Translations under genes and position numbers: made by a program
Notes under the pieces: model-generated
Told to the model about the DNA's origin: nothing
Database searches by the model: none
Seen by the model: the letters and a program-made list of their open reading frames with translations, nothing else
IMG/VR virus record: IMGVR_UViG_2816332589_000001
Coordinates: 1-64,000 of that record
Direction: 5' to 3' (one strand)
Length of the DNA: 64,000 nucleotides
From: a virus
Taxonomy: Duplodnaviria > Caudoviricetes
Part shown: in pieces, positions 1 through 64,000 of the stretch
Layout of the letters: every line of letters begins with the position of its first letter
How positions within the stretch are numbered: the stretch's first letter is position 1

Positions 1-84
1 ACAACGCGGGACGGAGCGACCCGCTGGCGAAGGTGCCGGTCGGCGGCTACCCGGCGGACTGAGAAGTTCCCGGCGTTCGGGGTA

Positions 85-154
85 TCGGACCGCACCGAAA
101 ACTTCAGGTGCGACACGAGGCGCCCGCTCTCGCCTCGTGTCGGACCGCACCGAA
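85..154. repeat. 15-bp direct repeat TCGGACCGCACCGAA (85-99 and 140-154)
   Basis: Two exact copies in intergenic DNA. Confidence 0.6.
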
Positions 155-166
155 GCGATTGGTGCG

Positions 167-457
167 TCATACCGCATTGCTAGTCGTCAGAGGGTGCCGC
201 ATCGAGAGTCCGCCGCCAGAGGTGCATGCCTGCCGAGCGGTCACGTCCCACCCGGCGGCCACGAATGCCCTCCAGAACTCTTCCTCCACCACGGCGCGGT
301 GGTCGGCGCTGCGATCGGCGACACGGATGACGCAGCCAGCACCGGTGTAGGAGATCAAAATGTCAACGGGCCGGACACGGAGGCCGCGATCATGCAGGGC
401 GGCGAGCGCTTCGGCGATCGGGCTGGCGGCGTCACGGATTTGAGCGGCTGTAGACAT
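167..457 (-). CDS. Hypothetical protein (96 aa, MSTAAQIRDA...)
   Basis: ATG at 457 preceded by GGGAG; C-terminal part of track ORF 167..973; last gene of the minus-strand run. Confidence 0.6.
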   Translation of the reverse strand: MSTAAQIRDAASPIAEALAALHDRGLRVRPVDILISYTGAGCVIRVADRSADHRAVVEEEFWRAFVAAGWDVTARQACTSGGGLSMRHPLTTSNAV

Positions 458-498
458 GCGCCCAGTCTCCCGCCTGTCCACGGCAATGGAACAGGCAT

Positions 499-1194
499 TC
501 AGGGAAGAGGCAGCACACCAGCCGCGAGAGCATTGGTCAGGCGCCGGAGCGCGAAGCCGACCTTCCAATCCGATTGATCCGGCAGAGCGTGCCACCCCGC
601 GGCGCCACTGTACGAGCACGCCATGTCGGGCTTGCCCTTGTCGGGCCGCTGGATCTGGTAGTCGCACCCGAAGCGGTCGTACGCGCACAGAAGCCCGGAG
701 CCGATGCGCTGTGGGTGATCGTGGATCGTCCGCTCGCCGCGCAGGCTGCGCAGCGCCCTCTCCTCGTCCAACACCACCCCTTCGGGCAAGGTCCACACCC
801 GCGCCCACAGCGCGCAGCCGATCACCCCCGTGCCGTCGGTAGACGCCGGGCGGCTGGGCAGCCCGAAGGCGTTGGTCGTCCCCGTGCAGTGATGCGGAAT
901 CCCTTCGGCAAGCGCCTCGATGTCGTCGGCAGGGTTCTCGTCGTAACCGCCATCCGAAGCCCTGCGCCACCACCCCGGCGGAACCACGGACGGAGCGATG
1001 GCAGTCACGCCCGGCTTCGGCTCGTACGCCCGGAAGACGAAGAGAACTGGGAAGCCGTCCCGACGATGGCGCTTGTGGTCCCGGCGTTCCATGCTGGCGA
1101 GGACCGAGGTGAACATGGCATTGAGGCCATCCGGGGAATCTGCGCGCATACCTGCGTAAACGAGGCGCCCCACCTTTCCGTCACTGCCCCGCAA
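499..1194 (-). CDS. Hypothetical protein
   Basis: Protein-like composition, GGAG RBS, 9-bp gap after the upstream gene's stop. Confidence 0.65.
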   Translation of the reverse strand: MRGSDGKVGRLVYAGMRADSPDGLNAMFTSVLASMERRDHKRHRRDGFPVLFVFRAYEPKPGVTAIAPSVVPPGWWRRASDGGYDENPADDIEALAEGIPHHCTGTTNAFGLPSRPASTDGTGVIGCALWARVWTLPEGVVLDEERALRSLRGERTIHDHPQRIGSGLLCAYDRFGCDYQIQRPDKGKPDMACSYSGAAGWHALPDQSDWKVGFALRRLTNALAAGVLPLP

Positions 1195-1203
1195 CCAACT
1201 CCG

Positions 1204-1566
1204 TCACTGCTGCTCTGTTTGCACCTTCGCCTGTTCCACCTGGGCCTTCTCCCGCAGTTCCGTGAGGTGCCGCTGGTACAGCGGACCCGTGCAGAATGCC
1301 GCCTGTGCGGCTGTCGGCGCGGTGGTCTCTATCAGGTGGTGAGCACGAGCTTTGACCAGGGCCGCCCATGCCAGAGCGTGCTGCTTGCCGTCCCGCCCGC
1401 ATTCTCTCGGCTCGCCGGGCAGACACAGCGGCAGCGCTTCGCCCAGCTTGTTCGCTGCCTGCCGGGCGAAGCGTGCGAGCTGCAACCACTGCTCCGGCGT
1501 GTGAGAGCGGACGCCGCTGTGGCCGTCCACCCAGGTGCCGAAATCGTCCCCGTGCTCCGTATCCAT
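1204..1566 (-). CDS. Hypothetical protein
   Basis: Protein-like ORF in operon-like arrangement downstream of the radical SAM gene. Confidence 0.65.
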   Translation of the reverse strand: MDTEHGDDFGTWVDGHSGVRSHTPEQWLQLARFARQAANKLGEALPLCLPGEPRECGRDGKQHALAWAALVKARAHHLIETTAPTAAQAAFCTGPLYQRHLTELREKAQVEQAKVQTEQQ

Positions 1567-1607
1567 CGCGGTCCCCTGCGCGTCGTCGGCCCGTGCTGCG
1601 GGCGATC

Positions 1608-2519
1608 CTAGCCGCTGGCCACGGTCTCGTCGGCCGCTTGGGGATCACATGACACGAAGGACGGGACGCACGGCTGGCACGGCGGACACATCGGCAGGAA
1701 CTGCGGCGGGGTGCACGCCTCCGCCGGTGTCGCGCCATGTACCGCTTCGAGTTCAGCGCGAGCGGCGAGCATGGGTGCCCCTGACCAGATTTCAGCCAGC
1801 GGACGTTCTTGTACGGACCCCACCGGCATGAAACGGCTGAGCACGCACGGCCACACGGTCCCGTCCGGGCTGATGGCGCATTTGCCCCGGCCGCATTCCC
1901 CGCACAGGTCTGCCACGGTGGGCTTGGCGCCGTTGCTTGCCCGGCCGAACGCCCGCGTCCGGTCGCCGCTGACATGCCGTAGGCCGAGCGTCATCAGCTC
2001 CTGATGCGCCTGCTCGACCCGTTGCCCCCGGCGTACGGAGATGACACCGCCACGCAGATTCAGCCCCAACCCGACTGCCTTCTCGATGTTCGCCCGGGTG
2101 CGTGTGTGCGAGCCGCGCCGGGCGGTGACTGCGTCGTGGTCGGCGGCGTTGTCGCTGTAGTACGAGGTCGCCAGGTCAACGCCGTAACGGGTGAAGACCT
2201 CCCACAGGTCCGCGCTGACGTGCGTGAGGTTGCTGAAGACCTCCACGGCCAGTTCCTGGCGCCGCGCGTGCGCGACCAGCTGGGGCAGGCCCGGGTACAG
2301 GCAGGGTTCGCCGCCGATGAACTGCACGCCGGTGGTGCCCATCGCGGCGAGCTGGTCGATCACCGAGACCCAGTCGTGCACGGTCATGCTGCCGTGTGTT
2401 CCCTGCGGGGAGGAGTCGGCGTAGCAGTGGAGGCAGCGCAGATCGCATTTGCCCGTCACCTCCAACCAGGCGAAGCCGAGGGTGGGGACCGTGTTGGCCG
2501 TGCTCACGGATGCGGGCAT
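1608..2519 (-). CDS. Radical SAM enzyme with SPASM/Twitch domain and Cys/Pro-rich C-terminal tail
   Basis: CxxxCxxC (CDLRCLHC), GGEP, SPASM-type CGRGKCAISPDGTVWPC...GSV; RBS GAAGGAG before ATG 2519. Confidence 0.9.
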   Translation of the reverse strand: MPASVSTANTVPTLGFAWLEVTGKCDLRCLHCYADSSPQGTHGSMTVHDWVSVIDQLAAMGTTGVQFIGGEPCLYPGLPQLVAHARRQELAVEVFSNLTHVSADLWEVFTRYGVDLATSYYSDNAADHDAVTARRGSHTRTRANIEKAVGLGLNLRGGVISVRRGQRVEQAHQELMTLGLRHVSGDRTRAFGRASNGAKPTVADLCGECGRGKCAISPDGTVWPCVLSRFMPVGSVQERPLAEIWSGAPMLAARAELEAVHGATPAEACTPPQFLPMCPPCQPCVPSFVSCDPQAADETVASG

Positions 2520-2685
2520 GGCTGCTCCTTCGCGGTGGGGGGAGTGGAAGCTCCGGCACACGGCGAGCGCGCCCTCTACCGTGTGCCGGAGCGGTCGGCC
2601 CCGCTCTTCGGTGGGCAGGACGCGCATTCCGAAGAGCGGGTGTAATCAGGTAACCGGCGGGCCAAGTAGGAGGGGAGAACCCGCG

Positions 2686-2715
2686 GCGTAACCCCGCGTA
2701 GTCCCGCGTAACCCT
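2686..2715. promoter_or_regulatory. Three 10-bp-period direct repeats (GCGTAACCCC/GCGTAGTCCC/GCGTAACCCT), probable operator
   Basis: One-helical-turn periodicity between the divergent radical SAM and regulator genes. Confidence 0.45.
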
Positions 2716-2727
2716 GAGGAGGGTCCG

Positions 2728-4059
2728 GTGACAGCCGCAGAGGACAAACGGTGTATCGCGTACCTCATCCGCCGTGAGTGCGAGCAGCGCGGCTGGGGAC
2801 CGGCCAAGCTCGCCCGCGAATTGGCGATCGCTGCGGGCCGAGGGCCCAATGGGATGGGCCGCCAGTACGCCCGCAAGCTGATGGCCGGCGAGCGAAACCC
2901 CACCTACTGGCGTCCCTATGTGCAACAGGTGCTCGGCCTGCCCGACTTACCCGACGACAGTGCCGGCGCCATGGGGCACGTCGATACCGTGGATGCAGTA
3001 CTGGCTCTCGGGAGGAGCGACAGCGACGTGGACCGTCGGAATTTCCTGACCGCCTCCGGCGGCACCGCCCTTTCCACCCTCGGCCTCCCCGACCCCGACG
3101 CCATCACCCGCCGCGTGCGCAACGCCTCCGCCGACGCCGTACGCGTCGGCCAGAGCGACGTGGAGGCCGTGCTGACCATGGTCCAGACCCTTGGGGACCT
3201 CGCTGCCGAATATGGCGGCGGCCACGTACGCCACCTCGCGCTCAGCTACCTCCAGCGCAACGCCGGGCCGTGGCTCAAGGGCCGCTTCGACGAGGCGACC
3301 GGCCGCCAGCTCTACGCCGCCGCCTCGCAGCTCACCCACCTGATCGGCTGGATGACACAGGACCACAGCGACGACCCGCGCGAGGCCATCCCGTACTTCG
3401 AGCAGGCGCACCGCCTGGCCGTGGAAGCCGGTGAGCCGGAACTTGCCGCCACCGCGCTGCGCGGCACGGCCGTCCAGGTCCTCGCGATGGGCCCCCGGCA
3501 CCGCGCCCGCGCAGTGGCCCTGGCCGAGCAGTGCATGGACAGCGCCAAGGATCTGCCCGACCCGCGGGCCAGGGCCTACTACCAGACCACCCTGGCCGAG
3601 GCGGTCGCCCTCGACGGCGACCACCGGCTCGCCACCCGCACCCTGGCAGCTTCGCAGAACAGCATCGAACGCACCGCCGCCGCGCCGACCGGCGACTCGT
3701 GGGCCTCCCACTTCACCATCGGCCGCTGGGCCTACGCCTCCGGCATGATCCTTTCCAAGATGGGCGACCTGACCGGCGCCACGAGCCAGCTTCAGCAGGC
3801 ACTCAAGCTCTACGGCCTCGACCGCCGCCGCACCCGCGCCAACGTCCTCGGCCACCTGGGGGCGATCCACCTGCGGCAGCGCAACCTCGACGGCGCACTG
3901 GAGGCATGGTCGGAGTTCGTGCAAGTCGCCGACGGCGTCCAGTCCGTACGGGTACGGGAGGCCGCCGAGGACATGCGCCTGCGCCTGGCTCGGTACACCG
4001 ACGTAGCCGAAGCGCAAGGGCTCTCGGAGAAGGCCGCCACGTTGCTCGCCCGAATGTGA
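2728..4059 (+). CDS. XRE-HTH / TPR transcriptional regulator (NsdA-like Streptomyces family)
   Basis: N-terminal HTH ([13 protein letters not shown]), VDRRNFL linker, YGGGH motif, C-terminal TPR-like helices. Confidence 0.8.
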
Positions 4060-4263
4060 CCCACAGGAACGTCGGGCAACTCGTCAGCGGTCCCCGACGG
4101 CTGCAAACTGGGTACGGTCGGCCTGGACTCGCGCGGGCAGGTCTTCGAGTAGGGGTGGTGGCGAGAGAGCCTATCTTCGTCCGCAATGGTAGATAGACGT
4201 ATGACAGCCGTTGCCCTCCTTCCCGAAGCTGAGGAGGGCAACGGCTGTATGTATCGGGATGGC

Positions 4264-4500
4264 TCAGATCCTCGAAGCGTCGAGCCCGCTCAAGAACTGG
4301 GTCCAGGATTCCTTCGAGAAGAGCAGAGCGGGGCCCTCCGCGTCCTTGGAGTCGCGCACGGCGACCTTGCCGTTCACGTGGGTGCGCCGGGCGAGCTCCA
4401 CACAGGACCCTCCCTCCTGGGTGCTGTAGGAGGACTTCTGCCATTCGTCGTCTGCGGCCACATGCGGGGCCAAGAGGTTGGTGTTGATGGCTACATCCAC
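4264..4500 (-). CDS. DUF397 domain protein
   Basis: WQKSSYS...SCVELA...VAVRDSKD...GPAL.F...W..FL signature; GTG start overlaps the XRE gene end. Confidence 0.9.
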   Translation of the reverse strand: MDVAINTNLLAPHVAADDEWQKSSYSTQEGGSCVELARRTHVNGKVAVRDSKDAEGPALLFSKESWTQFLSGLDASRI

Positions 4501-5357
4501 TTTCTTGCTAGTTGTTCCAGGAAGTGGGGTGTTTCCCCTGGTCCTAGAGCCTCGGCGCGCATTGCATCGAACTTGCGCGCGTGGGCCCAGACCTCTGTTT
4601 CCTTGTCCACGACGTTCACCGCGCCCACTCCGTCCGCATGGACCGCGGTCGGGAACGGCGGATCGAACTCCAAGAGCGTGAAGTCGCCCGTCGCTCGATA
4701 GGACGCCTTGGACGAAGGAAGTATCTGTACCGTCACATTGTCGCGCTGCGCCAACTCCGCGATCTCTTCGTACTGCTCGCACATGATGTCGCGGTTGCCG
4801 TACACGTTGCTCACGGCGGCCTCGCCCATGATGACGGACAGCTCCACCGGGTTCTCTCTCCGGGTGATGAGTTCCTTGCGCTCCATCCGGAGTTGGATGT
4901 TGCGCTCGACGAACTCGGTAGTGGTCTCTTCGACGGGCTTGGCCGTCTCGAACAGGGCTCGTGCGTACCGCTCGGTCTGGAGCAGGCCGAGGACCAGGTT
5001 CGGTTGCCACGCTCGCATCGTGCGGGCGCCAGCCTCCAGCCCTACGTACAGAGCCATGCCGGATGGCATCACGCTGCGGAACGGTGACCACCACTCCTTG
5101 CTGAGGGAGTCGGCGTGCAGGTTCAGCAGGAACTCGATGTCCTTCTCGTCCTGTACGCCGTAGCTCTCCAGGAGCGCGCGGAGCTGTACTCCAGTCCGCA
5201 GTTTCGTTGTGCCGTTCTCCAGCTTCGACAGGCGGGTCTTGTCGAACGGCATGTTCGCGCTCGCCTCGGCCAGCGTGAGGCCGGCCTTCTCGCGTAGGCG
5301 CAACAGTTCCTGCCCAAGCTGGATACGTCGGAGGGTGGGCCCCACCTTCGCTGCCAC
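4491..5357 (-). CDS. XRE-family HTH regulator with DUF5753 domain (WhiJ/Scr1-like)
   Basis: GPTLRRIQLGQELLRLREKAGLT, WW motif, LGLLQTERYAR; GTG start after GGAGG. Confidence 0.9.
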   Translation of the reverse strand: MAAKVGPTLRRIQLGQELLRLREKAGLTLAEASANMPFDKTRLSKLENGTTKLRTGVQLRALLESYGVQDEKDIEFLLNLHADSLSKEWWSPFRSVMPSGMALYVGLEAGARTMRAWQPNLVLGLLQTERYARALFETAKPVEETTTEFVERNIQLRMERKELITRRENPVELSVIMGEAAVSNVYGNRDIMCEQYEEIAELAQRDNVTVQILPSSKASYRATGDFTLLEFDPPFPTAVHADGVGAVNVVDKETEVWAHARKFDAMRAEALGPGETPHFLEQLARKWM

Positions 5358-5534
5358 GTCCTTAGCCTCCCCGATTCCTGTGTCAGCCGCCAGCGCCCGT
5401 GTGTCGGGTCTGGGCACCGCTGTGTCGGTTCTCGCCACCGCTGTTACCGCCGAGAGCGACGCTGTGCCGAGTCTGGCAGTGACTGTGCATGTTGCAAACC
5501 CCCTTGTGTCAGCAACGAAATATGCCAACTTTTT

Positions 5535-5556
5535 TGCAACTCGACTTTGAGTTGCA
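5535..5556. promoter_or_regulatory. Inverted repeat TGCAACTC-N6-GAGTTGCA, probable XRE operator
   Basis: Perfect 8-bp inverted repeat in an AT-richer divergent promoter region with further TTGCAA/GCAAC motifs. Confidence 0.5.
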
Positions 5557-5776
5557 TCGTAACTTGCCGGTGCAGCACGCTGGTTGAGCTTCGCTGAACG
5601 GGCTACAACAGCCCAAGGCGAGCAGTCCGTACGCATAGGTGACTTCCCCTCTCGCCTCGTGGTTCCTCTTCCCTCGCTGGACTTCGGCCCGGCTGAACGA
5701 TCACGAAGCGGTGAGCGTCAGGGGCGCTATCGCGGGCCTGCGGCAGCGCCCCACAAGAGCGGTGGAGGACTGAACG

Positions 5777-6637
5777 ATGACTGTTGCTGTGCATGGCGAC
5801 CTGCTCACGAGTGAGCACTCGCCCTCGTTGGCCTTCGCCGCGGGCCGTCCCCTCGACTTCATGGCGATGTCGTACCGGCCCACCGGGCACGCGGCCGGCA
5901 CCCCTCCGCTGCCTCGGGTGGATGCCCAAGAGGTGCGGGACATGCGCCATGCCGGAACCGCACGGCTTCGTCGGTGGGGCGTCCGTGACGAGGTGGTCGC
6001 GACCGCGGATTACGTGATCGCCGAGCTGGTCGCCAACGCGTTCCTGCACGGTGCCGTACCGGGCCGCGATGTCGTCCTCACCCTCTCGTCGTACGAGTCG
6101 GCGATCGACGTGGCGGTGACGGACGGGTGCCTGCGCATGCCGCGTCTGCCGCACGCCTCCCCGGGCTGCCCGGACGCCTATGAGAGCGGGCGGGGGCTGC
6201 TGCTCGTACGCAACGAGACGTACCGCTTGGGAGGCACGTGGCGCTTCACCAGGTGGAGCACCGGCAAGGTGGTCACCTGCACCCTGCCCCGCGAGCCTGT
6301 CGGCGACCACCACGACCGGGTGGCCCGGTTCTATGACGCTGCGCGGATCTCCGAGGCGCTGGTGTATCTGGGGCAGCCCGGCCTGTACTACGCCGATCCG
6401 GACAGTTGGCGCCGGGCGCGCAAGGTGGTGTGGGCGTCGCTGGCCAGGCTCGCCCCCTTCGCGGAGCGCCGCCTTCGGGACCTGCCGAAAGCGGACCCCG
6501 CGCGCTGCGAGATCCGCGCCTTCCTCGACTGGGCCCATCGGCTGCGCACCGCCGGCGCCGTCACGACGCATCACCTGCTCGTCGCTGTTTCGCGGCTGCT
6601 CGACCTTGCCGAGGACGCTGCGCGCCGACCGCGATGA
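5777..6637 (+). CDS. HATPase_c (anti-sigma/RsbW-like) ATP-binding protein with C-terminal helical extension
   Basis: ELVANAFLHG, VTDG, ESGRGLLLV, GKVV motifs; divergent from the XRE/DUF397 pair as is typical. Confidence 0.85.
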   Translation: MTVAVHGDLLTSEHSPSLAFAAGRPLDFMAMSYRPTGHAAGTPPLPRVDAQEVRDMRHAGTARLRRWGVRDEVVATADYVIAELVANAFLHGAVPGRDVVLTLSSYESAIDVAVTDGCLRMPRLPHASPGCPDAYESGRGLLLVRNETYRLGGTWRFTRWSTGKVVTCTLPREPVGDHHDRVARFYDAARISEALVYLGQPGLYYADPDSWRRARKVVWASLARLAPFAERRLRDLPKADPARCEIRAFLDWAHRLRTAGAVTTHHLLVAVSRLLDLAEDAARRPR

Positions 6638-6726
6638 GCCCGAACCGTTCCGGCAGCCGCCGGAACGGCGCCCTGTCCGCTCGCCTGCGCGGCGAGCCCC
6701 CCGTTGCCTGACCAGAGGACCAGGAC

Positions 6727-6960
6727 ATGCCCCCGACCGACAAGCGCAGAACAAACCCGTCGTGCCAGCACCTGCCGCCGTGCCCGGCCGCCGACGCGGC
6801 CGACCGGGAAGCGGCCCACATCGTGGCATCGCATCCCGAGCAGGGCTGGGCGCTCCGCTGCAATGGCGTACTGGCGTTCGAAGACACCGGTGAACTCCTT
6901 CCGGACGGGCAGGTCATCGCGCCGCACCGCCGGATGGTCCGGACGGGAGCCAAGGCGTGA
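6727..6960 (+). CDS. DUF5999-family small protein
   Basis: CQHLPPCP...HPEQGW..CNGVL.FEDTGELLPDG. Confidence 0.8.
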   Translation: MPPTDKRRTNPSCQHLPPCPAADAADREAAHIVASHPEQGWALRCNGVLAFEDTGELLPDGQVIAPHRRMVRTGAKA

Positions 6961-7466
6961 TGACCGGCTTCTCCTGGGGCGGTCGGCCCGTACCCCGCTG
7001 GCGTCGGTACGCCTTACGCGCCCGCGGACTCGGTGAGGGCAACGTGCCGGCCACCGCGCCCGCGGGCGACTACGTCACGATCGACTGGGGAGAGCGCCGC
7101 CGTACGGAGGCGGAGCCGATCCTCGCGTGGTGGGTGTCGCGCAGCGTCTCCGGGCCCGGAAGCGCGCAGGAGCACGCGGGCGGGCGGGCGGAGAACGCCA
7201 CCCACGCGGTCAACTGGCTGCACAGCCACGTCACATGGCTGAAGCTGCGCCCCGGGCACCCGGCGAGCCTGTTCTTCGACGCCCTGGACGAGGCCGCTGT
7301 CCGGCTGGACTACGCCCGCCGCCTGACCGCGGACTGCACCGGCATCAGCATCACGGTCACCGAGGGCGGGGTGGCGACAACGCTGTCGATCGGCTGCACC
7401 GTGGAGACGGACGGGGCCGCCCTCCTCGGCACGCCGGCGGTCACCCTGTCGAGGTGTTCCGTATGA
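6957..7466 (+). CDS. Hypothetical protein
   Basis: GTGA overlap with upstream gene, high GC3. Confidence 0.65.
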   Translation: MMTGFSWGGRPVPRWRRYALRARGLGEGNVPATAPAGDYVTIDWGERRRTEAEPILAWWVSRSVSGPGSAQEHAGGRAENATHAVNWLHSHVTWLKLRPGHPASLFFDALDEAAVRLDYARRLTADCTGISITVTEGGVATTLSIGCTVETDGAALLGTPAVTLSRCSV

Positions 7467-7876
7467 ACGTCGAGGCGATGCTGGACGGACGCTGCTGGCG
7501 CGGGTGCGAGCCGGCCGCCTCCAATCCCGCCGTCTTCGTCGGGCCGGGCGACTTCTTCGGGCTGCACCTGCCGCTGTTCCTGTGCCTGCGGCACCGCCAG
7601 CGGTTGCGGGAGCGGGCCGGGTTCGGCAGCTCGGCGTGCTCGCTGTGCGAGGCCATCGGCGTCGTCGTGGACCGGATCGGCGAGGACACCTCGGTGGTGA
7701 CCTCCGTACGCCGCTGGCCCGACGGGCGGCGCGTGGTCACCAAGTGGGCCGTGAACGTCGTGCTCTACGGCTGCCTCCCGTGCCAGGCGGCGGTCCAGGA
7801 GGCGGCCACCTACTCCTTCCGCGACCGCGCCCGGCTCGTCGGCGCCTCACGGCGCCCCCTCAAACCCGCGCTCTGA
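7463..7876 (+). CDS. Cys-rich hypothetical protein (possible tandem zinc-binding units)
   Basis: ATG 7463 overlaps upstream stop; CWRGC...CLRH, CSLC...CLPC. Confidence 0.65.
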   Translation: MNVEAMLDGRCWRGCEPAASNPAVFVGPGDFFGLHLPLFLCLRHRQRLRERAGFGSSACSLCEAIGVVVDRIGEDTSVVTSVRRWPDGRRVVTKWAVNVVLYGCLPCQAAVQEAATYSFRDRARLVGASRRPLKPAL

Positions 7877-7933
7877 CATGCCCCACCCGATGCCGTCCGC
7901 CCCGGCCGGCGTCTGACTGACAACGGAGAATTG

Positions 7934-8413
7934 ATGTCCCCGCTCCCGCCTCCCCGTCCCCGGACCGTCTACTCCGGGGTGCTGCTCAACCCGTGCGATG
8001 CGGTCCTGGTGGTGCACCACAAAGACGCGCCCGGAGGCGTCTACGACCTGCCGGGCGTCACGCCCGACGCAGACGACAACGGCTGGATCGGACTGGCGGC
8101 CGCGATCAAGACCGCCACCGGGCTGGAGGTCACCGTCGGCCGGCTGCTCGCCACCGAGCTGACCCCTGCTGATCCGCAGACCGGCACGCCCGCCTACCGC
8201 CACCGGGTGCGGTACTGCGGCCTGGTACCGCAGCACCGGCGGATCATCCTGGGCGACGGCCTGGATCACTACCGGTGGCTGGCCGCCGATGCGGTGGCCG
8301 AGCACTGCGGGAGCGCCGCACGGCGTATCCAGCACGCCCTGAAGGTGCAGCGCAGCGGGGGCAAGGTCGATCCGCGCAACATCTCGTCCGTCACCTCCGG
8401 CGCGGAGGTGTAG
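7934..8413 (+). CDS. Nudix-fold protein with degenerate Nudix box
   Basis: VLVV...YDLPG...AIKTATGLEVTVGRLL; lacks the REUXEE glutamates. Confidence 0.7.
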   Translation: MSPLPPPRPRTVYSGVLLNPCDAVLVVHHKDAPGGVYDLPGVTPDADDNGWIGLAAAIKTATGLEVTVGRLLATELTPADPQTGTPAYRHRVRYCGLVPQHRRIILGDGLDHYRWLAADAVAEHCGSAARRIQHALKVQRSGGKVDPRNISSVTSGAEV

Positions 8414-8416
8414 ACG

Positions 8417-9037
8417 ATGCCTCTCACGATCTATGAGGAGGACTTCGCGGTGGAAAGCCCGGAGCCGGACCGCCCGCCGCGCTACCGCATCAGCCTGGGC
8501 CAGCCCTCTCACCGTCCGGCGGTCAAGGCCATGGTGAAGGCGCGTAGGGACTGGATGCGCCACCACGGGCTTGTGACCGGCCCGGTCGAGCCCCCGGTAC
8601 TCAGCCACCTGGGAAGCGGGGCCGCCGCTGGGGCGCAGGTCTGGGTCCTGCACGAGGGAACGATGCTGCGGGGCGCCGCGGTCACCTCGATCGCCCCGAC
8701 GGTGAACCTCCAGTGGCATCAGGACCCGGACAGCGAGTCCCTGTGGCTGCACGACATGTATACCGACCCCGACGCCGATGACGCGCCCGGCCGCTGGCTG
8801 ACGTGGTGGCTCAGCCAGCACTACGCCTCGTGTCTGAAGTACGTGTTCACGGCCCTGTGCGATGAGGTGCTGGCCCGGAAGTTCGCGAACCTTCACGCGC
8901 TGGAGCTGCATCCCACGGAGGACGAGTTCCGTCCCTTCCTGCTGCGCCGCCGCACCGGGCCCGCACGGCGCCGCCTGCACACCTACGTGGCGAGCGACGT
9001 GCCGCCGCCGGCCGTTGCCACCCGCCTCAGACCCTGA
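8417..9037 (+). CDS. Hypothetical protein, possibly GNAT-like fold
   Basis: RBS GGAGG; LWLHDMYTDP...GRWL resembles GNAT motif A. Confidence 0.55.
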   Translation: MPLTIYEEDFAVESPEPDRPPRYRISLGQPSHRPAVKAMVKARRDWMRHHGLVTGPVEPPVLSHLGSGAAAGAQVWVLHEGTMLRGAAVTSIAPTVNLQWHQDPDSESLWLHDMYTDPDADDAPGRWLTWWLSQHYASCLKYVFTALCDEVLARKFANLHALELHPTEDEFRPFLLRRRTGPARRRLHTYVASDVPPPAVATRLRP

Positions 9038-9348
9038 GGCCATCAACTTCCGCGCGGGGCCTCCCCGTCACCGCGCGGGAGGACGCGGAGGCGGTTCCGC
9101 GTCCCGGGCGCCGCCAACCGCGGCCCCCGCCCTGTCCGAGGCTCCGCCATCTCTCGTCCTGCCCGGCGGTGTCTTCGCACAGGTCCCGTCGTAGCGGGCA
9201 GCAGATGCGCGCTACGACGACGCCGGGGTGCTGGAGGCGTTCCCCCGAGCCCCTCCAGCACCCCACCGGCCGGGCCCGCCCGGCCCGGCACACCGCACTC
9301 GGTGACCGGCCAGCCGGCCGGTCACCGCTTTCCAAGCGAAGGAGACCC

Positions 9349-9861
9349 ATGCACAACGACATTGATCGGAAAAATCCGCCCCCGGTCCGCGTCGGCTGCC
9401 AGAGCCTGGTGCGCCTGGAGAGCGGGGACGTCCTGGTCGTACGCCCCACCTACGGTGACCGCCGCTACCAACTGCCCGGCGGGCATCGCCACGACGGTGA
9501 ACGGATCAAGGCGGCCGGCGACCGCGAGCTGTACGAGGAGACCGGGCTGACGCTCCCGCGCGGAAACCTGCTGGTCGTCGACGAGATCGACGCCAAGCCC
9601 GACGTCCGTGCCGCCGGCATCAACTTCGTGTACGACTACGGCGTCTGCAACGACCCCGACTCGATCCGGCTGCCCGCCCCGCCCGGCACCGGCGAGGCAC
9701 CCGAGCTGGATCGCTACCTGTGGCTCGCGGAAGACCTCCTCGATGAGCACTGCGCCGACTACATGGCCAAGCGCATCCACTGGTCGCTGTACGCCTTGGC
9801 GGAGAACACCACCGTATCGCTGGTCCGCGGGGAGCTGGCCGATCCGGAAAGGCAGCGCTGA
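9349..9861 (+). CDS. Nudix hydrolase
   Basis: Intact box GGHRHDGERIKAAGDRELYEETGL; RBS AAGGAG. Confidence 0.9.
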   Translation: MHNDIDRKNPPPVRVGCQSLVRLESGDVLVVRPTYGDRRYQLPGGHRHDGERIKAAGDRELYEETGLTLPRGNLLVVDEIDAKPDVRAAGINFVYDYGVCNDPDSIRLPAPPGTGEAPELDRYLWLAEDLLDEHCADYMAKRIHWSLYALAENTTVSLVRGELADPERQR

Positions 9862-9862
9862 C

Positions 9863-10738
9863 ATGGCCCGTTACGTCACCTGGAATTTGGATAACGGCGG
9901 CATCGACCGCAACGGTACCGAGGTTCGCCGCCTCGATCAGATCGGTGTCCTCGGCGGCCTCGACCCGAAGCCGGACATCCTGGCCCTCCAGGAGATCACC
10001 GGCTGGCAGCGCGACGACTGGGCCCGCCTGTACGAGCTGGCCAATCAGCTGGGCATGGTGCCCCTGCCCCCGGTCACCAGCCACGTCGGCGACGGCACCA
10101 ACCACCTGGCCCTGCTCTACCGCCCCACCTCGGTCACCGTCCTGGGCTACCAGCAGGTGCCCACCGGCGGCGCCTTCCACCACGGTCTCGCCCGCGCCCG
10201 CGTGATCATCGACGGCACCGAGACCATGATCCTGGCCACCCACCTGTGCCCGTACGAGGGGGACACGCGGCTGCGCGAGGCCCGGTGGATCACCGACTAC
10301 GCCGGTCCCTTCCCCGGGCGCCCGGACAACGCCGTGCTGCTGGGCGACCTCAACGTGGCTGACCGTGGCCCGACCGCCGAAACACCCATCGGCCAGTCCC
10401 CGGAGCCCGACTGGGACCACGACGTACCCCCCAACCTCCAGGCTCGCTACCGCCTCGTCGCCGACGACGAGCGCCAGGGCGGCGCGTTCGGCGACACCGA
10501 CCGCCGCGCCCTGAACGTGCTGTACGCGGCGGGCTGGACCGACCCGCAGGACCTGCTGCCCGACTACCCGCGCCAGGCCACGGTGGGCCACCGCTACGCC
10601 AACGAACCCACCCCCCTGCGCCTGGACCACATCCTCTACGCCGGCCGCCAGATCGACCCGGCCCACTACGCCACCATCGCCAACGAGACGACCCGATCAG
10701 CGTCCGATCACCTGCCTGTCTGCCTCGACACCGCCTGA
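9863..10738 (+). CDS. Endonuclease/exonuclease/phosphatase (EEP) family protein
   Basis: TWN, LQE, THL, GDLN, RLDHI, SDHLPV motifs. Confidence 0.92.
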   Translation: MARYVTWNLDNGGIDRNGTEVRRLDQIGVLGGLDPKPDILALQEITGWQRDDWARLYELANQLGMVPLPPVTSHVGDGTNHLALLYRPTSVTVLGYQQVPTGGAFHHGLARARVIIDGTETMILATHLCPYEGDTRLREARWITDYAGPFPGRPDNAVLLGDLNVADRGPTAETPIGQSPEPDWDHDVPPNLQARYRLVADDERQGGAFGDTDRRALNVLYAAGWTDPQDLLPDYPRQATVGHRYANEPTPLRLDHILYAGRQIDPAHYATIANETTRSASDHLPVCLDTA

Positions 10739-10796
10739 CCCGGCGGCGCCCGCACCACCCATCCATCACCCCTGCTCATCCGCTTACGGAGTCCTC

Positions 10797-11018
10797 ATGA
10801 CCATCCAACAGTCCCTGAGTTGCCGTCCGTTCGCCCTGCGCCTGCTGACGGACCCCATCACCCCGCAGCCCCTCCCCGACCAGGGGACGTACGACCCCCA
10901 GCGCCAGATGAGCGTGACCGCCGACGGCACCCTGCGCATCGCCACCTCCTACGCCCGCAGCGACACCAGCGGCGGATGGACCTCGGCGACCGAGTTGGAG
11001 CGGATCGACTTTTGCTGA
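10797..11018 (+). CDS. Putative ATP-grasp-modified RiPP (graspetide) precursor
   Basis: 73 aa, RPF and YDPQRQ leader motifs, Ser/Thr-then-Asp/Glu core, directly upstream of the ATP-grasp ligase. Confidence 0.8.
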   Translation: MTIQQSLSCRPFALRLLTDPITPQPLPDQGTYDPQRQMSVTADGTLRIATSYARSDTSGGWTSATELERIDFC

Positions 11019-12031
11019 CGCACACCGTGCAGGCCGGGCGGGGACGCCCGGTCTGCATCCTCACCACCGACACCGACTGCACCGCCGACCGCATCGTGTG
11101 GCACCTGGACCGGCTCGGCGCTCCGGTCCACCGCATGGACCTCGCCGACTTCCCTCAGCGCGCCCGCCTCGACGCCGCCTTCCACGACGGCAGGTGGACC
11201 GGATACCTCACCACCGACTACTGGACTCTGCCGCTGGAGGACATCGGCGCCATCTGGTGGTGGCACCCCGGCCGCCCGGACCTGGACCCCACCGGCATGG
11301 CCCCGAGCGAGACCGCCTGGGCGCGAGACGAAGCCCTTGCCGGTCTGGTCGGCGTACTGGCCGCCGTGGACTGCTTCCACCTCAACCACCCCAGCAGCAC
11401 GCGTGCCTCCCAGGCCAAACCCGACGCCCTGCGACAGGCGGCGCGCTGCGGCCTCGCCGTGCCCGCTACCTGGATCGGAAATGATCCGCCGGCCAGCATC
11501 CGATTCACGCAGCAGGCACCCGCCACGGTCTGCAAGTCTCTCGTCGCCCCGCTCCTGACGTACCCCGACGGCACGCGCAGGAGCTTGCACACCACCCCGG
11601 TGACTGCCTCGGACCTCGACACGTCGATCGCCCGGACCGCGCACCAGCTCCAGCAGGCCATCGCCACGCGGTACGCCATACGCCTGACCGTGGTCGGCTC
11701 GCAGATGTTCGCGGCCCGCATCGACGCCCACAGCCCCGCCGCGCAGGCGGACTGGCGCTCCGACTACGACGCCCTCACCTACTCCCACACCACCCTCCCA
11801 GACAGCGTCCGCACCGGCGTACGACGGCTGATGCGCCACTACCGCCTGACCTACGCCGCCATCGACCTCCTGGTCGACGACCAGGGCACGCACTGGTTCG
11901 TCGACCTCAACGCAGCAGGCCAGCACGACTGGATCGGAAAGGAGCTCCCGGACCTGCACATCGCCGAAGCCATCGCGCACCTACTGGCACACGGCAGCGC
12001 CCCCGACCAGCATCTTCTCGAAACCGCCTGA
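11012..12031 (+). CDS. ATP-grasp ribosomal peptide maturase (MvdC/MvdD, SAV_5884-like)
   Basis: DCTAD..V, DLADFP, K..L..A..CGLAVPAT, DWR, YAAID, DLNAAGQ; start uncertain (TTG 11012 or GTG 11027). Confidence 0.88.
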   Translation: MLTHTVQAGRGRPVCILTTDTDCTADRIVWHLDRLGAPVHRMDLADFPQRARLDAAFHDGRWTGYLTTDYWTLPLEDIGAIWWWHPGRPDLDPTGMAPSETAWARDEALAGLVGVLAAVDCFHLNHPSSTRASQAKPDALRQAARCGLAVPATWIGNDPPASIRFTQQAPATVCKSLVAPLLTYPDGTRRSLHTTPVTASDLDTSIARTAHQLQQAIATRYAIRLTVVGSQMFAARIDAHSPAAQADWRSDYDALTYSHTTLPDSVRTGVRRLMRHYRLTYAAIDLLVDDQGTHWFVDLNAAGQHDWIGKELPDLHIAEAIAHLLAHGSAPDQHLLETA

Positions 12032-12119
12032 CCCCGGCTGGTGCCCGGCGGCCCCGCCTCCCCGCGCGCCGCCGGGCACCCCCTCCCCCCCCACCGCACC
12101 ACCCCACGGGAAGCACCCC

Positions 12120-12824
12120 ATGCACACCACCCCAGCCCCAGGGCGCCCGCTCGCCGTACGGGGCGGACTGACCGTCCCGTACGTCACCGCCTGGAGCGGC
12201 GAACGGGACGTATCCTCCGCCGGCCTCGTCATCGCCGACGGCCGACTGCGCTACCACGTCGAAGGGCCCGAAGACCGGGACCGGCGCGGCGGACTGTGGG
12301 AGCGCTGGAGCGGTGACTACGGCGACGGCCAACCCAGCTGGGGCAAAGTCGCCCCCGAGCGCCACCGCACCGCCATGGAACACCTGCTGTGCCAGATCTG
12401 CGCCCACCCCGCCAGCCAAACGAAACTCGGGGTCCTCTTCCTGGCGAGGGTCCGCGCAACCGTGGGCGAGCTGGAACGCAGGATCATCGGCGAGCCGCCC
12501 CTGTGCCTCGGCTGCGCCATCACCGCCCGCGAGCAGTGCCCCCAGCTGCGCCGCGCCTGCACCGCAATGCGAGTCCGCAAATGCGCCCCCTGGGGCGTTG
12601 GCGGCACCGCCTATGTGTCCCGCCCCGGACACCAGTCGGCCCCTCGGCTCGTCGTCGCCGACGCGACAGTGCAACTGGCCTACGGCCACCCGATGCTGCG
12701 GTACGTCCTCGGCAAACAGCTCCTGCGCGAACTGCGCCGCGTCACCGTCGTTGACCTTGACGAAGAAGTGGCGCGGGGGCTGGCCGCGGCTGCGCCTCCA
12801 TCGGCTGGAACGGAGCCCGCGTGA
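12120..12824 (+). CDS. Hypothetical Zn-binding protein
   Basis: VPYVTAWSGE, CQIC, PPLCLGC, CPQL motifs; high GC3. Confidence 0.7.
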   Translation: MHTTPAPGRPLAVRGGLTVPYVTAWSGERDVSSAGLVIADGRLRYHVEGPEDRDRRGGLWERWSGDYGDGQPSWGKVAPERHRTAMEHLLCQICAHPASQTKLGVLFLARVRATVGELERRIIGEPPLCLGCAITAREQCPQLRRACTAMRVRKCAPWGVGGTAYVSRPGHQSAPRLVVADATVQLAYGHPMLRYVLGKQLLRELRRVTVVDLDEEVARGLAAAAPPSAGTEPA

Positions 12825-13423
12825 ATCTCTCCTCCTGGCCACCGCTGCTCGTTGTCGATGTCGAGGGCAACGGCGCCAACCCGCCTGACCTGGTCGAGGT
12901 CGCCGCCCTCCCCGTACGGGCCGGGCGGCCGGATACGAGCACGGCCGGCGCGTGGCTGACCAAACCGCGCCACCCCGTCACGCCCCGCGCTGCCCGCATC
13001 CACGGCCTGACCAACGAACGGCTGGCGGACATGCCGGGCTGGGAGGAGATCGCCGAGCAGGTGCACGCGCTGCTCGGCACGTCGTGGATCTGCGCGCACC
13101 ACGCGCACGTGGACTACAAGGTGCTCTGCGAGCACCTTCCCCGGTGGCAGCCGGCCGGAGTGCTCGACACGCTCCGGCTGGCCAAGGCCACCTACCCCGG
13201 CCTGGCGAAGTACAGCCTCGACGCCCTGATCGACCACGTGCAGCCGGACCTAAGCGCGGCGCCCGGACAGCGCCACCGCGCCACGTTCGACGCCTACGCC
13301 ACGGCGCAGCTGCTCATCACCATGGCCGCCCACTACCGCACCTGGGACCAGCTCGTCGCCGCGGCCGTACCGCCCGGCCTGCCCGGAGCCCCCGAACCCG
13401 AAGAGGAGCCAACCCTATGGTGA
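12821..13423 (+). CDS. DEDDh 3'-5' exonuclease (DnaQ/epsilon-like)
   Basis: VDVE, IHG, AHHAHVD, LDT, HRATFDA. Confidence 0.9.
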   Translation: MNLSSWPPLLVVDVEGNGANPPDLVEVAALPVRAGRPDTSTAGAWLTKPRHPVTPRAARIHGLTNERLADMPGWEEIAEQVHALLGTSWICAHHAHVDYKVLCEHLPRWQPAGVLDTLRLAKATYPGLAKYSLDALIDHVQPDLSAAPGQRHRATFDAYATAQLLITMAAHYRTWDQLVAAAVPPGLPGAPEPEEEPTLW

Positions 13424-14028
13424 AGACATCGAACCTCATCCGCATCGGCGTGATGGGCGCCCCCTCCACCGGCAAAACGCAACTGACGGACCGCATAGAA
13501 AAGACGCTCCGCAGCCGGGACATACCCGTCGAACGCACCCGCTACCTCGGCCACCGCGATGCTCGGGTTCCCCTGCCCCTGAGACAGACGGACCACACGG
13601 TGGAAACTTCCACGTGGGTCATGGCGACCGGTATCGCCATTGAGGTCCTCGCCGCTGCCCGACTCGACGGAAAAGACAAACGCGTCGTTCTCGCCGACCA
13701 AGCCTGCTGGGAAGCGCTCGCCTGCTTCCGCGCCGCGCAGGAGTGGCACGGCCGGACCGCCACCCGCACGGACCGAGAGGCCCTGCACCGGCTCGCATCC
13801 GCCCACACCCCCTACACCCTGCTCCTCGCCACTCACCTCGACCCCGGCCTTCCCACCAGGCGCAGAAACAACTACGACTCCCGCTACCGGTCCCTGGTCG
13901 ATCGCCACATCCACACCCTCCTCGGCGAAGAGGGACTTCCGTACGTACACGTCACCAGCGATGAGAGGGCGCAAAAGCTGGCCATCGAACGCGCCCTTCA
14001 ACTCTGCCTGGCGCAAACACCGGTATGA
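13417..14028 (+). CDS. P-loop NTPase / nucleotide kinase-like (AAA_28-like)
   Basis: Walker A RIGVMGAPSTGKT near the N-terminus. Confidence 0.75.
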   Translation: MVKTSNLIRIGVMGAPSTGKTQLTDRIEKTLRSRDIPVERTRYLGHRDARVPLPLRQTDHTVETSTWVMATGIAIEVLAAARLDGKDKRVVLADQACWEALACFRAAQEWHGRTATRTDREALHRLASAHTPYTLLLATHLDPGLPTRRRNNYDSRYRSLVDRHIHTLLGEEGLPYVHVTSDERAQKLAIERALQLCLAQTPV

Positions 14029-14081
14029 CCCAACATGCCGCCTGACAGCTTCAAGACCACCTCCGCGTAGATACCCCTCTT

Positions 14082-14118
14082 CGGTGGCCCCAGCGCCTGC
14101 GCTGCGCTGGGGCCACCG
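14082..14118. terminator. GC-rich hairpin after the accessory operon
   Basis: CGGTGGCCCCAGCGC...GCGCTGGGGCCACCG 15-bp stem. Confidence 0.6.
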
Positions 14119-14215
14119 GGTGTAACGCCTGACGACGTTACTCCGTCCATAGGACGAGGCCAGCCATTGACGGTCGGCCACGATCTGATGTATCGCCGCC
14201 AGGAGGATTCAGACT

Positions 14216-14668
14216 GTGCCGACGCCAGTCCGCGAAGCCTGCGAGCAGATCGAGCTCGAACTGTTCGCAGACCTTTTCACCAAGTCCGTCAACGACCCCG
14301 AGCCGCCCTCGGTGAGCGAGCCGGAGTTGAGTCTCGCCCACGTATGGATCGTCGCGGCCGAGATCAAGGTGGAAGAGCGCGTGGCCAAGCTCGCGGACTT
14401 CCGTGGCAGCTTCACCACGCACGCAGGGACACGCGTTGATGCCCTGGAGGTGTACTGCCGGGCCTGCCGCCGCCCTTACGAGGACGTGGCCGACGCCGAC
14501 TGCGAAGCGGTCATCGACAACAGGCACTTGATCGGCGGAGACCAAAGCGTCCGCGCGAAGCGAAAGGTCCCCACTCCGCCGCCGAACGCGCGCATCGTTC
14601 CGGGCGAACGCATTCAGCGGCGCGGCATCAGCGCGTACGTCAGCGGTATCTCCCGCCCTGCTCGGTAA
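14216..14668 (+). CDS. Hypothetical protein with CxxC motif
   Basis: RBS AGGAGG, YCRACRRPY. Confidence 0.7.
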   Translation: MPTPVREACEQIELELFADLFTKSVNDPEPPSVSEPELSLAHVWIVAAEIKVEERVAKLADFRGSFTTHAGTRVDALEVYCRACRRPYEDVADADCEAVIDNRHLIGGDQSVRAKRKVPTPPPNARIVPGERIQRRGISAYVSGISRPAR

Positions 14669-14725
14669 CCCGGCGAGCACCGCGTACGCGGTTCATCGCG
14701 AGCACGGCAACGGAGCGGCGCACCG

Positions 14726-15115
14726 TCAGATCACCGACTCCTGTCCCAGCGACCGCATCAGCGACCGGTAGCGCACTACATCCTCACTCGCGGCAGTTTC
14801 CCCCTCATACCGGATACACGCGATGAAGGCGTTCGGGTAGTCGCTGCGGGATTCGCGCCAGTGCGCAGCGTCTTCTACCGCCAACGGGCTCCCCACCCAT
14901 GTGCCCGACACGGCCAGCTCGCTCACCAGGGCTCGCGCCGCATCCTGATCCGGCGCCACCAGCACGAGTTTGTCTCCGTGCCCAGTCAAGGCTCGGTCAG
15001 CGGTCGCATTCCACGCCACCGCCAGGTCGGGGCCTTCCAGCGGCAGCATCACGTACGCGTCCGCCGCGTTCCCCTCCTTGCGCGGCTTGGCTGCCTTCAC
15101 ACGCCCCACAAGCAA
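14726..15115 (-). CDS. Hypothetical protein
   Basis: Protein-like ORF, GGAGG upstream, somewhat lower GC. Confidence 0.55.
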   Translation of the reverse strand: MLVGRVKAAKPRKEGNAADAYVMLPLEGPDLAVAWNATADRALTGHGDKLVLVAPDQDAARALVSELAVSGTWVGSPLAVEDAAHWRESRSDYPNAFIACIRYEGETAASEDVVRYRSLMRSLGQESVI

Positions 15116-15347
15116 ACCTCCGCTAGCTCAACGCTCGTCGCATCCCTTCCAACGAACTGGCACCGCCTCGGTCACCCCCTGCTCCCCCAGCTATCCGTTT
15201 CCCGAGAAAGGGATGCCGTAGGCCCGGCAACCGGGTGACCGTACGGGGTTCACCCGAATGCGGCGGCAGGTGCCGACCACGGTGGGGTAGGCGTGGTAGC
15301 TGGGGGAGTAGGAGCGCGCCGGGCGGCGTTGCGCCGCCTGAGCCCGA

Positions 15348-15374
15348 GACGCAAGCGCGGCCCGTTCCTACGGT
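15348..15374 (+). promoter_or_regulatory. Late-promoter motif GACGCAA-N14-TACGGT
   Basis: One of 15 conserved copies; GTG start 7 nt downstream. Confidence 0.7.
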
Positions 15375-15381
15375 CCGCGAC

Positions 15382-15765
15382 GTGAATCCTCCAACCCAGT
15401 CTCCGTCCCCCGGCCACCGGGCGCCCCGGCGTCGTATCGCGCGCGAACTGTTCGGCCTGTTCCTGGCCGGGACTGGGGCGGTCGGCCTGCTCGGGTCCGT
15501 GATCATCGGCCTGCTCGAAGCCGTGTACATCGCCGCTCCCCTCGTCGTCATGGGGCTGGCGGGCATCATTCTGGCCGCGAGCGGCGGCGCCGTCCTCTAC
15601 ATCTCCCCGCCCCTCCCCCGCGCCGTACGACTCACCTCCGGGTATTGCGCCCTCCTGCTCGGCCTGCTGGTCCTCATCTTCGTCGCTGCCCGCCTCGCCC
15701 CCTGGTCGCTGCTCTTCACGCTCATGCTCGCCGTCGGCGTTGCCCTGAGCAGCGAGGAGGAGTGA
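15382..15765 (+). CDS. Membrane protein (about 4 TM segments)
   Basis: Long hydrophobic stretches; probable leaderless GTG. Confidence 0.7.
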   Translation: MNPPTQSPSPGHRAPRRRIARELFGLFLAGTGAVGLLGSVIIGLLEAVYIAAPLVVMGLAGIILAASGGAVLYISPPLPRAVRLTSGYCALLLGLLVLIFVAARLAPWSLLFTLMLAVGVALSSEEE

Positions 15766-15766
15766 C

Positions 15767-18193
15767 ATGGCACGCCGCCGCTGGCTGCCCGCCCTCCGTT
15801 CACTGACCACCACCCGCCGCGCAACGGAGGAAAAGACGATCACGTGGACCGGGGGCTACACCTCCACCACGTACGCGGGCACCTCAAACATCTGGTCAAC
15901 CGAGGGCCGCGCCGACGGCTGGGACATCGGACGCGTCGTCACCGAGGGCTACGAGCGGGTCGTCTGGGTCTACAAGGCCATCGACACCATGGGCAAGCAC
16001 GCCTCCCGGCTGCCCCTGGAGATCGGTGTCGGCCTGACCGAGAACGGCGAGTTCGAGGAGGTCATCGAGGACCACCCCCTCCTACGCGTCCTCAACGGCC
16101 GCGCCAACCCGGTCGAGACCGGGCCCCAGTTCCGCAAGCGGCTGTCCGCGCAGATCCTCCTCAGCAAAAGGGGCGCGTTCGTGGAGGTCACCCGCTCAAA
16201 CCGCGGCACCATCACCCGCCTCGATCTCCTGCCCCCGGACCGGGTCATCCCCGTGCCCGACCCGCACGGCGAGTACGTCGCGCACTTCGAGTTCACGACC
16301 ATGCACGGCGAAGTGCGTGAGCTCGACCCCGAGCGGGTCCGCTGGATCAGAGACCCCCACCCGACCGATCCGTTCTCCGGCGTCACCCCGCTGGAGGCCG
16401 CGGGCATCAGCGTCGAACTGGACCACCTGAGCCGCCTGTACAACGTCAGTTTCATCAAGAACGACGCGCGCCCCGGCGGCATCGTCGCCGTGGACACCTC
16501 TTCGCTGAACGAACGCGAGATGGACCGGCTGGAGTCGCGGTTCCTGCCCGGCAGCGAGTTCGCCGGCCATGTGTCCGTCATTGGCTCTGGCGACATGAAG
16601 TACGTGGACTTGGCCGCCCGCCCCCGGGAGATGGCGTACGAGCACGCCGCAACGAACGCCAAGATCGAGATCCTGGGCGCCTTCGGCGTGCCCGAGTCCG
16701 TGACCGGCAACGCGTCCGGCCGGACCTTCGACAACGCCGAGCAAGAGGAATACGGGTTCTGGATTCACACCGAGCTGCCGCACCTGGAGCTGATCAGCAA
16801 CGCCTTCGCCTCCGACCTCGGCGGTCTCGACCGTGCGATCCGCTTCGACACCTCCACCGTCGAAGCCCTGGAACTGCCGCGCCGTAAGCGTCGCACCGAG
16901 GCCCGCGAGGAATGGAACGCCGGGCTGATCAGCGCCGACGAATACCGGCGCCGCGCCGGGCTGCCTGCCTTCGACAATCCTCACACCCGAGCCCTGTGGA
17001 TCAGCCCGCAGAAGGCGCCCGTCCCGGCCCGGCCCGAGGACGCCGCCGCGCTCGGCATCCAGGGGGCCGCAGGCCCCGGTGCGCCGGGCGGGCAGCTCCC
17101 GCCCGTGCCGCCGCCTGGTGCCGACCCCAACGCCCCGATCCCCGAGGCGGACACGGTCGGCGGAGACGCCGCGGCCGTCGTGGCGCAGGCCCGGACGGAA
17201 GGCGGCCAGCCGGCCGGGCCCGGCGCCGCCGCGGCGGCAGTCGCCGACGCGCGCACCACCAAGGAGACCGGCGGACCGGGCGCTGCTGCCGCAGCCGTCA
17301 CGGCCGCGCGTGAGGAAGACGAGGAGACCGGCCCCGGCGAGGCGGCAGAGGCCGTGGCCGAGGCCCGCGGCCTCCAGGTGAAGGCCCTGCCCGCCGGTAC
17401 AAGCGACACCTTCGAGGTCACCGACAACGACTTCGACCAGGCACAACAGGCCGTGTCCACCGCGCTCGCGCCGATCTTCGACCGGGAAGAGGGCGTGATC
17501 ATCGCCCGCCTGCGGTCCCCGAAGACCCGCAAGGGCACCCCGTTCTGGAAGGACGACGGCCCCACCGACACCCGCGGCGGAACCGGCACGCTCGACACGG
17601 ACCGCATCGTCGGAACAGACCGGTGGTTGGAGGAGATCGACGCCACACTCGCCCGGGTCCTGGCCGGCGTCGCGCGCACCGCAGCGCACCGCACGGCCGC
17701 GGCGTTCGGTGCTTCCGAGCCGCCCGCCCGCGCCTCCGGGCCCACGGCAGCCGCCGTACTCGATGCGGTGGCCGCCGCCGAGGAGGTTGCCCGCGGCTTC
17801 CTCGCGTCCCTGGCCATGCTCCTCGACCAGGCGCAGGCCGTCACCACCGACGTGGACGACCTGGTCGCGCTCGTGCGCAGCACGTTCACCGACCTCGGCG
17901 CCCAGGCCGCCGCGAACATCGCCGAGGCCACCGCGGTTGCCACCGTCAACGGCGCCACCGAGGCGACCGCCGCAGCGATCGGCCCCGGCATCGTGCGCAC
18001 CTGGACCACCCGGCGTGACGACCACGTGCGGGCCGTACACGCCGCCGTGGAAGGCGTCACCCTGCCCGTCGGCCAACCGTACGACGTGGACGGCTTCCCC
18101 ATGCGCTTCCCCGGCGACCAACTCGCCCCCATCCACCTGACCGTCAACTGCCGCTGCCGACTGCGCTACACAACTGAAGGAGACACGCCGTGA
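15767..18193 (+). CDS. Phage portal protein fused to a Mu gpF-like minor head domain
   Basis: HK97-like portal motifs (HPLLRVLN..NP, G.TPLEAA, NDARPGG, I.GAFGVP); C-terminal WTTRRDDHVRAVH...NCRC. Confidence 0.9.
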   Translation: MARRRWLPALRSLTTTRRATEEKTITWTGGYTSTTYAGTSNIWSTEGRADGWDIGRVVTEGYERVVWVYKAIDTMGKHASRLPLEIGVGLTENGEFEEVIEDHPLLRVLNGRANPVETGPQFRKRLSAQILLSKRGAFVEVTRSNRGTITRLDLLPPDRVIPVPDPHGEYVAHFEFTTMHGEVRELDPERVRWIRDPHPTDPFSGVTPLEAAGISVELDHLSRLYNVSFIKNDARPGGIVAVDTSSLNEREMDRLESRFLPGSEFAGHVSVIGSGDMKYVDLAARPREMAYEHAATNAKIEILGAFGVPESVTGNASGRTFDNAEQEEYGFWIHTELPHLELISNAFASDLGGLDRAIRFDTSTVEALELPRRKRRTEAREEWNAGLISADEYRRRAGLPAFDNPHTRALWISPQKAPVPARPEDAAALGIQGAAGPGAPGGQLPPVPPPGADPNAPIPEADTVGGDAAAVVAQARTEGGQPAGPGAAAAAVADARTTKETGGPGAAAAAVTAAREEDEETGPGEAAEAVAEARGLQVKALPAGTSDTFEVTDNDFDQAQQAVSTALAPIFDREEGVIIARLRSPKTRKGTPFWKDDGPTDTRGGTGTLDTDRIVGTDRWLEEIDATLARVLAGVARTAAHRTAAAFGASEPPARASGPTAAAVLDAVAAAEEVARGFLASLAMLLDQAQAVTTDVDDLVALVRSTFTDLGAQAAANIAEATAVATVNGATEATAAAIGPGIVRTWTTRRDDHVRAVHAAVEGVTLPVGQPYDVDGFPMRFPGDQLAPIHLTVNCRCRLRYTTEGDTP

Positions 18194-18402
18194 GCTGGCT
18201 CATATGGACCCTGTGGGTCGCGTTCTTCGCCATCTACGAGGGCCTGACCCTGGCGAACAAGAAGAAGGGCGACACCCTCAGCGAAAACTTCCGGAAGCTC
18301 TTCCGCACCGAGCACTCCAAGACGGGCCGGGCCATCTTCACCGTCGGCTGGTCCGGCTTCGCAGCATGGTTCCTCCTGCACATCCTCACCCAGGCGATGT
18401 GA
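18190..18402 (+). CDS. Small membrane protein
   Basis: Two hydrophobic segments flanking GDTLSE; GTGA overlap. Confidence 0.7.
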   Translation: MSWLIWTLWVAFFAIYEGLTLANKKKGDTLSENFRKLFRTEHSKTGRAIFTVGWSGFAAWFLLHILTQAM

Positions 18403-18452
18403 GCTCGTCCGGGGCCGTCTGACCTGCACGGCGGCCCCGGGCGGGAGGCCGC

Positions 18453-18480
18453 GACGCTAACCACTCCGGGTGTGCATGGT
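18453..18480 (+). promoter_or_regulatory. Late-promoter motif GACGCTA-N15-CATGGT
   Basis: Conserved copy; ATG 18488 7 nt downstream. Confidence 0.7.
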
Positions 18481-18487
18481 CCGCTCC

Positions 18488-21400
18488 ATGCAGATCACGA
18501 ACGCCGCTGACCGCCTCGCATCCCGCCTCGAAGCCAAGGCCCGCCGCCCCTGGAACCCCGATCTGCACCCCCGGGACAGCAAGGGCAGGTTCATCGAAAC
18601 CGGCGGCATCGCCCGCTTGTGGGGCGGCGGCATGGCCCGCGTTCTGCGCGCCCTCGGCGGCCGGGACGTGCTCGTAGAGAACCTGAGCACCCACGAACGC
18701 TCCACCATCAACGGCTCTCGCCTGACCATGGTGGCCCGCCCGGACGGCACCGCGCCGACCCGCAGCAAGAAGAAGGTCCGCGACGAAGACGAGCGGCGCC
18801 AAGCCGACGGCCGCCGCGGAACCGGCCGCGACGACGAGGACGCTGGCGACCACGGCGACACCCCCGACGAGCCTCACGACACGGACGACCAGGGCAACGC
18901 CATCGGCGAGGACCGCGACGGTGAGGACCATGGCGCCGGCCCGGAGCCCGAGGACGACGAGCCCGAGGAAGATCCGCAGCCCAAGCCGTCACGCCGCCGC
19001 GACCCCAACCGGCGCTTCAAGACGCTGGAGGACGTACGCGCCCACTGGGCCAGCGGCAAGCTGCGCACCTTCACGCAGGACGAGAAGAAACAGGACAGCC
19101 ACAACAAGTTCATGGCCGAGCTGATGGACAAGCTCGACAAGCCCCAGCTCTCCCGCAACGGCCACTTCGTCGTCGGCCGATTGACGATCCACGGCTCAGA
19201 CGGTCGCGAGCACACCGGCTGGGGCGTCATGCACACCGACACCGGCATCCGCCTCACCCTCGCCGACCGCAAGGCCGAAGCCACCGAGTTCGCCAACCGC
19301 ATGGAGAGCGTACGTATCGGTGGCGAGCCGATCGACTGGAACAACCCGGAGTCGTTTGACCGGCTCAACACCCCCGAGGGCCGCTCCGTGGCCGGACGCC
19401 TGGCTGCCGAGGCGCAGGCCGCATTCGCCGAGCGCGCGAAGAAGAAGCGCGAGGGCGCCACTGCCCGCACCAAGCCCGCCACGCCCAGTACCCCGGAGCA
19501 GCGCGCTGCCCAGCAGGTCGCCGGCCGTACGGGCGCCCCGGCCGCGAATGTCGCCGTCGGTCACATCGGCGCGCCGGACAAGGGAAAGTCCTTCGGTGAT
19601 GAGCGGGGTCGCCCCCGAAACGACGGCGAACTGCGCGAATTCTGGCAGCAGGGCGGCGCCCAGGGAGCTGGCGGCAAGGCCCAAGCCGAGATGAAGAAGC
19701 TGGCCAACGACCCGAACGTCGTCCTGCACCTGGCAGACCACCGCGGCTTCGTCGTCGTGGAGCAGCGCCGCCGCAACAAGCCGACCCGGTACGAGCTGCG
19801 GACGGTGGGAACCGCCGCGACGCTGTCCAAGCTCGGACGTGGGGGCATTCACACCTACGGCAGCTTCGATGACCCTGAGACCGCCAACCGGTTCGCCCTC
19901 TACCTCGGGAGCAACCTGCGGGACCGGGACGGCCGCACGGTGGACTGGGGCAGCCCGTCCCTGTCATCCGATCTATTCCGATTCCGGGACAAGGAAGGGC
20001 AGCCCGCCGGACAGGCCATCTGGCAGCTCGCGGGCGAGTTCGACCGGCAGCGCGGCGTCCACGACAGCCCGGCCGCGCGCTTCAGTCGTCCTCACGGCGG
20101 GCGGGACGACCGGGACGAGGAGCACCAGCAGGACCCGCAGACCGCGCCCGAGACCCCGGATACGGGCATCCCGGGCGAAGATGTGACCCCGCGGCCGGCC
20201 GACGGCCAGCAGCGCGACGAGCAGGAGGAGCACAGCAGTGGAGAGCGGCTACAAGGCGCTGGTGAAGGCGTACTGGGAGACGTACCGGCCGACGGCGCTG
20301 GCCGAGCTGGCGGAGACGACGCCGCCGGAGACGTTCTTCGCGCAGATGGCGGCGGAGATCGAGGAGCAGATCGCGGACAGGAGGGACGACTTCCGGGAGG
20401 AGATGGAGCCGGGGACGGACTTCCGGGACGCGATGGCGTCGATCAACATGGCGACGATGAGGGCGAGGGAAGCGGTCCTGCACGAGCTGGTGTACGGCCT
20501 GAAGAAGGAGCCGGGCACGGAGGACAGGGAGATGCCCAGGGTGAGCCTGCCGAAGATCGCAGCCGGGTAGCTTTCGGCAGCGACGACGAGGAGCGTCGTG
20601 CCCCGCAGTACCAGCCGCCGGAGGACGGCCGCAGCCTCGTCCCGAGCGGGGTCCGCGCCCGGGTCAAGGCGAACATCGCCGCGATCGAGGTACTGCGGCG
20701 CCTTGAGGACGAGAACCGGCCGGCCACGGCCGCCGAGCAGGAGACCTTGGCCCGCTGGTCCGGCTGGGGCGCCACGCCGCAGGTCTTCGTGGACGAGCCC
20801 AAGGAGGAGTTCGTCCCGCTCCAGGCCCGTCTGCGGGAGCTGCTGAGCGACGCCGAGTGGGACGCGGCCAAGGAGAACACCCTCAACGCCCACTACACCG
20901 ACCCCGCGATCACCCGCGAGGTTTGGAAGGCCGTCGAGGAACTGGGCTTCGACGGCGGCAACGTCCTGGAGCCGGGCTCCGGCAGCGGCAACTTCATCGG
21001 GTACGCGCCCGAGTCCGCGCACATGACCGGCGTCGAGCTGGACCCGATCACCGCAGGTATCAGCAAGGCCCTGTACCCGCACGCCGACATCCGCAACGAA
21101 GGCTTCGAGAAGACCCGCGCCGCCGACGGCACCTTCGACATGGCCATCGGCAACGTCCCGTTCGGCGACTACCAGGTCGTGGATCTCCGCCACAACAAGG
21201 GCGGCCACAACATCCACAACCACTTCATCCTGAAGTCGCTGGACCTGACCCGCCCCGGCGGCCTGGTCGCCGTCGTCACCTCCCGATTCACCATGGACGG
21301 CTCGACGCCGCGCGCCGAGGACGCCCGTATGGAGATGGCGCGCAAGGCCGATCTCGTCGGCGCGGTGCGCCTGCCCACCGGCGCCCACCGGCGCACCGCC

Positions 21401-24400
21401 GGCACCGATGTGGTCACCGACTTGCTCATTTTCCGGCGCCGCGAGAAGGACAAGGAGTTCACCTCCGGCCGGCTGCGCAACGGGCAGATCAAGATGCCCG
21501 ATCAGCGCACGAAGGATGACCCGCCGGTGTGGGTGCACTCGGCCCGCGTCACCGACCTGCCGGGCCAGGACCCCGACGACGCCAACCAGCCGGACGCGCC
21601 CCAGGTCTACGTCAACCCGTACTTCCTGACGAACCCGAACAACGTGCTCGGCGAGATGGCTGTCGGCCACGGCATGTACGGGCCGGGGGAACTGCGCGTG
21701 GACGGCGACGGCAACCTCGACACCTCCCTCAGCAAAGCCCTGAAGAAGATCGTCAAGCGCGCCCGTGACGCTGGCCTGTCGTACACCCCGGACGATGGCG
21801 AGCGGCGCCGCCCCGAGCTGCTGCCCGAGGGCTCCGACCGTATCGACGGGCACGTGCAGGTCTCCCCCGACGGCACCTTCACCCAGGTCCGCGACGGCGT
21901 GATCGTGCCCTTCGATGTGCCCCGCAAGCAGGTAGAGGAGGCCACCCAGCTCCTTGGGCTGCGCGACGCGATGAAGGCCCTGATCGCCGAGGAGTCCCGG
22001 CCGGACGCCGACGAGGCCCTGATCGAGACGCTGCGCGGCGACCTGAAGGCCCGCTACGAGGCGTACCACGCGAAGTTCGGCTCCCTGAATCGGTTCGATT
22101 GGGCCACCCGCAAGGCCGCCGACCCGGAGACCGGCGAGCAGGTCGATAAGGCGTACCGGAAGCGGCCGCCGATGGGCGGCCTGATCACCCGTGACCCGAC
22201 GATGGCCGTCGTTCTGTCCCTGGACACCTACGACGGCACCACCGGCACGAGCACCCCGGCCGCGATCTTCTCCAAGCGGCAGTCGCGGCACCGCACCATC
22301 GCCGACCGCGCCAGCAGCCCTGAGGACGCCATGGCGGTCGTCCTGGAGCAGAAGGGCAGCCTCGACACCAACACCCTCGCCCGGGTCATGGGCGTCACTC
22401 CGCAGGTCGCCCGGGAGAAGCTGCTCGCGGCCCGCTCCACCGACCCGGAGACCGGTCACGAGTACCCGCTGGTGTTCGAGCCGCACAACGGCGGCGACCT
22501 CATCCCGGCCGCCGATTACCTCTCCGGCAACGTCCGCGCCCGTCTGGAGGAGGCGCAGGCCCTCGCTGGTGAGGACCCCCGCTTCGACATCAACGTCAAG
22601 CAGCTCGAAGCGGTCCTCCCGCCGGACATCTCCCCCGGCGAGATCGACGCGCCGATGGGCGCCTCGTGGCTCGGCGGCGAAATCGTCCAGTCCTTCCTGC
22701 GCGAAAAGCTCAACACCAACACGGTCCGCGTCAGCTACGCCGGCGGCTCCCTGTGGAAGGTGGACGCCCCCGACGCCACCAAGAAGTCGCGGGCTGCCAC
22801 CGAAGTCTGGGGCACCGAGGACTTCCCCGCGATCAAGCTCGCCGAAACGATCCTGACCAACGGCCGCATCCGCGTCACCTTCAAGGACGACGAAGGCAAG
22901 ACGTACGTCGATGAGGACGCCACCGCCGCCGCCCAGGCCAAGGCCGAGGAACTGAAGGAAGAGTTCCAGGACTGGCTGTGGGCCTCCCCGGCGCGGTCCG
23001 AGCAGATCAAGAAGCTCTACAACAACACCCACAACAACCTGGCGCTGCGCTCGTACGACGGGCAGCGCCGGACGATGCCGGGCCTCGCGGACTGGTTCAA
23101 GCCCCACCCCCACCAGCACGCGGCCGTCGCCCGGATGGTCAACGAGCCCGCGGTGCTGCTCGCGCACGAGGTCGGGGCCGGCAAGACCGCCGAAATGACC
23201 ATGGGCGTGATGGAGCTGCGGCGCCTCGGCCTGATCAACAAAGCCGCAATCGTCGTCCCCAACCACATGTTGCAGCAGTTCCACGACGAGTTCGCGGAGC
23301 TGTACCCGGAGTCCGCCGCGCAGGGCCGCATCCTCTCCGCGTCCAGCGAAGACCTTCAGGGCCGCAAGCGCCGCGAGTTCATCGCCCGGGTCGCCACCGG
23401 CGACTACGACGCCGTGATCCTCACGCAGAACGCGTTCGAGTCCATCCCGATGCGCCCCGAGGTGCAGCTCGACTACATCAAGCGCGAGAAGAAGCACCTC
23501 GAAGAGGCCCTGCGCCGGCAGAAGGAGCAGGACGAGCTGGAGGAGCCCGGGAAGCGCCGCGACTCCCGGATGGTCAAGGAGCTCCAGAAGCGGCTCAAGC
23601 AGCTCGAAGCGAAGATCGCCGCCAAGATCGAAACGTCCAAGGACATGGCCGGCCTGTACTTCGAGGACACCGGCATCGACTACGTCGTGGTGGACGAAGC
23701 CCACCACTACAAGAACCTGACCACGAACTCCAGCATCCCCGGCGCCGCGATCGAGGGCGCGAACCGCGCCTCCGACCTCGACATGAAGCTGGAGTACCTG
23801 CGCAAGAACACCAAATCCGGCCGCGTCGTCACCTTCGCCACCGCCACCCCCATCTCCAACAGCGTGACCGAGGCGCACACCATGCTGCGCTACCTGCGGC
23901 CCGACCTGCTGGAAGCCGCCAAGGTCCGCAACTTCGACGAGTTCGCCTCCACCTACGGAAAGGTCGTCTCCGGCGTCGAGCTGGCCGCGGACGGCTCCGG
24001 CTTCAAGGAAGTCTCCCGGTTCGCGGCGTTCCGGAACATGCCGGAACTGCTGCGCATCTGGAAAACCGTCGCCGACGTGAAGACCTCCGAGGACCTGGCG
24101 GAGTACCTCGACACCCCGGACATCTCCGGTGGCAAGGCCATCACCATCTCCGTCGAGCCGACGGAGCAGATGCTCGCCTACCAGGAAGAGCTGGCCCGCC
24201 GAGCCCGCGATGTCAAGCAGGGCGACGTAGACCCCCGCGACGACAACATGCTGAAGATCAGCAGCGACGGGCGGAAGGTTTCCCTCGACCCGCGGATGGT
24301 CGGCCTGGACGAGCAGGGCAACAAGCTGCCCCGCGCCGCCGAGAACATCGCCCGGATCTACGAGGAGACCAAGGACGCGGTCTACCCGACCTCGAAGACC

Positions 24401-27400
24401 GACCCGACACCGCACGAGACGCCCGGCGGCCTCCAGATCGTGTTCCTCGACATGGGCACGCCCAAGGACCCGGGCAAGGGTAAAAAGAAGGGCAAGAGCG
24501 ACGGCCCGGCCAGCGTCGAGGAACTGGGCGACTCTCCGTTCCCGGCGTATCAGGAGCTGAAGGAGCTCCTGATCGCCCAGGGCGTCCCGGCCGAGAAGAT
24601 ACGTTTCATCCACGAGGCGAAGAACGACGCGGAGAAGGCCCGCCTGTTCGCCGACGCCCGCAACGGCAAGATCGCCGTGCTCGTCGGCAGCACGAGCAAA
24701 ATGGGCACCGGAACGAACGTGCAGCTGCGCGCCACGGCCCTGCACCACCTGGATTGCCCGTGGCGGCCGGCCGACCTTGAGCAGCGAAACGGCCGCATCA
24801 TCCGCCAGGGCAACGCCAATCCCGAGGTCGCGATCTTCCAGTACGTCACCGAGCAGTCCTTCGATGGCTTCTCGTGGCAGACCGTCGCCCGCAAGGCAAA
24901 GTTCATTCGCCAGCTCATGAAGGGCAACCTCACCGACCGCACCGTCGAGGACATCCCCGATGGCGTGTTCAACGCCGAGCAGGTCACCGCCATCTCCACC
25001 GGCAACCCGTACCTGCTGGAGCAGGCGAACGTGAAGGCGTCCCTCGCCGTCCTGAAGCGGAAGCTGAAGGGCCACCTTCGCGCGGTCGAGGGCTACAAGA
25101 CCACGATCCACGCCGCCGAGAAGCTGCGCGAGGACACTGACAAGTTCGTCGCCCAGCTCCAAGACGTGATCTCGCGCCGCAAGAACACCCGCGGCGATGC
25201 CTTCAACGCCACCATCGGCAAGAACGACTTCACCAAGCGAGGCGAGGCGGCGAAGGCCCTCGCCACCGCCGCGCAGGCAGTACTCCGTCAGGGCAAGGCC
25301 GACCCGTACCGCTCCGGCGGCCACCAGAAGGTCGTCATCGGCCGAGTCGGCAACATCGAGGTCACCGCCCAGTACCGCACCGCATGGGGCGACTACGGCC
25401 GTGTCCACCTCGTAGACATCGCCTTCCCGGACATTCCCCGCAGCCGGCACTCCTACCAGGAAGACGACCTGAAGAAGGACAGCACCCTTCCCATCACACG
25501 GCTGGAGGACTCGCTGGCCGACGTGGACAAGGCGATCGTCCGCGCGGAAAGCCGACTGCGCCAGGAGGAGCGCGCGGCCGAGACCGCCCGAGCGCGCGTG
25601 GACCGCCCCTTCGAGCAGGCCGAGGAACTGGAGGCGGCCGAGCGGCGCGCCAAGCTCGTCGGCGCGCTGATCCGCGAGCAGGGCAAGCAGACCACCAGCG
25701 AGGACGCCGGCCGGGCGAAGCGGGCCCGCCTGGAGAGCCTGGAGCACCAGCTCCGCGAAGCCCGCATTGCCGCGGGCGAGGATTCCGGCGACGTGGACGA
25801 CCCGGCCGCCGCGCAGGACACCGACCTCCTGCCCCGCACCCCGGCCCCGCCGTCCATCACCACGGACGAGAAGGGCCGCCCGCGCGTCCTGTGGCCGGAC
25901 GCCGAGGCGAAGAAGGCCGCCAAGGAGCGCGAAAAGCAGGCGAAGCTCCAGCGCGCCCGCGAGGAGCGCGGGGAGACCACCCTCAACCCGGAGCAGGTGC
26001 GATCGGAGCTCGACTCCCTGCGCGAGGACGCCCCAGAGGCCCCGGAGCAGCACGACGACAGTTCCGTTCCCGAGGAGAAGCCCGAGGCCCCGGACGCCCC
26101 AGCGCCGACGGACAAGCCGGATACGGACACCGGCCAGGCCCAAGACGGGGAGGGCGAGGAGACCACCACCCTCACCCCGGAGCGCGTGCGCGCCGATCTG
26201 GACTCCATCACGCCCGAGGACAGAGACGACGCCAAGACGGAGGACCGTACGGACTCGGAGGGCACCGACGCCGCTCCCAACGCGGACTCCGTACAGGACC
26301 ATGACCAGGCCGACGCCGAGCCGGCCGACACCTCCTCTGGGCAGGAGGAGACCACCCCGGCCGCAGATGCATCCCAGCCCGCGGACAACGACGAGTCCGA
26401 AGCGGAAGACGAGGCCCCGGCCGGAGACTTCCCGGCCCCGGGCGATCAGGTGAACAGCCCCGACGGGTTGGGCGAAGTCATGGCCGTCCACGGCGACGCC
26501 GTCCTCGTCCGTGCCGAGCGCGGCACCCGCTCACACGCCCTGAAGGACGTAACCCGCCCTGACGGCAGCCCCTTCGGCGGCGACCGTACGGAGGCCCACA
26601 AGGAGCGGCAGAACGCCGAGAAGATAGCGCAGGCCGCCACCCACGAGGGCGCCGAGCTGTCCAGCGGCAACCGGCTGCGCGACCTCGACATGGAGGCCGG
26701 CCACGGCACCATCGTGGACCGCGACGGCAACACAGTGGGCTGGGTCCGCGCCCGCATCGGCGACGACGGACGGCGCTACTGGTGGGGCCAGGACGCCGAC
26801 GGCGGCGCCCCCGAAGACATGCAGTGGCACGAGGAACTGCCTGCCCAAGCAGGCGCAGCGCCGATCCGCGCCGCGTCCATCGTCCGCGATGGACTCGACT
26901 CCCTCCGCGCGAAGTACACCGGGCGGATGGACGCGAACGGCAGGCCGGAGCAGGAGAAGCGCAAGCCGGTCACGCCAGACCGTGCCATCACCGAGATGAC
27001 GCTCACCCCGGCCCAGGTGCGGGAGCTGAGCAAACTCACCCTGTCCGGCGAATACGCGGACGGTACGCCGATCGACACCCTTCCGTGGAACCCTGGTCAC
27101 CGACGGTACAGTCCGTTCTCGGCGCAGGCCGGTGCACTGGCCACCGCCGCGCGTGAAGCCGCCGCGCAGCAGGACGAGAGCACGCCGGAGGGACGCCGCA
27201 ACAAGAAGGTGCTGATCGGCGCTGCCCGCAAGATGGAGTTCCAGCAGTACGACTCCGCCCGCCGCGCCGCGACCGTGCCCCCGCCCGGCGAGCCGGACGC
27301 GTACGACAAGCCGTACGAGCCCCGTGCCGAGGAACCGGACACCGACGCGCCCGATCGGGACGCGCCGGACCCAGCATCGGAGCAGACCGCCCCGGACACC

Positions 27401-30400
27401 GGCCGCGGCACCTCGGACGCGCCCAGCGAACCGCAGGAGACGGACGCGGAGCCGGCCGACGACTCCGAAGTCCTCGACCCCGACCAAGCCCAGGTCGGCG
27501 ACTACATCCGTGCGGAGACGCAGAACACCCGGGGCAACGCTGACACGCGCGAGGGATACCTCCTTGCCGCGCCGAAGAAGGTCACCGCGACCCGCGACCG
27601 GCAGCGCATCAAGGCGTGGCGCCTCTACATCGGCAAGGAAGGCGAGGAGCCGTCTCCCCGCAACGCCGTCACCATCCTGCCGGACGAGAAGATCGAACGC
27701 CTGACCGCACCCGAGCCGACCCCGGAGGCGGATCACGACACCGAATCCACCGACTCGCGTACACGCGACAGCGCGCCGACCGCCGACGCCCCAGAGGACA
27801 GCGCGGCAACGGGCAGCCCCGCTGAAGGTGATGATGTCCCGAGCGGCCAGTCGCCGTTGAGCTTCCCCAACGGCGGCACTCGGGAAGAGGAAGTCCGGAA
27901 GTGGGCCGGTGTCTGGGCAGGGCCCCAGCCGGACGGGCTGAGTAACGTCTACCTCGACCGGGTGCTAGGCGCCCATGACGGTCAGTTGCCCTCCGATCCG
28001 TGGGAGACACGCTTCTGGATCACCTCCGCATTCGAGGTCGATCCCATGGCTCAGTACGACGAGAACCTTCGGCACAGCCTTGACCAGGTGCCGGAGGAGG
28101 CCCGCCAGTACCTCACTGGTCATGCAGATGAACTGCGTTCCTTCGTGCAGCAGCTCGGGGACGACCTCCGGACAGACATCCGCTCCGTCCTAGTGGACAA
28201 CATCGCTACCCGCGCCGGTCGGAAGAAGGCTCGGGAGCAGGTCGCCCGGATGTACAACGAGGCGGCGGAAAAGGCACGCAAGGCTGTTCGGGAGCACATC
28301 GAGCGCGTCCGCGCCGACGCTGCTGAGCACGGCCTGTCAGAGCAGCAGGCTGAGGGCTTTCTCATCAACGTCGCCGGAGGCGACAACCCTGATCAGATGT
28401 CGTACGGCGTGAAAGGCGAGTTCCCCGAGGCCGTACGCCCGCTGTACGCCGCTCGTTTGGACGGCGAAGCCTATCGGGCAGCCTTCGGCGGGTGGGCCAC
28501 GCAGGACGACACCAACTCCTGGGCTGGGTTCCACCACTCCAACGTCCGGCGGGCCAGGATGAACGTGCGTCTGACCCCCGTAGCCGATCCCCGGGCCGCG
28601 GCGGGTGAGCTGAAGATCGGCGAAGCCGAGCTGCCCAAGGGCATGAGGTGGGCGCGAGCCTCCGAACTGCGCGAAGGCGACATCTTCCACTACGTGCGAG
28701 TGCCCCGGCGCGGAACGGCCGACGCTTTCGACGGGATGGAGCCGCCGCAGTACGTCATCCACACACACCGCGATGGCCTTGAAGGCGCTCTCCGCACCGT
28801 AGGACTGGACGGCTCACACCACGACCCGGACACCGACGGTCACGTGATCATCGTTGAGAACCCGGAGCCAGCGGTGCGCAAGCGGGCCAGGCACCGGGCG
28901 CGCACGGACGTGTTCACGAACTGGGAGCTTCGGAAAGACGAAGAGGCGTATGCGGCTCAGTCCCGCCTTCCCTCACATCCGGAAGGCGAGACCGTTGACC
29001 CGGAGACGTTGGCGAAGGGCGAACTGGTGCGCCTTCGTGGCACCAACCAGTGGGGCGGGCTCGGGCAGTTCGAGGGCTACCTGCATGAGGCCCCTCAGCG
29101 CACACGTTTCTGGCGTCAGGGCAAGGAGACCGAGGGCTGGAAGGTGACCTTGGCCTCCAACCCCGAACAGCTTCAGAACCCGTACGCGACGGGCTGGGAC
29201 TACTACATCGCCGCAGATGACAACGAGAACTGGGTGGAGCGCATCGACTCGATGCAGGCCCGGAGCGCAAGCGTGCCCCTGAGCAGGCGTGGCGACGTGG
29301 ACGCGCCCGAAGAGCACGATCGGCCGCATGAGCACGACGAACAGCAGCCCGAAGGCCAGCCCCACACCGACATTGCGGACGAGGGTGACGCGTCCGCGCC
29401 CGACTCCACCAACGACGATGACCACGGCCAAGAGCGCCGTGAGGAGGAGGAACGCCAGGGCGGGGATGACGACGACCGCAGGGGCAGGGGGACGCGTCGC
29501 CGTTCGCGAGACCGAGACGGGGACAACGAACCGGACGGCGAGGATGGCCCCGGCCTGCCGGACGCCGGCGCGCCCACACCGAACGACGACGATCACGAGA
29601 ATGAGGACGACGGCGACGCTGAGCGGCCCGACGCCAACGATCAGGATCACGATGACCGTGACGAGCGGGGCCGCCGTAAGCGGCGGCGCCGTCGCGACCG
29701 CGACCGGGACGGGCGGGACGGTGGAGCACCGGACGGTGGCCTCCCGCACATGCCTGGTCTGCCCCACGTGCCCGACCTGGGAAGCAATCAGGGCGGTGAT
29801 GACAGCCAAGCGGGGAACCGCACGCGCAAGCCGGACCGGCTCGCCCAGACGAAGGACCGGTACCGCAACGGCAGCACGCCGACGCCACCGGGCGCCGATC
29901 CGGAGGGGCACGCCGCCTACCTGCGCCGACTCGCTGACAACGACACCCTCACCCTGTCCCCCGGCGGCGGACTCATCACCTGGTCGGACGACGACGGCCG
30001 CACCTGGCAGTTCGGCCACGCCACCAGCGGCGTGCACCTGGCCGGCTGGGAAGCCAACGGCGAGGAGATCGGCGGCCGGGACGGCGCCGTACGCCTGGCA
30101 GGCGAGTATGAGCGGATGCTGGGCGAGGACGGCGCCCCCATCGACTGGACGCAGCCCCAGCTCGACGCTGACGCGCTACGGCAGTGGCGCGACTCTCGGG
30201 GTGAGCTGCTGACCGACGCCATCGCGTTCGTCCGTGACTCCGTCATCCGCGAGCACCAGCGGGACAGCGACCGGAATCGGCTGAACAGCACCCCCACTAC
30301 GGACATTGCGGCCCCAGACACGGAACCCACGGTCGGCACAGGCGCTACGGACACGCCGAACCCCAACCGCCGTCCGCGCTCCGAAGCGGCCGGCCAGGAC

Positions 30401-33400
30401 ACCGACTCCTCGGCGGGACAGGCCGATGAGACGCAGGCCGGAACGGGTGGTGCACCCGGCACACCGGCCAGCACACCGGCCAGCGGACCGGACACCGCTG
30501 CACCTGGTACCGCTGGCAGTGAGAACGACGAGGGCCGTGTCGGGGACGGCGCGCCGTTCGGCGATCCCGAGCTGGACCTCCGGCCCTTCATGTCGAACAC
30601 CGGTGACGACTGGGAGGACCGCATCATCACCGACGAAGCGACGATCCGCCGCTTCGGCAGCCTCGAACGCATGCGGGAACTCGCGTCCCGTGCCACGGTC
30701 CCCAGCCCGCAGCTTCCCACCGACCATGGAGCCTCGGAGGTCTGGCTGAACGGCCGCCTGATCGGCTCCGTCAACGACGAGGACAGCTACAACCGCACGC
30801 TCTACCCCGAGTCGTACAAGGGCATGTGGCATGCGAAGCCGGAGTTCTTCCCGACCTCCCGCGAGCCTGTGTTCCGCAGCCGCGAAGCGGCCATCGCCGA
30901 AGTCGTCCTTCGCGCGCTGAAGGCCGGCCCGCCCGACCCCACCAAGGTCACCGGCGAGATGGCCGACGACTTCAAGCTTTGGCGCGACATGTTCTTCCCC
31001 AAGAACGTGGACGGCCAGGACTTCGACGATCAGGACCGCGAGCGGTACGAGGCGCTGGACAAGCTCGTGACAGAGCTGGCAGCTGGCCGTACCCCGAGCG
31101 GGAACCTGGCCGCCGACCTCGGCCATGCCGTGGACGAACTCGGCTGGCTGGCCAGCCGGTACCGGAAGGGCAAGGACGAGGAGCACACCCACATCGACCC
31201 GTCCACGCTCGCCCGGCACTTCGCCAAAACCCTGGATCACCTGCGTCCGGAGGACCCACGGGCCGCCCACCACCGTGAACTTCAGTACCGGGCCGCCATG
31301 CAGGCCATTCGGGACCTGGACACGGACGACGTCCTCGACCACTCCGAGCAGGTGTCGATCGCGGCCCTCCGCGACGGCGATGTGGTCATCAAGCTGGAGG
31401 GCCGACGCGCCACCGGCTCCACCACCAGGCGGACCGGGTACCTGCGTGGTGCTCCGAAGAAGGTCACGATTCGCAGCGGCGGCGAGAAGATCCGCGCGTA
31501 CCGCGTCCGTGTCGGCGACACGCCGTGGGACGACGGCGGGCGCGAGGAGAAGCTGACCGTCCCAATCGACACCGTGGTGCACCGCCGCGCCAGCCTCGAC
31601 CAGGTCGAGATCCGTGAGGATCAGCAGGACTACGGTCTCCGCGTCGGCCAGGAGGCACCCGAGCACGTCTACAACCCGGAGACGGACGGGATCGACTACG
31701 AGGGCCGCGCCCGCGCTCAGGCCCAGCAGGCTGACGGCCTGCGCAGTACGGACGACGCCGACACCGACAACGCGCCCGAGGCTGCCGCTGATACTGACCA
31801 CGCACCGGCGAAGCCGGAACCGAACACGGAAACCCGCGAGCCCGCCTCGGCCGACGAACCCGAGACCGCCCCGGCGCCGGCGCAGGCCGCCCCGAAGCTC
31901 AAGAACCGGCCGACGGACAAGCCGACCAGGAAGGACCAGCCTGCTCCAGCTCCCCGCAAGGCGCCGGAGCCGGTTGGCGGCCGGCCCGCGGAATGGGTCA
32001 AGATCCACGACCTCTCACACGGCGACCTGGTGCGCGTGGAGGGAACCACCAAGCAAGGCACCCCGCGCACCCTGGCCGGGTACGTCGTGGACGGCCCGAA
32101 GCAGATCCCGGCAACTCGCAACCACCGTACGCGAGACATGTACCGGGTTCTGATCGCGGACACCCCCAACGGCAAGGGCGCTCCGGTCTGGGTCATGCCC
32201 GACGCAGCGGCGGCCCGCGCCACCCGAGACAACTCCGCCCAGGTCGAAGGCGCCCCGCATACCGGCGCGGACGCCGATGTCCTCGCCGGGCGCATCGCCG
32301 ACACCGTCCCCACCGACCGCAACGGCAACGGCATCTTCCCCGGCTCGGTTGTCACCGACGCCGAAGGCAATGACGGGGTGGTTACCGGCGCAAGCGCCTC
32401 CAGCGTCCGCGCACGGTTCGGCGACAGCCGCAGCGAAGAAGACCACTCCCCCACCTCGCTGCACGTCACCGACGGCGGCGCGGCCCGGCCCACCGGCTGG
32501 ACGGGGGACGGCCACCGGGTACGGACCGGCAACGTCGTCGGCGAGAAGGACGGCACCATGCTCGGAACCGTCGAGGAGGTGGACGGCGACACCGCGACCG
32601 TCGCCATCCCGGGCGGCATGTCCGAGCACCCGATCGGGGACCTGCGTGTCATCGGCGACACCAACAACGGCAACGACGGCAACAAGGTCACCACGGTTGA
32701 ACCGGCGGACGCTGGCGAAGTGAAGGAAGGCGACGTGCTCGTGCGCGACACCCCCGAGGGGCCGCGCACCGCCCGGATCACCGGCCGCAGCGACGACGGC
32801 GAACAGATCAACCTCGACCTGACGGACACCACCACCGGCGAGACCGACACCATGTCCGTCCCGTCCAGCGGCGGTGTACTGCGCGCCCGCGACGCCGACG
32901 GCAACGCCCCCGACCTCGGCCCGGAGGACGGGCCGTCCGACAACGCCGAGATCACCAGCCACGAACCAGCCCCCGCGGTAGACCCCGTCGCCGGCCCGAC
33001 CGTGAACCCGCAGCTTTCCCCCGAGGAACGCGACGCCATCGCCGACCGGGGCCAGACCGCCACCGCGGACCCCGATGCCGAGCAGGCCGCTGCCCGCATC
33101 GCCAACGACCTGCCGGTCACTCCCGAGCAGGCGTCCGCACTCGCTGACGAACTGCGAGAGGGCGCCGACTCGGACACGGCGGATGGCCGGGCCGCGCGGC
33201 GGGCCGCCGACCACCTGGACGCCGCGGCCGGTAACGAACCCGACGGCGAAACGTCGAACGACCGCCCGGAGCCCGGCACGGTCGGCACCGTGGGCGTCGG
33301 CGACACGATCGCACTGCCCGACGAGTTCACCCCGGACACCCTGACCGCCTACCGCGTGGTGGACATCCAGGACGGCCCCGGCGGCGTACGGAGCCTGACC

Positions 33401-35395
33401 GTCGAGGACGGAGACGGACAGCGCTTCAAGCGGACCCTCGCCTCGGCGGACCCGCTGTACCAGCTCCCCGAGCCCGAGGCCCCGGCTGGCGATCCCGAGG
33501 CGGAGCCGCGTGACCCGAACCCGGCACCGGACCCGGACCGGCTCCGTGCCGACTACCGGGACGCAGTGGTGCGTGCCGTCATCGACAGCGCAGTTCAGGG
33601 CACCACCACCCCGGGCAGCGTCCACCAGCTCCGTGAGCAGATCGCCCAGCAGCTCACCCCCGAGGCCCTGCGCGCATCCATGCGCCGAGCCCGCAACGGG
33701 GCAGTCGCCGCGATCACGGATGCAGGGATCGAGGGGGACGACCGGGAGGCCCTGGTCCGATCCCTGCGGCGAGAAGCCGCTACCGCCCGTACGGACGCGA
33801 TCCGCGCAGCCCTGCGGACCCTGGACGACTTCGAAGCCCACGACGGCGAATCGGAAGAGGACACCGCCCGCCGCGCCGCCGATGCGCTCCGCCTGATCCC
33901 CGAGGCACTACGGAACCGGCCCAACGGAGACGACAACACCGACGGGGCACCGCACGCCAACGATGCCGTGACCCAGCACGCTGACGATGCGATCGCCGAA
34001 GCCCTCCGGGCCGCGGCCGCCGACGGACCGCTCACCGAAGAGCGCCGCGCCGCGATCATCGCGCAGCTCGCCGCCCGCCTGGCCGCCAACCGGGACGCCA
34101 CCGCACGCCAGATCGCGGAGAACCTCCCGGCCGGCCGACGCCCCGGCGTCATCGCGCACATCGTCGCCGGTCTCGCCCTGATCGCCCGCAAGATCGTCGC
34201 CATGGTCACTGCCTTCCTGAAGGCCCTCGCCAAGGGGTGGCAGCGCAGCCGCGAGGGCCTGCGTCGAATGCGCGAACGCCTCGCCCGGTTCCGCCGCAGC
34301 CTCGCCCAGCGAATCAGGACGTGGCCCGAGACCCGACGCCTTCGCCGCCTCGCCGCCGCCACGGACCTCCCGGGCCACGCGGACGGCCTCCCGCTCGGCG
34401 ACCGCATCGCCCACTGGACGCGCCTCCTCCCAGCCCCCGGCCGGTTCGGGCAGGTCTCCCGCCGGGCCCGCTGGTACCGGCCCGCAACCCGCTCGTCCCT
34501 GGCCAGCGGCCAACTCCCGCCCATCCAGGACGGTGTCCGCTGGACCATGGATCGGGCCGTGGACGGCGGCCCCGGCCCGCAGGCCCTGCGGCACCTGGCC
34601 GCGCTGCGCGCCGCCGGGCACGACGTGGACGCCGACGTGGCCACCCGGCTGTCGGCCGCGGCGCCGGAACTCGGCGACGACCCGCACGGCACCGTCCGGC
34701 ACGCCTCCCGGCACGCCGACAACGCCGAGCAGCGTCTACGGGACCTGGAGGCAGCGGCGGCCGGCGGCGCGCCGGACGCTGACCTGGAGATCGCAGCCGC
34801 CCGGGTCGAGGCCGAGACCGCACGGCAGGAGGCGGGGCGCCTTCAGCAGGCGTACGCCGCGGCGCTGCCCGCGGCCGTGCTCGACACCTTGGCTGGGATA
34901 CGCGAGATGGGACCGGGCACCACGGCCACGCTGGTGACCACCCCGGACAGCGACCCCGCCGCCGTCAGAGCGCTGAACGACATCGCGCGGTACGTTCCCC
35001 GGGACTGGCTGGCGCCGACGGAGGCGCGGTTCATCGGGGCCCGTGGCGGAGACGCCGGGGCGTACGACCCGCGTACCGCGACGGCGACCGTCGCAGACCT
35101 GGGTGACGGAGGCCAGCGGACGGCGGCGCACGCCCTGCTCGCGCACCTTCAGCAGCACTACCCGGACCTGCTCGCGGCGCAGGAGGCGTTCCACTTCACC
35201 CGCACCCACCGCGGACGAGTGGGGGCGCGGCGTCGTACGGAGCTGGACCAGCTCCTCGCGCGGCTGTTCCGCAACCGCACAAACGGCGACGGTGACGACC
35301 TGGTGCCGCTCGGCCTCGCGACGCTGTTCTCGGGCGACTGGTACGAGGACGACGACCTGCGAGCGTTCCTCCTCGGACTGCTCGCCACCCGGTAG
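18488..35395 (+). CDS. Giant (~5,635 aa) DarB-like protein: N6-adenine methyltransferase + SNF2 helicase + repeated accessory domains
   Basis: VLEPGSGSG (motif I), GNVPFG (motif IV), HEVGAGKT, VDEAH, ATATP, QRNGRIIRQGN; N-terminal WNPDLHPRDSKGRF; located in the head module. Confidence 0.9.
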   Translation: MQITNAADRLASRLEAKARRPWNPDLHPRDSKGRFIETGGIARLWGGGMARVLRALGGRDVLVENLSTHERSTINGSRLTMVARPDGTAPTRSKKKVRDEDERRQADGRRGTGRDDEDAGDHGDTPDEPHDTDDQGNAIGEDRDGEDHGAGPEPEDDEPEEDPQPKPSRRRDPNRRFKTLEDVRAHWASGKLRTFTQDEKKQDSHNKFMAELMDKLDKPQLSRNGHFVVGRLTIHGSDGREHTGWGVMHTDTGIRLTLADRKAEATEFANRMESVRIGGEPIDWNNPESFDRLNTPEGRSVAGRLAAEAQAAFAERAKKKREGATARTKPATPSTPEQRAAQQVAGRTGAPAANVAVGHIGAPDKGKSFGDERGRPRNDGELREFWQQGGAQGAGGKAQAEMKKLANDPNVVLHLADHRGFVVVEQRRRNKPTRYELRTVGTAATLSKLGRGGIHTYGSFDDPETANRFALYLGSNLRDRDGRTVDWGSPSLSSDLFRFRDKEGQPAGQAIWQLAGEFDRQRGVHDSPAARFSRPHGGRDDRDEEHQQDPQTAPETPDTGIPGEDVTPRPADGQQRDEQEEHSSGERLQGAGEGVLGDVPADGAGRAGGDDAAGDVLRADGGGDRGADRGQEGRLPGGDGAGDGLPGRDGVDQHGDDEGEGSGPARAGVRPEEGAGHGGQGDAQGEPAEDRSRVAFGSDDEERRAPQYQPPEDGRSLVPSGVRARVKANIAAIEVLRRLEDENRPATAAEQETLARWSGWGATPQVFVDEPKEEFVPLQARLRELLSDAEWDAAKENTLNAHYTDPAITREVWKAVEELGFDGGNVLEPGSGSGNFIGYAPESAHMTGVELDPITAGISKALYPHADIRNEGFEKTRAADGTFDMAIGNVPFGDYQVVDLRHNKGGHNIHNHFILKSLDLTRPGGLVAVVTSRFTMDGSTPRAEDARMEMARKADLVGAVRLPTGAHRRTAGTDVVTDLLIFRRREKDKEFTSGRLRNGQIKMPDQRTKDDPPVWVHSARVTDLPGQDPDDANQPDAPQVYVNPYFLTNPNNVLGEMAVGHGMYGPGELRVDGDGNLDTSLSKALKKIVKRARDAGLSYTPDDGERRRPELLPEGSDRIDGHVQVSPDGTFTQVRDGVIVPFDVPRKQVEEATQLLGLRDAMKALIAEESRPDADEALIETLRGDLKARYEAYHAKFGSLNRFDWATRKAADPETGEQVDKAYRKRPPMGGLITRDPTMAVVLSLDTYDGTTGTSTPAAIFSKRQSRHRTIADRASSPEDAMAVVLEQKGSLDTNTLARVMGVTPQVAREKLLAARSTDPETGHEYPLVFEPHNGGDLIPAADYLSGNVRARLEEAQALAGEDPRFDINVKQLEAVLPPDISPGEIDAPMGASWLGGEIVQSFLREKLNTNTVRVSYAGGSLWKVDAPDATKKSRAATEVWGTEDFPAIKLAETILTNGRIRVTFKDDEGKTYVDEDATAAAQAKAEELKEEFQDWLWASPARSEQIKKLYNNTHNNLALRSYDGQRRTMPGLADWFKPHPHQHAAVARMVNEPAVLLAHEVGAGKTAEMTMGVMELRRLGLINKAAIVVPNHMLQQFHDEFAELYPESAAQGRILSASSEDLQGRKRREFIARVATGDYDAVILTQNAFESIPMRPEVQLDYIKREKKHLEEALRRQKEQDELEEPGKRRDSRMVKELQKRLKQLEAKIAAKIETSKDMAGLYFEDTGIDYVVVDEAHHYKNLTTNSSIPGAAIEGANRASDLDMKLEYLRKNTKSGRVVTFATATPISNSVTEAHTMLRYLRPDLLEAAKVRNFDEFASTYGKVVSGVELAADGSGFKEVSRFAAFRNMPELLRIWKTVADVKTSEDLAEYLDTPDISGGKAITISVEPTEQMLAYQEELARRARDVKQGDVDPRDDNMLKISSDGRKVSLDPRMVGLDEQGNKLPRAAENIARIYEETKDAVYPTSKTDPTPHETPGGLQIVFLDMGTPKDPGKGKKKGKSDGPASVEELGDSPFPAYQELKELLIAQGVPAEKIRFIHEAKNDAEKARLFADARNGKIAVLVGSTSKMGTGTNVQLRATALHHLDCPWRPADLEQRNGRIIRQGNANPEVAIFQYVTEQSFDGFSWQTVARKAKFIRQLMKGNLTDRTVEDIPDGVFNAEQVTAISTGNPYLLEQANVKASLAVLKRKLKGHLRAVEGYKTTIHAAEKLREDTDKFVAQLQDVISRRKNTRGDAFNATIGKNDFTKRGEAAKALATAAQAVLRQGKADPYRSGGHQKVVIGRVGNIEVTAQYRTAWGDYGRVHLVDIAFPDIPRSRHSYQEDDLKKDSTLPITRLEDSLADVDKAIVRAESRLRQEERAAETARARVDRPFEQAEELEAAERRAKLVGALIREQGKQTTSEDAGRAKRARLESLEHQLREARIAAGEDSGDVDDPAAAQDTDLLPRTPAPPSITTDEKGRPRVLWPDAEAKKAAKEREKQAKLQRAREERGETTLNPEQVRSELDSLREDAPEAPEQHDDSSVPEEKPEAPDAPAPTDKPDTDTGQAQDGEGEETTTLTPERVRADLDSITPEDRDDAKTEDRTDSEGTDAAPNADSVQDHDQADAEPADTSSGQEETTPAADASQPADNDESEAEDEAPAGDFPAPGDQVNSPDGLGEVMAVHGDAVLVRAERGTRSHALKDVTRPDGSPFGGDRTEAHKERQNAEKIAQAATHEGAELSSGNRLRDLDMEAGHGTIVDRDGNTVGWVRARIGDDGRRYWWGQDADGGAPEDMQWHEELPAQAGAAPIRAASIVRDGLDSLRAKYTGRMDANGRPEQEKRKPVTPDRAITEMTLTPAQVRELSKLTLSGEYADGTPIDTLPWNPGHRRYSPFSAQAGALATAAREAAAQQDESTPEGRRNKKVLIGAARKMEFQQYDSARRAATVPPPGEPDAYDKPYEPRAEEPDTDAPDRDAPDPASEQTAPDTGRGTSDAPSEPQETDAEPADDSEVLDPDQAQVGDYIRAETQNTRGNADTREGYLLAAPKKVTATRDRQRIKAWRLYIGKEGEEPSPRNAVTILPDEKIERLTAPEPTPEADHDTESTDSRTRDSAPTADAPEDSAATGSPAEGDDVPSGQSPLSFPNGGTREEEVRKWAGVWAGPQPDGLSNVYLDRVLGAHDGQLPSDPWETRFWITSAFEVDPMAQYDENLRHSLDQVPEEARQYLTGHADELRSFVQQLGDDLRTDIRSVLVDNIATRAGRKKAREQVARMYNEAAEKARKAVREHIERVRADAAEHGLSEQQAEGFLINVAGGDNPDQMSYGVKGEFPEAVRPLYAARLDGEAYRAAFGGWATQDDTNSWAGFHHSNVRRARMNVRLTPVADPRAAAGELKIGEAELPKGMRWARASELREGDIFHYVRVPRRGTADAFDGMEPPQYVIHTHRDGLEGALRTVGLDGSHHDPDTDGHVIIVENPEPAVRKRARHRARTDVFTNWELRKDEEAYAAQSRLPSHPEGETVDPETLAKGELVRLRGTNQWGGLGQFEGYLHEAPQRTRFWRQGKETEGWKVTLASNPEQLQNPYATGWDYYIAADDNENWVERIDSMQARSASVPLSRRGDVDAPEEHDRPHEHDEQQPEGQPHTDIADEGDASAPDSTNDDDHGQERREEEERQGGDDDDRRGRGTRRRSRDRDGDNEPDGEDGPGLPDAGAPTPNDDDHENEDDGDAERPDANDQDHDDRDERGRRKRRRRRDRDRDGRDGGAPDGGLPHMPGLPHVPDLGSNQGGDDSQAGNRTRKPDRLAQTKDRYRNGSTPTPPGADPEGHAAYLRRLADNDTLTLSPGGGLITWSDDDGRTWQFGHATSGVHLAGWEANGEEIGGRDGAVRLAGEYERMLGEDGAPIDWTQPQLDADALRQWRDSRGELLTDAIAFVRDSVIREHQRDSDRNRLNSTPTTDIAAPDTEPTVGTGATDTPNPNRRPRSEAAGQDTDSSAGQADETQAGTGGAPGTPASTPASGPDTAAPGTAGSENDEGRVGDGAPFGDPELDLRPFMSNTGDDWEDRIITDEATIRRFGSLERMRELASRATVPSPQLPTDHGASEVWLNGRLIGSVNDEDSYNRTLYPESYKGMWHAKPEFFPTSREPVFRSREAAIAEVVLRALKAGPPDPTKVTGEMADDFKLWRDMFFPKNVDGQDFDDQDRERYEALDKLVTELAAGRTPSGNLAADLGHAVDELGWLASRYRKGKDEEHTHIDPSTLARHFAKTLDHLRPEDPRAAHHRELQYRAAMQAIRDLDTDDVLDHSEQVSIAALRDGDVVIKLEGRRATGSTTRRTGYLRGAPKKVTIRSGGEKIRAYRVRVGDTPWDDGGREEKLTVPIDTVVHRRASLDQVEIREDQQDYGLRVGQEAPEHVYNPETDGIDYEGRARAQAQQADGLRSTDDADTDNAPEAAADTDHAPAKPEPNTETREPASADEPETAPAPAQAAPKLKNRPTDKPTRKDQPAPAPRKAPEPVGGRPAEWVKIHDLSHGDLVRVEGTTKQGTPRTLAGYVVDGPKQIPATRNHRTRDMYRVLIADTPNGKGAPVWVMPDAAAARATRDNSAQVEGAPHTGADADVLAGRIADTVPTDRNGNGIFPGSVVTDAEGNDGVVTGASASSVRARFGDSRSEEDHSPTSLHVTDGGAARPTGWTGDGHRVRTGNVVGEKDGTMLGTVEEVDGDTATVAIPGGMSEHPIGDLRVIGDTNNGNDGNKVTTVEPADAGEVKEGDVLVRDTPEGPRTARITGRSDDGEQINLDLTDTTTGETDTMSVPSSGGVLRARDADGNAPDLGPEDGPSDNAEITSHEPAPAVDPVAGPTVNPQLSPEERDAIADRGQTATADPDAEQAAARIANDLPVTPEQASALADELREGADSDTADGRAARRAADHLDAAAGNEPDGETSNDRPEPGTVGTVGVGDTIALPDEFTPDTLTAYRVVDIQDGPGGVRSLTVEDGDGQRFKRTLASADPLYQLPEPEAPAGDPEAEPRDPNPAPDPDRLRADYRDAVVRAVIDSAVQGTTTPGSVHQLREQIAQQLTPEALRASMRRARNGAVAAITDAGIEGDDREALVRSLRREAATARTDAIRAALRTLDDFEAHDGESEEDTARRAADALRLIPEALRNRPNGDDNTDGAPHANDAVTQHADDAIAEALRAAAADGPLTEERRAAIIAQLAARLAANRDATARQIAENLPAGRRPGVIAHIVAGLALIARKIVAMVTAFLKALAKGWQRSREGLRRMRERLARFRRSLAQRIRTWPETRRLRRLAAATDLPGHADGLPLGDRIAHWTRLLPAPGRFGQVSRRARWYRPATRSSLASGQLPPIQDGVRWTMDRAVDGGPGPQALRHLAALRAAGHDVDADVATRLSAAAPELGDDPHGTVRHASRHADNAEQRLRDLEAAAAGGAPDADLEIAAARVEAETARQEAGRLQQAYAAALPAAVLDTLAGIREMGPGTTATLVTTPDSDPAAVRALNDIARYVPRDWLAPTEARFIGARGGDAGAYDPRTATATVADLGDGGQRTAAHALLAHLQQHYPDLLAAQEAFHFTRTHRGRVGARRRTELDQLLARLFRNRTNGDGDDLVPLGLATLFSGDWYEDDDLRAFLLGLLATR
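20238..20570 (+). CDS. Nested out-of-frame gene, 110-aa helical protein (TnpV-like by recollection)
   Basis: GGAGGAG RBS before GTG, typical high-GC3 codons, globular composition, while the giant frame turns G/D/R-rich over the same interval. Confidence 0.75.
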   Translation: MESGYKALVKAYWETYRPTALAELAETTPPETFFAQMAAEIEEQIADRRDDFREEMEPGTDFRDAMASINMATMRAREAVLHELVYGLKKEPGTEDREMPRVSLPKIAAG

Positions 35396-35407
35396 AAGGA
35401 GAAGAGC

Positions 35408-35638
35408 ATGAGGATCATGGGCACGCTGGACGACGGCGCGGCCTACGACGTGGAGGTCACCGGCCAGCAGGACCGGCCGGTGACCGGCTCCCGCCGCGTG
35501 CGGGCCCTGGTCGAGCAGTACACCGGCAAGCCGGTCCTGCTCGGCCCGCTCGGGCCCCGCCGCACACTGGAGCCCACGGACACCGCAGCCGTGCTCGCGC
35601 TGCTGCGGGCCCACACACGTGTGCTGGAGGTGTCCTGA
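35408..35638 (+). CDS. Hypothetical protein
   Basis: RBS AAGGAG directly after the giant gene, high GC3. Confidence 0.7.
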   Translation: MRIMGTLDDGAAYDVEVTGQQDRPVTGSRRVRALVEQYTGKPVLLGPLGPRRTLEPTDTAAVLALLRAHTRVLEVS

Positions 35639-35781
35639 GGATCGCTGTGTGGCGCCCGGTGGGCGGCGTCTCGGACGACGGGCATTCAGGCGACCGCTCG
35701 GCGCGGTCGCGGTCTGCGGCCGGGCGCGGCCAGGCACAGTGGACCGGGGCCAACCCTGGCTCCTCAATCCGAAGAGCGGAG

Positions 35782-36213
35782 ATGCCGGTGACGACGGTTG
35801 CGGATGACCTGACGGGCAAGCAACTCGCCGACAGCCTGCTGCGCGGTGTCGGCAACGAGAAGATGCGAGCGGCCACTCGTCTGCTCGGCGCCCATCGCAA
35901 CGGGTACTGGCTGCGGCGTCTCCTCAAAGAGGAAGGTGAACTTCAGCCTACGACCCTACGGTCAGTCATCGACCGCAGCGGCACGCACCCCTCAGTGGAC
36001 TGGGACAGCATCGAGCTGCTGCTGACCCCCGGATGTCCGGCACTCCCCTGTTCCAGCAGCGAACTGGCCATGCTGGAAGTCGCCACTTCCATGGCGACCC
36101 GCTACAGGCTGCCTCTCGCGGAGGTCATCCATGCAGTTGATCACCGCGAATACCGGCTGATCCTGAAAGCGCTGGAGGAAGCCGCGTTCGGCGAGATGCC
36201 CGTATGGAGCTAA
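35782..36213 (+). CDS. Hypothetical protein
   Basis: Protein-like ORF (AATRLLGAH..GYWLRR, VDWD, SSSE); start uncertain. Confidence 0.6.
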   Translation: MPVTTVADDLTGKQLADSLLRGVGNEKMRAATRLLGAHRNGYWLRRLLKEEGELQPTTLRSVIDRSGTHPSVDWDSIELLLTPGCPALPCSSSELAMLEVATSMATRYRLPLAEVIHAVDHREYRLILKALEEAAFGEMPVWS

Positions 36214-36267
36214 CCCTCGCGAACTGCGACTTTTCGTCCAACGTGCTACATACGAGGTGATAGGCCC

Positions 36268-36516
36268 TCACACCGTGATCGTGAACACCCATAGGTGAGC
36301 GTCGGGGCCGGAGATGATCACGTAATGGATGATCGCGCTGCGTGTCGTGACGACGCGCACCGACTCGTCCATCTCGTACTTGTCGGCCTGCGGCCACGAC
36401 CACGGGTCACCACAGGCTTGCAGCACCGCAGTGTGCAGTTCTTCTCGCGCGGGCGCCGGTAGATCGCGGATCGTCTGGCCGACGTTGGCCGCGAACCGGG
36501 CGGGGATCGCGCTCAC
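36268..36516 (-). CDS. Putative RelE/ParE-like type II toxin
   Basis: 82 aa, GTGA-coupled to upstream RHH gene, helix-helix-DP then beta strands. Confidence 0.6.
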   Translation of the reverse strand: MSAIPARFAANVGQTIRDLPAPAREELHTAVLQACGDPWSWPQADKYEMDESVRVVTTRSAIIHYVIISGPDAHLWVFTITV

Positions 36517-36755
36517 CGACCGAAGACCTCCGCCATGGACATTGCGCCGTCTTCCGGACGCCCCTCGTTGTTCCACCGGCGGTACGCGAAGCTCGCCAGC
36601 ACCGCGGCCCGGTCCGCGCGGTCAGTGCCCTTCATCGCCTGCGCGGCGGCGAGCACCGATGCCACGTACTCATTCACCGCCAGCCCATGCTGCGCGGCGG
36701 ACTCAGCGACCTGTTCCGCCAGCCGCTCATCTATCGACACCGTCAGCTCCGTCAT
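36513..36755 (-). CDS. Putative RHH/CopG-type antitoxin
   Basis: ELTVSIDERLAEQV...A...GLAVNEYV; C-terminal MSMAEVFG. Confidence 0.65.
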   Translation of the reverse strand: MTELTVSIDERLAEQVAESAAQHGLAVNEYVASVLAAAQAMKGTDRADRAAVLASFAYRRWNNEGRPEDGAMSMAEVFGR

Positions 36756-36805
36756 ACGTCGAGAGTAGCGACCGGAGCCGGGCGGTGGCAGGGGAACGAG
36801 CCCGA

Positions 36806-36832
36806 GACGCTAACCCTCTTGGCCCGGACTCT
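36806..36832 (+). promoter_or_regulatory. Late-promoter motif GACGCTA-N14-GACTCT
   Basis: Conserved copy; GTG 36840 7 nt downstream. Confidence 0.65.
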
Positions 36833-36839
36833 GCGGCCC

Positions 36840-37520
36840 GTGGACTACGCATACGCCGTGAAGACGCTGCCCCAGCCCAACGACGCCCCGGCCGGCGCCG
36901 ACCCGGCCGCGCCTCCGCCGCCGGAACCGCAGCCCCCGCATGAAGATGACGCCCGCCCGTGGGCTGGTGACTTGTACGACGAGGGAGACGAGAGCGACCC
37001 CGCCGAGGCGTACGCCTCCTTCTCCGGGCAGAACGGCGAGCAAGCCTGGCTCGACAAGGCCGAGGACGGCACACTCACCGGCTGGGTGCGCGACGAGACA
37101 GGACAGGTGTGGCGCTACGCGGACGCTGACGCCTGGGCCATCGACGTGGACGACGCCGGCATGGCGCAGACCGGCGGCACTGCGAACGGCGCGGCGCCCG
37201 AGGACCCGGCCGCCGACCCGAGTACGGCGGACCCCGCTGCCCAGACCTCAGCCGCAGGCGACCCGGCCGCCGCGCCACTCGACTTCGCGACCGCCGACGA
37301 CGTCGCCGACCCCGCGGAGGGCGAGGAAGATCCGGCGCTGCCCGGCGAGAAACAGCGAGAAGGCGACCCCTCCATCACCGGCGAGGAAGAGGAACCGGCC
37401 AGCGACGAGGAGCCCGCTGAGGACGAGGAAGAAGACCCTGCTCAGGGCGGCAAGAAGGACCCCTCCAAGAACAAGAAGGGCGCTCCCAAGGGCAAGAAGG
37501 GCGGCAAACCGTGGGCCTGA
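36840..37520 (+). CDS. Acidic hypothetical head-associated protein with Lys-rich C-terminus
   Basis: High GC3; upstream of the protease; ends KKGGKPWA. Confidence 0.7.
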   Translation: MDYAYAVKTLPQPNDAPAGADPAAPPPPEPQPPHEDDARPWAGDLYDEGDESDPAEAYASFSGQNGEQAWLDKAEDGTLTGWVRDETGQVWRYADADAWAIDVDDAGMAQTGGTANGAAPEDPAADPSTADPAAQTSAAGDPAAAPLDFATADDVADPAEGEEDPALPGEKQREGDPSITGEEEEPASDEEPAEDEEEDPAQGGKKDPSKNKKGAPKGKKGGKPWA

Positions 37521-37541
37521 CGACCGAGCCAGCGAGCGCAG

Positions 37542-37569
37542 GACGTTAGCCCCCCGGCGAGGGCACGGT
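37542..37569 (+). promoter_or_regulatory. Late-promoter motif GACGTTA-N15-CACGGT
   Basis: Conserved copy upstream of the protease. Confidence 0.65.
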
Positions 37570-37606
37570 GCGCACCGTCCGAGACGCCCGCCAGGAGGAA
37601 CCCGCC

Positions 37607-39862
37607 GTGCCCCGCACCCCGCCGCCCAGCCCACCGGCCCGCCGCAGCCCCACCGGCAAGGGCATAGCCCGCGCCATCTACGCCGTGACGGGTGTGGTGG
37701 ACGAGGTCAACGATCTCATCGTGCCGGGGGCCTTCGCCCGCACCCTCGCCACCCGCCGCGTGAAGACGGTCTGGCATCACGACTGGAAAGACCCGGTCGG
37801 CACGGTGCTGGACGTAGAGGAGTGGAAGCCGGGCGACCCCCGTTTCGCGACCATCCCCGGCGGCAGCATGTGGCCGGCCGCCGCCGGGGCGCTCGTCGCG
37901 ACAGTCCAGTACAACCTGCGCACGATCCGCGGCCGGGACGCCTACGAGCAGGTAGACCAGTGGCACAAGAACAACGAGGCCGCGTTCAGCATCGGATACA
38001 AGGTCGTCCCCGGCGGCGCGGCCAAGCGGCACGACGGCGTCAGGGTCATCCACGACCTGGAGCTGTACGAGATCAGCCCGGTACTGCACGGCGCCCACCC
38101 CATGACGCGCAGCATCGAGGTCAAGGCCGCCGCCCGTACAGGCGACGACGATCTGGAACGCAAAGCGACGTGGTCAACGGTCGAACTGAAGGCAGCGGAG
38201 ACGCAGACCGGCCGCGGTGTGATGGTGGCGCTGCGTCTCCCGCCCGACGTGGCCGCGAAGATCGCGCATCCTGAGGGCACGCCGGCGGAACACCTGCACA
38301 TCACGCTCGCCTACCTCGGTGACGCCGCCGCGCTCAGCGAAATCCCTGACGATCTGCACGGCATCGTCGCTCCCTCCGTCGCCGGCACGGCACCGCTGAA
38401 GGGCACCATCGGCGGCATCGGGCGCTTTCCCGACACCGGCGACGGCGAACCCACCTGGGTTCCCGTGGACGTGCCGGGCCTGGCAGAACTGCGGCAACGC
38501 GTCGTGGAAGCCCTGGGCGCCTCCGCGTACGCCGACAAGCTGAACACGCAGCACGGATACACCCCGCACGTCACCCTCGGCTACGCGCTGCCCGAGGTCG
38601 CGCCGGTCCCGGCCACCCCCGTCACCTTCGACCAGGTCGCTATCGTGCGCGGGGCGGACACCTCCTTCGTCCCTCTCGGCCAGCCCGCAGCCCCGGCCCC
38701 CTCCGCAGAGGAGCCGGCCGACGACACTGCTGCTCCCTCGGCCGCCGTCCCCCCGGCCGAGGTGAAGTCAGCCGCGCAGATCGTGCTGGAGGCCAAGGGC
38801 GCCGGCCCCGACGCCCACCGCGGCGACGCCGAACAACTCCGCAAGTGGTACGCCCACGGTGAGGGCGCGGCCCGCATCGGCTGGGGTGCGCGCGGCGACT
38901 TCGACCGCTGTGTGGCCATCGCCGCCCAGCACATGAGTCCCGACGACGCCAAGGGCTACTGCAACCTCCGCCACCACGACGCCCTAGGGATCTACCCGGC
39001 CACCCACGCCGCCGCCGAACGGAAGTCAGCCGCACAGGTCGTACTCGAAGCGAAGTCGCACCCGCTCCCGAAAGCAGAGCCCATGTCCCCGATCTCCCCC
39101 ATGCCCCTGTCCTACGAGCAACTCCACGCCCGGATCGCGGAGGCCGCCCGCAACCTACTCACCGAAGACGGTGACGACTGCTACGTGGCTGTCGAGGCGA
39201 CCTACCCCGACCACGTCATCGTCACCCGGTACTCCCCAGGTGACAGCTCCACCTACTCCATCCCCTACACGGCCGCTGGCCGCGACATCGACCTCGGCAC
39301 ACCCAGTCAGGTCGAGCTGACCACCGTGGCGCTGCCCGTCACCGGCGAATCGCACGCCGTGGACGGCGACGAGGAGATCACTGCCCGGTACATGCAGCCC
39401 ACCGCTGCCGCCCTCCAGGACGCCACCGCCCTCATCGAGGTCTCCGACGCGGGCCCGGAACACCTTCAGCATCTGAAGCCGACCATCACCGACCTCCTCA
39501 CCACCCTCGCGAAGAAGGGCCTCCCCATGAGCAAGCAGACCACCGCCCCGTCCGGCTCCTCTTTGGACCTGTGGGACTCCGAGTACGACGTCACCGACGG
39601 CTGGGACGACGACACCGACGACACGGACGCTGCCGAGGACGCCGAAGGTACCGAGGGCGCCGCGACGGAGGACACCAGCACGCCGACGGCCGCCGACGGC
39701 TCCACGGCCGCTGACAGCAACGTCCCGGCGGCCACCCCCGACGACACGGGCCCCGTACCGGCCGCCCAGGAGCCCGACACCGACGATGAGGACGAGGACG
39801 ACGAGCAGGTCCGGCTGAACGCGGACGAGGTCAAAGCCGTGCTCGCTGCGCTATCCCTCTGA
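37607..39862 (+). CDS. HK97-family prohead protease polyprotein with 2H phosphoesterase and further domains
   Basis: D.IVPGAF, VWHHD..PVG, FSIGY, LYEISPVLHGAHP; two HxT motifs (HITLAYLG, PHVTLGY); RBS AGGAGG. Confidence 0.9.
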   Translation: MPRTPPPSPPARRSPTGKGIARAIYAVTGVVDEVNDLIVPGAFARTLATRRVKTVWHHDWKDPVGTVLDVEEWKPGDPRFATIPGGSMWPAAAGALVATVQYNLRTIRGRDAYEQVDQWHKNNEAAFSIGYKVVPGGAAKRHDGVRVIHDLELYEISPVLHGAHPMTRSIEVKAAARTGDDDLERKATWSTVELKAAETQTGRGVMVALRLPPDVAAKIAHPEGTPAEHLHITLAYLGDAAALSEIPDDLHGIVAPSVAGTAPLKGTIGGIGRFPDTGDGEPTWVPVDVPGLAELRQRVVEALGASAYADKLNTQHGYTPHVTLGYALPEVAPVPATPVTFDQVAIVRGADTSFVPLGQPAAPAPSAEEPADDTAAPSAAVPPAEVKSAAQIVLEAKGAGPDAHRGDAEQLRKWYAHGEGAARIGWGARGDFDRCVAIAAQHMSPDDAKGYCNLRHHDALGIYPATHAAAERKSAAQVVLEAKSHPLPKAEPMSPISPMPLSYEQLHARIAEAARNLLTEDGDDCYVAVEATYPDHVIVTRYSPGDSSTYSIPYTAAGRDIDLGTPSQVELTTVALPVTGESHAVDGDEEITARYMQPTAAALQDATALIEVSDAGPEHLQHLKPTITDLLTTLAKKGLPMSKQTTAPSGSSLDLWDSEYDVTDGWDDDTDDTDAAEDAEGTEGAATEDTSTPTAADGSTAADSNVPAATPDDTGPVPAAQEPDTDDEDEDDEQVRLNADEVKAVLAALSL

Positions 39863-39915
39863 CCTGCGCAATTCCGGGCTCCCGGCTGCACGGACATCCG
39901 TGCCCGGGAGCCCGA

Positions 39916-39943
39916 GACGGTAGGCCCCGCACTCCTCTTTCAT
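39916..39943 (+). promoter_or_regulatory. Late-promoter motif GACGGTA-N15-TTTCAT (weaker -10)
   Basis: CCCGAGACGGTA upstream of the capsid gene. Confidence 0.55.
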
Positions 39944-40026
39944 GCGCCTCGCGTTGAGGCGTCCCGGTGCTGGCCGGGCGAGCGACGCACGCCATCGCCC
40001 ATCCAGCACAGGAGTGCATCACCATC

Positions 40027-41340
40027 ATGGCTACCGCCACCAACGACAAGAGCCTCGTTCGGAGCCTGAAGACGCAGCTCGCCGAGAAGAGCGCGGAGGC
40101 CGAGCGGATCGCAGGCACCTTCAAGGAGGAGAACGGCTCCTTCATCGTCTCGACCGAGCAGCGCAACGCGTACGTCAAGGCCGTCAAGGACGCCCAGGAG
40201 ATCAAGGGTCTCCTCGACGCCGCCCAGGGCGCCGACACCCTGAACAGCTACCTGGACGCGCCCGCCGGAACCCCGGCGGCCGGCCAGCATTACGGCGGCA
40301 CGGGCGGCCCGGCCGGAGTCGAGGCGAAGAGCCTCGGTGACCTGTTCGTGGAGTCCGACGCCTACCAGCGCGCCGCGGCCAGCGACTTCAAGGACCGGCC
40401 GTTCATCCGCGCCGAGGTCGAGGGCAAGTCCATCTTCTCGCTGTCCGCCGGCACCCACACCCACCAGGCCCTCGGTGGCGTGCAGGACCTCGGCATCACC
40501 GAGGCCCAGCGCCGCAAGTGGCACATCCGAGATCTGTTCCCGAGCGCCAAGACCAAGAACGCCGTCCTGCTCGGCATCCGCGAGACCGGGTGGGTCAACA
40601 ACGCGGCCCAGGTGCCGGAGCGTCGGGCGGCCGACGGCGTGTCCGCGCCGACCGGCCTCGACACGGACGTGTTCGGCCGGGCGCCCCGCTCGAAGCTGAA
40701 GCTGGAGCCGGTCGCGTTCCCCATCGCGGAGATCGCCCACATGATCGACGGCCACAAGAACATCCTCTCGGACGAGCCGCGGCTGAAGCAGTTCATCAAC
40801 TCGCGGCTCATCGAGGGGATCAAGTTCGCCGAGGACTACGACCTGCTTCACAGCAGCGGCGCCGACGGCACGTCCCTCACGGGCCTGTTCAACACGCCGG
40901 GCGTGCAGACCTACACCGGCGACAAGAAGGACAAGTTCTCCATCCAGATGCGCCGGGCCATGACAAAGGCTCTGCTCGCCGAATACGAGCCGACCGGCGT
41001 CGTTCTCTCCCCGTCGATGTGGGAGCACGTGGAAATCGAGACGGACGATACCGGGGCGTTCCGTGTCGCGCTCCAGGTCGCCGTCGGCGCGGAAAAGCGC
41101 GTCTGGAGGCTGAACGTGGTCGAAACCACGGCGATGCCGGACAACAACTACCTCCTGGGCTCGTTCGGTATGGGCGCGCAGCTCTACGACCGGGAGAACG
41201 TCTCCGTCACCGTCTCCTCGGAGAACAGCGACAACTTCGAGCGGGGCGTCCTGACGTTCCGAGCTGACGAGCGGCTTGCCCTGGAGGTCAGCAGGCCCGA
41301 GTCCTTCGTGATCGGTACGTGGACCGCTCCGGCCGCCTGA
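40027..41340 (+). CDS. Major capsid protein (HK97 fold with N-terminal delta domain)
   Basis: Coiled-coil N-terminus, IRDLF, IAH...ILSD.P.L..FI, FERG..TFRA.ERL...RPESF. Confidence 0.93.
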   Translation: MATATNDKSLVRSLKTQLAEKSAEAERIAGTFKEENGSFIVSTEQRNAYVKAVKDAQEIKGLLDAAQGADTLNSYLDAPAGTPAAGQHYGGTGGPAGVEAKSLGDLFVESDAYQRAAASDFKDRPFIRAEVEGKSIFSLSAGTHTHQALGGVQDLGITEAQRRKWHIRDLFPSAKTKNAVLLGIRETGWVNNAAQVPERRAADGVSAPTGLDTDVFGRAPRSKLKLEPVAFPIAEIAHMIDGHKNILSDEPRLKQFINSRLIEGIKFAEDYDLLHSSGADGTSLTGLFNTPGVQTYTGDKKDKFSIQMRRAMTKALLAEYEPTGVVLSPSMWEHVEIETDDTGAFRVALQVAVGAEKRVWRLNVVETTAMPDNNYLLGSFGMGAQLYDRENVSVTVSSENSDNFERGVLTFRADERLALEVSRPESFVIGTWTAPAA

Positions 41341-41354
41341 TCAGCGCCGCCGGA

Positions 41355-41382
41355 GACGTAACGCGGGGTCGGGCCGTACGGT
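41355..41382 (+). promoter_or_regulatory. Late-promoter motif GACGTAA-N15-TACGGT (overlaps a hairpin)
   Basis: Conserved copy; GCGGGGTCGG...CCGACCCCGC stem overlaps it. Confidence 0.65.
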
Positions 41383-41415
41383 CCGACCCCGCTCCCATGT
41401 ACCGAGAGGACTGCC

Positions 41416-41685
41416 GTGGCAGACACAAACGGGCTGATCGCGGCCCTCACCCAGCTCTCCGACGCGCCACCGGCGCCGCGCGGCCCGCGCTGCACGGTCG
41501 GCGCCATCCTCGATGCGCTCGATGCCGCCACGGCGCAGAAGGTCCGGGACGTGCTCGATACCCGGGACATCAGCGCCACCCAGATCGCCGACACCCTGAC
41601 CGCCAGCGGCCACCGCGTGCAGGCCCCGGCCGTCGCCCGGCACCGGCGGCGCGGCGCGTCCAACGGATGCAGGTGCCCGCGATGA
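41416..41685 (+). CDS. Small HTH-like, putative Zn-binding protein
   Basis: C...ISATQIADTL...VARHRR...CRC; coupled to the phosphoesterase gene. Confidence 0.7.
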   Translation: MADTNGLIAALTQLSDAPPAPRGPRCTVGAILDALDAATAQKVRDVLDTRDISATQIADTLTASGHRVQAPAVARHRRRGASNGCRCPR

Positions 41686-42929
41686 GCCTCGACCAGCACC
41701 TTGACGCTCTCCTCGCCCCGGCGCCGGCGGAGCAGGCTGCGCCGCCGGAGACCGTACGACCCGCCGCTTCCTCCCCGAAGGGCTGGGAGCCGGGTGTGCG
41801 GTACGAGTCCGGCGGCGCGATGCTCGTCACCGCGCCGGCCGCCGACGCTCCGCCGCAGGACGAGAACGGGTGGCGCGCTCGCGTGGAAGAGCTGGGCCTG
41901 GTCGTCCCCGACGGGTTCCGGGTCCGGCTGGTGGAGGCCCGGCACGACCCGGCCGCCTGGCACCGCGACGCCCAGGGCGAGGACGCCGTTACCCGGCCCG
42001 TGTGGCGCTGCCGCTACCTGATCGAGCCGTCCGTCCCCGGGTGGGCGTCCGCCGAAGACCTCAACTCGCTCGTACGCGACGTGATGCGGCGGCGCCGCAA
42101 GCCCCGCACTCCGGCCGAGCAGCCAGCGCGGTCCCTCGCCGTGGTGTATGCCGACCCGCAGGCTGGGAAGGTCGGCCGTGACGGCGGCACGCGCGAGCTG
42201 GTGGCCCGGGTCGCCGAGCGGTTCGACAGACTGGAGGATCACCTCCGCGACCTCGGTAAGGTCGGCCGCGCCCCCGATTCCGCGTACTGGCTCGACGCCG
42301 GCGACTGTGTTGAAGGATTCGAGAACGTCGCCGCCCAGGCGTTCACCAACGACTTGACGCTCACGCAGATGATCCGGGTGCACAGGCGGCTGACGTTCGA
42401 GGGCCTGGACCGGCTCGCCACCTCCTTCCCCCGGGTCGTGGCGGCGACGTGCGGCTCGAACCACGCCCGGGTCAGGCGCGGGAAGGACCCCGTCGGCCCG
42501 CCGCAAGACGACTGGGGCATCGAGGTCATGTCCCAGATCGCGGACGCGTACGCGAAGAACGCCGACGCGTACGGACACGTCAGCTTCGTCATGCCGGAGC
42601 CATGGCGCGACACCGTCTCGCTCGACATGTCCGGCACGGTCGTCGGCCTGGCCCACGGCCACCAGTACCCGCGGCCGGAGAAGGCTGCCGACTGGTGGAA
42701 GGGCCAGACCTTCGGCCGCCAGCCCATCGCCGACGCCCAGATCATGGTCAGCGGGCACTTCCATCACTTCCGCGCGCAGCAACTCGGCGCGGGGCGCCTG
42801 TGGGTGCAGGCCCCCACCCTCGACAACGGGTCCGACTATTACGCAATGCGCACCGGCGAGGTCAGCCGTCCCGGCCTGCTCGTCTTCTCCGTCACCGCAG
42901 ACGGCTGGGACGACCTGCGCATCCTGTGA
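41682..42929 (+). CDS. Calcineurin-like (Mre11-like) metallophosphoesterase
   Basis: ADPQ, GDCVE, SNH, AHGH, GHFHH motifs. Confidence 0.85.
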   Translation: MSLDQHLDALLAPAPAEQAAPPETVRPAASSPKGWEPGVRYESGGAMLVTAPAADAPPQDENGWRARVEELGLVVPDGFRVRLVEARHDPAAWHRDAQGEDAVTRPVWRCRYLIEPSVPGWASAEDLNSLVRDVMRRRRKPRTPAEQPARSLAVVYADPQAGKVGRDGGTRELVARVAERFDRLEDHLRDLGKVGRAPDSAYWLDAGDCVEGFENVAAQAFTNDLTLTQMIRVHRRLTFEGLDRLATSFPRVVAATCGSNHARVRRGKDPVGPPQDDWGIEVMSQIADAYAKNADAYGHVSFVMPEPWRDTVSLDMSGTVVGLAHGHQYPRPEKAADWWKGQTFGRQPIADAQIMVSGHFHHFRAQQLGAGRLWVQAPTLDNGSDYYAMRTGEVSRPGLLVFSVTADGWDDLRIL

Positions 42930-42933
42930 CCGC

Positions 42934-42961
42934 GACCCAAGCGTCCGGGCCCCGGCACCCT
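42934..42961 (+). promoter_or_regulatory. Late-promoter motif variant GACCCAA-N15-CACCCT
   Basis: Same spacing and position as the other copies. Confidence 0.5.
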
Positions 42962-42995
42962 TCGCCCATCAATTCCCACTGAGGAGGGAGCCCCC

Positions 42996-43478
42996 ATGGG
43001 CCTCTACAACGCGGCCGGCGACCGCATCACCAAGGCCGCCTTCCCTGCCACCGCGGTCACCGACCCGGAGAAGACGATCACCGCCGACGTGTACGCGACG
43101 CGTCCGTACGATGTCGGCACCCGCCCGAGCGACACCCGCGACGGTGTGCCGGAGGGCAGCATCAAGACGCTCCTGTTCAAGGCCGGTGCGGTCGTTCGTC
43201 AGTCGCAGATCGACAAGTTGTTCCCCCCGGCCACCATCGCCTCCGTCAGCCCGGCGACCGGCCCGGCCGCGGGCGGCACCGTGGTCACGATCACCGGCAC
43301 CAACCTCGACGGCGTCGCCGACGTGAAGTTCGGCAGCACCGCGGCAACGAACCTGAAGGTGCTCTCTGCCGGGCGCCTCCAGGTCACCACCCCGGCCGGT
43401 ACGGCGGGCGCCGTCGCGGTCGTCGTCGGCGACGAGGCAGGCGCGGTCACCAAGGCCAACGGCTTCACCTACGCCTGA
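42996..43478 (+). CDS. IPT/TIG Ig-like domain virion protein
   Basis: SVSPATGPAAGGTVVTITGTNL...V.FG...FTY. Confidence 0.85.
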   Translation: MGLYNAAGDRITKAAFPATAVTDPEKTITADVYATRPYDVGTRPSDTRDGVPEGSIKTLLFKAGAVVRQSQIDKLFPPATIASVSPATGPAAGGTVVTITGTNLDGVADVKFGSTAATNLKVLSAGRLQVTTPAGTAGAVAVVVGDEAGAVTKANGFTYA

Positions 43479-43482
43479 CCGA

Positions 43483-43510
43483 GACGGTAGCCACCGCCAG
43501 GGTCCAGGGT
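43483..43510 (+). promoter_or_regulatory. Late-promoter motif GACGGTA-N15-CAGGGT
   Basis: Conserved copy. Confidence 0.65.
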
Positions 43511-43549
43511 CCTCCTCCACACGCCCGTTCACGGCAGGAGGAGGACCCT

Positions 43550-44032
43550 GTGCCCAGCACCACCCGCACCACCCGCAAGACCGCCGCGGCCGACACCGAG
43601 GAGCAGATCCCGGAGACGCCGCCCACCACCGATCCGGCCCCGGCCGCCGAGGGCAAGGCGACGGCCCCGGCCGCCACCGAGACGAAGACGCCCGACGTGG
43701 CGCCGCTGGAGCCCCCGAGCGAGCCCGAGCCGGTCCCGGAGCCCGCTCCGATGACCACCGCGCAGCAGCTGCTCCCCGCCAAGCTCGGTCACCAGATCGT
43801 GGACGAGGCCACCGGCCAGCCGCCGGCCGACCCCGACGGCGTATTCATCCCTGTACAGCCGCACGGGAACCGTTTCCGCTGCACGGTCCGCCTCATCGAG
43901 CACGTCGGCATGGGCGCGTACAACACCCCTGCGACGCGGCTTCTGGTCCCGGCCGGCGGAGAGCTGAGCCGCTACCAGGCGGACCGGGTCATCGCCCGCC
44001 TGCGTTCCCAGCTCACCGAGAACGCGGAGTAA
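43550..44032 (+). CDS. Hypothetical virion-module protein
   Basis: Strong RBS AGGAGGAGG; Pro/Thr-rich N-half. Confidence 0.75.
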   Translation: MPSTTRTTRKTAAADTEEQIPETPPTTDPAPAAEGKATAPAATETKTPDVAPLEPPSEPEPVPEPAPMTTAQQLLPAKLGHQIVDEATGQPPADPDGVFIPVQPHGNRFRCTVRLIEHVGMGAYNTPATRLLVPAGGELSRYQADRVIARLRSQLTENAE

Positions 44033-44043
44033 GGGGAGCCCTG

Positions 44044-44913
44044 GTGGCGGTGTACGACTACCGACCTGTCTGGGCTGGCGCTCTGTGCGATCCGGACACC
44101 CGCGGCGGGCAGGTCAGCCGCATCGACCTGTACGCGACCCCCGAGCGCAACGGCCCGGTCGTGGCGACCGCCGGGCCCGCCGTACGGCTGCGCTCGACGG
44201 TCTACCGCTTCTACCTGCCGGACAACCTCCCGGACGGCCGGTACTGGTGCACCGTCACCGTCACCCCCGGCAAAGACCAGCCGCCCGCAACCGACCGCAC
44301 CGTTCGGGTGGACTTCCCCCTCGGCACTGGCCTGCTCGCCTCCGCGGAGCAGGTCGCCGACAAGCTGGGCGTGCCGCTGCCCCTCACCGCGGCCCAGCGG
44401 GAGCAGTACCGCAACGTCATCGCCGAGGCTCAGGCCGACGTGGTCGCCTACCTCGGCCGTCCGCTCGTCCCCGAGCCGCGACAACTGCACGAGGTGTACC
44501 CGTTGTTCGGCTACGACCTGGACGACCCGCAGGCATGGCCCGTGCAGCACCTGGACGACATGGTCACCGTCGTCCAGCACACCGAGAATGCGGACGGCAC
44601 GTACGACGTGCAGCTCCTCGTCGGCCTGGACGGCGCGATGGAGGAACCCATCGTCCGGTACATCGTCGCGCACGCCTCCGAAAGCATCCGCAACACCGCG
44701 ACCACTGACGGCAGCAGTGGCCGGAGGGTCACGTCGGTGTCCGCCGAAGGCCAGTCGATCAGCTACGACGCCGCGCCCCTGGCCGGGCAGGCTGGCGCGC
44801 TGCCCACCATGGAGTCCCTGGCCGGGTACCGCAGGCGCCTGTACCGGCCGATCCCCACCATCCCAGCCGCGCCCTGGCCGTACGGCCGCGGTCGCCGTTA
44901 CAGCCGCTGGTGA
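44044..44913 (+). CDS. Head-to-tail adaptor-like protein
   Basis: LASAEQVADKLG...AQADVVAYLGR, SVSAEGQSISY; position. Confidence 0.7.
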   Translation: MAVYDYRPVWAGALCDPDTRGGQVSRIDLYATPERNGPVVATAGPAVRLRSTVYRFYLPDNLPDGRYWCTVTVTPGKDQPPATDRTVRVDFPLGTGLLASAEQVADKLGVPLPLTAAQREQYRNVIAEAQADVVAYLGRPLVPEPRQLHEVYPLFGYDLDDPQAWPVQHLDDMVTVVQHTENADGTYDVQLLVGLDGAMEEPIVRYIVAHASESIRNTATTDGSSGRRVTSVSAEGQSISYDAAPLAGQAGALPTMESLAGYRRRLYRPIPTIPAAPWPYGRGRRYSRW

Positions 44914-44926
44914 AGGAAGACGCCCC

Positions 44927-45256
44927 GTGGCCGTAGTGCTCCCTGACCGGAATCTCACCGTGTACGTCCTCGCCCACCCCTGGCGCCGGGACACACACGG
45001 CGTTCCCGTACCGCCCCCGGCCGGCGCCCGGCCCGAGCCGCGCGGCACCTGGCCCGGCGCCGCGAACGAGCAGGCCGACGGGTCGTGGACGTTGCGCGCC
45101 GATCCGGCCGCATGGCCGGTGAAGCCCGGGGACGTGCTCGGCGACGGCACCCGCACATGGACGGTCGTCACGGCGGCTCTGAAGCGGGTGCCTGGCTTCG
45201 GGGCCGCGGACTACGTCGCGATCGTCGCCACCCTCAACCCGCCGGAGGTGCCGTGA
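44927..45256 (+). CDS. Head-to-tail stopper-like protein
   Basis: Size, position, RDTHG.P and GD.L...WTV pattern. Confidence 0.65.
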   Translation: MAVVLPDRNLTVYVLAHPWRRDTHGVPVPPPAGARPEPRGTWPGAANEQADGSWTLRADPAAWPVKPGDVLGDGTRTWTVVTAALKRVPGFGAADYVAIVATLNPPEVP

Positions 45257-45786
45257 TGGCCACCTTCCACGTTGAGCCGGGCCTGGAACAGAAGCTCGCC
45301 CAGCTCATCACACCGCAACTCCACGAGATCGCCCGCCAGGTCGAACGGCAGGCGAAGGTGTTCGCCCCGCCTACCAAGAAGTGGATCACGGTCGCGGACG
45401 ACAAGGTCCGCCCCACCCACCTCGCCGCCCACGACCAGGAGGTGCCGAGCAACCTCCGCTTCAAGATCACGTCAATGGACTGGGACCGCCGTCACCGCGG
45501 CGTCGGCGAGTTCTCCTATATGAAAGCCCCCAAGGACGAGTCCTCCCGCGCGGTCGCGAACCTGAAGAACTGCCGCTGCCACGCCCGGAGCATCCCCGAC
45601 GGCATCAGCCGCAACATCCGCACGCTCCCGCCCGTCGTCACCGGCAGCACCGTCACGGTGAAGGTCGTCGCCGAAGGCGAGTGGGTCGTCCCAGCGGAGA
45701 TCGGCACGGTCTACCCGGGGAACCTCGAAGCGACGGGCACGTACTTCATGGCGCGCGCCGCCGCCGCGGTCGCCGCCCGCCTGTGA
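45256..45786 (+). CDS. Neck protein (HK97 gp10-like) with inserted MuF-like segment
   Basis: AKVFAPP...EIGT...YFMARA frame with internal KKWITVADDKVRPTH...NCRC. Confidence 0.65.
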   Translation: MATFHVEPGLEQKLAQLITPQLHEIARQVERQAKVFAPPTKKWITVADDKVRPTHLAAHDQEVPSNLRFKITSMDWDRRHRGVGEFSYMKAPKDESSRAVANLKNCRCHARSIPDGISRNIRTLPPVVTGSTVTVKVVAEGEWVVPAEIGTVYPGNLEATGTYFMARAAAAVAARL

Positions 45787-45804
45787 ACAGCGGCAGGACC
45801 GGGC

Positions 45805-45831
45805 GACACAAGCTGTCCGGTCCTGCACTGT
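45805..45831 (+). promoter_or_regulatory. Late-promoter motif variant GACACAA-N14-CACTGT
   Basis: ATG 45840 8 nt downstream, no RBS. Confidence 0.55.
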
Positions 45832-45839
45832 TCCGCCCC

Positions 45840-46091
45840 ATGACGAACACCCGCAAGACCGCAGCCACGACCACCGAGCCGGAGACCACCGCCACGCCGG
45901 CCCCCGAGACCAACACCCCCACCGTCATCGGGCCGCCACTGCACCACGGCCAGAAGCCGGAGAAGGTGGTCTTCGCCCACCACCTGCGCATCGCCGGACG
46001 CGACTTCCGGCCCGGCGAGAGCGCACACATCTCCCCGGACTACGCCCGCCAGCTCCGCGGCAGCGGCTACCTCGCCCGCGGGCGCGCCTGA
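45840..46091 (+). CDS. Small hypothetical protein
   Basis: High GC3, probable leaderless start. Confidence 0.65.
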   Translation: MTNTRKTAATTTEPETTATPAPETNTPTVIGPPLHHGQKPEKVVFAHHLRIAGRDFRPGESAHISPDYARQLRGSGYLARGRA

Positions 46092-46093
46092 CC

Positions 46094-46534
46094 GTGGACG
46101 CCTACGCCCTCGCCGACGCTGACCCGGTGGCGGCCGTCCTCGCCTGGCTCGCCGAGCACCCCAAAGTCACCGAAGTGCTCGGCGGGCCAGGCCACGTGTC
46201 CGGCACCCGTGAAGCACCGTGGCCGCACCTGCGCGTCGCGCTCGGCCCCGGCGGCGACCTCGGCAACCTCTCCTGGCGCACCGAGCCGGAGGTCAGCCTG
46301 GAGCTGTACGGCGACCCGGGCGGCTGGCCCGGCCCGGCCGCCCTCTCCCGAATGCTGAAGATGTGCGCGGTCGCCGCAACCGAGCTTCCCGACGCCGAGC
46401 CTGCCGCCGGCCGACCGGTCATCGCCGGGGTACGGCCCTCCGGCGTCCTGCTCGAATCGCCCCTGGAGACAGGCCAGCCCCGATGGGTCATGGGCCTGCT
46501 CGTCACCCTTCACCCGAACCCGGAGACCCCGTGA
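46094..46534 (+). CDS. Tail terminator-like protein
   Basis: Position before the tail tube; DPVAAVLAWL, PWPHLRV, TGQPRW. Confidence 0.7.
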   Translation: MDAYALADADPVAAVLAWLAEHPKVTEVLGGPGHVSGTREAPWPHLRVALGPGGDLGNLSWRTEPEVSLELYGDPGGWPGPAALSRMLKMCAVAATELPDAEPAAGRPVIAGVRPSGVLLESPLETGQPRWVMGLLVTLHPNPETP

Positions 46535-46758
46535 ACCTCCCACCCGGCACCGTACGCATCGCCCCGTGCGGGGCTGTCCGCAACGAGGGGTACGCCCACC
46601 TCAAGCAGTCCACCCTGTTCAGCCCGGCGCCCTGCTGGGACACCCTCGCGCGCATTGAAGCACACGCCCGCGAACTCGCCCGTGTGCAGCGCATCTCCCG
46701 GATGCTCGCCGGCGCCCTCGCCGCACCGGCGCTCTTACCGTGCCCGCCCCGGATTTGA
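46531..46758 (+). CDS. Small hypothetical protein
   Basis: GTGA overlap with upstream gene. Confidence 0.45.
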   Translation: MNLPPGTVRIAPCGAVRNEGYAHLKQSTLFSPAPCWDTLARIEAHARELARVQRISRMLAGALAAPALLPCPPRI

Positions 46759-46764
46759 GCCCGG

Positions 46765-46792
46765 GACGGTAGCCAGCCGCCCTCCCGATCGT
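46765..46792 (+). promoter_or_regulatory. Late-promoter motif GACGGTA-N15-GATCGT
   Basis: Conserved copy upstream of the tail tube gene. Confidence 0.65.
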
Positions 46793-46832
46793 GGCCCGGC
46801 CCTTTCCCCAGGCCACGAGGAGAACCACCGCC

Positions 46833-47456
46833 ATGGCTGGCGAGATCACCAACGCGACGCACATCGTTGTCCCTGCACGAACCCGGCTGTGGCTCGCCCC
46901 GGTCGGAACCACCGCGCCCGCAGACGCCACGGCCCCGATGCCCGAAGGCTGGTACTCGGTGGGCCTGACCACCGAGGACAGCCTCAAATTTCAGGAGGAG
47001 CCCCAGTTTGAGCAGGTCAAGAGCGCTCAGACGGACTTCCCCAGCCGTACGTTCCAAACCTCCGACTCCGCCACGATCGAGGTAGACCTTCAGCAGTGGA
47101 ATGCGCGGAATTTCAAGGCGGTGTTCGGCGGCGGCACGATCACCGAGATCACCCCGTCCGGCGGTGCCGGCACCCAGCCGCCCAAGCACTACAAGTTCAC
47201 CCCGCCGAGAATCGGCGGACGCTCGGAGATCGCCAGCGCCATCGAGGTAATCGACGGCGCCAAGCGATACCGCTACGTCATCCCGCGCGCCATGCAGATG
47301 GAAGGCGTGCAGACCGAGCTCCAGAAGTCGAAGGAAGCCGTTCTGCCGTTGCGGCTGGCCGTACAGGGTGGCGACGACGCCGACGCCTGGTACCTGATCA
47401 CCAACGACCCCGCTTTCGCGGAAGCCGCTGCGCCGGCGACGACATCGGGAAGTTGA
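46833..47456 (+). CDS. Major tail (tube) protein
   Basis: LWLAPVGTTAP...W.SVGLTTEDSL; actinophage tail-tube pattern; RBS GAGGAG. Confidence 0.85.
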   Translation: MAGEITNATHIVVPARTRLWLAPVGTTAPADATAPMPEGWYSVGLTTEDSLKFQEEPQFEQVKSAQTDFPSRTFQTSDSATIEVDLQQWNARNFKAVFGGGTITEITPSGGAGTQPPKHYKFTPPRIGGRSEIASAIEVIDGAKRYRYVIPRAMQMEGVQTELQKSKEAVLPLRLAVQGGDDADAWYLITNDPAFAEAAAPATTSGS

Positions 47457-47509
47457 TCAACAGCACCCCAGATTCCGCGGACGCCGCGTAACCTGACGGG
47501 GTACAAGCA

Positions 47510-47564
47510 GAAGGCCCGTACCGGGCGTGGGAGATACGGACTTCCACGATCGGTACGGGCCTTC
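47510..47564. terminator. Bidirectional hairpin terminator between tail tube and parA
   Basis: GAAGGCCCGTACCG...CGGTACGGGCCTTC stem between convergent genes. Confidence 0.7.
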
Positions 47565-47587
47565 ACTGCTTCCCGGAGGAGTGGGGA

Positions 47588-48526
47588 TTACTGGTTGCGG
47601 TCCACGAACCCGAGGGCGGTGGCCAGCTTGTTGTAGTCCTCGATCGGCATTGCGTTGCGGGGGCCGAAGGCGTGAACCGGCGCCTGACGCCGGTGCTGCT
47701 GACGGATGAGTTTGCTCCACCTGACCTTGTGGAGCTGATAGTGCTCGCCGAGCGCGGCCGTCATGGAGGCTACGGTCAGCTCGCCTTCGGAGTCGTTGTA
47801 ACCGGGCGTCGGCGTACCGCACATCACTACGTGCTTGATCGTCGGGCCGGTCCTTTTACGGCGACTGCGACCATTCTGCTGCGCGCGCATCTCTGCCAGC
47901 TCTTCGAAGGTGGCCTTCAGATCGGTCTCCTCCTTGCTCGTGACGAGCACGGGAGGAATGATCTCGTCGTCCTCCTGGAACGGGGCCAGCACGCTGACAG
48001 CCAGCTTGCTCAGCGACGCGGGCAGGTCCAGCAGCCAGACATCATCGTCGCCGTCGTAGTCATCGCACAGTTCACGGAACCAGCTGATCAGCATTTCGTT
48101 GCCGGGCAGGGTCAGTTCCGTGTCGAAGTTCTTCACTGCCCGAGAGCCGGGCACGATCTTCAGGTTCTCGACCGTCTCGTACTCGGCCGGCAGCATCTTC
48201 TCCGGGTTGTCCGGGTCGGGGCGCGCCGGTGTCAGCCTGTACCGGTAGGGGACGCTGCAAGCCTCCAGGTCTGCACCGTGCATCAGGTCGTACACCGTGC
48301 CCTGCCCGGCGGGCAGCTCGTCCATGGCGCAGGCGATGTGGCTGGCGCTTCGCTGGTGGTCGAAGTCGAAGACGCGGACCTTCCAGCCGCGCAGGGCGAG
48401 CGTGACGGCCAGCATGATGATGCTGCTGGTCTTGGCGCTTCCGCCACTGATGATGAGGGCGGCGAGCAGCAGAGGCCAGTTCCGGCCGCCGGGCCGCGTA
48501 TGGCGAGCCAGGGTTGTCTTGGACAT
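47588..48526 (-). CDS. parA: ParA-family partition ATPase with atypical Walker A
   Basis: SGGSAKT, VRVFDFDHQRSAS, LLDLPASL, DYNKLA. Confidence 0.85.
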   Translation of the reverse strand: MSKTTLARHTRPGGRNWPLLLAALIISGGSAKTSSIIMLAVTLALRGWKVRVFDFDHQRSASHIACAMDELPAGQGTVYDLMHGADLEACSVPYRYRLTPARPDPDNPEKMLPAEYETVENLKIVPGSRAVKNFDTELTLPGNEMLISWFRELCDDYDGDDDVWLLDLPASLSKLAVSVLAPFQEDDEIIPPVLVTSKEETDLKATFEELAEMRAQQNGRSRRKRTGPTIKHVVMCGTPTPGYNDSEGELTVASMTAALGEHYQLHKVRWSKLIRQQHRRQAPVHAFGPRNAMPIEDYNKLATALGFVDRNQ

Positions 48527-48537
48527 TGTCTATCCCG

Positions 48538-50052
48538 TCAGTTGATGGAGTCGGCGTCGGCGGCATCGCCGACCGGGAAGGGAACGCCGTACTTCGTCAG
48601 CTGGGCTCGCTCCCACGCCGACTCGGGGTGGTGGTTGCCGGCCTCAATGAGGAGGCGGACGTGCTCGGCGTCGTGTACGTCCCACTGACGGCGGCCGTCA
48701 CGTGCCCGAACCTCGCACGCTGCAAGGGCGGTGACTACCGTAACGGTCTTCACGAGTTCGTGGTTGCCCGACGACAAGACGGCCTCGAAGTACGACTCCG
48801 TGTCGGAGACGGTGAACACTGCCTTGCCAGCCTCGCGCAACCACTTCTGAGCGCTTGCACGCGCAGCCGCCTGCTGCGTGGGTGCAAGAAGCGCCCGCGC
48901 GAAGAGGCCATCGACTTGCTCAGGGGTCAGCGTGACGCCCTGGGCGACCATGTTCTGGCAGGTCATTTCCCTGTCCGCACTGGCGTGAGAACGCTGGGCA
49001 GCGTCCTGGGCGGATGCTGCTTTCTTGCCGGCTGCGGGTTTCGGCGCTTTCTGCGGAGTGACGCTCACGTCGTTGGTCTTGGCGGTGCTGGAGGCTTCCG
49101 CCGTGTCCGGTTGGGTGTCTGATGCCTCACGCTTCGTGGAAGCATCGTCGGAGCCGTCCGGCTCCCCGACGCCGCCCGCTCCGGCCGCGTCTGCCGCAGA
49201 GGCATTGGTCCCGGATTGGTTATCGGCGGGGTTAGCGTTCCTGGGCTCGGGCACGCCGTTCTCCTTGAGAACAGAAACGTCACCGGAGTGGAGTCGGCGG
49301 ACCGCCTCCTTAACCGAGACCCCCTCATCCCGGATCAGTTCCCAGACGAGGAGCATGTCCTCCGGGTCGTCCAACTGCCTCGCGATGGTCCTCGCCATAC
49401 TGACACCTGGGCCATCCTCAGTGCCGACGATCGCTTGAAGCTCTTCCGGCAGGTCGAGGAGTTTCAAGCGGCCCGCTACGTACCCCGGGCCAGACAGGTT
49501 CAGCTCCGCGGCGATCTGGCGGGTGCTAAGGCCCTCCTCCTCCTTGAGACGCTTGAACTCGCGGGCTTCCTCGATCGGCCGGAGCTGCTTGCGGTGGAAA
49601 TTCTCGCTGAAGAGAATCGCGCGGATCTCTTCGACGACGTTGTTCCGGAGAACGGCCGGGATCGTCTTCTTCCCCGCCATCCGGCTGGCACGCCAGCGGC
49701 GCTCACCAAAAGCGAGGACGTACTTCGTGGTGATGCCCTCGGCTGCCCTCGGCCAGTACTCGGCGAACACCGCGGTGTGCATCACGTTGATGTCGGTCAT
49801 CACCCCGTGCTTGGCGACGTTCGCAGCGAGCCACGTGAGGTCGCCCATCTCCCGATCGTTGAATGGGTTCGGCGAGATGTCGTTGAGATCGATGTCTAGG
49901 GCGTCGCCTTCCTCCTCAGTCGATGGAACTGCCCAAAATGCCGGGGTAGTGGTGGCGCCCGGTGTTGTGCTGTTGGAGGTGGATGTGCTCTCGGCTCCGC
50001 CGCCACCTCCATCGCGGCTCCCCCTACCCTGCCTCTTCAACTGTTGTGCCAC
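48538..50052 (-). CDS. parB: ParB/Spo0J-family partition protein
   Basis: ISPNPFNDR, GERRWRA, ENFHRKQL.PIEEA, HTH. Confidence 0.9.
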   Translation of the reverse strand: MAQQLKRQGRGSRDGGGGGAESTSTSNSTTPGATTTPAFWAVPSTEEEGDALDIDLNDISPNPFNDREMGDLTWLAANVAKHGVMTDINVMHTAVFAEYWPRAAEGITTKYVLAFGERRWRASRMAGKKTIPAVLRNNVVEEIRAILFSENFHRKQLRPIEEAREFKRLKEEEGLSTRQIAAELNLSGPGYVAGRLKLLDLPEELQAIVGTEDGPGVSMARTIARQLDDPEDMLLVWELIRDEGVSVKEAVRRLHSGDVSVLKENGVPEPRNANPADNQSGTNASAADAAGAGGVGEPDGSDDASTKREASDTQPDTAEASSTAKTNDVSVTPQKAPKPAAGKKAASAQDAAQRSHASADREMTCQNMVAQGVTLTPEQVDGLFARALLAPTQQAAARASAQKWLREAGKAVFTVSDTESYFEAVLSSGNHELVKTVTVVTALAACEVRARDGRRQWDVHDAEHVRLLIEAGNHHPESAWERAQLTKYGVPFPVGDAADADSIN

Positions 50053-50161
50053 TGATGTCCTTCCAATCGGTGCGAGATGTGGATGAGACAGAGGCTATCT
50101 GCCAGACACCCCCCACCTGTGCGCTCGCGGGGTGTCGCGGTTGGGAAGTCGCATCGAACCC

Positions 50162-50176
50162 GTTCACCGCGAGAAC
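50162..50176. promoter_or_regulatory. parS-like box GTTCACCGCGAGAAC
   Basis: One of six copies; 110 bp upstream of parB. Confidence 0.6.
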
Positions 50177-50234
50177 GCCGACAGCCGACCCGCTGGATCG
50201 CGCTGGCGCCTCAGTTCCGTGCCCGCTGCCCCGA

Positions 50235-50262
50235 GACGCAAGCCGTACGGGCTCCCTACCTT
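50235..50262 (+). promoter_or_regulatory. Late-promoter motif GACGCAA-N15-TACCTT
   Basis: Conserved copy that would restart transcription after the par cassette. Confidence 0.7.
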
Positions 50263-50299
50263 CCCCGGGCCTTGACGCCCACCCGGGAGGACCGGACCC

Positions 50300-50827
50300 A
50301 TGAGCTACGTGATCAACCTCGACGCCCAGCGCCGCGAGGTGCAGTACCCGCACGGGATCACCGTGCTGCTGAAGGGGGAGCAGTTCCTCTTCCCGGCTGA
50401 GGTCCCGGCTGATTGCCTCGACCCGCTGTTCTCCGACGAGCTGGACCTGATGGGGGTTCTGCACGACATCGTCAACGCGGAGGACGGCACGACCACGACC
50501 GGCGAGTTGATCGAGGTGGTCTTCCGCCGGCCGAAGCTCCCGGCCGCGTTCTACGGCGCGATCAAGGACATCTACAAGGAGCTCCTGGGGGAGGCCGCCT
50601 TCGAGGACTTCAAGGCCGTCCGCCCCTCGATCCCCGACTACGTCCGCCTCACCAAGGCCCTCATCGCCGTCTACGGGGTGGACCTGGGAAAGCTCTTCAG
50701 GTCGGCCGACTCCTCCGGGACCGATGGTCCGATGTCGAGTCCGACCTCTCCCGCTTCCACCAGCTCGACGCCCGAGGAGTCTGGCTCCGCCCAGGACAGC
50801 CCGGCTTCATCGGCCTCCGCCGACTGA
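50300..50827 (+). CDS. Tail assembly chaperone (lambda G-like)
   Basis: Position before tape measure; VINLDAQR; contains G GGA AAG. Confidence 0.85.
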   Translation: MSYVINLDAQRREVQYPHGITVLLKGEQFLFPAEVPADCLDPLFSDELDLMGVLHDIVNAEDGTTTTGELIEVVFRRPKLPAAFYGAIKDIYKELLGEAAFEDFKAVRPSIPDYVRLTKALIAVYGVDLGKLFRSADSSGTDGPMSSPTSPASTSSTPEESGSAQDSPASSASAD

Positions 50828-51120
50828 CCGTCCTCCTCGACGGACTGCCCGAAGAGTCTCGCGTCATCTCCCAGCCCATCAGCGGCTGGACGGCGCAGAT
50901 CGAACTCTTGGTGCAGCTCATCGAGGAAGTCTCGCTGCTCGCCGCCGACAAGCGCCGCACCGAGCCCCGGACGATTCCTCGGCCTCAGCTCTTCGGCACC
51001 ACCTCGGCCAAGGGTGTTCCCACGGTGAACACCCCGGCGCAGCAGCCCGCCCCACTGAACGGCCACCGCGCGATGCTCGCGGCCGCCGCCCGGAGAGGAA
51101 TGGTGCGCCCCGATGTCTGA
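50686..51120 (+). CDS. Tail assembly chaperone -1 frameshift extension (lambda GT-like; full product 50300..51120)
   Basis: Slippery heptamer GGGAAAG at 50686-50692 in the correct phase; -1 frame open to 51120. Confidence 0.85.
   Translation, partial: GKALQVGRLLRDRWSDVESDLSRFHQLDARGVWLRPGQPGFIGLRRLTVLLDGLPEESRVISQPISGWTAQIELLVQLIEEVSLLAADKRRTEPRTIPRPQLFGTTSAKGVPTVNTPAQQPAPLNGHRAMLAAAARRGMVRPDV
51016..51030. promoter_or_regulatory. parS-like box GTTCCCACGGTGAAC (within CDS)
   Basis: Exact reverse complement of the 56113 box. Confidence 0.55.
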
Positions 51121-54100
51121 GGGCTTGCAGGCCGGCCGCCTCGAAGTCACGGTCGTCTCGGTACTCGACGGCTTCGCCCGCGAGCTGCGGACCAAGGTGG
51201 AGACCGCCGCCGAGGGCCTGGCCGTCAAGGTCAAGATCGAGGTCGATGCCAAGGGCCTGCGGCGGCGCCTGAAGGACGCAGTCAAGGAGGCGTCCAAGGG
51301 CCTCACCGCCAAGGTCAAGGTCAAGATTGACCGCGACGGCATCCGCGGGGAACTGGAGGAAGTCGCCCGCCGTGCGGCCGACACTGATGTCCGCGTGCCG
51401 GTCCGTCCGGACGGCGAAGGGGACGGCAGCCGCAGCGGCGGACTTCTCGGGCGCCTGCGTGATCTGCTGCGTGGCGCTCAGACGGAGGCCGACCAGAGCC
51501 CCGTCATCATCCCGGTCGAGCCCGGCGAAGGAGGTGGGGGAGGTCGGGGCCGTGGCCGCGGGCGCCTTCGCTCCCTGGCCCTGGGCGCGATCGTCTCGCT
51601 CGCGCAGCCTGCCATCGCGGCAATCACCCAGTACGGCTTCGCGCTCACCGCCCTGGTCTCCGCCGCGGCGCCGGCGGTCGGCGTTCTCGGCGCCATCCCC
51701 GGCCTGCTGGCTGGTGTCGGTACGGCCGCCGTTGCCACGAAGGTGGCCTTTGGTGGCGTCGGCGAGGCCCTGAAGCAGACGCTGAGGGCGCAGACCCAGC
51801 TCGCCAACGGCAGCAAGCTCACCAAGGCAGAGCAGAACGCGCTCAACCAGTCGCTGAAGGGCCTATCCACGTCGGCCCGCGCGTCCGTGAAATCGGTCGC
51901 GAGCCTGAGCGGCGAGTGGCGCAAGATGCGCCAGTCCGTGCAGGAACGCTTCTTCTCCAAGATCGCGGGAGAGATCAAGCCGCTGTCCACAGCGGTCCTG
52001 CCGCTGCTGAAGTCCAGCCTCGGCGACGCGGCCGGGCAGATGGGCAACCTCGCCAAGCGGGGCGCCCAGGCCATGCGGTCCGGGCCCTTCGCCGAGGGGT
52101 TCAAGAAGGTCGCCGCGACCAACAGCAAGGTCATCGGCAACGTCTCCAACGGCGTCGCCAACCTGTCCGCGGCCACCGGCCACTTCCTCGTTGCGTCCGG
52201 CCCGTTCGTGGAGCGCGTCGGCAAGGGCGCGGAGGGCTTCACCCGCTGGCTTCGGGCCTCCGCGCAGGCCGGTCGCGAGACAGGCTCGCTCGCGCGTTTC
52301 CTCGACCACGCCGCCGAGAAGGCCAAGCAGCTCGGCCGTACGACGCTGCTGGCCGGCAAGGGGCTCGCCGGAATCGGCCGCGCCGGGCAGGAAGCGGGCA
52401 ACGCGCTGCTCGACGGGCTCGAAGGCACCATGCTGCGCTTCTCGCGCTGGGCCAACTCCGGCGAGGGCCAGCGTTCAATGAAGCAGTTCTTCAGCGACGC
52501 CGCCCCCACCTTCCACGAGCTGAACAAGCTCGTCGGCGACTTCGTTCGCGGCCTCGGCCGGATGGCCAAGGACAACGGCGTCCGGGATCTGATCGGCCAG
52601 ATCCGCACCGAGCTGATGCCCGCCATCGGCAAAGCCCTCGACGTGATCGGCGGCACGATCGGCCCCACGATCGTCGGGCTCGTCTCCAACATCGCACGCC
52701 TGTTCGCCACCCTCTCCTCCGCAGGGGTCGGCCTCGGCACCTTGCTCGGCGCGCTGAACGGGCTGCTCACTCTCTTGAACGGCCTGATGAACGTGGTGCC
52801 GGGCCTCGGCGCCAGCCTCGGTGTCCTGCTGGGCGCCTTCCTCGCTTTCCGGATGCTCAGCAGCATCGTGGGAGTCTTTCAGCGGTTCGGCGCCAGCATC
52901 CGCAACGTCGGCATGGCGAGCAGCGTCGCCGCCGGAACGATCGGGCCACAGATCAGCCTGTGGCAACGGATGGGCCTCGCGTACACCGTCGCCGCGGCGA
53001 ACGGCGGACGCCTAACCGGCATGATGCGCGGAGTCAGTGCAGCCGCCGGCGCCATGCGCGGCGCCATGGGTGGCCTCCGCGGCGCCCTGGGCGGCCTCCT
53101 CGGCGCCCTGGGCGGACCGTGGGGCGCCGCGATCACCGCCGTCACCATCGGCATCGGCCTCCTCGCCAACCAGCACGAGAAGGCGGCCCGCGCCGCCGAA
53201 GCGCAGAAGAGCCGCATCACCACCCTGACGCAGGCCCTGCGCGAATCCAACGGAGCGATCGACGCCAACGTGCGCGCGCAGGCCGTCCAGCTGCTCCAGG
53301 AGGCCAAGCTCGGCGACACCAAGATCGTGGACAAGCTCCGTGGTGTCGGGGTGAGCCTGACCCAGCTCACCAACCTCTACCTCGACCAAGGCAAGGGCCT
53401 GTCGGATCTGGAGAAGAGGCTACGCACCCTCGCCGACGCGAAGCAGGAGTACATCGAGAAGGGCCGCGATGTCTTCGTCAAGGGCGACGGCGAGGAATCG
53501 AAGCGGTACCGGGACGCAGCCGACGCGCTGAAGAGCGTGAACGGCGAACTCACCGAGAGCATGCGCAACGCTCGCGAGGGCGCCGCCGCGATGAACGGGG
53601 CGGGTACCAAGGGCGTGGATTCGTTCACCCGGTTGAAGACGGCCGTGGACAGCATGTCCAACTCCACTGCGACCGCAGACAGCCGCGTGGACCAGCTCAA
53701 GCGCGCCATCGACGCCCTCACCGGCGGCACCCAGTCCTTCCACGACGCCCAGACCCGCGTCAACGCCGCGGTCCTGTCGGTGAACGACGCCATCGCGGCC
53801 AACACGGAGCACCTGAAGAACGCGAACAAGGAGCTGATCAACCAGGACGGCTCACTGCGGACCGCGACCCGGGCCGGCCAGGACTACAACAGCCACCTGA
53901 CCGAGCTGCGCGAAGCCTCCCTCAGCGCAGCGAACGCCGCCTTCGAGATGGCCAAGGCCAACGACATATCCCTACCCGAGGCCATGAAGAAGGCCGAGGG
54001 AGAGGTCCAGAAGGCACGGGACGCGGCGATCAGGTACGGCGTGGACCTCGGCCTGACCAAGGACCAGGCCGCGGGCCTCGCCAACCAGATGGGCCTCATC

Positions 54101-55180
54101 CCGTCCTCGGTGTCGATTCTCCTCCAGGCCAACGGCATGGAGAAGGCGACGGCCGACATCCTCGGCCTGTCCACCCAGCTCCTCAACCTGCCCACGGACA
54201 AGACCATCACCGTCAAAGCCCCGACGGACACCGCGATCTACGCCCTGCGCAACCTCGGGTTCGAGGTCGTCAGGATGCCGGGCAGCAAGCAGGTCACCAT
54301 CCGCGCCTTGACCGACTCGGCTCGCACCAACCTGCAAGGTCTCATGGCTGACCTCGCCGCGACCCCCGGCAACAAGAACGTCACGATCCAGACGCTGGTC
54401 AAACAGGCTGCCGCCGACCTGACCGGCATCCGCAACCAAGTCGCCGGGCTGCCCCCCGGCAAGAAACTGGACGTACAGGCACCCACCAAGCTGGCGCAGC
54501 AGGAGCTGAGGGACCTCGGCTACAAGATCAGGGATCTCAAGGACAAGAAAAGGATCGAGATCACGGCGCCCAACGCCACGCCGCTCGCGCAGGTGCAGAG
54601 CATCCAGGACCGCATCAACAGCCTCACCGGCAGGACGGTGCACGTCACCGTCCAGTACAGCGAGTCCGGCAAGCCGAGCGTCGTCAGCACCCATGCCAAC
54701 GGCAGCATTCTGCGGTTCGCCGAGGGCGGCATCCGGCAGGCGAGTGACCGCGTCCGGGCCTTCGCCGACGGCGCCGAGCGGCACATCGCGCAGATCGCCC
54801 GGCCCGGCGAATGGCGGCTGTGGGCCGAGCCGGAGACCGGCGGCGAGGCATACATCCCGCTTGCCCCCAGCAAGCGCAAGCGCAGCGAGGCCATCCTCGA
54901 CCAGGTCGCCCGCATGTTCGGCGGCCGGGTCGTCTACTTCGCCAACGGTGCTCTTCTGCGCCAGCAGGCCCAGGGAGCTGTCTCCCTCTACCGCGGCAGC
55001 GCCACCTCGCCCGCCGCATCCACACCTCAGCATGTTGCCGCCACAGCGCCCCGCGCCCTGGTCGGCGGTGACCTCAACCTGACCATGACCGGAGCCCCGA
55101 TGTCCCCGAGTGAAGCCCTGAGCAGCGCGATGTTCGAGCTGCGCCGCATACGCCGGGGAGGTGCGTATGTCGCTGGCTGA
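51113..55180 (+). CDS. Tape measure protein
   Basis: 1355 aa, Ala/Gly-rich helical, GGPWG, C-terminal FADGA...WAEPETGGEAYIPL. Confidence 0.93.
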   Translation: MSEGLQAGRLEVTVVSVLDGFARELRTKVETAAEGLAVKVKIEVDAKGLRRRLKDAVKEASKGLTAKVKVKIDRDGIRGELEEVARRAADTDVRVPVRPDGEGDGSRSGGLLGRLRDLLRGAQTEADQSPVIIPVEPGEGGGGGRGRGRGRLRSLALGAIVSLAQPAIAAITQYGFALTALVSAAAPAVGVLGAIPGLLAGVGTAAVATKVAFGGVGEALKQTLRAQTQLANGSKLTKAEQNALNQSLKGLSTSARASVKSVASLSGEWRKMRQSVQERFFSKIAGEIKPLSTAVLPLLKSSLGDAAGQMGNLAKRGAQAMRSGPFAEGFKKVAATNSKVIGNVSNGVANLSAATGHFLVASGPFVERVGKGAEGFTRWLRASAQAGRETGSLARFLDHAAEKAKQLGRTTLLAGKGLAGIGRAGQEAGNALLDGLEGTMLRFSRWANSGEGQRSMKQFFSDAAPTFHELNKLVGDFVRGLGRMAKDNGVRDLIGQIRTELMPAIGKALDVIGGTIGPTIVGLVSNIARLFATLSSAGVGLGTLLGALNGLLTLLNGLMNVVPGLGASLGVLLGAFLAFRMLSSIVGVFQRFGASIRNVGMASSVAAGTIGPQISLWQRMGLAYTVAAANGGRLTGMMRGVSAAAGAMRGAMGGLRGALGGLLGALGGPWGAAITAVTIGIGLLANQHEKAARAAEAQKSRITTLTQALRESNGAIDANVRAQAVQLLQEAKLGDTKIVDKLRGVGVSLTQLTNLYLDQGKGLSDLEKRLRTLADAKQEYIEKGRDVFVKGDGEESKRYRDAADALKSVNGELTESMRNAREGAAAMNGAGTKGVDSFTRLKTAVDSMSNSTATADSRVDQLKRAIDALTGGTQSFHDAQTRVNAAVLSVNDAIAANTEHLKNANKELINQDGSLRTATRAGQDYNSHLTELREASLSAANAAFEMAKANDISLPEAMKKAEGEVQKARDAAIRYGVDLGLTKDQAAGLANQMGLIPSSVSILLQANGMEKATADILGLSTQLLNLPTDKTITVKAPTDTAIYALRNLGFEVVRMPGSKQVTIRALTDSARTNLQGLMADLAATPGNKNVTIQTLVKQAAADLTGIRNQVAGLPPGKKLDVQAPTKLAQQELRDLGYKIRDLKDKKRIEITAPNATPLAQVQSIQDRINSLTGRTVHVTVQYSESGKPSVVSTHANGSILRFAEGGIRQASDRVRAFADGAERHIAQIARPGEWRLWAEPETGGEAYIPLAPSKRKRSEAILDQVARMFGGRVVYFANGALLRQQAQGAVSLYRGSATSPAASTPQHVAATAPRALVGGDLNLTMTGAPMSPSEALSSAMFELRRIRRGGAYVAG

Positions 55181-56108
55181 GGGCGAATGGAACCTCTCGT
55201 ACGGCCCCAATGGCGTGCATCCCGGGTGCAACTTCACCTTCGGCACGTTCCGCACCGGGTACTACCTGCTGGACCCGTACGAGATCACGTACAGCGACGG
55301 AGATCCCGGCGACGTGCCGCTGCCGCGCGAGGACGGAATCCGGTTCGGACAGGACACCCGAGGCCACGCGACCATCACCTTCGAGATTGGCGTGGACACC
55401 GTGGACAAGGCGCCGAACCAGCTCGGCCGGCACGGCGCCAACCTGGACGCGGTCTCAGCGATGCTCCAGGCGTGGGACGCCGAGGCCGTACGGCAGCGCT
55501 TCGCCACACCCGCCGTCCTGCGGACCGTCCAGGGCGGCCGGGCCCGCCTCTTCTACGGGCGCCCCAGGAAGCCTGCGCCCGCTGGCAGCCGCCTGACGCG
55601 CCAGGGCTACACCCCGGTGGTCGCCACGTTCGTCTGCCAGGACAACATCGCGTACGACGATGTAGAGCAGCGAGTGCGCGTGGACCTGGTCCCGCCACCG
55701 CACCGCGGTCTCGTGGGCCCGCTGACGACGCCACTGACCATGACGGGGCAGAGCAGTGCCCGGCCCATCAGCGATGTGGACGTGGGTGGGACCAAACCCA
55801 CCTGGCCCGTCATCACGATCTACGGCCCGATCTCCCAGCCCGTATGCGAAGTGGTGGGCCGCTGGAAGGCGAGCCTCAACCTGACGCTCGCGGCAGGCGA
55901 GCGCGTGGTGATCGATCCGCGCCCGTGGGCCCGCACTGTTCTCCGCAACGGCAACGCCAACGCCGCTGGCTGGCTGTACCGAGGATCGCCCCGCCTGGCC
56001 GACATGCGGCTCCCCGTGGGACGGCAAGACCTGGTGCTGCGCGGCATCGACGCGACCGGCAGCGCGTACATGACGGTCGCGTGGAGAAACGCCTACGCCT
56101 ACCTCTGA
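55167..56108 (+). CDS. Distal tail / minor tail protein
   Basis: Follows tape measure; DGIRFGQD, YGRPR, WPVITIYGP, WRNAY. Confidence 0.8.
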   Translation: MSLAEGEWNLSYGPNGVHPGCNFTFGTFRTGYYLLDPYEITYSDGDPGDVPLPREDGIRFGQDTRGHATITFEIGVDTVDKAPNQLGRHGANLDAVSAMLQAWDAEAVRQRFATPAVLRTVQGGRARLFYGRPRKPAPAGSRLTRQGYTPVVATFVCQDNIAYDDVEQRVRVDLVPPPHRGLVGPLTTPLTMTGQSSARPISDVDVGGTKPTWPVITIYGPISQPVCEVVGRWKASLNLTLAAGERVVIDPRPWARTVLRNGNANAAGWLYRGSPRLADMRLPVGRQDLVLRGIDATGSAYMTVAWRNAYAYL

Positions 56109-56112
56109 CGGT

Positions 56113-56127
56113 GTTCACCGTGGGAAC
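56113..56127. promoter_or_regulatory. parS-like box GTTCACCGTGGGAAC
   Basis: Intergenic copy. Confidence 0.6.
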
Positions 56128-56153
56128 AGCGAGCGCGCCCGGCGGAAGCCCGA

Positions 56154-56181
56154 GACGCAAGGTGTTCTCACGATGAACAGT
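56154..56181 (+). promoter_or_regulatory. Late-promoter motif GACGCAA-N15-AACAGT
   Basis: Conserved copy. Confidence 0.65.
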
Positions 56182-56219
56182 CCCGCTGCCCCGTCACCGA
56201 GCAGCAGAGGGATGTACTC

Positions 56220-57173
56220 ATGTCCTGGGACAGCGTTCCGTGGTTCACCGAAGGCGAAGCCGAGCACAGCTCCGAGGTCGCCAGGCTCTTGGCGTACGCG
56301 GCCTTCGGCGGCGCCCAAGGAGTGGTTGGTGCCGGTGACCTCCAGGTGAGGGCGCTCGCCACGCCGGGCGCGGCCGTGCAGGTGCTCCCCGGCGCCTGTG
56401 CCATCACCAACCGGGCCACTGGTTCGGCCTACCAGTCCTACGCGGCCCGGCTGCCTGTCGGCGAGCAAGCGCCGATCGCTGCCACCGGCTCCGCCGCCCG
56501 TTCCGACCTGGTCGTGGCGCGCGTCGAGAACCCGTTCTCCTACGGGGAGACCTGGCCGAACCCGAGCGACCCGAAGGTGGGCCCGTACATCTTCACCCGG
56601 GTCATCTCCGGGGTGCCCAAGACCACCACCAGCGTGCGGCAGATCCGGCCGAGCGACTCGGCGATCACCCTGGCCCGCATCGACATCCCGGCCAACACCT
56701 CCTCCATCACCCAGGCGATGGTCAAGGACCTGCGGCGTATGGTGCGGCCCCGCAAGGACCGCAGCATCCACACCGCCTCGCCGAACGGCAACCAGAACTG
56801 GTACGGCGACAAGGGCGTGTGGCATCAGTGGCCGGCGATGGCCCGCTGGCAGGTCGATGTCCCCGAGTGGGCCACGCAGGCCCGGATCACCATGACCATC
56901 GCCGGAACGCAGGTGATCGACGGCAACGTGTGGGGAGGCTGTGCCTTCCGGGTCGGCGACCAACAGGGGCAGAGCGTCCAGTTCGAATCGACGAGCGCCC
57001 GCATCAACCTGATCTCCGCCGACACGCTGCCCATCCCGGCCGCGATGCGCGGGACCACCCAGTGGCTGGAAGCGCTGATCCTGCTCGACAAGAAACTCCC
57101 GGGGTGGCTTCAGGCCGACGTAGTCACCACGGCGATCGCGGATGTCGAGTGGGCCGAAACCCCGGAGGCGTGA
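56220..57173 (+). CDS. Minor tail protein
   Basis: RSDLVVARV, LARIDIPANT.SIT.AM.KDLR actinophage pattern. Confidence 0.8.
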   Translation: MSWDSVPWFTEGEAEHSSEVARLLAYAAFGGAQGVVGAGDLQVRALATPGAAVQVLPGACAITNRATGSAYQSYAARLPVGEQAPIAATGSAARSDLVVARVENPFSYGETWPNPSDPKVGPYIFTRVISGVPKTTTSVRQIRPSDSAITLARIDIPANTSSITQAMVKDLRRMVRPRKDRSIHTASPNGNQNWYGDKGVWHQWPAMARWQVDVPEWATQARITMTIAGTQVIDGNVWGGCAFRVGDQQGQSVQFESTSARINLISADTLPIPAAMRGTTQWLEALILLDKKLPGWLQADVVTTAIADVEWAETPEA

Positions 57174-57176
57174 GCG

Positions 57177-58376
57177 GTGGTCACCGGATGGCGCTTCATA
57201 GCGCAGCGCGCGCTCCCCGAGACGATCATCGACTGGGAAGTCCCGCTCACGCTGTCCTCCAACCCGAAGAGAAGCCTCTCCGGCCCCGGGTCGATGACGG
57301 GGACGATCGAGCCCGAGTACGCCCGTATGGTCGGCCCGGACGGTCAGCCGATCATTGAGGACTGGAACACCAAGCTCTACCTGGAGATCGAGGGCCACAT
57401 CAGGTGGGGCGGCATCGTCACCAAGACCACGTTCGACGGCCCGAAGTGCACCGTCAACTGCGAAGGCTTCAGCTCCTACGCGCAGGGCATCCCGTTCGAG
57501 GAGCGCATCATCTCCGGCGCGCTCATCACGCCGAAGGACCCCTACGCCGGCAAAGACAAGAACCATGATGGATGGGTTGACGGCCAGAAGAACAAGCAGC
57601 GCGTCCCTGATCCGCCGAAGCCGTACGGCGGCACACGGCTCGACGCCTACGAGGTGTTCCGCGCCATCTGGAGACACGTCCAGACCCGCCCGTACGGCAA
57701 TATCGGCCTGACGATCGACAGCCACAAGCTCGGCGAACTCCTGGGGGCTACCGACGGCACCGACCCGTGGGAACTCGCCTGGTGGAACCATCCAGATTGC
57801 GGTCAGGCACTCGACGGCCTGGCCCGGGAGATCCCCTTCGACTGGGTCGAGAACCACGCCTGGGCTGACAGCGGCAACACCATCTCGCACCACATCACCC
57901 TGGGCAGGCCCCGTCTCGGTCGTAAGCGCACGGATCTCCGGTTTGCCGACGGCGAGAATCTGGCGGCCATCGCCAAACCGGAAGGCATGGGCGACTCCTT
58001 CGCCAACGAGGTGTTCGTCCTCGGCAAAGGCGAAGGCCAGAAGATGAAGAGGGCGCAGGTCCACCGCTATGACGGGCGTCTGCGCCGTGTCGCGACGGTG
58101 ACCGACAAGACCCTCAGCTCCGACCGCGCGTTGCGGACCCGCGGAGAGCAGGAGCTGGCCGGCCGCACACACGCCCTTCAGATTCCCGCCATCCAGGTCA
58201 TCGATCACCCCAACGCGCGGCTCGGGTCCTGGCAGCTCGGTGACGACATCCTCGTCCAGGCCCACGTTCCGTGGGTCGGCGACGTGGCGGTCTGGCACCG
58301 GATCATCGCCGACGAGATCAGCGCCGACGGCCTGGTCGTGCTCACCCTCAAGCGCAGCGACTCCTTCGTCTACTGA
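57177..58376 (+). CDS. Minor tail (hub) protein
   Basis: LSGPG, IRWGGI, RLGRKR.DLRF..GEN, ANEV..LGKGEG. Confidence 0.8.
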   Translation: MVTGWRFIAQRALPETIIDWEVPLTLSSNPKRSLSGPGSMTGTIEPEYARMVGPDGQPIIEDWNTKLYLEIEGHIRWGGIVTKTTFDGPKCTVNCEGFSSYAQGIPFEERIISGALITPKDPYAGKDKNHDGWVDGQKNKQRVPDPPKPYGGTRLDAYEVFRAIWRHVQTRPYGNIGLTIDSHKLGELLGATDGTDPWELAWWNHPDCGQALDGLAREIPFDWVENHAWADSGNTISHHITLGRPRLGRKRTDLRFADGENLAAIAKPEGMGDSFANEVFVLGKGEGQKMKRAQVHRYDGRLRRVATVTDKTLSSDRALRTRGEQELAGRTHALQIPAIQVIDHPNARLGSWQLGDDILVQAHVPWVGDVAVWHRIIADEISADGLVVLTLKRSDSFVY

Positions 58377-58389
58377 TCCCGGCTCCGGC

Positions 58390-58455
58390 GTTCACCGTGG
58401 GAACGCCTCGGCCGCCCCTGTCCCGGGCCTCCGGCGGGGTGTTCCCACGGTGAAC
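58390..58455. promoter_or_regulatory. Two inverted parS-like boxes (58390-58404, 58441-58455)
   Basis: GTTCACCGTGGGAAC and GTTCCCACGGTGAAC 36 bp apart. Confidence 0.6.
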
Positions 58456-58465
58456 AGCAGCCCGG

Positions 58466-58493
58466 GACGCAAGCTGTGTGCGCTGCCCAGCAT
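58466..58493 (+). promoter_or_regulatory. Late-promoter motif GACGCAA-N15-CAGCAT
   Basis: ATG 58502 8 nt downstream, no RBS. Confidence 0.65.
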
Positions 58494-58501
58494 CCGCAGC
58501 C

Positions 58502-60010
58502 ATGGCGAATTTTTTGGACGTGGGCACGGATGCGCAGCGCTTCGCTGCCATCCTCGCCGACTACGAGCGGCGGCTCGAAGCGCTGGAGCGCAGCACCCAG
58601 GCCGGATACACCTCCATCGAGGGCGGCGGCACCCTCGACATCTACGACGAGAACGGCACCCTGAAGGGCTCTGTCGGCGTCCAGCCTGACGGCGGTGTCG
58701 CGCTCGTCCCGGTCAACACGAATCCGCCGCCCACCCCGATGCCGCCCGCCCTCGAACCGGTCCTGGCCGGTCTGCTGGTCACCTGGGACGGGCAGTGGGA
58801 CGACGCTTACGGCACCCCCACAGATCTCGCCGGAGTGCAGATCCACCTGGGGGCCACCGCCGACTTCGTGCCGGACCTGTCCAGCCTCGCCGCGACGATC
58901 ACCAACGGCTCCGGCGGCACCATCACCGTCTCCACCCCCACGTACGGAAGCGTGTGGGTGCGTCTGGTCGCGGTGAACACCGCGCAGATCACCGGGCCGC
59001 CGTCCACCGCGGTGCAGGGCACCCCACGGCAGGTCGATGGCCCGGACCTGTCCAAACTGCTGGACCTGGCCACCTGGCTCAAGGACGAGTCCATACCCGG
59101 CTCCAAACTCGTCCGCGAGACGATCGGCGCGGACCTGCTCGCCGCCAACGCCGTGGTCGCCGGAAAGATCGACGCGGGCGCCATCACCGGGCGTGAGATC
59201 AAGGCCCAGACGCTGGAGGGCCTGCACATCAAGGCCGGCACGCTCGACGCCACCCACATCAAGGCCGGCAGCATCAAGGCCGAGCTGATCGCCGCCGACG
59301 CACTCAACGGCAAGACGATCACCGGCGCCACGGTGCAGACCGGCACGACCGGCTCGCGCATCGTCATGGACACCGGACTGCGACTGTACGACGCCGACGG
59401 CGTCCTCGCGGCAGAGGCCACCGTCGGCGACCTGGCCACCCGCGAGGTCGGTTTCGCCGCCTACAACAACACCCTGGGCGGCGCCTTCCGGTACTGGGCG
59501 ATGCTCAGCCGCGGCTACGTCACCTTCGGCCGGGACGGCACCACCTACGTACGAAACCCCAACCTCGACCACCACCTGTCCGGCGATGTAAGCGCTCTGG
59601 AGATCACCTCCGGCGCGGTGGGACCGGAGTACGGAGGCCAAGCCGTTCTTCAGCTCATCGGCGGCGACCCCACGGGCCAGCAGCAGCCACAGGCGCGCCT
59701 GCACGCAGAGAAGCTGGGCACCCAGTGCGACTTGGACGTCTCTGGGGTCTTCACGGCGCGCAACATCGCCACGGGAACCGTCACCATCACCCCCACCATC
59801 GCCGACCGGCCGTTCTCCGTCACCGTCACCGGCCTGAACGTCGCCGGCAAGACCTTTCGCGGGTTCGTGACAGCCCTGAGCAGCGTCCCGGGCACCGGCG
59901 TGACCGGGTGTACCGCTACCAACGTCACCGGCAAGGGCCTGACGATCTTTCTCACCCGCCACGACACGAACATCCCCACCGGCATCAACTGGATGATCAT
60001 CGGAAGCTGA
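58502..60010 (+). CDS. Minor tail / tail fibre protein
   Basis: ERRLEALER, FnIII-like segment, 10-residue IKAGxIxA repeats. Confidence 0.8.
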   Translation: MANFLDVGTDAQRFAAILADYERRLEALERSTQAGYTSIEGGGTLDIYDENGTLKGSVGVQPDGGVALVPVNTNPPPTPMPPALEPVLAGLLVTWDGQWDDAYGTPTDLAGVQIHLGATADFVPDLSSLAATITNGSGGTITVSTPTYGSVWVRLVAVNTAQITGPPSTAVQGTPRQVDGPDLSKLLDLATWLKDESIPGSKLVRETIGADLLAANAVVAGKIDAGAITGREIKAQTLEGLHIKAGTLDATHIKAGSIKAELIAADALNGKTITGATVQTGTTGSRIVMDTGLRLYDADGVLAAEATVGDLATREVGFAAYNNTLGGAFRYWAMLSRGYVTFGRDGTTYVRNPNLDHHLSGDVSALEITSGAVGPEYGGQAVLQLIGGDPTGQQQPQARLHAEKLGTQCDLDVSGVFTARNIATGTVTITPTIADRPFSVTVTGLNVAGKTFRGFVTALSSVPGTGVTGCTATNVTGKGLTIFLTRHDTNIPTGINWMIIGS

Positions 60011-60020
60011 GGACAGACAG

Positions 60021-60218
60021 ATGCCCCAAGCCATTGAGGACGTACCGCCGCACGCTGACCTGCTGGCCCACTGCCACACTCCGGACTGCCCAGCGGCCGA
60101 CAAGGAATTCGTCGTCCGCTGTTACGAGAACCCGGGCGAACCGCGCTACGCCGCATCGTGCGGCCTGTGCGGTAAGCCGATCACGGATTTAGTCATCATT
60201 CCTGCCGGCGGTCAGTGA
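60021..60218 (+). CDS. Small Cys-rich protein (possible fibre-associated)
   Basis: RBS GAGGA; CHTPDC...CGLCGKPITD. Confidence 0.7.
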   Translation: MPQAIEDVPPHADLLAHCHTPDCPAADKEFVVRCYENPGEPRYAASCGLCGKPITDLVIIPAGGQ

Positions 60219-60224
60219 CCGCGC

Positions 60225-60251
60225 GACGCTACCGCGTATCTCGTGCACGGT
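60225..60251 (+). promoter_or_regulatory. Late-promoter motif GACGCTA-N14-CACGGT
   Basis: Conserved copy. Confidence 0.6.
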
Positions 60252-60328
60252 ATGCGCTGCGGGGAGCCGCGGGCCGTACGCCGGCCCCGGCTCCCGCGCA
60301 CCCCAGCAACCCATCATGAGGAGGCGCC

Positions 60329-60835
60329 ATGGACTGGCTGACTTCCGCGGCGCCCGCCATCGCTTCCGCGTTCGCCGCCCTCGGCGTCATCACCGGAGCC
60401 GCCTTCAGCTACCGGCAGGTCAAGCGCAAGGGCGACACGGACGAGCGCATAGCCACCGCGCAGGTCCGCGCGACCACCGAGGCCGCCGAGGGACAGACGT
60501 ACGTCGAGGCGATGAAGACCGTCACCGCCGGGTTCTCCTCGCTCCTCGACCAGCAGCGCGGGATGCTCGACCAGCAGAAGGTCCTCCTGGAGCAGGAGCG
60601 CACCATGCACGCCCAGACCGTGGAGCGGGTGAACCTGCTGGAGGCTGGCCAGCTGGAGCTGACCCGGGAGGTGCGCCAGCTCCAGGAGGAGCAGCGCAAG
60701 GACCGCCGCTGGAAGGCTGCCGCCCTCGACTACATCCGTGACCTGCGCGGCCTGCTCGCGAAGGCCCTCGGCCGCCCCGCGCCGGAACCGCCCGAGGAGA
60801 TCGCCGCGGACATTCTCGGGCCGGACCGTCTGTGA
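60329..60835 (+). CDS. Membrane-anchored coiled-coil protein (lysis-cassette associated)
   Basis: N-terminal TM, long coiled coil, C-terminal PAPEPP; RBS GAGGAGG. Confidence 0.75.
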   Translation: MDWLTSAAPAIASAFAALGVITGAAFSYRQVKRKGDTDERIATAQVRATTEAAEGQTYVEAMKTVTAGFSSLLDQQRGMLDQQKVLLEQERTMHAQTVERVNLLEAGQLELTREVRQLQEEQRKDRRWKAAALDYIRDLRGLLAKALGRPAPEPPEEIAADILGPDRL

Positions 60836-60853
60836 CCGGCCCCGGCAGCCCGG

Positions 60854-60881
60854 GACGGTAGCCGGGGCCGGGCGCCAGTGT
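60854..60881 (+). promoter_or_regulatory. Late-promoter motif GACGGTA-N15-CAGTGT
   Basis: Conserved copy upstream of the holin. Confidence 0.65.
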
Positions 60882-60918
60882 TCCCGTCGTCCTACTTCAC
60901 CGACAGACGGGAACCTCC

Positions 60919-61239
60919 ATGTCCACCCTCCAGACCATCGCCACCGGCTCCGGCATCGGCGGCCTGCTGCCGCTGCTGACGGCCATCGTGCAGCGCCCGC
61001 ACTGGTCCGTCGGGACCAAGAAGATCGTCGCCGTCGTCATGGCGGTCGTCACCGGCGTCATCACCGTCATCTCCAGCGGCGGCCTCGACCAGTTCCAGCA
61101 CGGCTGGCTGACCTTCGGCACCGTCGGCGCCGTCGTCGCCGCCTCGCAGGCCGCCTACGATCTGATCTGGAAGCCGAGTAGCCTCGCCCCGGCCATCGAG
61201 TCCGCCACCAGCCCCAAGAGGGCTCCAGCGGCCGAATAA
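60919..61239 (+). CDS. Putative holin
   Basis: 106 aa, three TM segments, PLLTAIVQRP.W...K, Y..IWKP. Confidence 0.75.
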   Translation: MSTLQTIATGSGIGGLLPLLTAIVQRPHWSVGTKKIVAVVMAVVTGVITVISSGGLDQFQHGWLTFGTVGAVVAASQAAYDLIWKPSSLAPAIESATSPKRAPAAE

Positions 61240-61521
61240 GGCACACAGTAGGGGAGCGTCCGCGTGGCGGCGGGTATCATCCCCCGAGGTGGCCGCCGCG
61301 CCGCCGACCTCACCGTCGCAGGCAGCGACTCCGCGGTTTCAGGGCTTTCCACTGGTTGGGCCTGGAGCGTGCCGCGGGGAAGCACCAAGCAAACTGCGCC
61401 CCTCACGGGGCCCAGGGCTGGGTACTGGCCGCTATCCGGGACGATCCAGCTCACGGTGAGATCGGTCGCACGGCGGCCACCTTGTACCCCGTGACGATGA
61501 GCACCAGGAGGGCCAGCCGGG

Positions 61522-62085
61522 ATGGCGGCACCGCAGCAAGACGCGCCCGACGAGCGGGGAACACGCCAGAGCCGCTGGACGGAGCCGGAGCCTGGCGCCG
61601 TGGCCGCCCAGATCGAGTCATTGCGGACGCTCGCGAAGCCCGAGTTCGGAAGGGCGTTGGCGGAGTTCATCGCCGCGGACAACGATGACCGGGACGAGGC
61701 CACCGCGTACGCGATCCGCTCGCCGCAGCTCGTCCGCAAGGCGCGCCGGCTGATCCCCGAGCTCGTACGTGAGCCGGAGAAGTACCTTCCCGCGATCCCC
61801 GGCACGTCGAACAACGCCCACGTCCGGCGCCTGGCCCAGTTCCGGAGCCGCGCCGACCACGAGGCGCAGATCCTCTTCTACGTGCAGGCCGGGATGGTCG
61901 CCCGCCGTGGGCACCTGTTGCCCGAGCCGAGCCCCCGGTCACGCGCCCGGCGCCGCCTCGCCGACGAGTTCCCCGAGCGGTTCCTGGAGCTCGTGCGCGA
62001 AGAGGAGGCCGCGGACAAGAAGGCCGCGGCGCAGCGGGAGGCCGAACGCAAACGTGCCCGTACGGAGCGCGCCGCGGCGCAGTAG
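61522..62085 (+). CDS. Hypothetical helical protein
   Basis: High GC3, RBS AGGAGG, followed by a terminator. Confidence 0.7.
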   Translation: MAAPQQDAPDERGTRQSRWTEPEPGAVAAQIESLRTLAKPEFGRALAEFIAADNDDRDEATAYAIRSPQLVRKARRLIPELVREPEKYLPAIPGTSNNAHVRRLAQFRSRADHEAQILFYVQAGMVARRGHLLPEPSPRSRARRRLADEFPERFLELVREEEAADKKAAAQREAERKRARTERAAAQ

Positions 62086-62097
62086 CGGAGCTTCATC

Positions 62098-62131
62098 AGG
62101 GCGTACCCCGGTCCAGGGGTACGCCCTTTTT
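62098..62131 (+). terminator. Intrinsic terminator
   Basis: AGGGCGTACCCC-N6-GGGGTACGCCCT followed by a T run. Confidence 0.75.
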
Positions 62132-62640
62132 CGTGCCCGCGTACGGCGTACCCCCTCGCCCGGGGTACGCGTCTCGTACGGCCTGGGCGTCGTACCGTAC
62201 GGTCCCGCGGCGAGGCGTACGACGAGGTACGGGGTACGGGGCGGCACCCGTACGCCTCGTACGGGTACGCGCCGGGCACGGGGTACGGGTACGGCCGCAT
62301 CTTGCACCGTACGGCGGCATACGCGCAGGTCAGAGCTAGGTACGACTCCAGCGGCCGGGCCCTGCTCCGAGAGGCGCCGAGCGAATGCCGAGGAGCGTTC
62401 ACCGCGAGAACGCCCCGCGCCGCAGCCCGTACGCGGCCGGAGTCCTGCGCGTACGCCGCGTACGCCGACCCGCACCCCGTACGCGTACGCCTCGTATCGC
62501 CGTACGCGTACGCCCTCGGCCCGTACACGTACGGGGTCGCCGCGCCCCGTACGCTCCGTCCGCCGTACGCCCCGTACGGTCGGCCACCGTACGGGCAGCG
62601 TCGTACGGCCGTACGGTGGCGCGAAGCGTACGGCCGTACG
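62100..62640. repeat. Non-coding GTAC/CGTACG-dense array
   Basis: About 35 GTAC tetramers counted by eye in ~540 bp. Confidence 0.85.
62397..62411. promoter_or_regulatory. parS-like box GTTCACCGCGAGAAC
   Basis: Identical to the 50162 box; sits in the GTAC-free centre of the array. Confidence 0.6.
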
Positions 62641-62825
62641 CGGAGCTCGGCGTCTGTGCCACGCTCTCTGCCTGATCAGTACCAGGCGCCGTCGCGCATT
62701 GGTGGGCAACAACAGGCTCGCCCGGTGAACCAGACGTGACGTGACGTGACGCGACGGCCGAAGCGCTCCGCTCCCGGCAACCGGCCGACGGGGCGGTCCT
62801 GCCTCCGGCACGTCACGTCACTTCG

Positions 62826-64000
62826 TCATCGGGCCTGGAGAGTGCGCTTGAGGAACTCGTTGAATTTCCGGGCCGGAACGCGGTCGCCGAACTTGGCGTA
62901 CGCCTCTGCGGCCTGCGTCATGCCCTGTGCCTTGAGCCTTTCGAGGACTTCTCCCCTGTGCGCCCGGATGTGGTCCTGAAGCCGCGATCCGCCCCGGATG
63001 TCATCGATGCTGCTCGCTCCCGGGGGCAGCAGGTCGGCCACGAACTCCAGCGACGGCATACCGAGCATCTGCGCTTGGAACTCCACTTCATCGATCATGC
63101 TCGCCTGTGCCCGCTCTTCCGCCGTCATGTTGGCGGTGCGCTTGGCCTGCCGGGGCGTGGCCGCGGCGGGCGGCGGCGGTTCGGCCGCGGCCGGGGCCGC
63201 ATCCGGCTGAGGGGCCGGGCTTGGCTGGGGCGATGCGGCCTTGCTCATCAGCGCCATGGTGATCGCGCTGTTGGCATCGACCGTGCCCCACTCGGTGCTG
63301 CGCACGACGACCTGGGCGAGTGTTCCAGCACCGTACTGGGCGCGCAGCGCGTGAAGGCGCGGTTCGGCGGTCGCCGGATCGGCCAGGGCGTCGGCCATCT
63401 GCTGTTCGATGATCTCGGCGTCGGGCAGGGCAGGCGGGGCGGGCGGCGCCGGAGCAGGAACGGCGGGCTCTGCGGCCGGGCGCTGCGGAACAGCCTGGCC
63501 CCATGCGTCGTCGTACGGGTCCGGCGGGTCGGGATACTCCGCAGCCATCTGCGCCTGCGCGGCCTGCCGCTCCGCGGCCTGCCGTTCGGCACGGGCCTGC
63601 TGTTCGGCGAGGAGCTTGTTGCGCTGGCCCTCGATCACCTGGCGGAAGGTGACGCCGGGCCGGTCGGGCATGTGCAGTTCGGCGAGTCCCGCGCCGGCCG
63701 CTTGCTCCAGCAGGGAGTAGAGGGCGTTGGGGTTCTTCCAGACCTCGCGTTTTTCGATCTGGCCGAGGTACCAGCCGAGCGGATTGCGGGCGGAGACCGG
63801 GTGCTCGTGGTCGCCGTCGTCCTCGCCGTCGCTGATCTCGAAGACCTGCTTGTACGCGTACTTCTTCGCGGCGGTCATGGCCTTGTTGCTGGCCTTGTCG
63901 GCGACGTCGGCGCCTTCTCCGACGACGATGATGGGGGTGTCCATCTCGTCGCCCTGCGGGCCGCGCATCACGTAGCGGACGGTCAGGATGGCGACGTTGA
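62826..64000 (-). CDS. ERF-family ssDNA annealing protein (5'-partial)
   Basis: GEGADVADKASNKAMTAAKKYAYKQVFEI...DDGD; frame open to the window edge. Confidence 0.8.
   Translation of the reverse strand, partial: NVAILTVRYVMRGPQGDEMDTPIIVVGEGADVADKASNKAMTAAKKYAYKQVFEISDGEDDGDHEHPVSARNPLGWYLGQIEKREVWKNPNALYSLLEQAAGAGLAELHMPDRPGVTFRQVIEGQRNKLLAEQQARAERQAAERQAAQAQMAAEYPDPPDPYDDAWGQAVPQRPAAEPAVPAPAPPAPPALPDAEIIEQQMADALADPATAEPRLHALRAQYGAGTLAQVVVRSTEWGTVDANSAITMALMSKAASPQPSPAPQPDAAPAAAEPPPPAAATPRQAKRTANMTAEERAQASMIDEVEFQAQMLGMPSLEFVADLLPPGASSIDDIRGGSRLQDHIRAHRGEVLERLKAQGMTQAAEAYAKFGDRVPARKFNEFLKRTLQAR

Follow-up and report, generated by a model that had tools for sequence, protein, structure and literature searches.

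The giant gene and its nested reading frame

The window, by which we mean the whole stretch of 64,000 nucleotides that was analyzed, comes from a Streptomyces phage-plasmid and carries on its plus strand an open reading frame of 5641 codons (18470–35395; 16.9 kb). Directly 5′ of this giant gene lies a portal protein gene (15767–18193, plus strand; PHROGs phrog_2662 portal, E 4.2e-80), whose C-terminal part also matches head-morphogenesis families; at the equivalent position of a relative, plasmid NZ_CP107821 of Streptomyces sp. NBC_00536, the annotation likewise reads ‘phage portal protein’. Genes for a head protease and the major head protein flank the giant gene on its other side. From its N-terminus onward, the giant protein comprises an N-terminal region, an apparently overprinted linker, a methylase-like region, a SNF2/ResIII helicase, and some 3500 residues without a family match. 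The N-terminal region (18470–20092, plus strand), where the coding signal lies in frame 0, is found only in the phage-plasmid clade, standing in place of a leader of ~27 residues in plasmid relatives, and has no Pfam or PHROGs match. It is followed by a segment predicted to be disordered from AlphaFold pLDDT (giant residues 542–700; 20093–20569, plus strand) and then, starting at the stop codon of the nested gene, by a conserved block that leads into the methyltransferase-like region (20570–21349, plus strand). An alignment of 16 sequences over this block (A5) has a mean column identity of 51% and the conserved pattern …PSG.RARVKANIAAIEVLRRL…RPAT…WSGWGA…, and it preserves EPG.G.G.F and NVPF(G), which we take to be the motifs for SAM binding and catalysis in N6-adenine methylases. 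Of the Pfam methylase families, Eco57I gives the one match to the giant protein (residues 877–960, E 2.5e-4, 21.6 bits against a cut-off of 25.3), with Methyltransf_23 at 16.3 bits against a cut-off of 27. Further downstream (23099–24811, plus strand), Pfam identifies a superfamily-2 helicase core of the SNF2/ResIII type together with Helicase_C, each above its cut-off (ResIII 35.1 bits, SNF2-rel_dom 33.8 bits, Helicase_C 34.6 bits).

Within the giant gene, in its +1 frame and on the same strand, lies a second open reading frame of 110 codons with its own GTG start and TAG stop (20238–20570), as the first-pass annotation had described when it proposed a complete gene nested out of frame. The ribosome-binding site named there is also present, as a Shine-Dalgarno-like GGAGGAG (20224–20230, plus strand) placed 7 nt 5′ of the GTG. 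The same annotation had the nested frame ending just before the methyltransferase domain; it does end at the conserved block, but that block begins ~175 residues upstream of the Eco57I match. Open frames as such carry little weight at this locus, because high-GC DNA is full of long spurious ones: within 17 kb here there are 73 of at least 80 aa, among them one antisense frame of 2080 aa. Since open alternative frames are meaningless alone, the case for the nested gene rests instead on a flip in codon signal and on comparative data. Between 20240 and 20570, position 3 of the nested frame, equivalent to position 1 of the giant codons, has a GC of 0.96–1.00, which is the genome’s usual codon pattern and agrees with the normal high-GC3 codons described earlier for the nested gene, whereas GC at giant position 3 falls to 0.36–0.46, compared with 0.84–0.98 in the flanks. 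This dip in giant-frame GC3 is confined to 20210–20600, no other 150-nt window of the 16.9-kb frame falling below 0.68, and the stretch 20238–20570 is the one place in the giant frame where codon-position GC switches to the +1 frame. Read in frame 0, the overlap (giant residues 590–700) is rich in Gly, Asp, Arg and Ala, with 31% Gly, 14% Asp and 10% Arg, just 10% hydrophobic residues, and a GC3 of ~0.4, and it contains no stop codon, which bears out the earlier description of atypical giant-frame codons in a frame that nonetheless stays open. That openness is uninformative in the window itself, because the nested frame has a GC3 of 0.98 and the giant frame remains open in 100% of synonymous shuffles (P(open) 1.0).

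The giant frame shows a clear coding signal on either side of the small gene and no stop across it, and ribosomes must therefore traverse the small gene in frame 0. Structurally, an AlphaFold model of a giant-protein fragment has pLDDT below 50 at model residues 43–196, reaches 89 from model residue 201 onward (giant residue 700), and stays at 81–97 through model residues 201–300 (giant residues 700–799), so that the predicted disorder stops exactly at the stop codon of the small gene. Evolutionarily, a crude Nei-Gojobori estimate applied to the overlapping frames of the Streptomyces clade gives the small frame a dN/dS of 0.62 and the giant frame one of 1.21, compared with 0.21 for the methylase beside them; dS is 0.24 in the small gene and 0.40 in the flank. 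The frame-specific comparison that the first-pass annotation had called for thus favors the +1 frame, pointing to purifying selection on the small frame that is only moderate within the Streptomyces clade.

The two-frame layout in plasmids, ICE-like loci and phage-plasmids

The same arrangement recurs in related mobile elements. The window’s clade keeps the same frames in nine of nine loci, including a Nocardia plasmid at 41% identity, and the small frame is +1 relative to the large frame at every one of 30 loci from plasmids, ICE-like loci and phage-plasmids (the frames of L010, L011 and L048 (G651) were left out of the analysis, and L017 (G361) is without long flanks). Upstream of the start, GGAGG or AGGAG is kept before the GTG in the 8 Streptomyces loci, and each of the 30 loci has a purine-rich GGAG, GAGG or AGGA at −8 to −24. 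Of the 30 small genes, 29 are spanned from end to end by an open large frame, and the remaining one (L028) has a stop in that frame. Among 17 diverse representatives, 16 are open where 5.1 would be expected under synonymous shuffling (Poisson-binomial P 1.3e-13, a value that is not exact because the representatives share ancestry), and one locus of 47% GC, from the phylum search, has 0 stops in the large frame and 11 in the third frame. From these counts, we conclude that selection keeps the large frame clear of stops where it crosses the small gene. In five further loci (L034b, L044, L030, L045 and L043) the large frame is only 186–767 codons long; together with L028, these show that the large gene can decay while the small one persists, and the small protein therefore need not depend on the large one.

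In its short versions, on plasmids and ICEs, the large gene opens with a conserved ATG and a leader of ~27 residues; the small gene in +1 comes next, and after it a conserved motif and the methylase. The leader, MA.RKKQIDGQLS(F/L)..LW, is in the large frame directly 5′ of the small ATG and is found as a strict motif in 11 of 30 loci (0 of 10 in the window’s clade), and in the plasmid relatives no start codon lies between the small stop and the motif FRP..Q.DLAPSG.RARV.AN. Because these short versions of the large gene already hold the overlap, it must be far older than the giant gene of the window. The nested pair is kept across many genera of Actinomycetota, and from this retention of the two-frame layout in related mobile elements of the phylum it follows that both frames are very probably translated.

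The small protein and its kinship with TnpV

The nested product is an acidic protein of 110 aa (pI 4.7), and acidity is a feature of its relatives as well, with a pI of 4.1–5.1 in 28 of 30 small proteins. Its AlphaFold model (pLDDT 94.7, pTM 0.84) has four helices, forming an all-helical bundle with an ordered C-terminal tail that bears a conserved EPGTE motif. A profile search, of the kind that the first-pass annotation had suggested, found homologues in abundance (852 clusters at E ≤ 1e-3, of which 240 reach E ≤ 1e-10), and the best 150 matches were each 85–345 aa long. With respect to the family itself, the description ‘TnpV-like’ holds as a distant kinship but not on the protein’s own score: the window’s protein (P0001) aligns with the TnpV profile PF14198 over residues 36–85 (profile positions 64–111) at 11.8 bits (E 0.24), below the cut-off of 27 bits, and a whole-genome scan of the element with PF14198 gave no match at E ≤ 1. 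Among 93 relatives (alignment A4), by comparison, 19 match PF14198 at E ≤ 0.01 (best 4.6e-7), with every other family matched by at most one member. Relatives of P0089, itself a match of the small-protein profile at E 1e-14, are labelled ‘TnpV protein’ by PGAP in plasmids of Arthrobacter, Paenarthrobacter, Kocuria and Sinomonas, and TnpV occurs in 19% of the members of an Atlas neighbor cluster. On this sequence evidence, the small protein is a divergent, distant relative of TnpV, its membership being transitive through members of its family.

Outside this family, few similarities were found. The small-protein model gave no PDB match in Foldseek at E ≤ 1e-3, a wide VIA-align search peaked at Z 5.5, which is inside the noise for helical proteins, and a sequence profile search of the PDB returned 0 matches at E ≤ 1; NCBIfam gave no meaningful match, and PHROGs and a tblastn search of cultured phages gave none. 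In plasmids, tblastn with the small protein matched 2 records only; the family member P0028 had plasmid matches confined to Actinomycetota, and neither it nor P0019 had relatives in viral contigs. The likeness to TnpV extends to general character, in that both are small proteins of ~110 residues borne by mobile elements. The tnpV gene of Tn4451 presumably stands alone, whereas here the small gene lies inside a large one. As to function, a role for TnpV of Tn4451 in excision was only postulated, from its likeness to lambda Xis, in PMC3158075; an Xis-like structure was not among the structural matches listed for the all-helical small-protein model.

Dual coding, possible roles and alternative readings

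Taken together, and judging by computation, we put at roughly 80% the probability that positions 20238–20570 are translated in two frames, with a frame-0 spacer overprinted on an older small gene. The true dual coding proposed in the first-pass annotation gains support from the codon flip, the conserved start and ribosome-binding site, the family, the fold, the coding flanks and the excess openness of the large frame, and its suggestion that the giant protein reads through an older small gene as a linker agrees with the low GC3 and higher dN/dS of the giant frame and with the predicted disorder. In frame 0, ribosomes coming from the 5′ end of the giant gene would traverse the overlap and yield a flexible, low-complexity spacer of ~110 residues, which would link the phage-plasmid-specific N-terminal region with the methylase-helicase body and whose sequence would be free of constraint except for the avoidance of stop codons; its richness in Gly, Arg and Asp would arise because the Glu, Asp and Ala codons of the small gene are read one base out of register. 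In frame +1, independent initiation at GTG 20238, behind the internal GGAGGAG, would produce the acidic, helical, TnpV-like protein of 110 aa. Of the two readings, that of the small gene would be the older, the spacer having been overprinted on it long before the present element arose.

Functionally, the giant protein resembles DarB of phage P1 and other polyvalent proteins in its giant multidomain build, in its methylase-like and SNF2/ResIII helicase parts, and in the position of its gene in a head module beside the portal gene of a portal-terminase phage, although it differs from them in its length of 5641 residues, mostly without a family match, and in a methylase match that lies below the Pfam cut-off. 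A head-module context is taken, in the relevant part of PMC5512222, to indicate packaging and delivery with DNA; the main text of that paper contains neither ‘TnpV’ nor ‘overlapping’. From the position of its gene between portal and head genes, the giant protein is probably packaged in the virion and may serve in anti-restriction, such that this DarB-like protein would accompany the DNA, here probably inside the capsid. Since the two products are invariably co-encoded, the small protein probably works with the large enzyme, and this co-encoding, with its size and acidity, suggests that it may be a partner of the DarB-like protein, possibly as a chaperone, adaptor or regulator. The first-pass annotation had likewise thought of a chaperone or partner, and also of an inhibitor. 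Secretion and packaging chaperones whose genes lie next to that of their client, such as those of type III secretion, offer a parallel in that a small acidic protein, largely helical in the one member modelled, is always encoded with one large client, here one that probably accompanies the DNA; they share no sequence or structural similarity with the small protein and serve as an analogy for the hypothesis, not as a claim of membership.

A more specific and rather doubtful extension is that the overlap is itself functional, with the acidic TnpV-like protein binding the nascent large protein co-translationally as an in-cis chaperone, adaptor or brake until loading. Such binding may occur because the small protein and the spacer come from the same stretch of mRNA, and the binding site could be the Gly/Arg-rich spacer or the conserved block that follows it. 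An escort of this kind would hold the giant methylase-helicase inactive and export-competent in the donor up to its loading, which would be into the capsid here and into the conjugation channel in the case of plasmids. If the idea were true, the general role of TnpV would lie not in transposition but in escorting the antirestriction enzymes that accompany DNA.

Other readings of the same locus accept less of this arrangement. One, which we regard as improbable, holds that the small gene is real while the frame-0 read-through has no function, the working enzyme being made from an internal start 3′ of the small gene, with the N-terminal region and spacer either superfluous or released by processing as a product in its own right. 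PGAP models in plasmids do begin a ‘helicase-related protein’ 96–330 nt past the TnpV stop, and polyvalent proteins are often proteolytically processed, as described in the relevant part of PMC5512222. Against this, the annotated starts discard those 96–330 nt of large-frame coding sequence, whose conservation spans genera and whose GC3 is high right from the small stop; the first possible large-frame start falls after the conserved motif in several loci; the window has no stop that would terminate the N-terminal region; and the absence of large-frame stops across the small gene is a selected feature.

A still less probable reading invokes programmed frameshifting, in which a −1 shift near the small stop would join the TnpV-like sequence to the methylase-helicase as its N-terminal module or, in the window’s clade, a +1 shift would append it to the N-terminal region as a C-terminal extension, with the openness of frame 0 being incidental. 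The identical frame relation in 30 of 30 loci would fit, as would the conserved large-frame sequence, which lacks its own start codon and begins directly behind the small stop, and the SD-like motif 5′ of the small start might in principle promote shifting. Yet none of the 30 loci has an in-phase X_XXY_YYZ heptamer at 60 nt or less from the small stop, and in 21 of them the whole small gene is free of one. Frameshifting would also need no open large frame over the small gene, where openness in fact exceeds expectation, and it leaves the conserved large-frame ATG and leader upstream unexplained. Moreover, no in-frame fusion of the small domain to a large protein occurs in the 30 loci or among the best 150 profile matches (≤345 aa), and in a weak search for a fused small domain among longer proteins none of 781 candidates scored. 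Lastly, that the pattern is an artefact, whether paired compensating frameshifts (sequencing errors or mutations) in a giant gene whose real product would carry the TnpV-like domain in frame or a chance +1 frame of a high-GC genome, is hardly credible: long spurious frames do abound in such DNA, and local paired indels do occur, since a relative’s small protein (P0005) holds a short stretch resembling the giant frame, but independent assemblies from many genera share the same frames and the small gene’s own start and stop, no in-frame version was found among the best 150 profile matches or in the weak search of longer proteins, and coding signal, family and fold all fall on the +1 frame.

Translation in two frames, our preferred reading, has counterparts in Rz1 inside Rz of phage lambda and comS inside srfAB of Bacillus subtilis, small genes nested out of frame from which both products of each pair are made. 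As in those pairs, the larger gene wholly encloses, on the same strand and in its +1 frame, a small gene that is complete and has its own start; unlike them, the host-frame segment here is an apparently unconstrained and predicted disordered spacer, not a working domain, and the pair, its two products predicted from sequence, spans many Actinomycetota genera on plasmids, ICE-like loci and phage-plasmids. Among the TnpV papers listed, none treats nesting in its title or abstract; the literature on nested or alternative-frame genes with methyltransferases, helicases and conjugative elements yielded only a review of frameshifting, and no paper with a description of this nesting was found. The locus would add a deeply conserved bacterial and phage case to a very short list of complete out-of-frame nested genes, one in which the host frame appears to put the overlap to use as a predicted disordered spacer. 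It would also link the uncharacterized TnpV family to giant methylase-helicases sent along with mobile-element DNA, offering a concrete candidate partner for a protein whose sole proposed role is a guess from the 1990s. Where genomic GC is high, a GC3 close to 100% keeps the −1 frame of a gene clear of stops, and read-through fusions may therefore evolve easily and escape notice. In public records, the small gene is either lost inside a CDS called ‘helicase’ or annotated as TnpV at the cost of a truncated large gene, a systematic annotation error for which the two-frame nesting would account.

The giant gene and its setting

The record, of which the window is the first 64 kb, is 136,928 bp long with direct terminal repeats; GC content is 69.7%. 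A phage-type head and tail module was recognized in the window through PHROGs matches, comprising a portal gene (15767-18193, E 4e-80), a head protease (37568-39862), a major head protein (39967-41340), a tape measure (51113-55180) and minor tail proteins. Since its close relatives, Streptomyces replicons and contigs of ~130-138 kb, include complete circular plasmids, and the window holds this module, the element is a phage-plasmid. A single ORF of 5641 codons (18470..35395, + strand) fills the space between the portal and protease genes, and its product contains supra-threshold ResIII/SNF2 and Helicase_C domains and a sub-threshold Eco57I-type methylase match (residues 877-960); neither its first 590 nor its last ~3500 residues have a Pfam match.

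A further set of PHROGs matches, to ‘head morphogenesis’ families (phrog_2468, phrog_3517), falls on the last ~130 residues of the portal protein and suggests that a MuF-like part is fused to it, immediately before the giant gene. Within the 764-aa product of 37568-39862, residues ~32-392 match head maturation protease families and residues 132-371 match RNA-ligase PHROGs; the combination is odd and may be an effect of PHROG naming. Between the major head protein and the tail genes, an unusual location for a nuclease, lies a 536-aa ORF (41319-42929) with a strong match to an exonuclease PHROG (phrog_284, E 3e-56).

Two reading frames across the overlap

The first-pass annotation had described an out-of-frame gene nested in the giant ORF behind a GGAGGAG motif, and a Gly/Asp/Arg-rich but open giant frame over it, and both descriptions hold. 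The nested ORF (20238..20570, + strand) comprises 110 codons in the +1 frame of the giant ORF, from a GTG start to a TAG stop, with GGAGGAG (20224-20230, +) 7 nt before the start. The presence of an ORF is by itself weak evidence, as 73 ORFs of at least 80 aa occur in these 17 kb; one, an antisense ORF of 2080 codons opposite the giant gene (20249-26491, − strand), is a by-product of high GC3 and shows that ORF length counts for nothing as evidence in this genome. Across 20240-20570, though, GC at giant-frame position 1 (nested position 3) is 0.96-1.00, and at giant-frame position 3 it is 0.36-0.46 versus 0.84-0.98 in the flanks, a flip absent from every other 150-nt window of the 16.9-kb giant ORF. 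The giant-frame reading of the overlap is 31% Gly, 14% Asp and 10% Arg because GAG, GAC and GCG codons read one base early become GGA, CGA, GAT and similar codons; hydrophobic residues make up 10% of it, versus 28% of the small protein.

The coding signal of the giant frame is clear up to ~20200 and again from 20571, and no stop interrupts that frame anywhere in 18470-35395, so a ribosome translating the N-terminal region must cross the small gene in frame 0. The same three-frame pattern was found in all nine loci of this clade (the window, five Streptomyces genome contigs or plasmids, two IMG/VR contigs and a Nocardia plasmid at 41% identity). In an AlphaFold model of giant residues 500-900, built on a shallow 10-sequence alignment, residues 542-695 are predicted to lack secondary structure (pLDDT ~30), whereas pLDDT stands at 89 from residue 700, whose codon coincides with the end of the small gene.

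Selection was compared among eight Streptomyces sequences by a crude Nei-Gojobori calculation. The dN/dS of 0.62 in the small frame versus 1.21 in the giant frame (third frame, 1.02; adjoining methylase region, 0.21) identifies the small frame as the constrained reading and agrees with moderate purifying selection there, and no constraint on giant-frame amino acids over the overlap is evident. The small gene also has a lower dS than its flank (0.24 versus 0.40), suggesting some added constraint at synonymous sites. The overlap of two reading frames is shown computationally, and each frame has separate evidence that it is used, in line with the dual coding first proposed: the small frame in its codon flip and its protein family and fold, the giant frame in its stop-free coding flanks and its openness.

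Distribution of the layout and probable translation through the small gene

In profile searches, 13 of 401 genomes in a class-level sample and 7 of 401 in a phylum-level sample carried the small gene (one of the seven was left out of further analysis), and a tblastn search with one member matched 57 plasmids, including those of Arthrobacter, Streptomyces, Micromonospora and Kocuria. Thirty small genes with flanks were compared: eight from Streptomyces phage-plasmid-type loci, one from the Nocardia plasmid, 12 from 11 sampled genomes and nine from plasmids. All 30 lie in the +1 frame of the neighbouring large frame, which is open over the whole small gene in 29; the sole exception (locus L028) has one stop. 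When synonymous codons were permuted within each small gene, the probability of an open large frame ranged from 0.003 to 1.0, the window itself scoring 1.0. Among 15 representatives with <50% pairwise identity, 14 were open versus 5.0 expected (P 5e-10), and with two further members, their identity to the rest judged by eye, 16 of 17 versus 5.1 (P 1.3e-13), P values that are approximate because the representatives share ancestry. One added member, a 47%-GC locus, has no stop in the large frame and 11 in the third frame. GC content does not account for this openness, and the layout is both old and widespread.

In plasmid and ICE-type relatives, the large ORFs (944-2854 codons) open just 73-340 nt upstream of the small start, with a cross-genus leader, MA.RKKQIDGQLS(F/L)..LW…ERD (strict motif in 11 of 30 loci), that reads directly into the small gene’s ATG. 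A second conserved block, (R)FRP..Q.DLAPSG.(R/K)AR(V).AN..A, starts at the first codons past the small stop; in these relatives the stretch from that stop to the block contains no ATG, GTG or TTG, and in several loci the next possible large-frame start falls downstream of the block. On this sequence evidence, the upstream leader and the start-less block imply that translation of the large protein must begin upstream and pass through the small gene. The one difference in the window’s clade is that a ~590-residue N-terminal region stands where these relatives have the short leader.

If ribosomes shifted from the small frame to the large one, the constant frame relation and the lack of a start after the small stop would be explained. 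However, all 30 loci lack an in-phase slippery heptamer within 60 nt of that stop (in 21 the whole small gene has none), no in-frame fusion was found in these loci, among the best 150 profile matches or in a weak search of longer proteins, and frameshifting leaves both the upstream leader and the selected openness of the large frame unexplained. An enzyme made from an internal start downstream of the small gene conflicts with the conserved, start-less sequence past the small stop. The layout recurs in many independent assemblies, which excludes paired sequencing errors.

Further variation was seen among the relatives. In the short leader of plasmid-type large proteins, immediately before the small ATG, a conserved large-frame motif GQLS(L/F)..LW occurs at L038:6925-7000, L039:1129-1204 and in L029, L031, L032, L037, L043 and L046; in L052 (G103:C16) and L053 (G049:C2) it reads QPDLFS(I/L)(L/F)D. 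This leader motif, which is absent from the window’s clade, may resemble the beta-sliding-clamp-binding consensus, QL(S/D)LF. In L052 and L053 the nested ORF extends to ~200-300 codons, only its middle part matching the TnpV-like profile, and the overprinted large-frame spacer (~250 residues) has lengthened in step. Locus L034 (G199:C7) carries tandem TnpV-like genes (8001-8324 and 8614-8886) upstream of one large frame of at least 2854 codons; just the second lies within that frame, the first lying in a 186-codon open frame with a very Arg-rich reading.

The small protein, its possible role and its annotation

The small frame codes for a real protein. Near homologues of 100-116 aa are called as genes in Streptomyces genomes. 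Among cluster representatives at 50% identity, a 14-sequence profile matched 852 at E<=1e-3, of which 240 reached E<=1e-10; the 150 best of the 852 are all 85-345 aa long, with the domain mostly N-terminal. The GTG start and an AGGAGG-type motif are kept in the eight Streptomyces loci; other clades have an ATG start with GGAG, GAGG or AGGA upstream. The proteins are acidic (pI 4.1-5.1 in 28 of 30), and an AlphaFold model from a 93-sequence alignment (pLDDT 94.7, pTM 0.84) predicts four helices (4-16, 18-25, 30-52, 62-86) followed by an ordered tail with a near-invariant EPGTE motif. Structure and PDB sequence searches found no solved structure resembling the model.

The proposal that the product is TnpV-like stood for the family and fell short for the protein itself, which scores 11.8 bits against Pfam TnpV (cut-off 27). 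Because TnpV matches reach E<=0.01 in 19 of 93 family members (best 4.6e-7) and relatives in Arthrobacter, Paenarthrobacter, Kocuria and Sinomonas carry the name ‘TnpV protein’ in NCBI pipeline annotation, it is best labelled a divergent TnpV-like protein, the relationship being distant; no other family was matched by more than one of the 93. For TnpV of Tn4451, an excision-helper role was postulated from likeness to lambda Xis (PMC3158075), the sole printed TnpV function met in the literature searched. A plasmid ‘TnpV’ locus is among the upregulated genes of a Paenarthrobacter transcriptome (PMC12927932); RNA cannot tell the two frames apart.

Two homologues are irregular. In the 109-aa P0005, a second copy in Streptomyces sp. 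ARC14, ~15 residues (‘...PSWRRRRRGDVLRAD...’) are the giant-frame text of the same DNA, implying a local indel pair that would disturb the giant frame too; the copy may be decaying. In the 345-aa P0022, a segment like a repeat unit of the window’s giant N-terminal region shares one frame with a TnpV-like domain, the two being separated by ~130 Pro/Arg-rich residues that look off-frame; this called protein reflects either a genuine frame variant linking the N-domain to TnpV or an indel in a short contig.

As a rule, the frame whose codon usage is typical of the genome is the ancestral one. The normal codon usage and constrained amino acids of the small gene, against a GC3 of ~0.4 and dN/dS of ~1 in the large frame, support the earlier proposal that an older small gene is read through, the large frame probably having been overprinted later. 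Such read-through would evolve easily, since stops cannot arise in the -1 frame of a gene whose GC3 is near 1. Speculatively, the small acidic protein could act with the large enzyme as a chaperone, adaptor or regulator, and its retention in some loci where the large frame is short or broken counts against an obligatory partnership. The head-module position of the large gene, together with the published view of such polyvalent proteins as packaged and delivered with DNA (PMC5512222), suggests that the client would be a DarB-like antirestriction protein. The main text of that paper contains neither ‘TnpV’ nor ‘overlapping’, and the literature searched yielded no description of a TnpV-like gene nested in a methylase-helicase gene.

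In older or long-ORF models the small gene is absorbed into the large one, as in the pTC2 ‘putative helicase’ (1129-6618), a Micromonospora ‘helicase’ and a Streptomyces ‘DEAD/DEAH box helicase family protein’. PGAP plasmid models call the ‘TnpV protein’ and place the start of a ‘helicase-related protein’ 96-330 nt past its stop, so that conserved sequence is lost from the large gene model.

Follow-up and report, generated by a model that had tools for sequence, protein, structure and literature searches.

The gene described here, from a Streptomyces phage with a genome of 136,928 bp (~137 kb), encodes a head-maturation polyprotein in which an HK97-type prohead protease carries a 2H phosphoesterase and further modules. 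Comparison with its homologues and with the phage's own capsid protein supports a layout in which conserved sites, of the form found at the capsid propeptide boundary, flank the passenger domains. On balance, we think it probable that the polyprotein processes itself and that its passengers are packed, cut free, and delivered by the phage. Judging from its sites, the 2H enzyme would probably be cut free while still within the head; by inference, it would then stay in the virion, be injected, and might act against CBASS.

The gene belongs to the late structural block, with the portal gene on one side and the capsid gene on the other. Positions are those of the window, the whole 64,000-nucleotide stretch of DNA that was analyzed (Table 1). 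The first GTG opens a frame of 764 amino acids (P0001, 37568 to 39862 on the + strand), whose numbering we use throughout; the database gene call (P0002, 751 amino acids) consists of a methionine at residue 14 plus residues 15 to 764, and its start at 37607 is the one given in the first-pass annotation. The modules follow one another as S78 protease, 2H domain, Cys/His module, alpha/beta domain, acidic tail, and C-terminal helix. The architecture that had been read earlier from the letters alone, namely protease, 2H, Cys/His domain, and acidic tail, is thus borne out by Pfam, by phrog_6439, and by the composition of the tail. The polyprotein family is large, with 288 whole-protein homologues at E ≤ 1e-3; nearly all of the 120 listed come from Streptomyces.

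Table 1. Features of the polyprotein and of related head genes in the window (slashes mark putative cuts; polyprotein residues are those of the 764-residue frame)
Feature	Position	Strand	Basis
Whole gene, head-maturation polyprotein	37607..39862	+	Database-called start, 751 aa
HK97-family (S78) prohead serine protease domain, residues ~31-186	37658..38125	+	Pfam PF04586, TIGR01543
Candidate catalytic His71	37778-37780	+	Aligned to gp4 H65
Candidate catalytic Ser141	37988-37990	+	FSIGY motif vs gp4 MSVGF
Linker 1, IEVK186/A, LERK199/A, VELK208/A	38114..38191	+	Motif search, alignment
2H phosphoesterase, LigT clade, residues ~216-375	38213..38692	+	Pfam PF13563, model, Foldseek, PDB search
HxT motif 1, H244-I-T246, start of HITLAYLG	38297-38305	+	
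HxT motif 2, H334-V-T336, in PHVTLGY (H334 at 38567)	38567-38575	+	
Linker 2, Ala/Pro-rich, AEVK400/S, LEAK410/G	38693..38797	+	Motifs; low pLDDT
Small helical Cys/His module, residues 411-486 (C448, C465)	38798..39025	+	phrog_6439
Linker 3, AERK486/S, LEAK496/S	39014..39055	+	Motif search, alignment
C-terminal alpha/beta domain, residues ~516-650	39113..39517	+	pLDDT ~94
Disordered acidic tail, residues 657-745	39536..39802	+	Composition, pLDDT
Conserved C-terminal helix, DEVK756/AVLAALSL, last site	39803..39859	+	Motif in 112/121 homologues
HK97-fold major capsid protein with N-terminal propeptide	40027..41340	+	Pfam PF05065
Giant protein (5,641 aa), N-terminal 23 residues, end RLEAK23/A	18470..18538	+	Motif

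The protease belongs to the S78 family by two observations: the Peptidase_S78 model (PF04586) scores 42.2 bits, above its curated cut-off of 21 (E = 1.2e-10; 47.3 bits for the domain alone), and a His and a Ser stand at the positions of those in HK97 gp4. A BLASTP comparison with gp4 (E = 4e-8) aligns H71 with gp4 H65, and S141, in FSIGY, is matched by motif with S114 in the MSVGF of gp4; these two gp4 residues we take to be the catalytic His and Ser of the HK97 protease. Among 121 homologues, H71 is kept in 120 and S141 in every one.

The capsid protein is a candidate substrate, its sequence being consistent with propeptide cleavage by the S78 domain. The boundary reads VEAK101/SLGDLF here and TFNK103/SLGSD in HK97, and the corresponding stretches of the phages Gilgamesh and Cantare read IEEK/SLGDLF and MEAK/SLGEAF. 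Two further E-x-K-[SG] sites lie at K60 and K134, and of 121 homologues, 104 retain K60, 111 retain K101 (in GVEAK/SLGDLF), and all 121 retain K134 with their sites. Likewise, the first 23 residues of the giant protein are a candidate propeptide that the same protease may cut, and in Gilgamesh gp48 the motif HLEVK26/A precedes the same conserved sequence.

Sites of this form are heavily concentrated in the polyprotein, where E-x-K-[ASG] occurs 8 times against a mean expectation of 0.44, a number that none of 20,000 shuffles reached. All seven motifs listed in the first-pass annotation (IEVKA, LERKA, VELKA, AEVKS, LEAKG, AERKS, and LEAKS) were recovered, and an eighth, at K756, lies close to the C terminus. 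The earlier statement that these motifs delimit the domains also holds across the family: of 710 motifs in 121 homologues, 705 fall in the three linkers (residues 181-215, 376-414, and 481-515) or the tail (746-764), leaving 5 in folded cores and other regions, where ~20 were expected. Linker 1 alone holds 235 of them (13.8 expected). In a MAFFT alignment, the eight site columns are conserved in 107, 75, 53, 62, 94, 87, 106, and 112 of the 121 sequences, and the residues around the sites vary while the motif is kept. At the scale of the genome, 88 GC3-selected ORFs of the 136,928 bp contain 17 motifs. The polyprotein and capsid protein account for 11 of them, against 0.9 predicted from composition; the remaining 86 ORFs have 6 against ~15.7 expected, a depletion.

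The 2H domain matches 2_5_RNA_ligase2 (PF13563; E = 1.4e-13, residues 234-343). Both catalytic HxT motifs, which had been pointed out earlier within HITLAYLG and PHVTLGY, are intact, and their residues are kept in 116 (H244), 115 (T246), 116 (H334), and 114 (T336) of the 121 homologues. An AlphaFold2 model (pLDDT 91.4) has the duplicated alpha+beta fold that, together with two H-x-T/S motifs, places the domain in the 2H superfamily. Foldseek against the PDB lists 23 matches at E ≤ 1e-3, all of 2H type and led by the LigT family: 5h7e (E = 3.5e-8), 1iuh (6.6e-8), and E. coli LigT 5ldm (9.9e-8). Acb1 (7t27) ranks eighth, after seven LigT-type chains (E = 4.3e-5, TM 0.44/0.57). A sequence search of the PDB with the domain likewise matched 5h7e and 1iuh, and it returned no Acb1 even at E ≤ 10. 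The Pfam model of Acb1, PF23474, has no match to the polyprotein at E ≤ 0.1, and it gave weak, sub-cut-off matches to 1 of 63 related proteins and to Cantare gp9. On these three grounds, we reject an Acb1 identity. The structural comparison with Acb1 and LigT that had been suggested as a check therefore recovered LigT and did not recover Acb1 as the closest relative; the "Acb1-like fold" of the first-pass annotation is right only at the level of the 2H superfamily, and the LigT-type alternative that it also offered describes the fold better.

LigT/ThpR is the nearest clade of the 2H domain, but the domain is not an orthologue. The only NCBIfam match of the domain, the ThpR equivalog TIGR02258, reaches 29.2 bits where 65.7 would be required, and over the protease TIGR01543 reaches 43 bits where its equivalog cut-off is 59; these scores speak against close orthology to the model enzyme in either case. 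Fold alone leaves the substrate of the 2H domain unfixed; its nearest solved relatives are RNA 2',3'-cyclic phosphodiesterases.

Fusion of 2H domains to head proteins recurs more widely. A search with the domain returned 3,373 cluster representatives; 150 were listed, and 145 of those were new. We scanned the domains of 63 of the new ones, taking those of at least 420 amino acids in score order. S78 accompanies the 2H domain in 38 of the 63, S78_2 in 2, Mu-like_Pro in 1, portal in 5, and MuF in 1. Among the 145 diverse 2H proteins, a motif lies within 45 residues upstream of the domain in 21 of 106 (3.3% in shuffles) and within 60 residues downstream in 37 of 112 (3.7% in shuffles), and on these proportions the site grammar is a property of the polyprotein's own lineage and not a general one.

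The modules downstream of the 2H domain are less easily named. The Cys/His module matches phrog_6439 over residues 418-486 (E = 5.7e-19) and is an optional cassette: its motif is found in 47 of 121 homologues, and 15 stand-alone homologues of 76 to 148 amino acids were found. Pfam has no match even at E ≤ 10 for residues 396-500 or 497-764. The C-terminal half as modeled (residues 396-764, pLDDT 71.4) has no PDB match at E ≤ 1e-3 and a single BFVD match at that threshold, to an uncharacterized protein; BFVD entries named "prohead protease" are weaker (E of 1.4e-3 and above), and all ESM Atlas rows are too weak to name a family. As leads only, the alpha/beta domain weakly resembles the C-terminal parts of other prohead proteases (Atlas TM 0.44-0.49), and it is probably assembly or scaffold-like. 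The tail has 30 Asp or Glu and no Lys or Arg in 89 residues, with pLDDT below 50 over residues 681-744. The helix that ends the protein is predicted at residues 752-763 and, by analogy with other prohead proteases, would be a candidate capsid-targeting peptide.

Relatives of the polyprotein indicate what the slot behind the protease can hold. Of the 120 homologues listed, 6 carry a NUDIX domain, flanked in 5 of them by the same sites, and one homologue (P0121) has both enzymes in the order 2H, K371, NUDIX, K557. The passenger slot is exchangeable between 2H and NUDIX. The cultured Streptomyces phage Gilgamesh illustrates this well: its gp52 ("hydrolase," MN234216.1) shares with our polyprotein the protease, the C-terminal domain, the positions of the sites, and a gene order of giant protein, protease polyprotein, and capsid protein, whereas a NUDIX domain (residues 210-326) replaces the 2H domain and the Cys/His module is absent. 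Phage Cantare has a split form, in which one head module includes separate genes for the protease, the 2H domain, and the Cys/His module, the last of these fused to LysM in gp12.

A mechanism can be proposed that brings these features together. C-terminal segments target prohead proteases, including HK97 gp4, to the head; here, the C-terminal part would draw the whole polypeptide into the procapsid, and the passengers, sitting between the protease and the C-terminal tail, would be carried in along with them. The protease would then cut behind the Lys of (hydrophobic)-E-x-K/[S/A/G], the form of the capsid propeptide boundary, and this would yield folded pieces of ~19 kDa (protease), 19 kDa (2H), 8 kDa (Cys/His), and 27 kDa (C-terminal part). 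The 2H enzyme would be retained in the head and enter the next host with the DNA, and copies made late may also be active in the producing cell. Its substrate would be a cyclic or 2',3'-cyclic phosphodiester, either the signal nucleotides of host immunity or the ends that host ribonucleases leave on RNA.

In HK97, the protease undergoes self-digestion and its fragments exit the head; if the same holds here, the passengers could also be lost or degraded. This exit is one argument for a different reading, in which the 2H enzyme is never delivered and its action is confined to late infection of the producing cell, the passenger being cut off after assembly and then lost or degraded. Fusion to the protease would in that case serve co-expression with the head genes, in keeping with where the gene lies, among the late structural genes. 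In one variant, the 2H enzyme would clear a cyclic-oligonucleotide alarm that the protease itself provokes, and prohead proteases are reported to activate CBASS CD-NTases in the available text of a recent preprint (bioRxiv 10.64898/2026.03.04.709575). We nevertheless regard action confined to the producing cell as unlikely. The sites spare the folded cores, with only 5 of 710 outside the linkers and tail, and such avoidance is the pattern expected if the products are intact domains. Moreover, with the protease on one side and the conserved C-terminal tail on the other, the passenger would reach the procapsid in any case, and other phages have these modules fused to portal and MuF proteins.

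A second possibility, to which we also give a low probability, is that the 2H domain is an RNA-end healing enzyme, a 2',3'-cyclic phosphodiesterase of the LigT/ThpR type, whether delivered or not. Ends made by host anticodon nucleases or toxin RNases would be readied for host ligases, and the NUDIX alternative would work on RNA 5' ends. The closest solved structures and sequences, which are RNA 2',3'-cyclic phosphodiesterases and LigT, point this way, as does the fact that the domain's one NCBIfam hit is TIGR02258; in addition, an RNA-end function is a possible reading for 2H and for NUDIX alike, and P0121 has both. Against this, a search of the whole 136.9-kb genome gave no match for RtcB or for a PF09414 RNA ligase, the genome has one tRNA gene only, and the score for TIGR02258 is far under the equivalog cut-off; in the available text of Iyer et al. 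2017 (PMC5512222), moreover, the 2H domains of polyvalent proteins are said never to occur with RNA ligases. The absence of these ligases also weakens the case for a dedicated phage RNA-repair pathway, which we considered and rejected.

It is highly improbable that the E-x-K-[ASG] repeats, instead of being cleavage sites, were left behind by duplication of linkers in a large protease-scaffold that works uncut, with the 2H domain as a mere spacer: the direct repeat KSAAQ[IV]VLEAK that flanks the Cys/His module (copy 1 in linker 2, copy 2 in linker 3) is the pattern expected from insertion with target duplication, yet the motif persists at eight positions in 53 to 112 of 121 homologues amid variable surroundings, recurs at the capsid propeptide boundary and giant-protein N terminus in two phages, is depleted elsewhere in the genome (6 vs ~15.7 expected), and accompanies conserved HxT catalytic residues.

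Returning to the reading of a self-processing, delivered polyprotein, it admits a more speculative extension. Prohead proteases are described as activating CBASS CD-NTases by loop cutting in the available text of Hobbs and Kranzusch (2026, bioRxiv 10.64898/2026.03.04.709575). The protease might then carry its own antidote, a signal-degrading enzyme mounted on the CBASS trigger and bracketed by the trigger's own sites. We consider this quite doubtful. If true, each trigger molecule would be paired with a destroyer of the alarm nucleotide, which would act in the producing cell at a late stage and again, carried in the capsid, at the next entry, and the content of the slot would follow host signaling: 2H for cyclic oligonucleotides, and NUDIX for ADP-ribose-type or pyrophosphate-linked signals.

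Should the delivered-cargo reading prove true, HK97-type prohead proteases would be self-unloading carriers, in which any insert that follows the protease, precedes its C-terminal tail, and has E-x-K/S on both sides is packed and then released in folded form. This would provide a simple rule for finding virion-delivered effectors, one that already flags the 5,641-residue giant protein through its RLEAK/A, and nature would already have supplied a design by which phage capsids can be loaded with cargo. Counter-defense enzymes, 2H or NUDIX, that are on hand as soon as infection begins would become open to testing, and Gilgamesh on S. lividans is a cultured relative that offers an experimental system.

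The idea of a head-packaged, injected 2H or Nudix enzyme is already in print: in the available text of Iyer et al. 2017 and 2022 (PMC5512222, PMC9503650), it is predicted that fusions of these domains to head proteins are packaged, are injected, and act against nucleotide signals of immunity. We found no printed account of the site grammar, of the exchange between 2H and NUDIX, or of a link to CBASS triggered by the protease, although the supplementary files of Iyer et al. may list a protease-2H architecture. Our literature search found no paper joining a 2H phosphoesterase and a capsid maturation protease and none on the Burkholderia phage BCSR5 phosphodiesterase (PDB 9q2y), and the Microbacterium and Rhodococcus phage genomics papers leave the protease-2H fusion unmentioned, describing only RtcB-type and other RNA ligases.

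Among known systems, the polyvalent proteins (PMC5512222, PMC9503650) come close in kind, since our polyprotein also has several unrelated enzyme domains, an embedded peptidase, and an association with head morphogenesis. [quoted passage not shown] Acb1 is likewise a phage-encoded 2H fold with two HxT motifs, but it is described as a compact stand-alone protein with a C-terminal lid at residues 145-152 (Hobbs et al. 2022, PMC9117128, in the text available). The LigT/ThpR proteins (5h7e, 1iuh, and 5ldm) are the best matches (sequence E = 1.7e-4, Foldseek E = 3.5e-8, TM ~0.6), although identity is 17-21% and the domain here lies within a virion-assembly polyprotein.

The delivery that we propose has its nearest parallel in the internal proteins of other phages. 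In the available text of PMC7411985, T4 IPI-III and Alt, whose N-terminal targeting peptide is removed by gp21, are delivered into the cell; for the SPN3US protease, a targeting role is proposed for its C-terminal propeptide. A prohead targeting peptide, trimming by protease, retention in the head, and ejection in T4 and in the SPN3US ejection proteins all resemble our model, but there each cargo protein has its own gene and an N-terminal targeting peptide, and a protease of the T4 gp21 type does the trimming, whereas here the cargo lies within the protease polypeptide.

For the protease itself, HK97 gp4/gp5 is the closest known system. The proteases are homologous, with His and Ser at matching positions, and in both phages the protease gene lies immediately upstream of a gene for an HK97-fold capsid protein with an N-terminal propeptide whose boundary reads K/SLG. 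The sites differ at P3, which is Glu in the Streptomyces phage, whereas HK97 reads FNK/S, without that Glu. HK97 gp4 has 225 amino acids and no passengers; the polyprotein adds ~570 residues, with four more modules after the protease.

The prohead protease gene of this virus almost certainly encodes a polyprotein in which the protease is followed by a 2H phosphoesterase, a Cys/His module, an alpha/beta domain and an acidic tail (see table). Residues are numbered from the first GTG of the frame, at 37568 (764 aa, P0001); the first-pass annotation starts at 37607, as does the gene in the database (P0002, 751 aa).

Genes and candidate ORFs around the protease polyprotein gene (nucleotides), and domains of its product (residues)
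Feature	Position	Strand	Evidence or context
Stand-alone NUDIX gene	9169-9861	+	upstream of portal; PF00293, E 3.8e-8
Portal protein	15767..18193	+	Phage_portal at residues 68-397; C-terminal extension 400 aa
Giant ORF, 5,641 aa	18470..35395	+	between portal and protease
Small ORFs, a few			between giant ORF and polyprotein gene
Two overlapping candidate ORFs (102 and 80 aa)	36268-36755	-	within plus-strand block
Acidic candidate ORF, 277 aa	36687-37520	+	Lys-rich C-terminus; directly upstream of protease gene
Protease polyprotein gene	37568/37607..39862	+	head-gene block
HK97-fold major capsid protein	40027..41340	+	PF05065
ORF downstream of capsid gene	41319-42929	+	position of Gilgamesh gp55
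160-aa protein, IPT/TIG (Ig-like) domain	42996-43478	+	E 6.9e-16; next after preceding ORF
Peptidase_S78	residues ~31-186		Pfam
2H phosphoesterase	residues ~216-375		PF13563, E 1.4e-13
Small helical Cys/His module, two Cys	residues 411-486		phrog_6439, E 5.7e-19
Alpha/beta domain	residues ~516-650		confident model, pLDDT ~94
Acidic disordered tail	residues 657-745		30 D/E in 89 residues
Conserved helix	last 19 residues		

The window covers the first 64 kb of a virus record 136,928 bp long, which has direct terminal repeats and a completeness rating of 100%. G+C content is ~70%. Gene order is identical in the closest named phage, Streptomyces phage Gilgamesh (giant gp48, gp52 "hydrolase," capsid gp53), which also has a "MutT-like" gene in the region corresponding to the stand-alone NUDIX gene. 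Pfam found no match in the ~400-aa portal extension; the homologue in Gilgamesh is labelled "portal and MuF-like fusion protein." Gilgamesh gp55, a "metallophosphoesterase" by annotation, had no Pfam match, and the ORF in its position here matched neither Pfam nor NCBIfam. The candidate ORFs between the giant and protease genes had no family match, and 0 passed the GC3 filter.

HK97 protease gp4 aligned with the polyprotein in BLASTP (E 4e-8), pairing His71 with gp4 His65, and Ser141 (FSIGY) corresponds to gp4 Ser114 (MSVGF); we take these to be the catalytic residues. Among 121 homologues (the query and 120 listed relatives), 120 retain His71 and all 121 retain Ser141. In HK97 gp4, a Lys-Ser pair that might be a self-cleavage site (AAMK|SVDG) stands shortly past the protease core, roughly where K186↓A is found in the polyprotein. 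The Cys/His module is present in ~47 of the 121 and also stands alone, in 15 matched proteins of 76-148 aa. A structure search found no solved relative of the alpha/beta domain, which weakly resembles C-terminal parts of other prohead proteases (leads only).

The earlier observation of a protease polyprotein with a 2H domain and repeated E-x-K motifs is confirmed by Pfam and by motif counts. Eight E-x-K-[ASG] motifs (K186, K199, K208, K400, K410, K486, K496 and K756) compare with a mean of 0.44 in shuffled polyproteins, and 0 of 20,000 shuffles reached eight. They recur in the same alignment columns in 107, 75, 53, 62, 94, 87, 106 and 112 of the 121 homologues, respectively. By region, the three linkers and the C-terminal tail account for 705 of the 710 motifs, and the folded cores and other regions for 5, where composition predicts ~20. 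Genome-wide, 88 GC3-selected ORFs (33,193 aa) contain 17 motifs; the polyprotein and capsid protein hold 11 (0.9 expected), and the other 86 hold 6, rarer than the ~15.7 that composition predicts, with 2 in the giant protein (4.1 expected). A possible reason for this scarcity is that the site of the protease is avoided. Of the capsid motifs, K60 is retained in 104, K101 in 111 and K134 in all of 121 homologues, and GVEAK101↓SLGDLF agrees in sequence as well as position with TFNK103↓SLGSD, where HK97 gp5 is cut. The same boundary reads IEEK↓SLGDLF in Gilgamesh and MEAK↓SLGEAF in the distant Brevibacterium phage Cantare. Judged by these sequence statistics, cleavage at the E-x-K-[ASG] sites is probable. 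The site grammar is specific to this lineage: in a diverse set of 145 proteins that contain this 2H domain, 21 of 106 have the motif immediately before the domain and 37 of 112 immediately after it, where shuffles give 3-4%.

The HxT motifs of the 2H domain (H244/T246 and H334/T336) are retained in 114-116 of the 121 homologues; those that lack them are the NUDIX variants. A PDB sequence search returned only LigT-type solved relatives (5h7e, E 1.7e-4; 1iuh, 2.5e-4; 1vdx, 0.38) and no Acb1 chain at E<=10. An AlphaFold2 model based on 37 aligned sequences, the domain and short homologues (pLDDT 91.4, pTM 0.83), gave 23 Foldseek matches in the PDB at E<=1e-3, led by 5h7e (3.5e-8, TM 0.61), 1iuh and E. 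coli LigT; Acb1 (7t27) ranked eighth (E 4.3e-5, TM 0.44/0.57), and rotavirus and coronavirus-type 2',5'-phosphodiesterases and a Burkholderia phage phosphodiesterase scored similarly. The Pfam Acb1 model did not match the domain, and its score against TIGR02258, the ThpR equivalog model, was far below cut-off. Membership in the Acb1 family and orthology to ThpR are both rejected, and these sequence and model comparisons identify a 2H enzyme of the LigT clade, predicted from its motifs to be catalytically intact. The first-pass interpretation is partly supported: cleavage is well backed by the sequence statistics, and the "Acb1-like fold" gives way to a LigT-like one. The fold by itself does not settle the substrate.

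A search with the whole protein gave 288 homologues at E<=1e-3. Nearly every one of the 120 listed is from Streptomyces; many lie on ~122-138 kb contigs, a few of which are labelled plasmid. Among them, 114 carry only the 2H domain, five carry a NUDIX domain in its place between the same sites, and one (P0121, 901 aa) carries both, in the order protease, K180, 2H, K371, NUDIX, K557. Many Streptomyces assemblies hold protease and capsid homologues on ~120-138 kb contigs, a few labelled plasmid, and these relatives of Gilgamesh may be maintained outside the chromosome as phage-plasmids. Searched alone, the 2H domain matched 3,373 cluster representatives at E<=1e-3. The 150 listed include 145 new ones, of which we scanned 63 (at least 420 aa, in score order), finding S78 in 38, S78_2 in 2, a Mu-type protease in 1, a portal domain in 5, MuF in 1 and NUDIX in 4; this 2H clade therefore sits mainly within head-morphogenesis proteins. 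PG_binding_1 occurs in 3 of the 63, and Cantare gp12 (nt 4869-6179) is a fusion of the Cys/His module (residues 45-141) with LysM (residues 204-249), a peptidoglycan-binding domain; this hints that some head-module proteins may act at the cell wall.

The HK97 protease gp4 is targeted by its C-terminal part. A targeting role has also been proposed for the C-terminal propeptide of the SPN3US protease (PMC7411985). In the same way, the C-terminal part of the polyprotein would draw it into the procapsid during assembly, so the passengers, lying between protease and tail, would enter too. The protease would then cut after Lys at E-x-K↓[SAG] sites, with calculated products of 19.0 kDa (protease), 19.4 kDa (2H), 8.2 kDa (Cys/His module) and 27.4 kDa (C-terminal part) plus short peptides. 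Folded domains of such size should be too large for capsid pores and stay in the head, to be ejected along with the DNA, as T4 internal proteins are (PMC7411985). We put retention and delivery of the 2H passenger at close to an even chance.

Packaging and injection of 2H head-protein fusions is already a published computational prediction. Sections of Iyer et al. 2017 (PMC5512222) on "polyvalent proteins" describe 2H domains fused to MuF or portal, predict RNases or a counter to nucleotide signalling, and place assemblin-like peptidases always C-terminally; a passage in Iyer et al. 2022 (PMC9503650) holds that 2H fusions are likely to be packaged, then injected to counter SMODS, cyclic-mononucleotide and CRISPR signalling. 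Public annotation of these proteins reads "2'-5' RNA ligase/phage head maturation protease," so the central idea of the first-pass annotation is a rediscovery. Our literature search found neither an N-terminal S78 protease with passengers each bracketed by a capsid-type site (an architecture that the Iyer supplementary files may list), nor like-for-like 2H/NUDIX exchange in one slot, nor the giant protein's matching N-terminal site, nor experimental work on the proteins. A role in countering nucleotide immune signals is possible, if doubtful. RNA-end healing is about as likely or slightly less so; the 136,928-bp genome has no RtcB or PF09414 RNA ligase, and one stand-alone NUDIX gene besides. 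Hobbs and Kranzusch (bioRxiv 2026) report that cleavage of a CD-NTase loop by prohead proteases switches CBASS on. A signal-degrading enzyme fused to the protease could be an antidote carried by the CBASS trigger, though this is improbable.

Gilgamesh gp52 is a NUDIX form without the Cys/His module; Cantare encodes the 2H domain (gp9), the Cys/His-LysM protein (gp12) and the protease (gp13) as separate genes of one head module; and in Arthrobacter phage Edmundo a 2H domain precedes an XkdF-type protease. The giant protein begins RLEAK23↓A, and HLEVK26↓A precedes the same conserved sequence in Gilgamesh gp48, a segment that looks like the short propeptides on T4 internal proteins (PMC7411985). 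This conserved site suggests a candidate propeptide removed by the same protease, hence packaging of the giant protein. The protein also carries an Eco57I-like methylase signature (residues ~877-960) and an SNF2/ResIII helicase (residues ~1544-1818) plus Helicase_C, a make-up resembling that of DarB, the capsid-packaged anti-restriction protein of phage P1.
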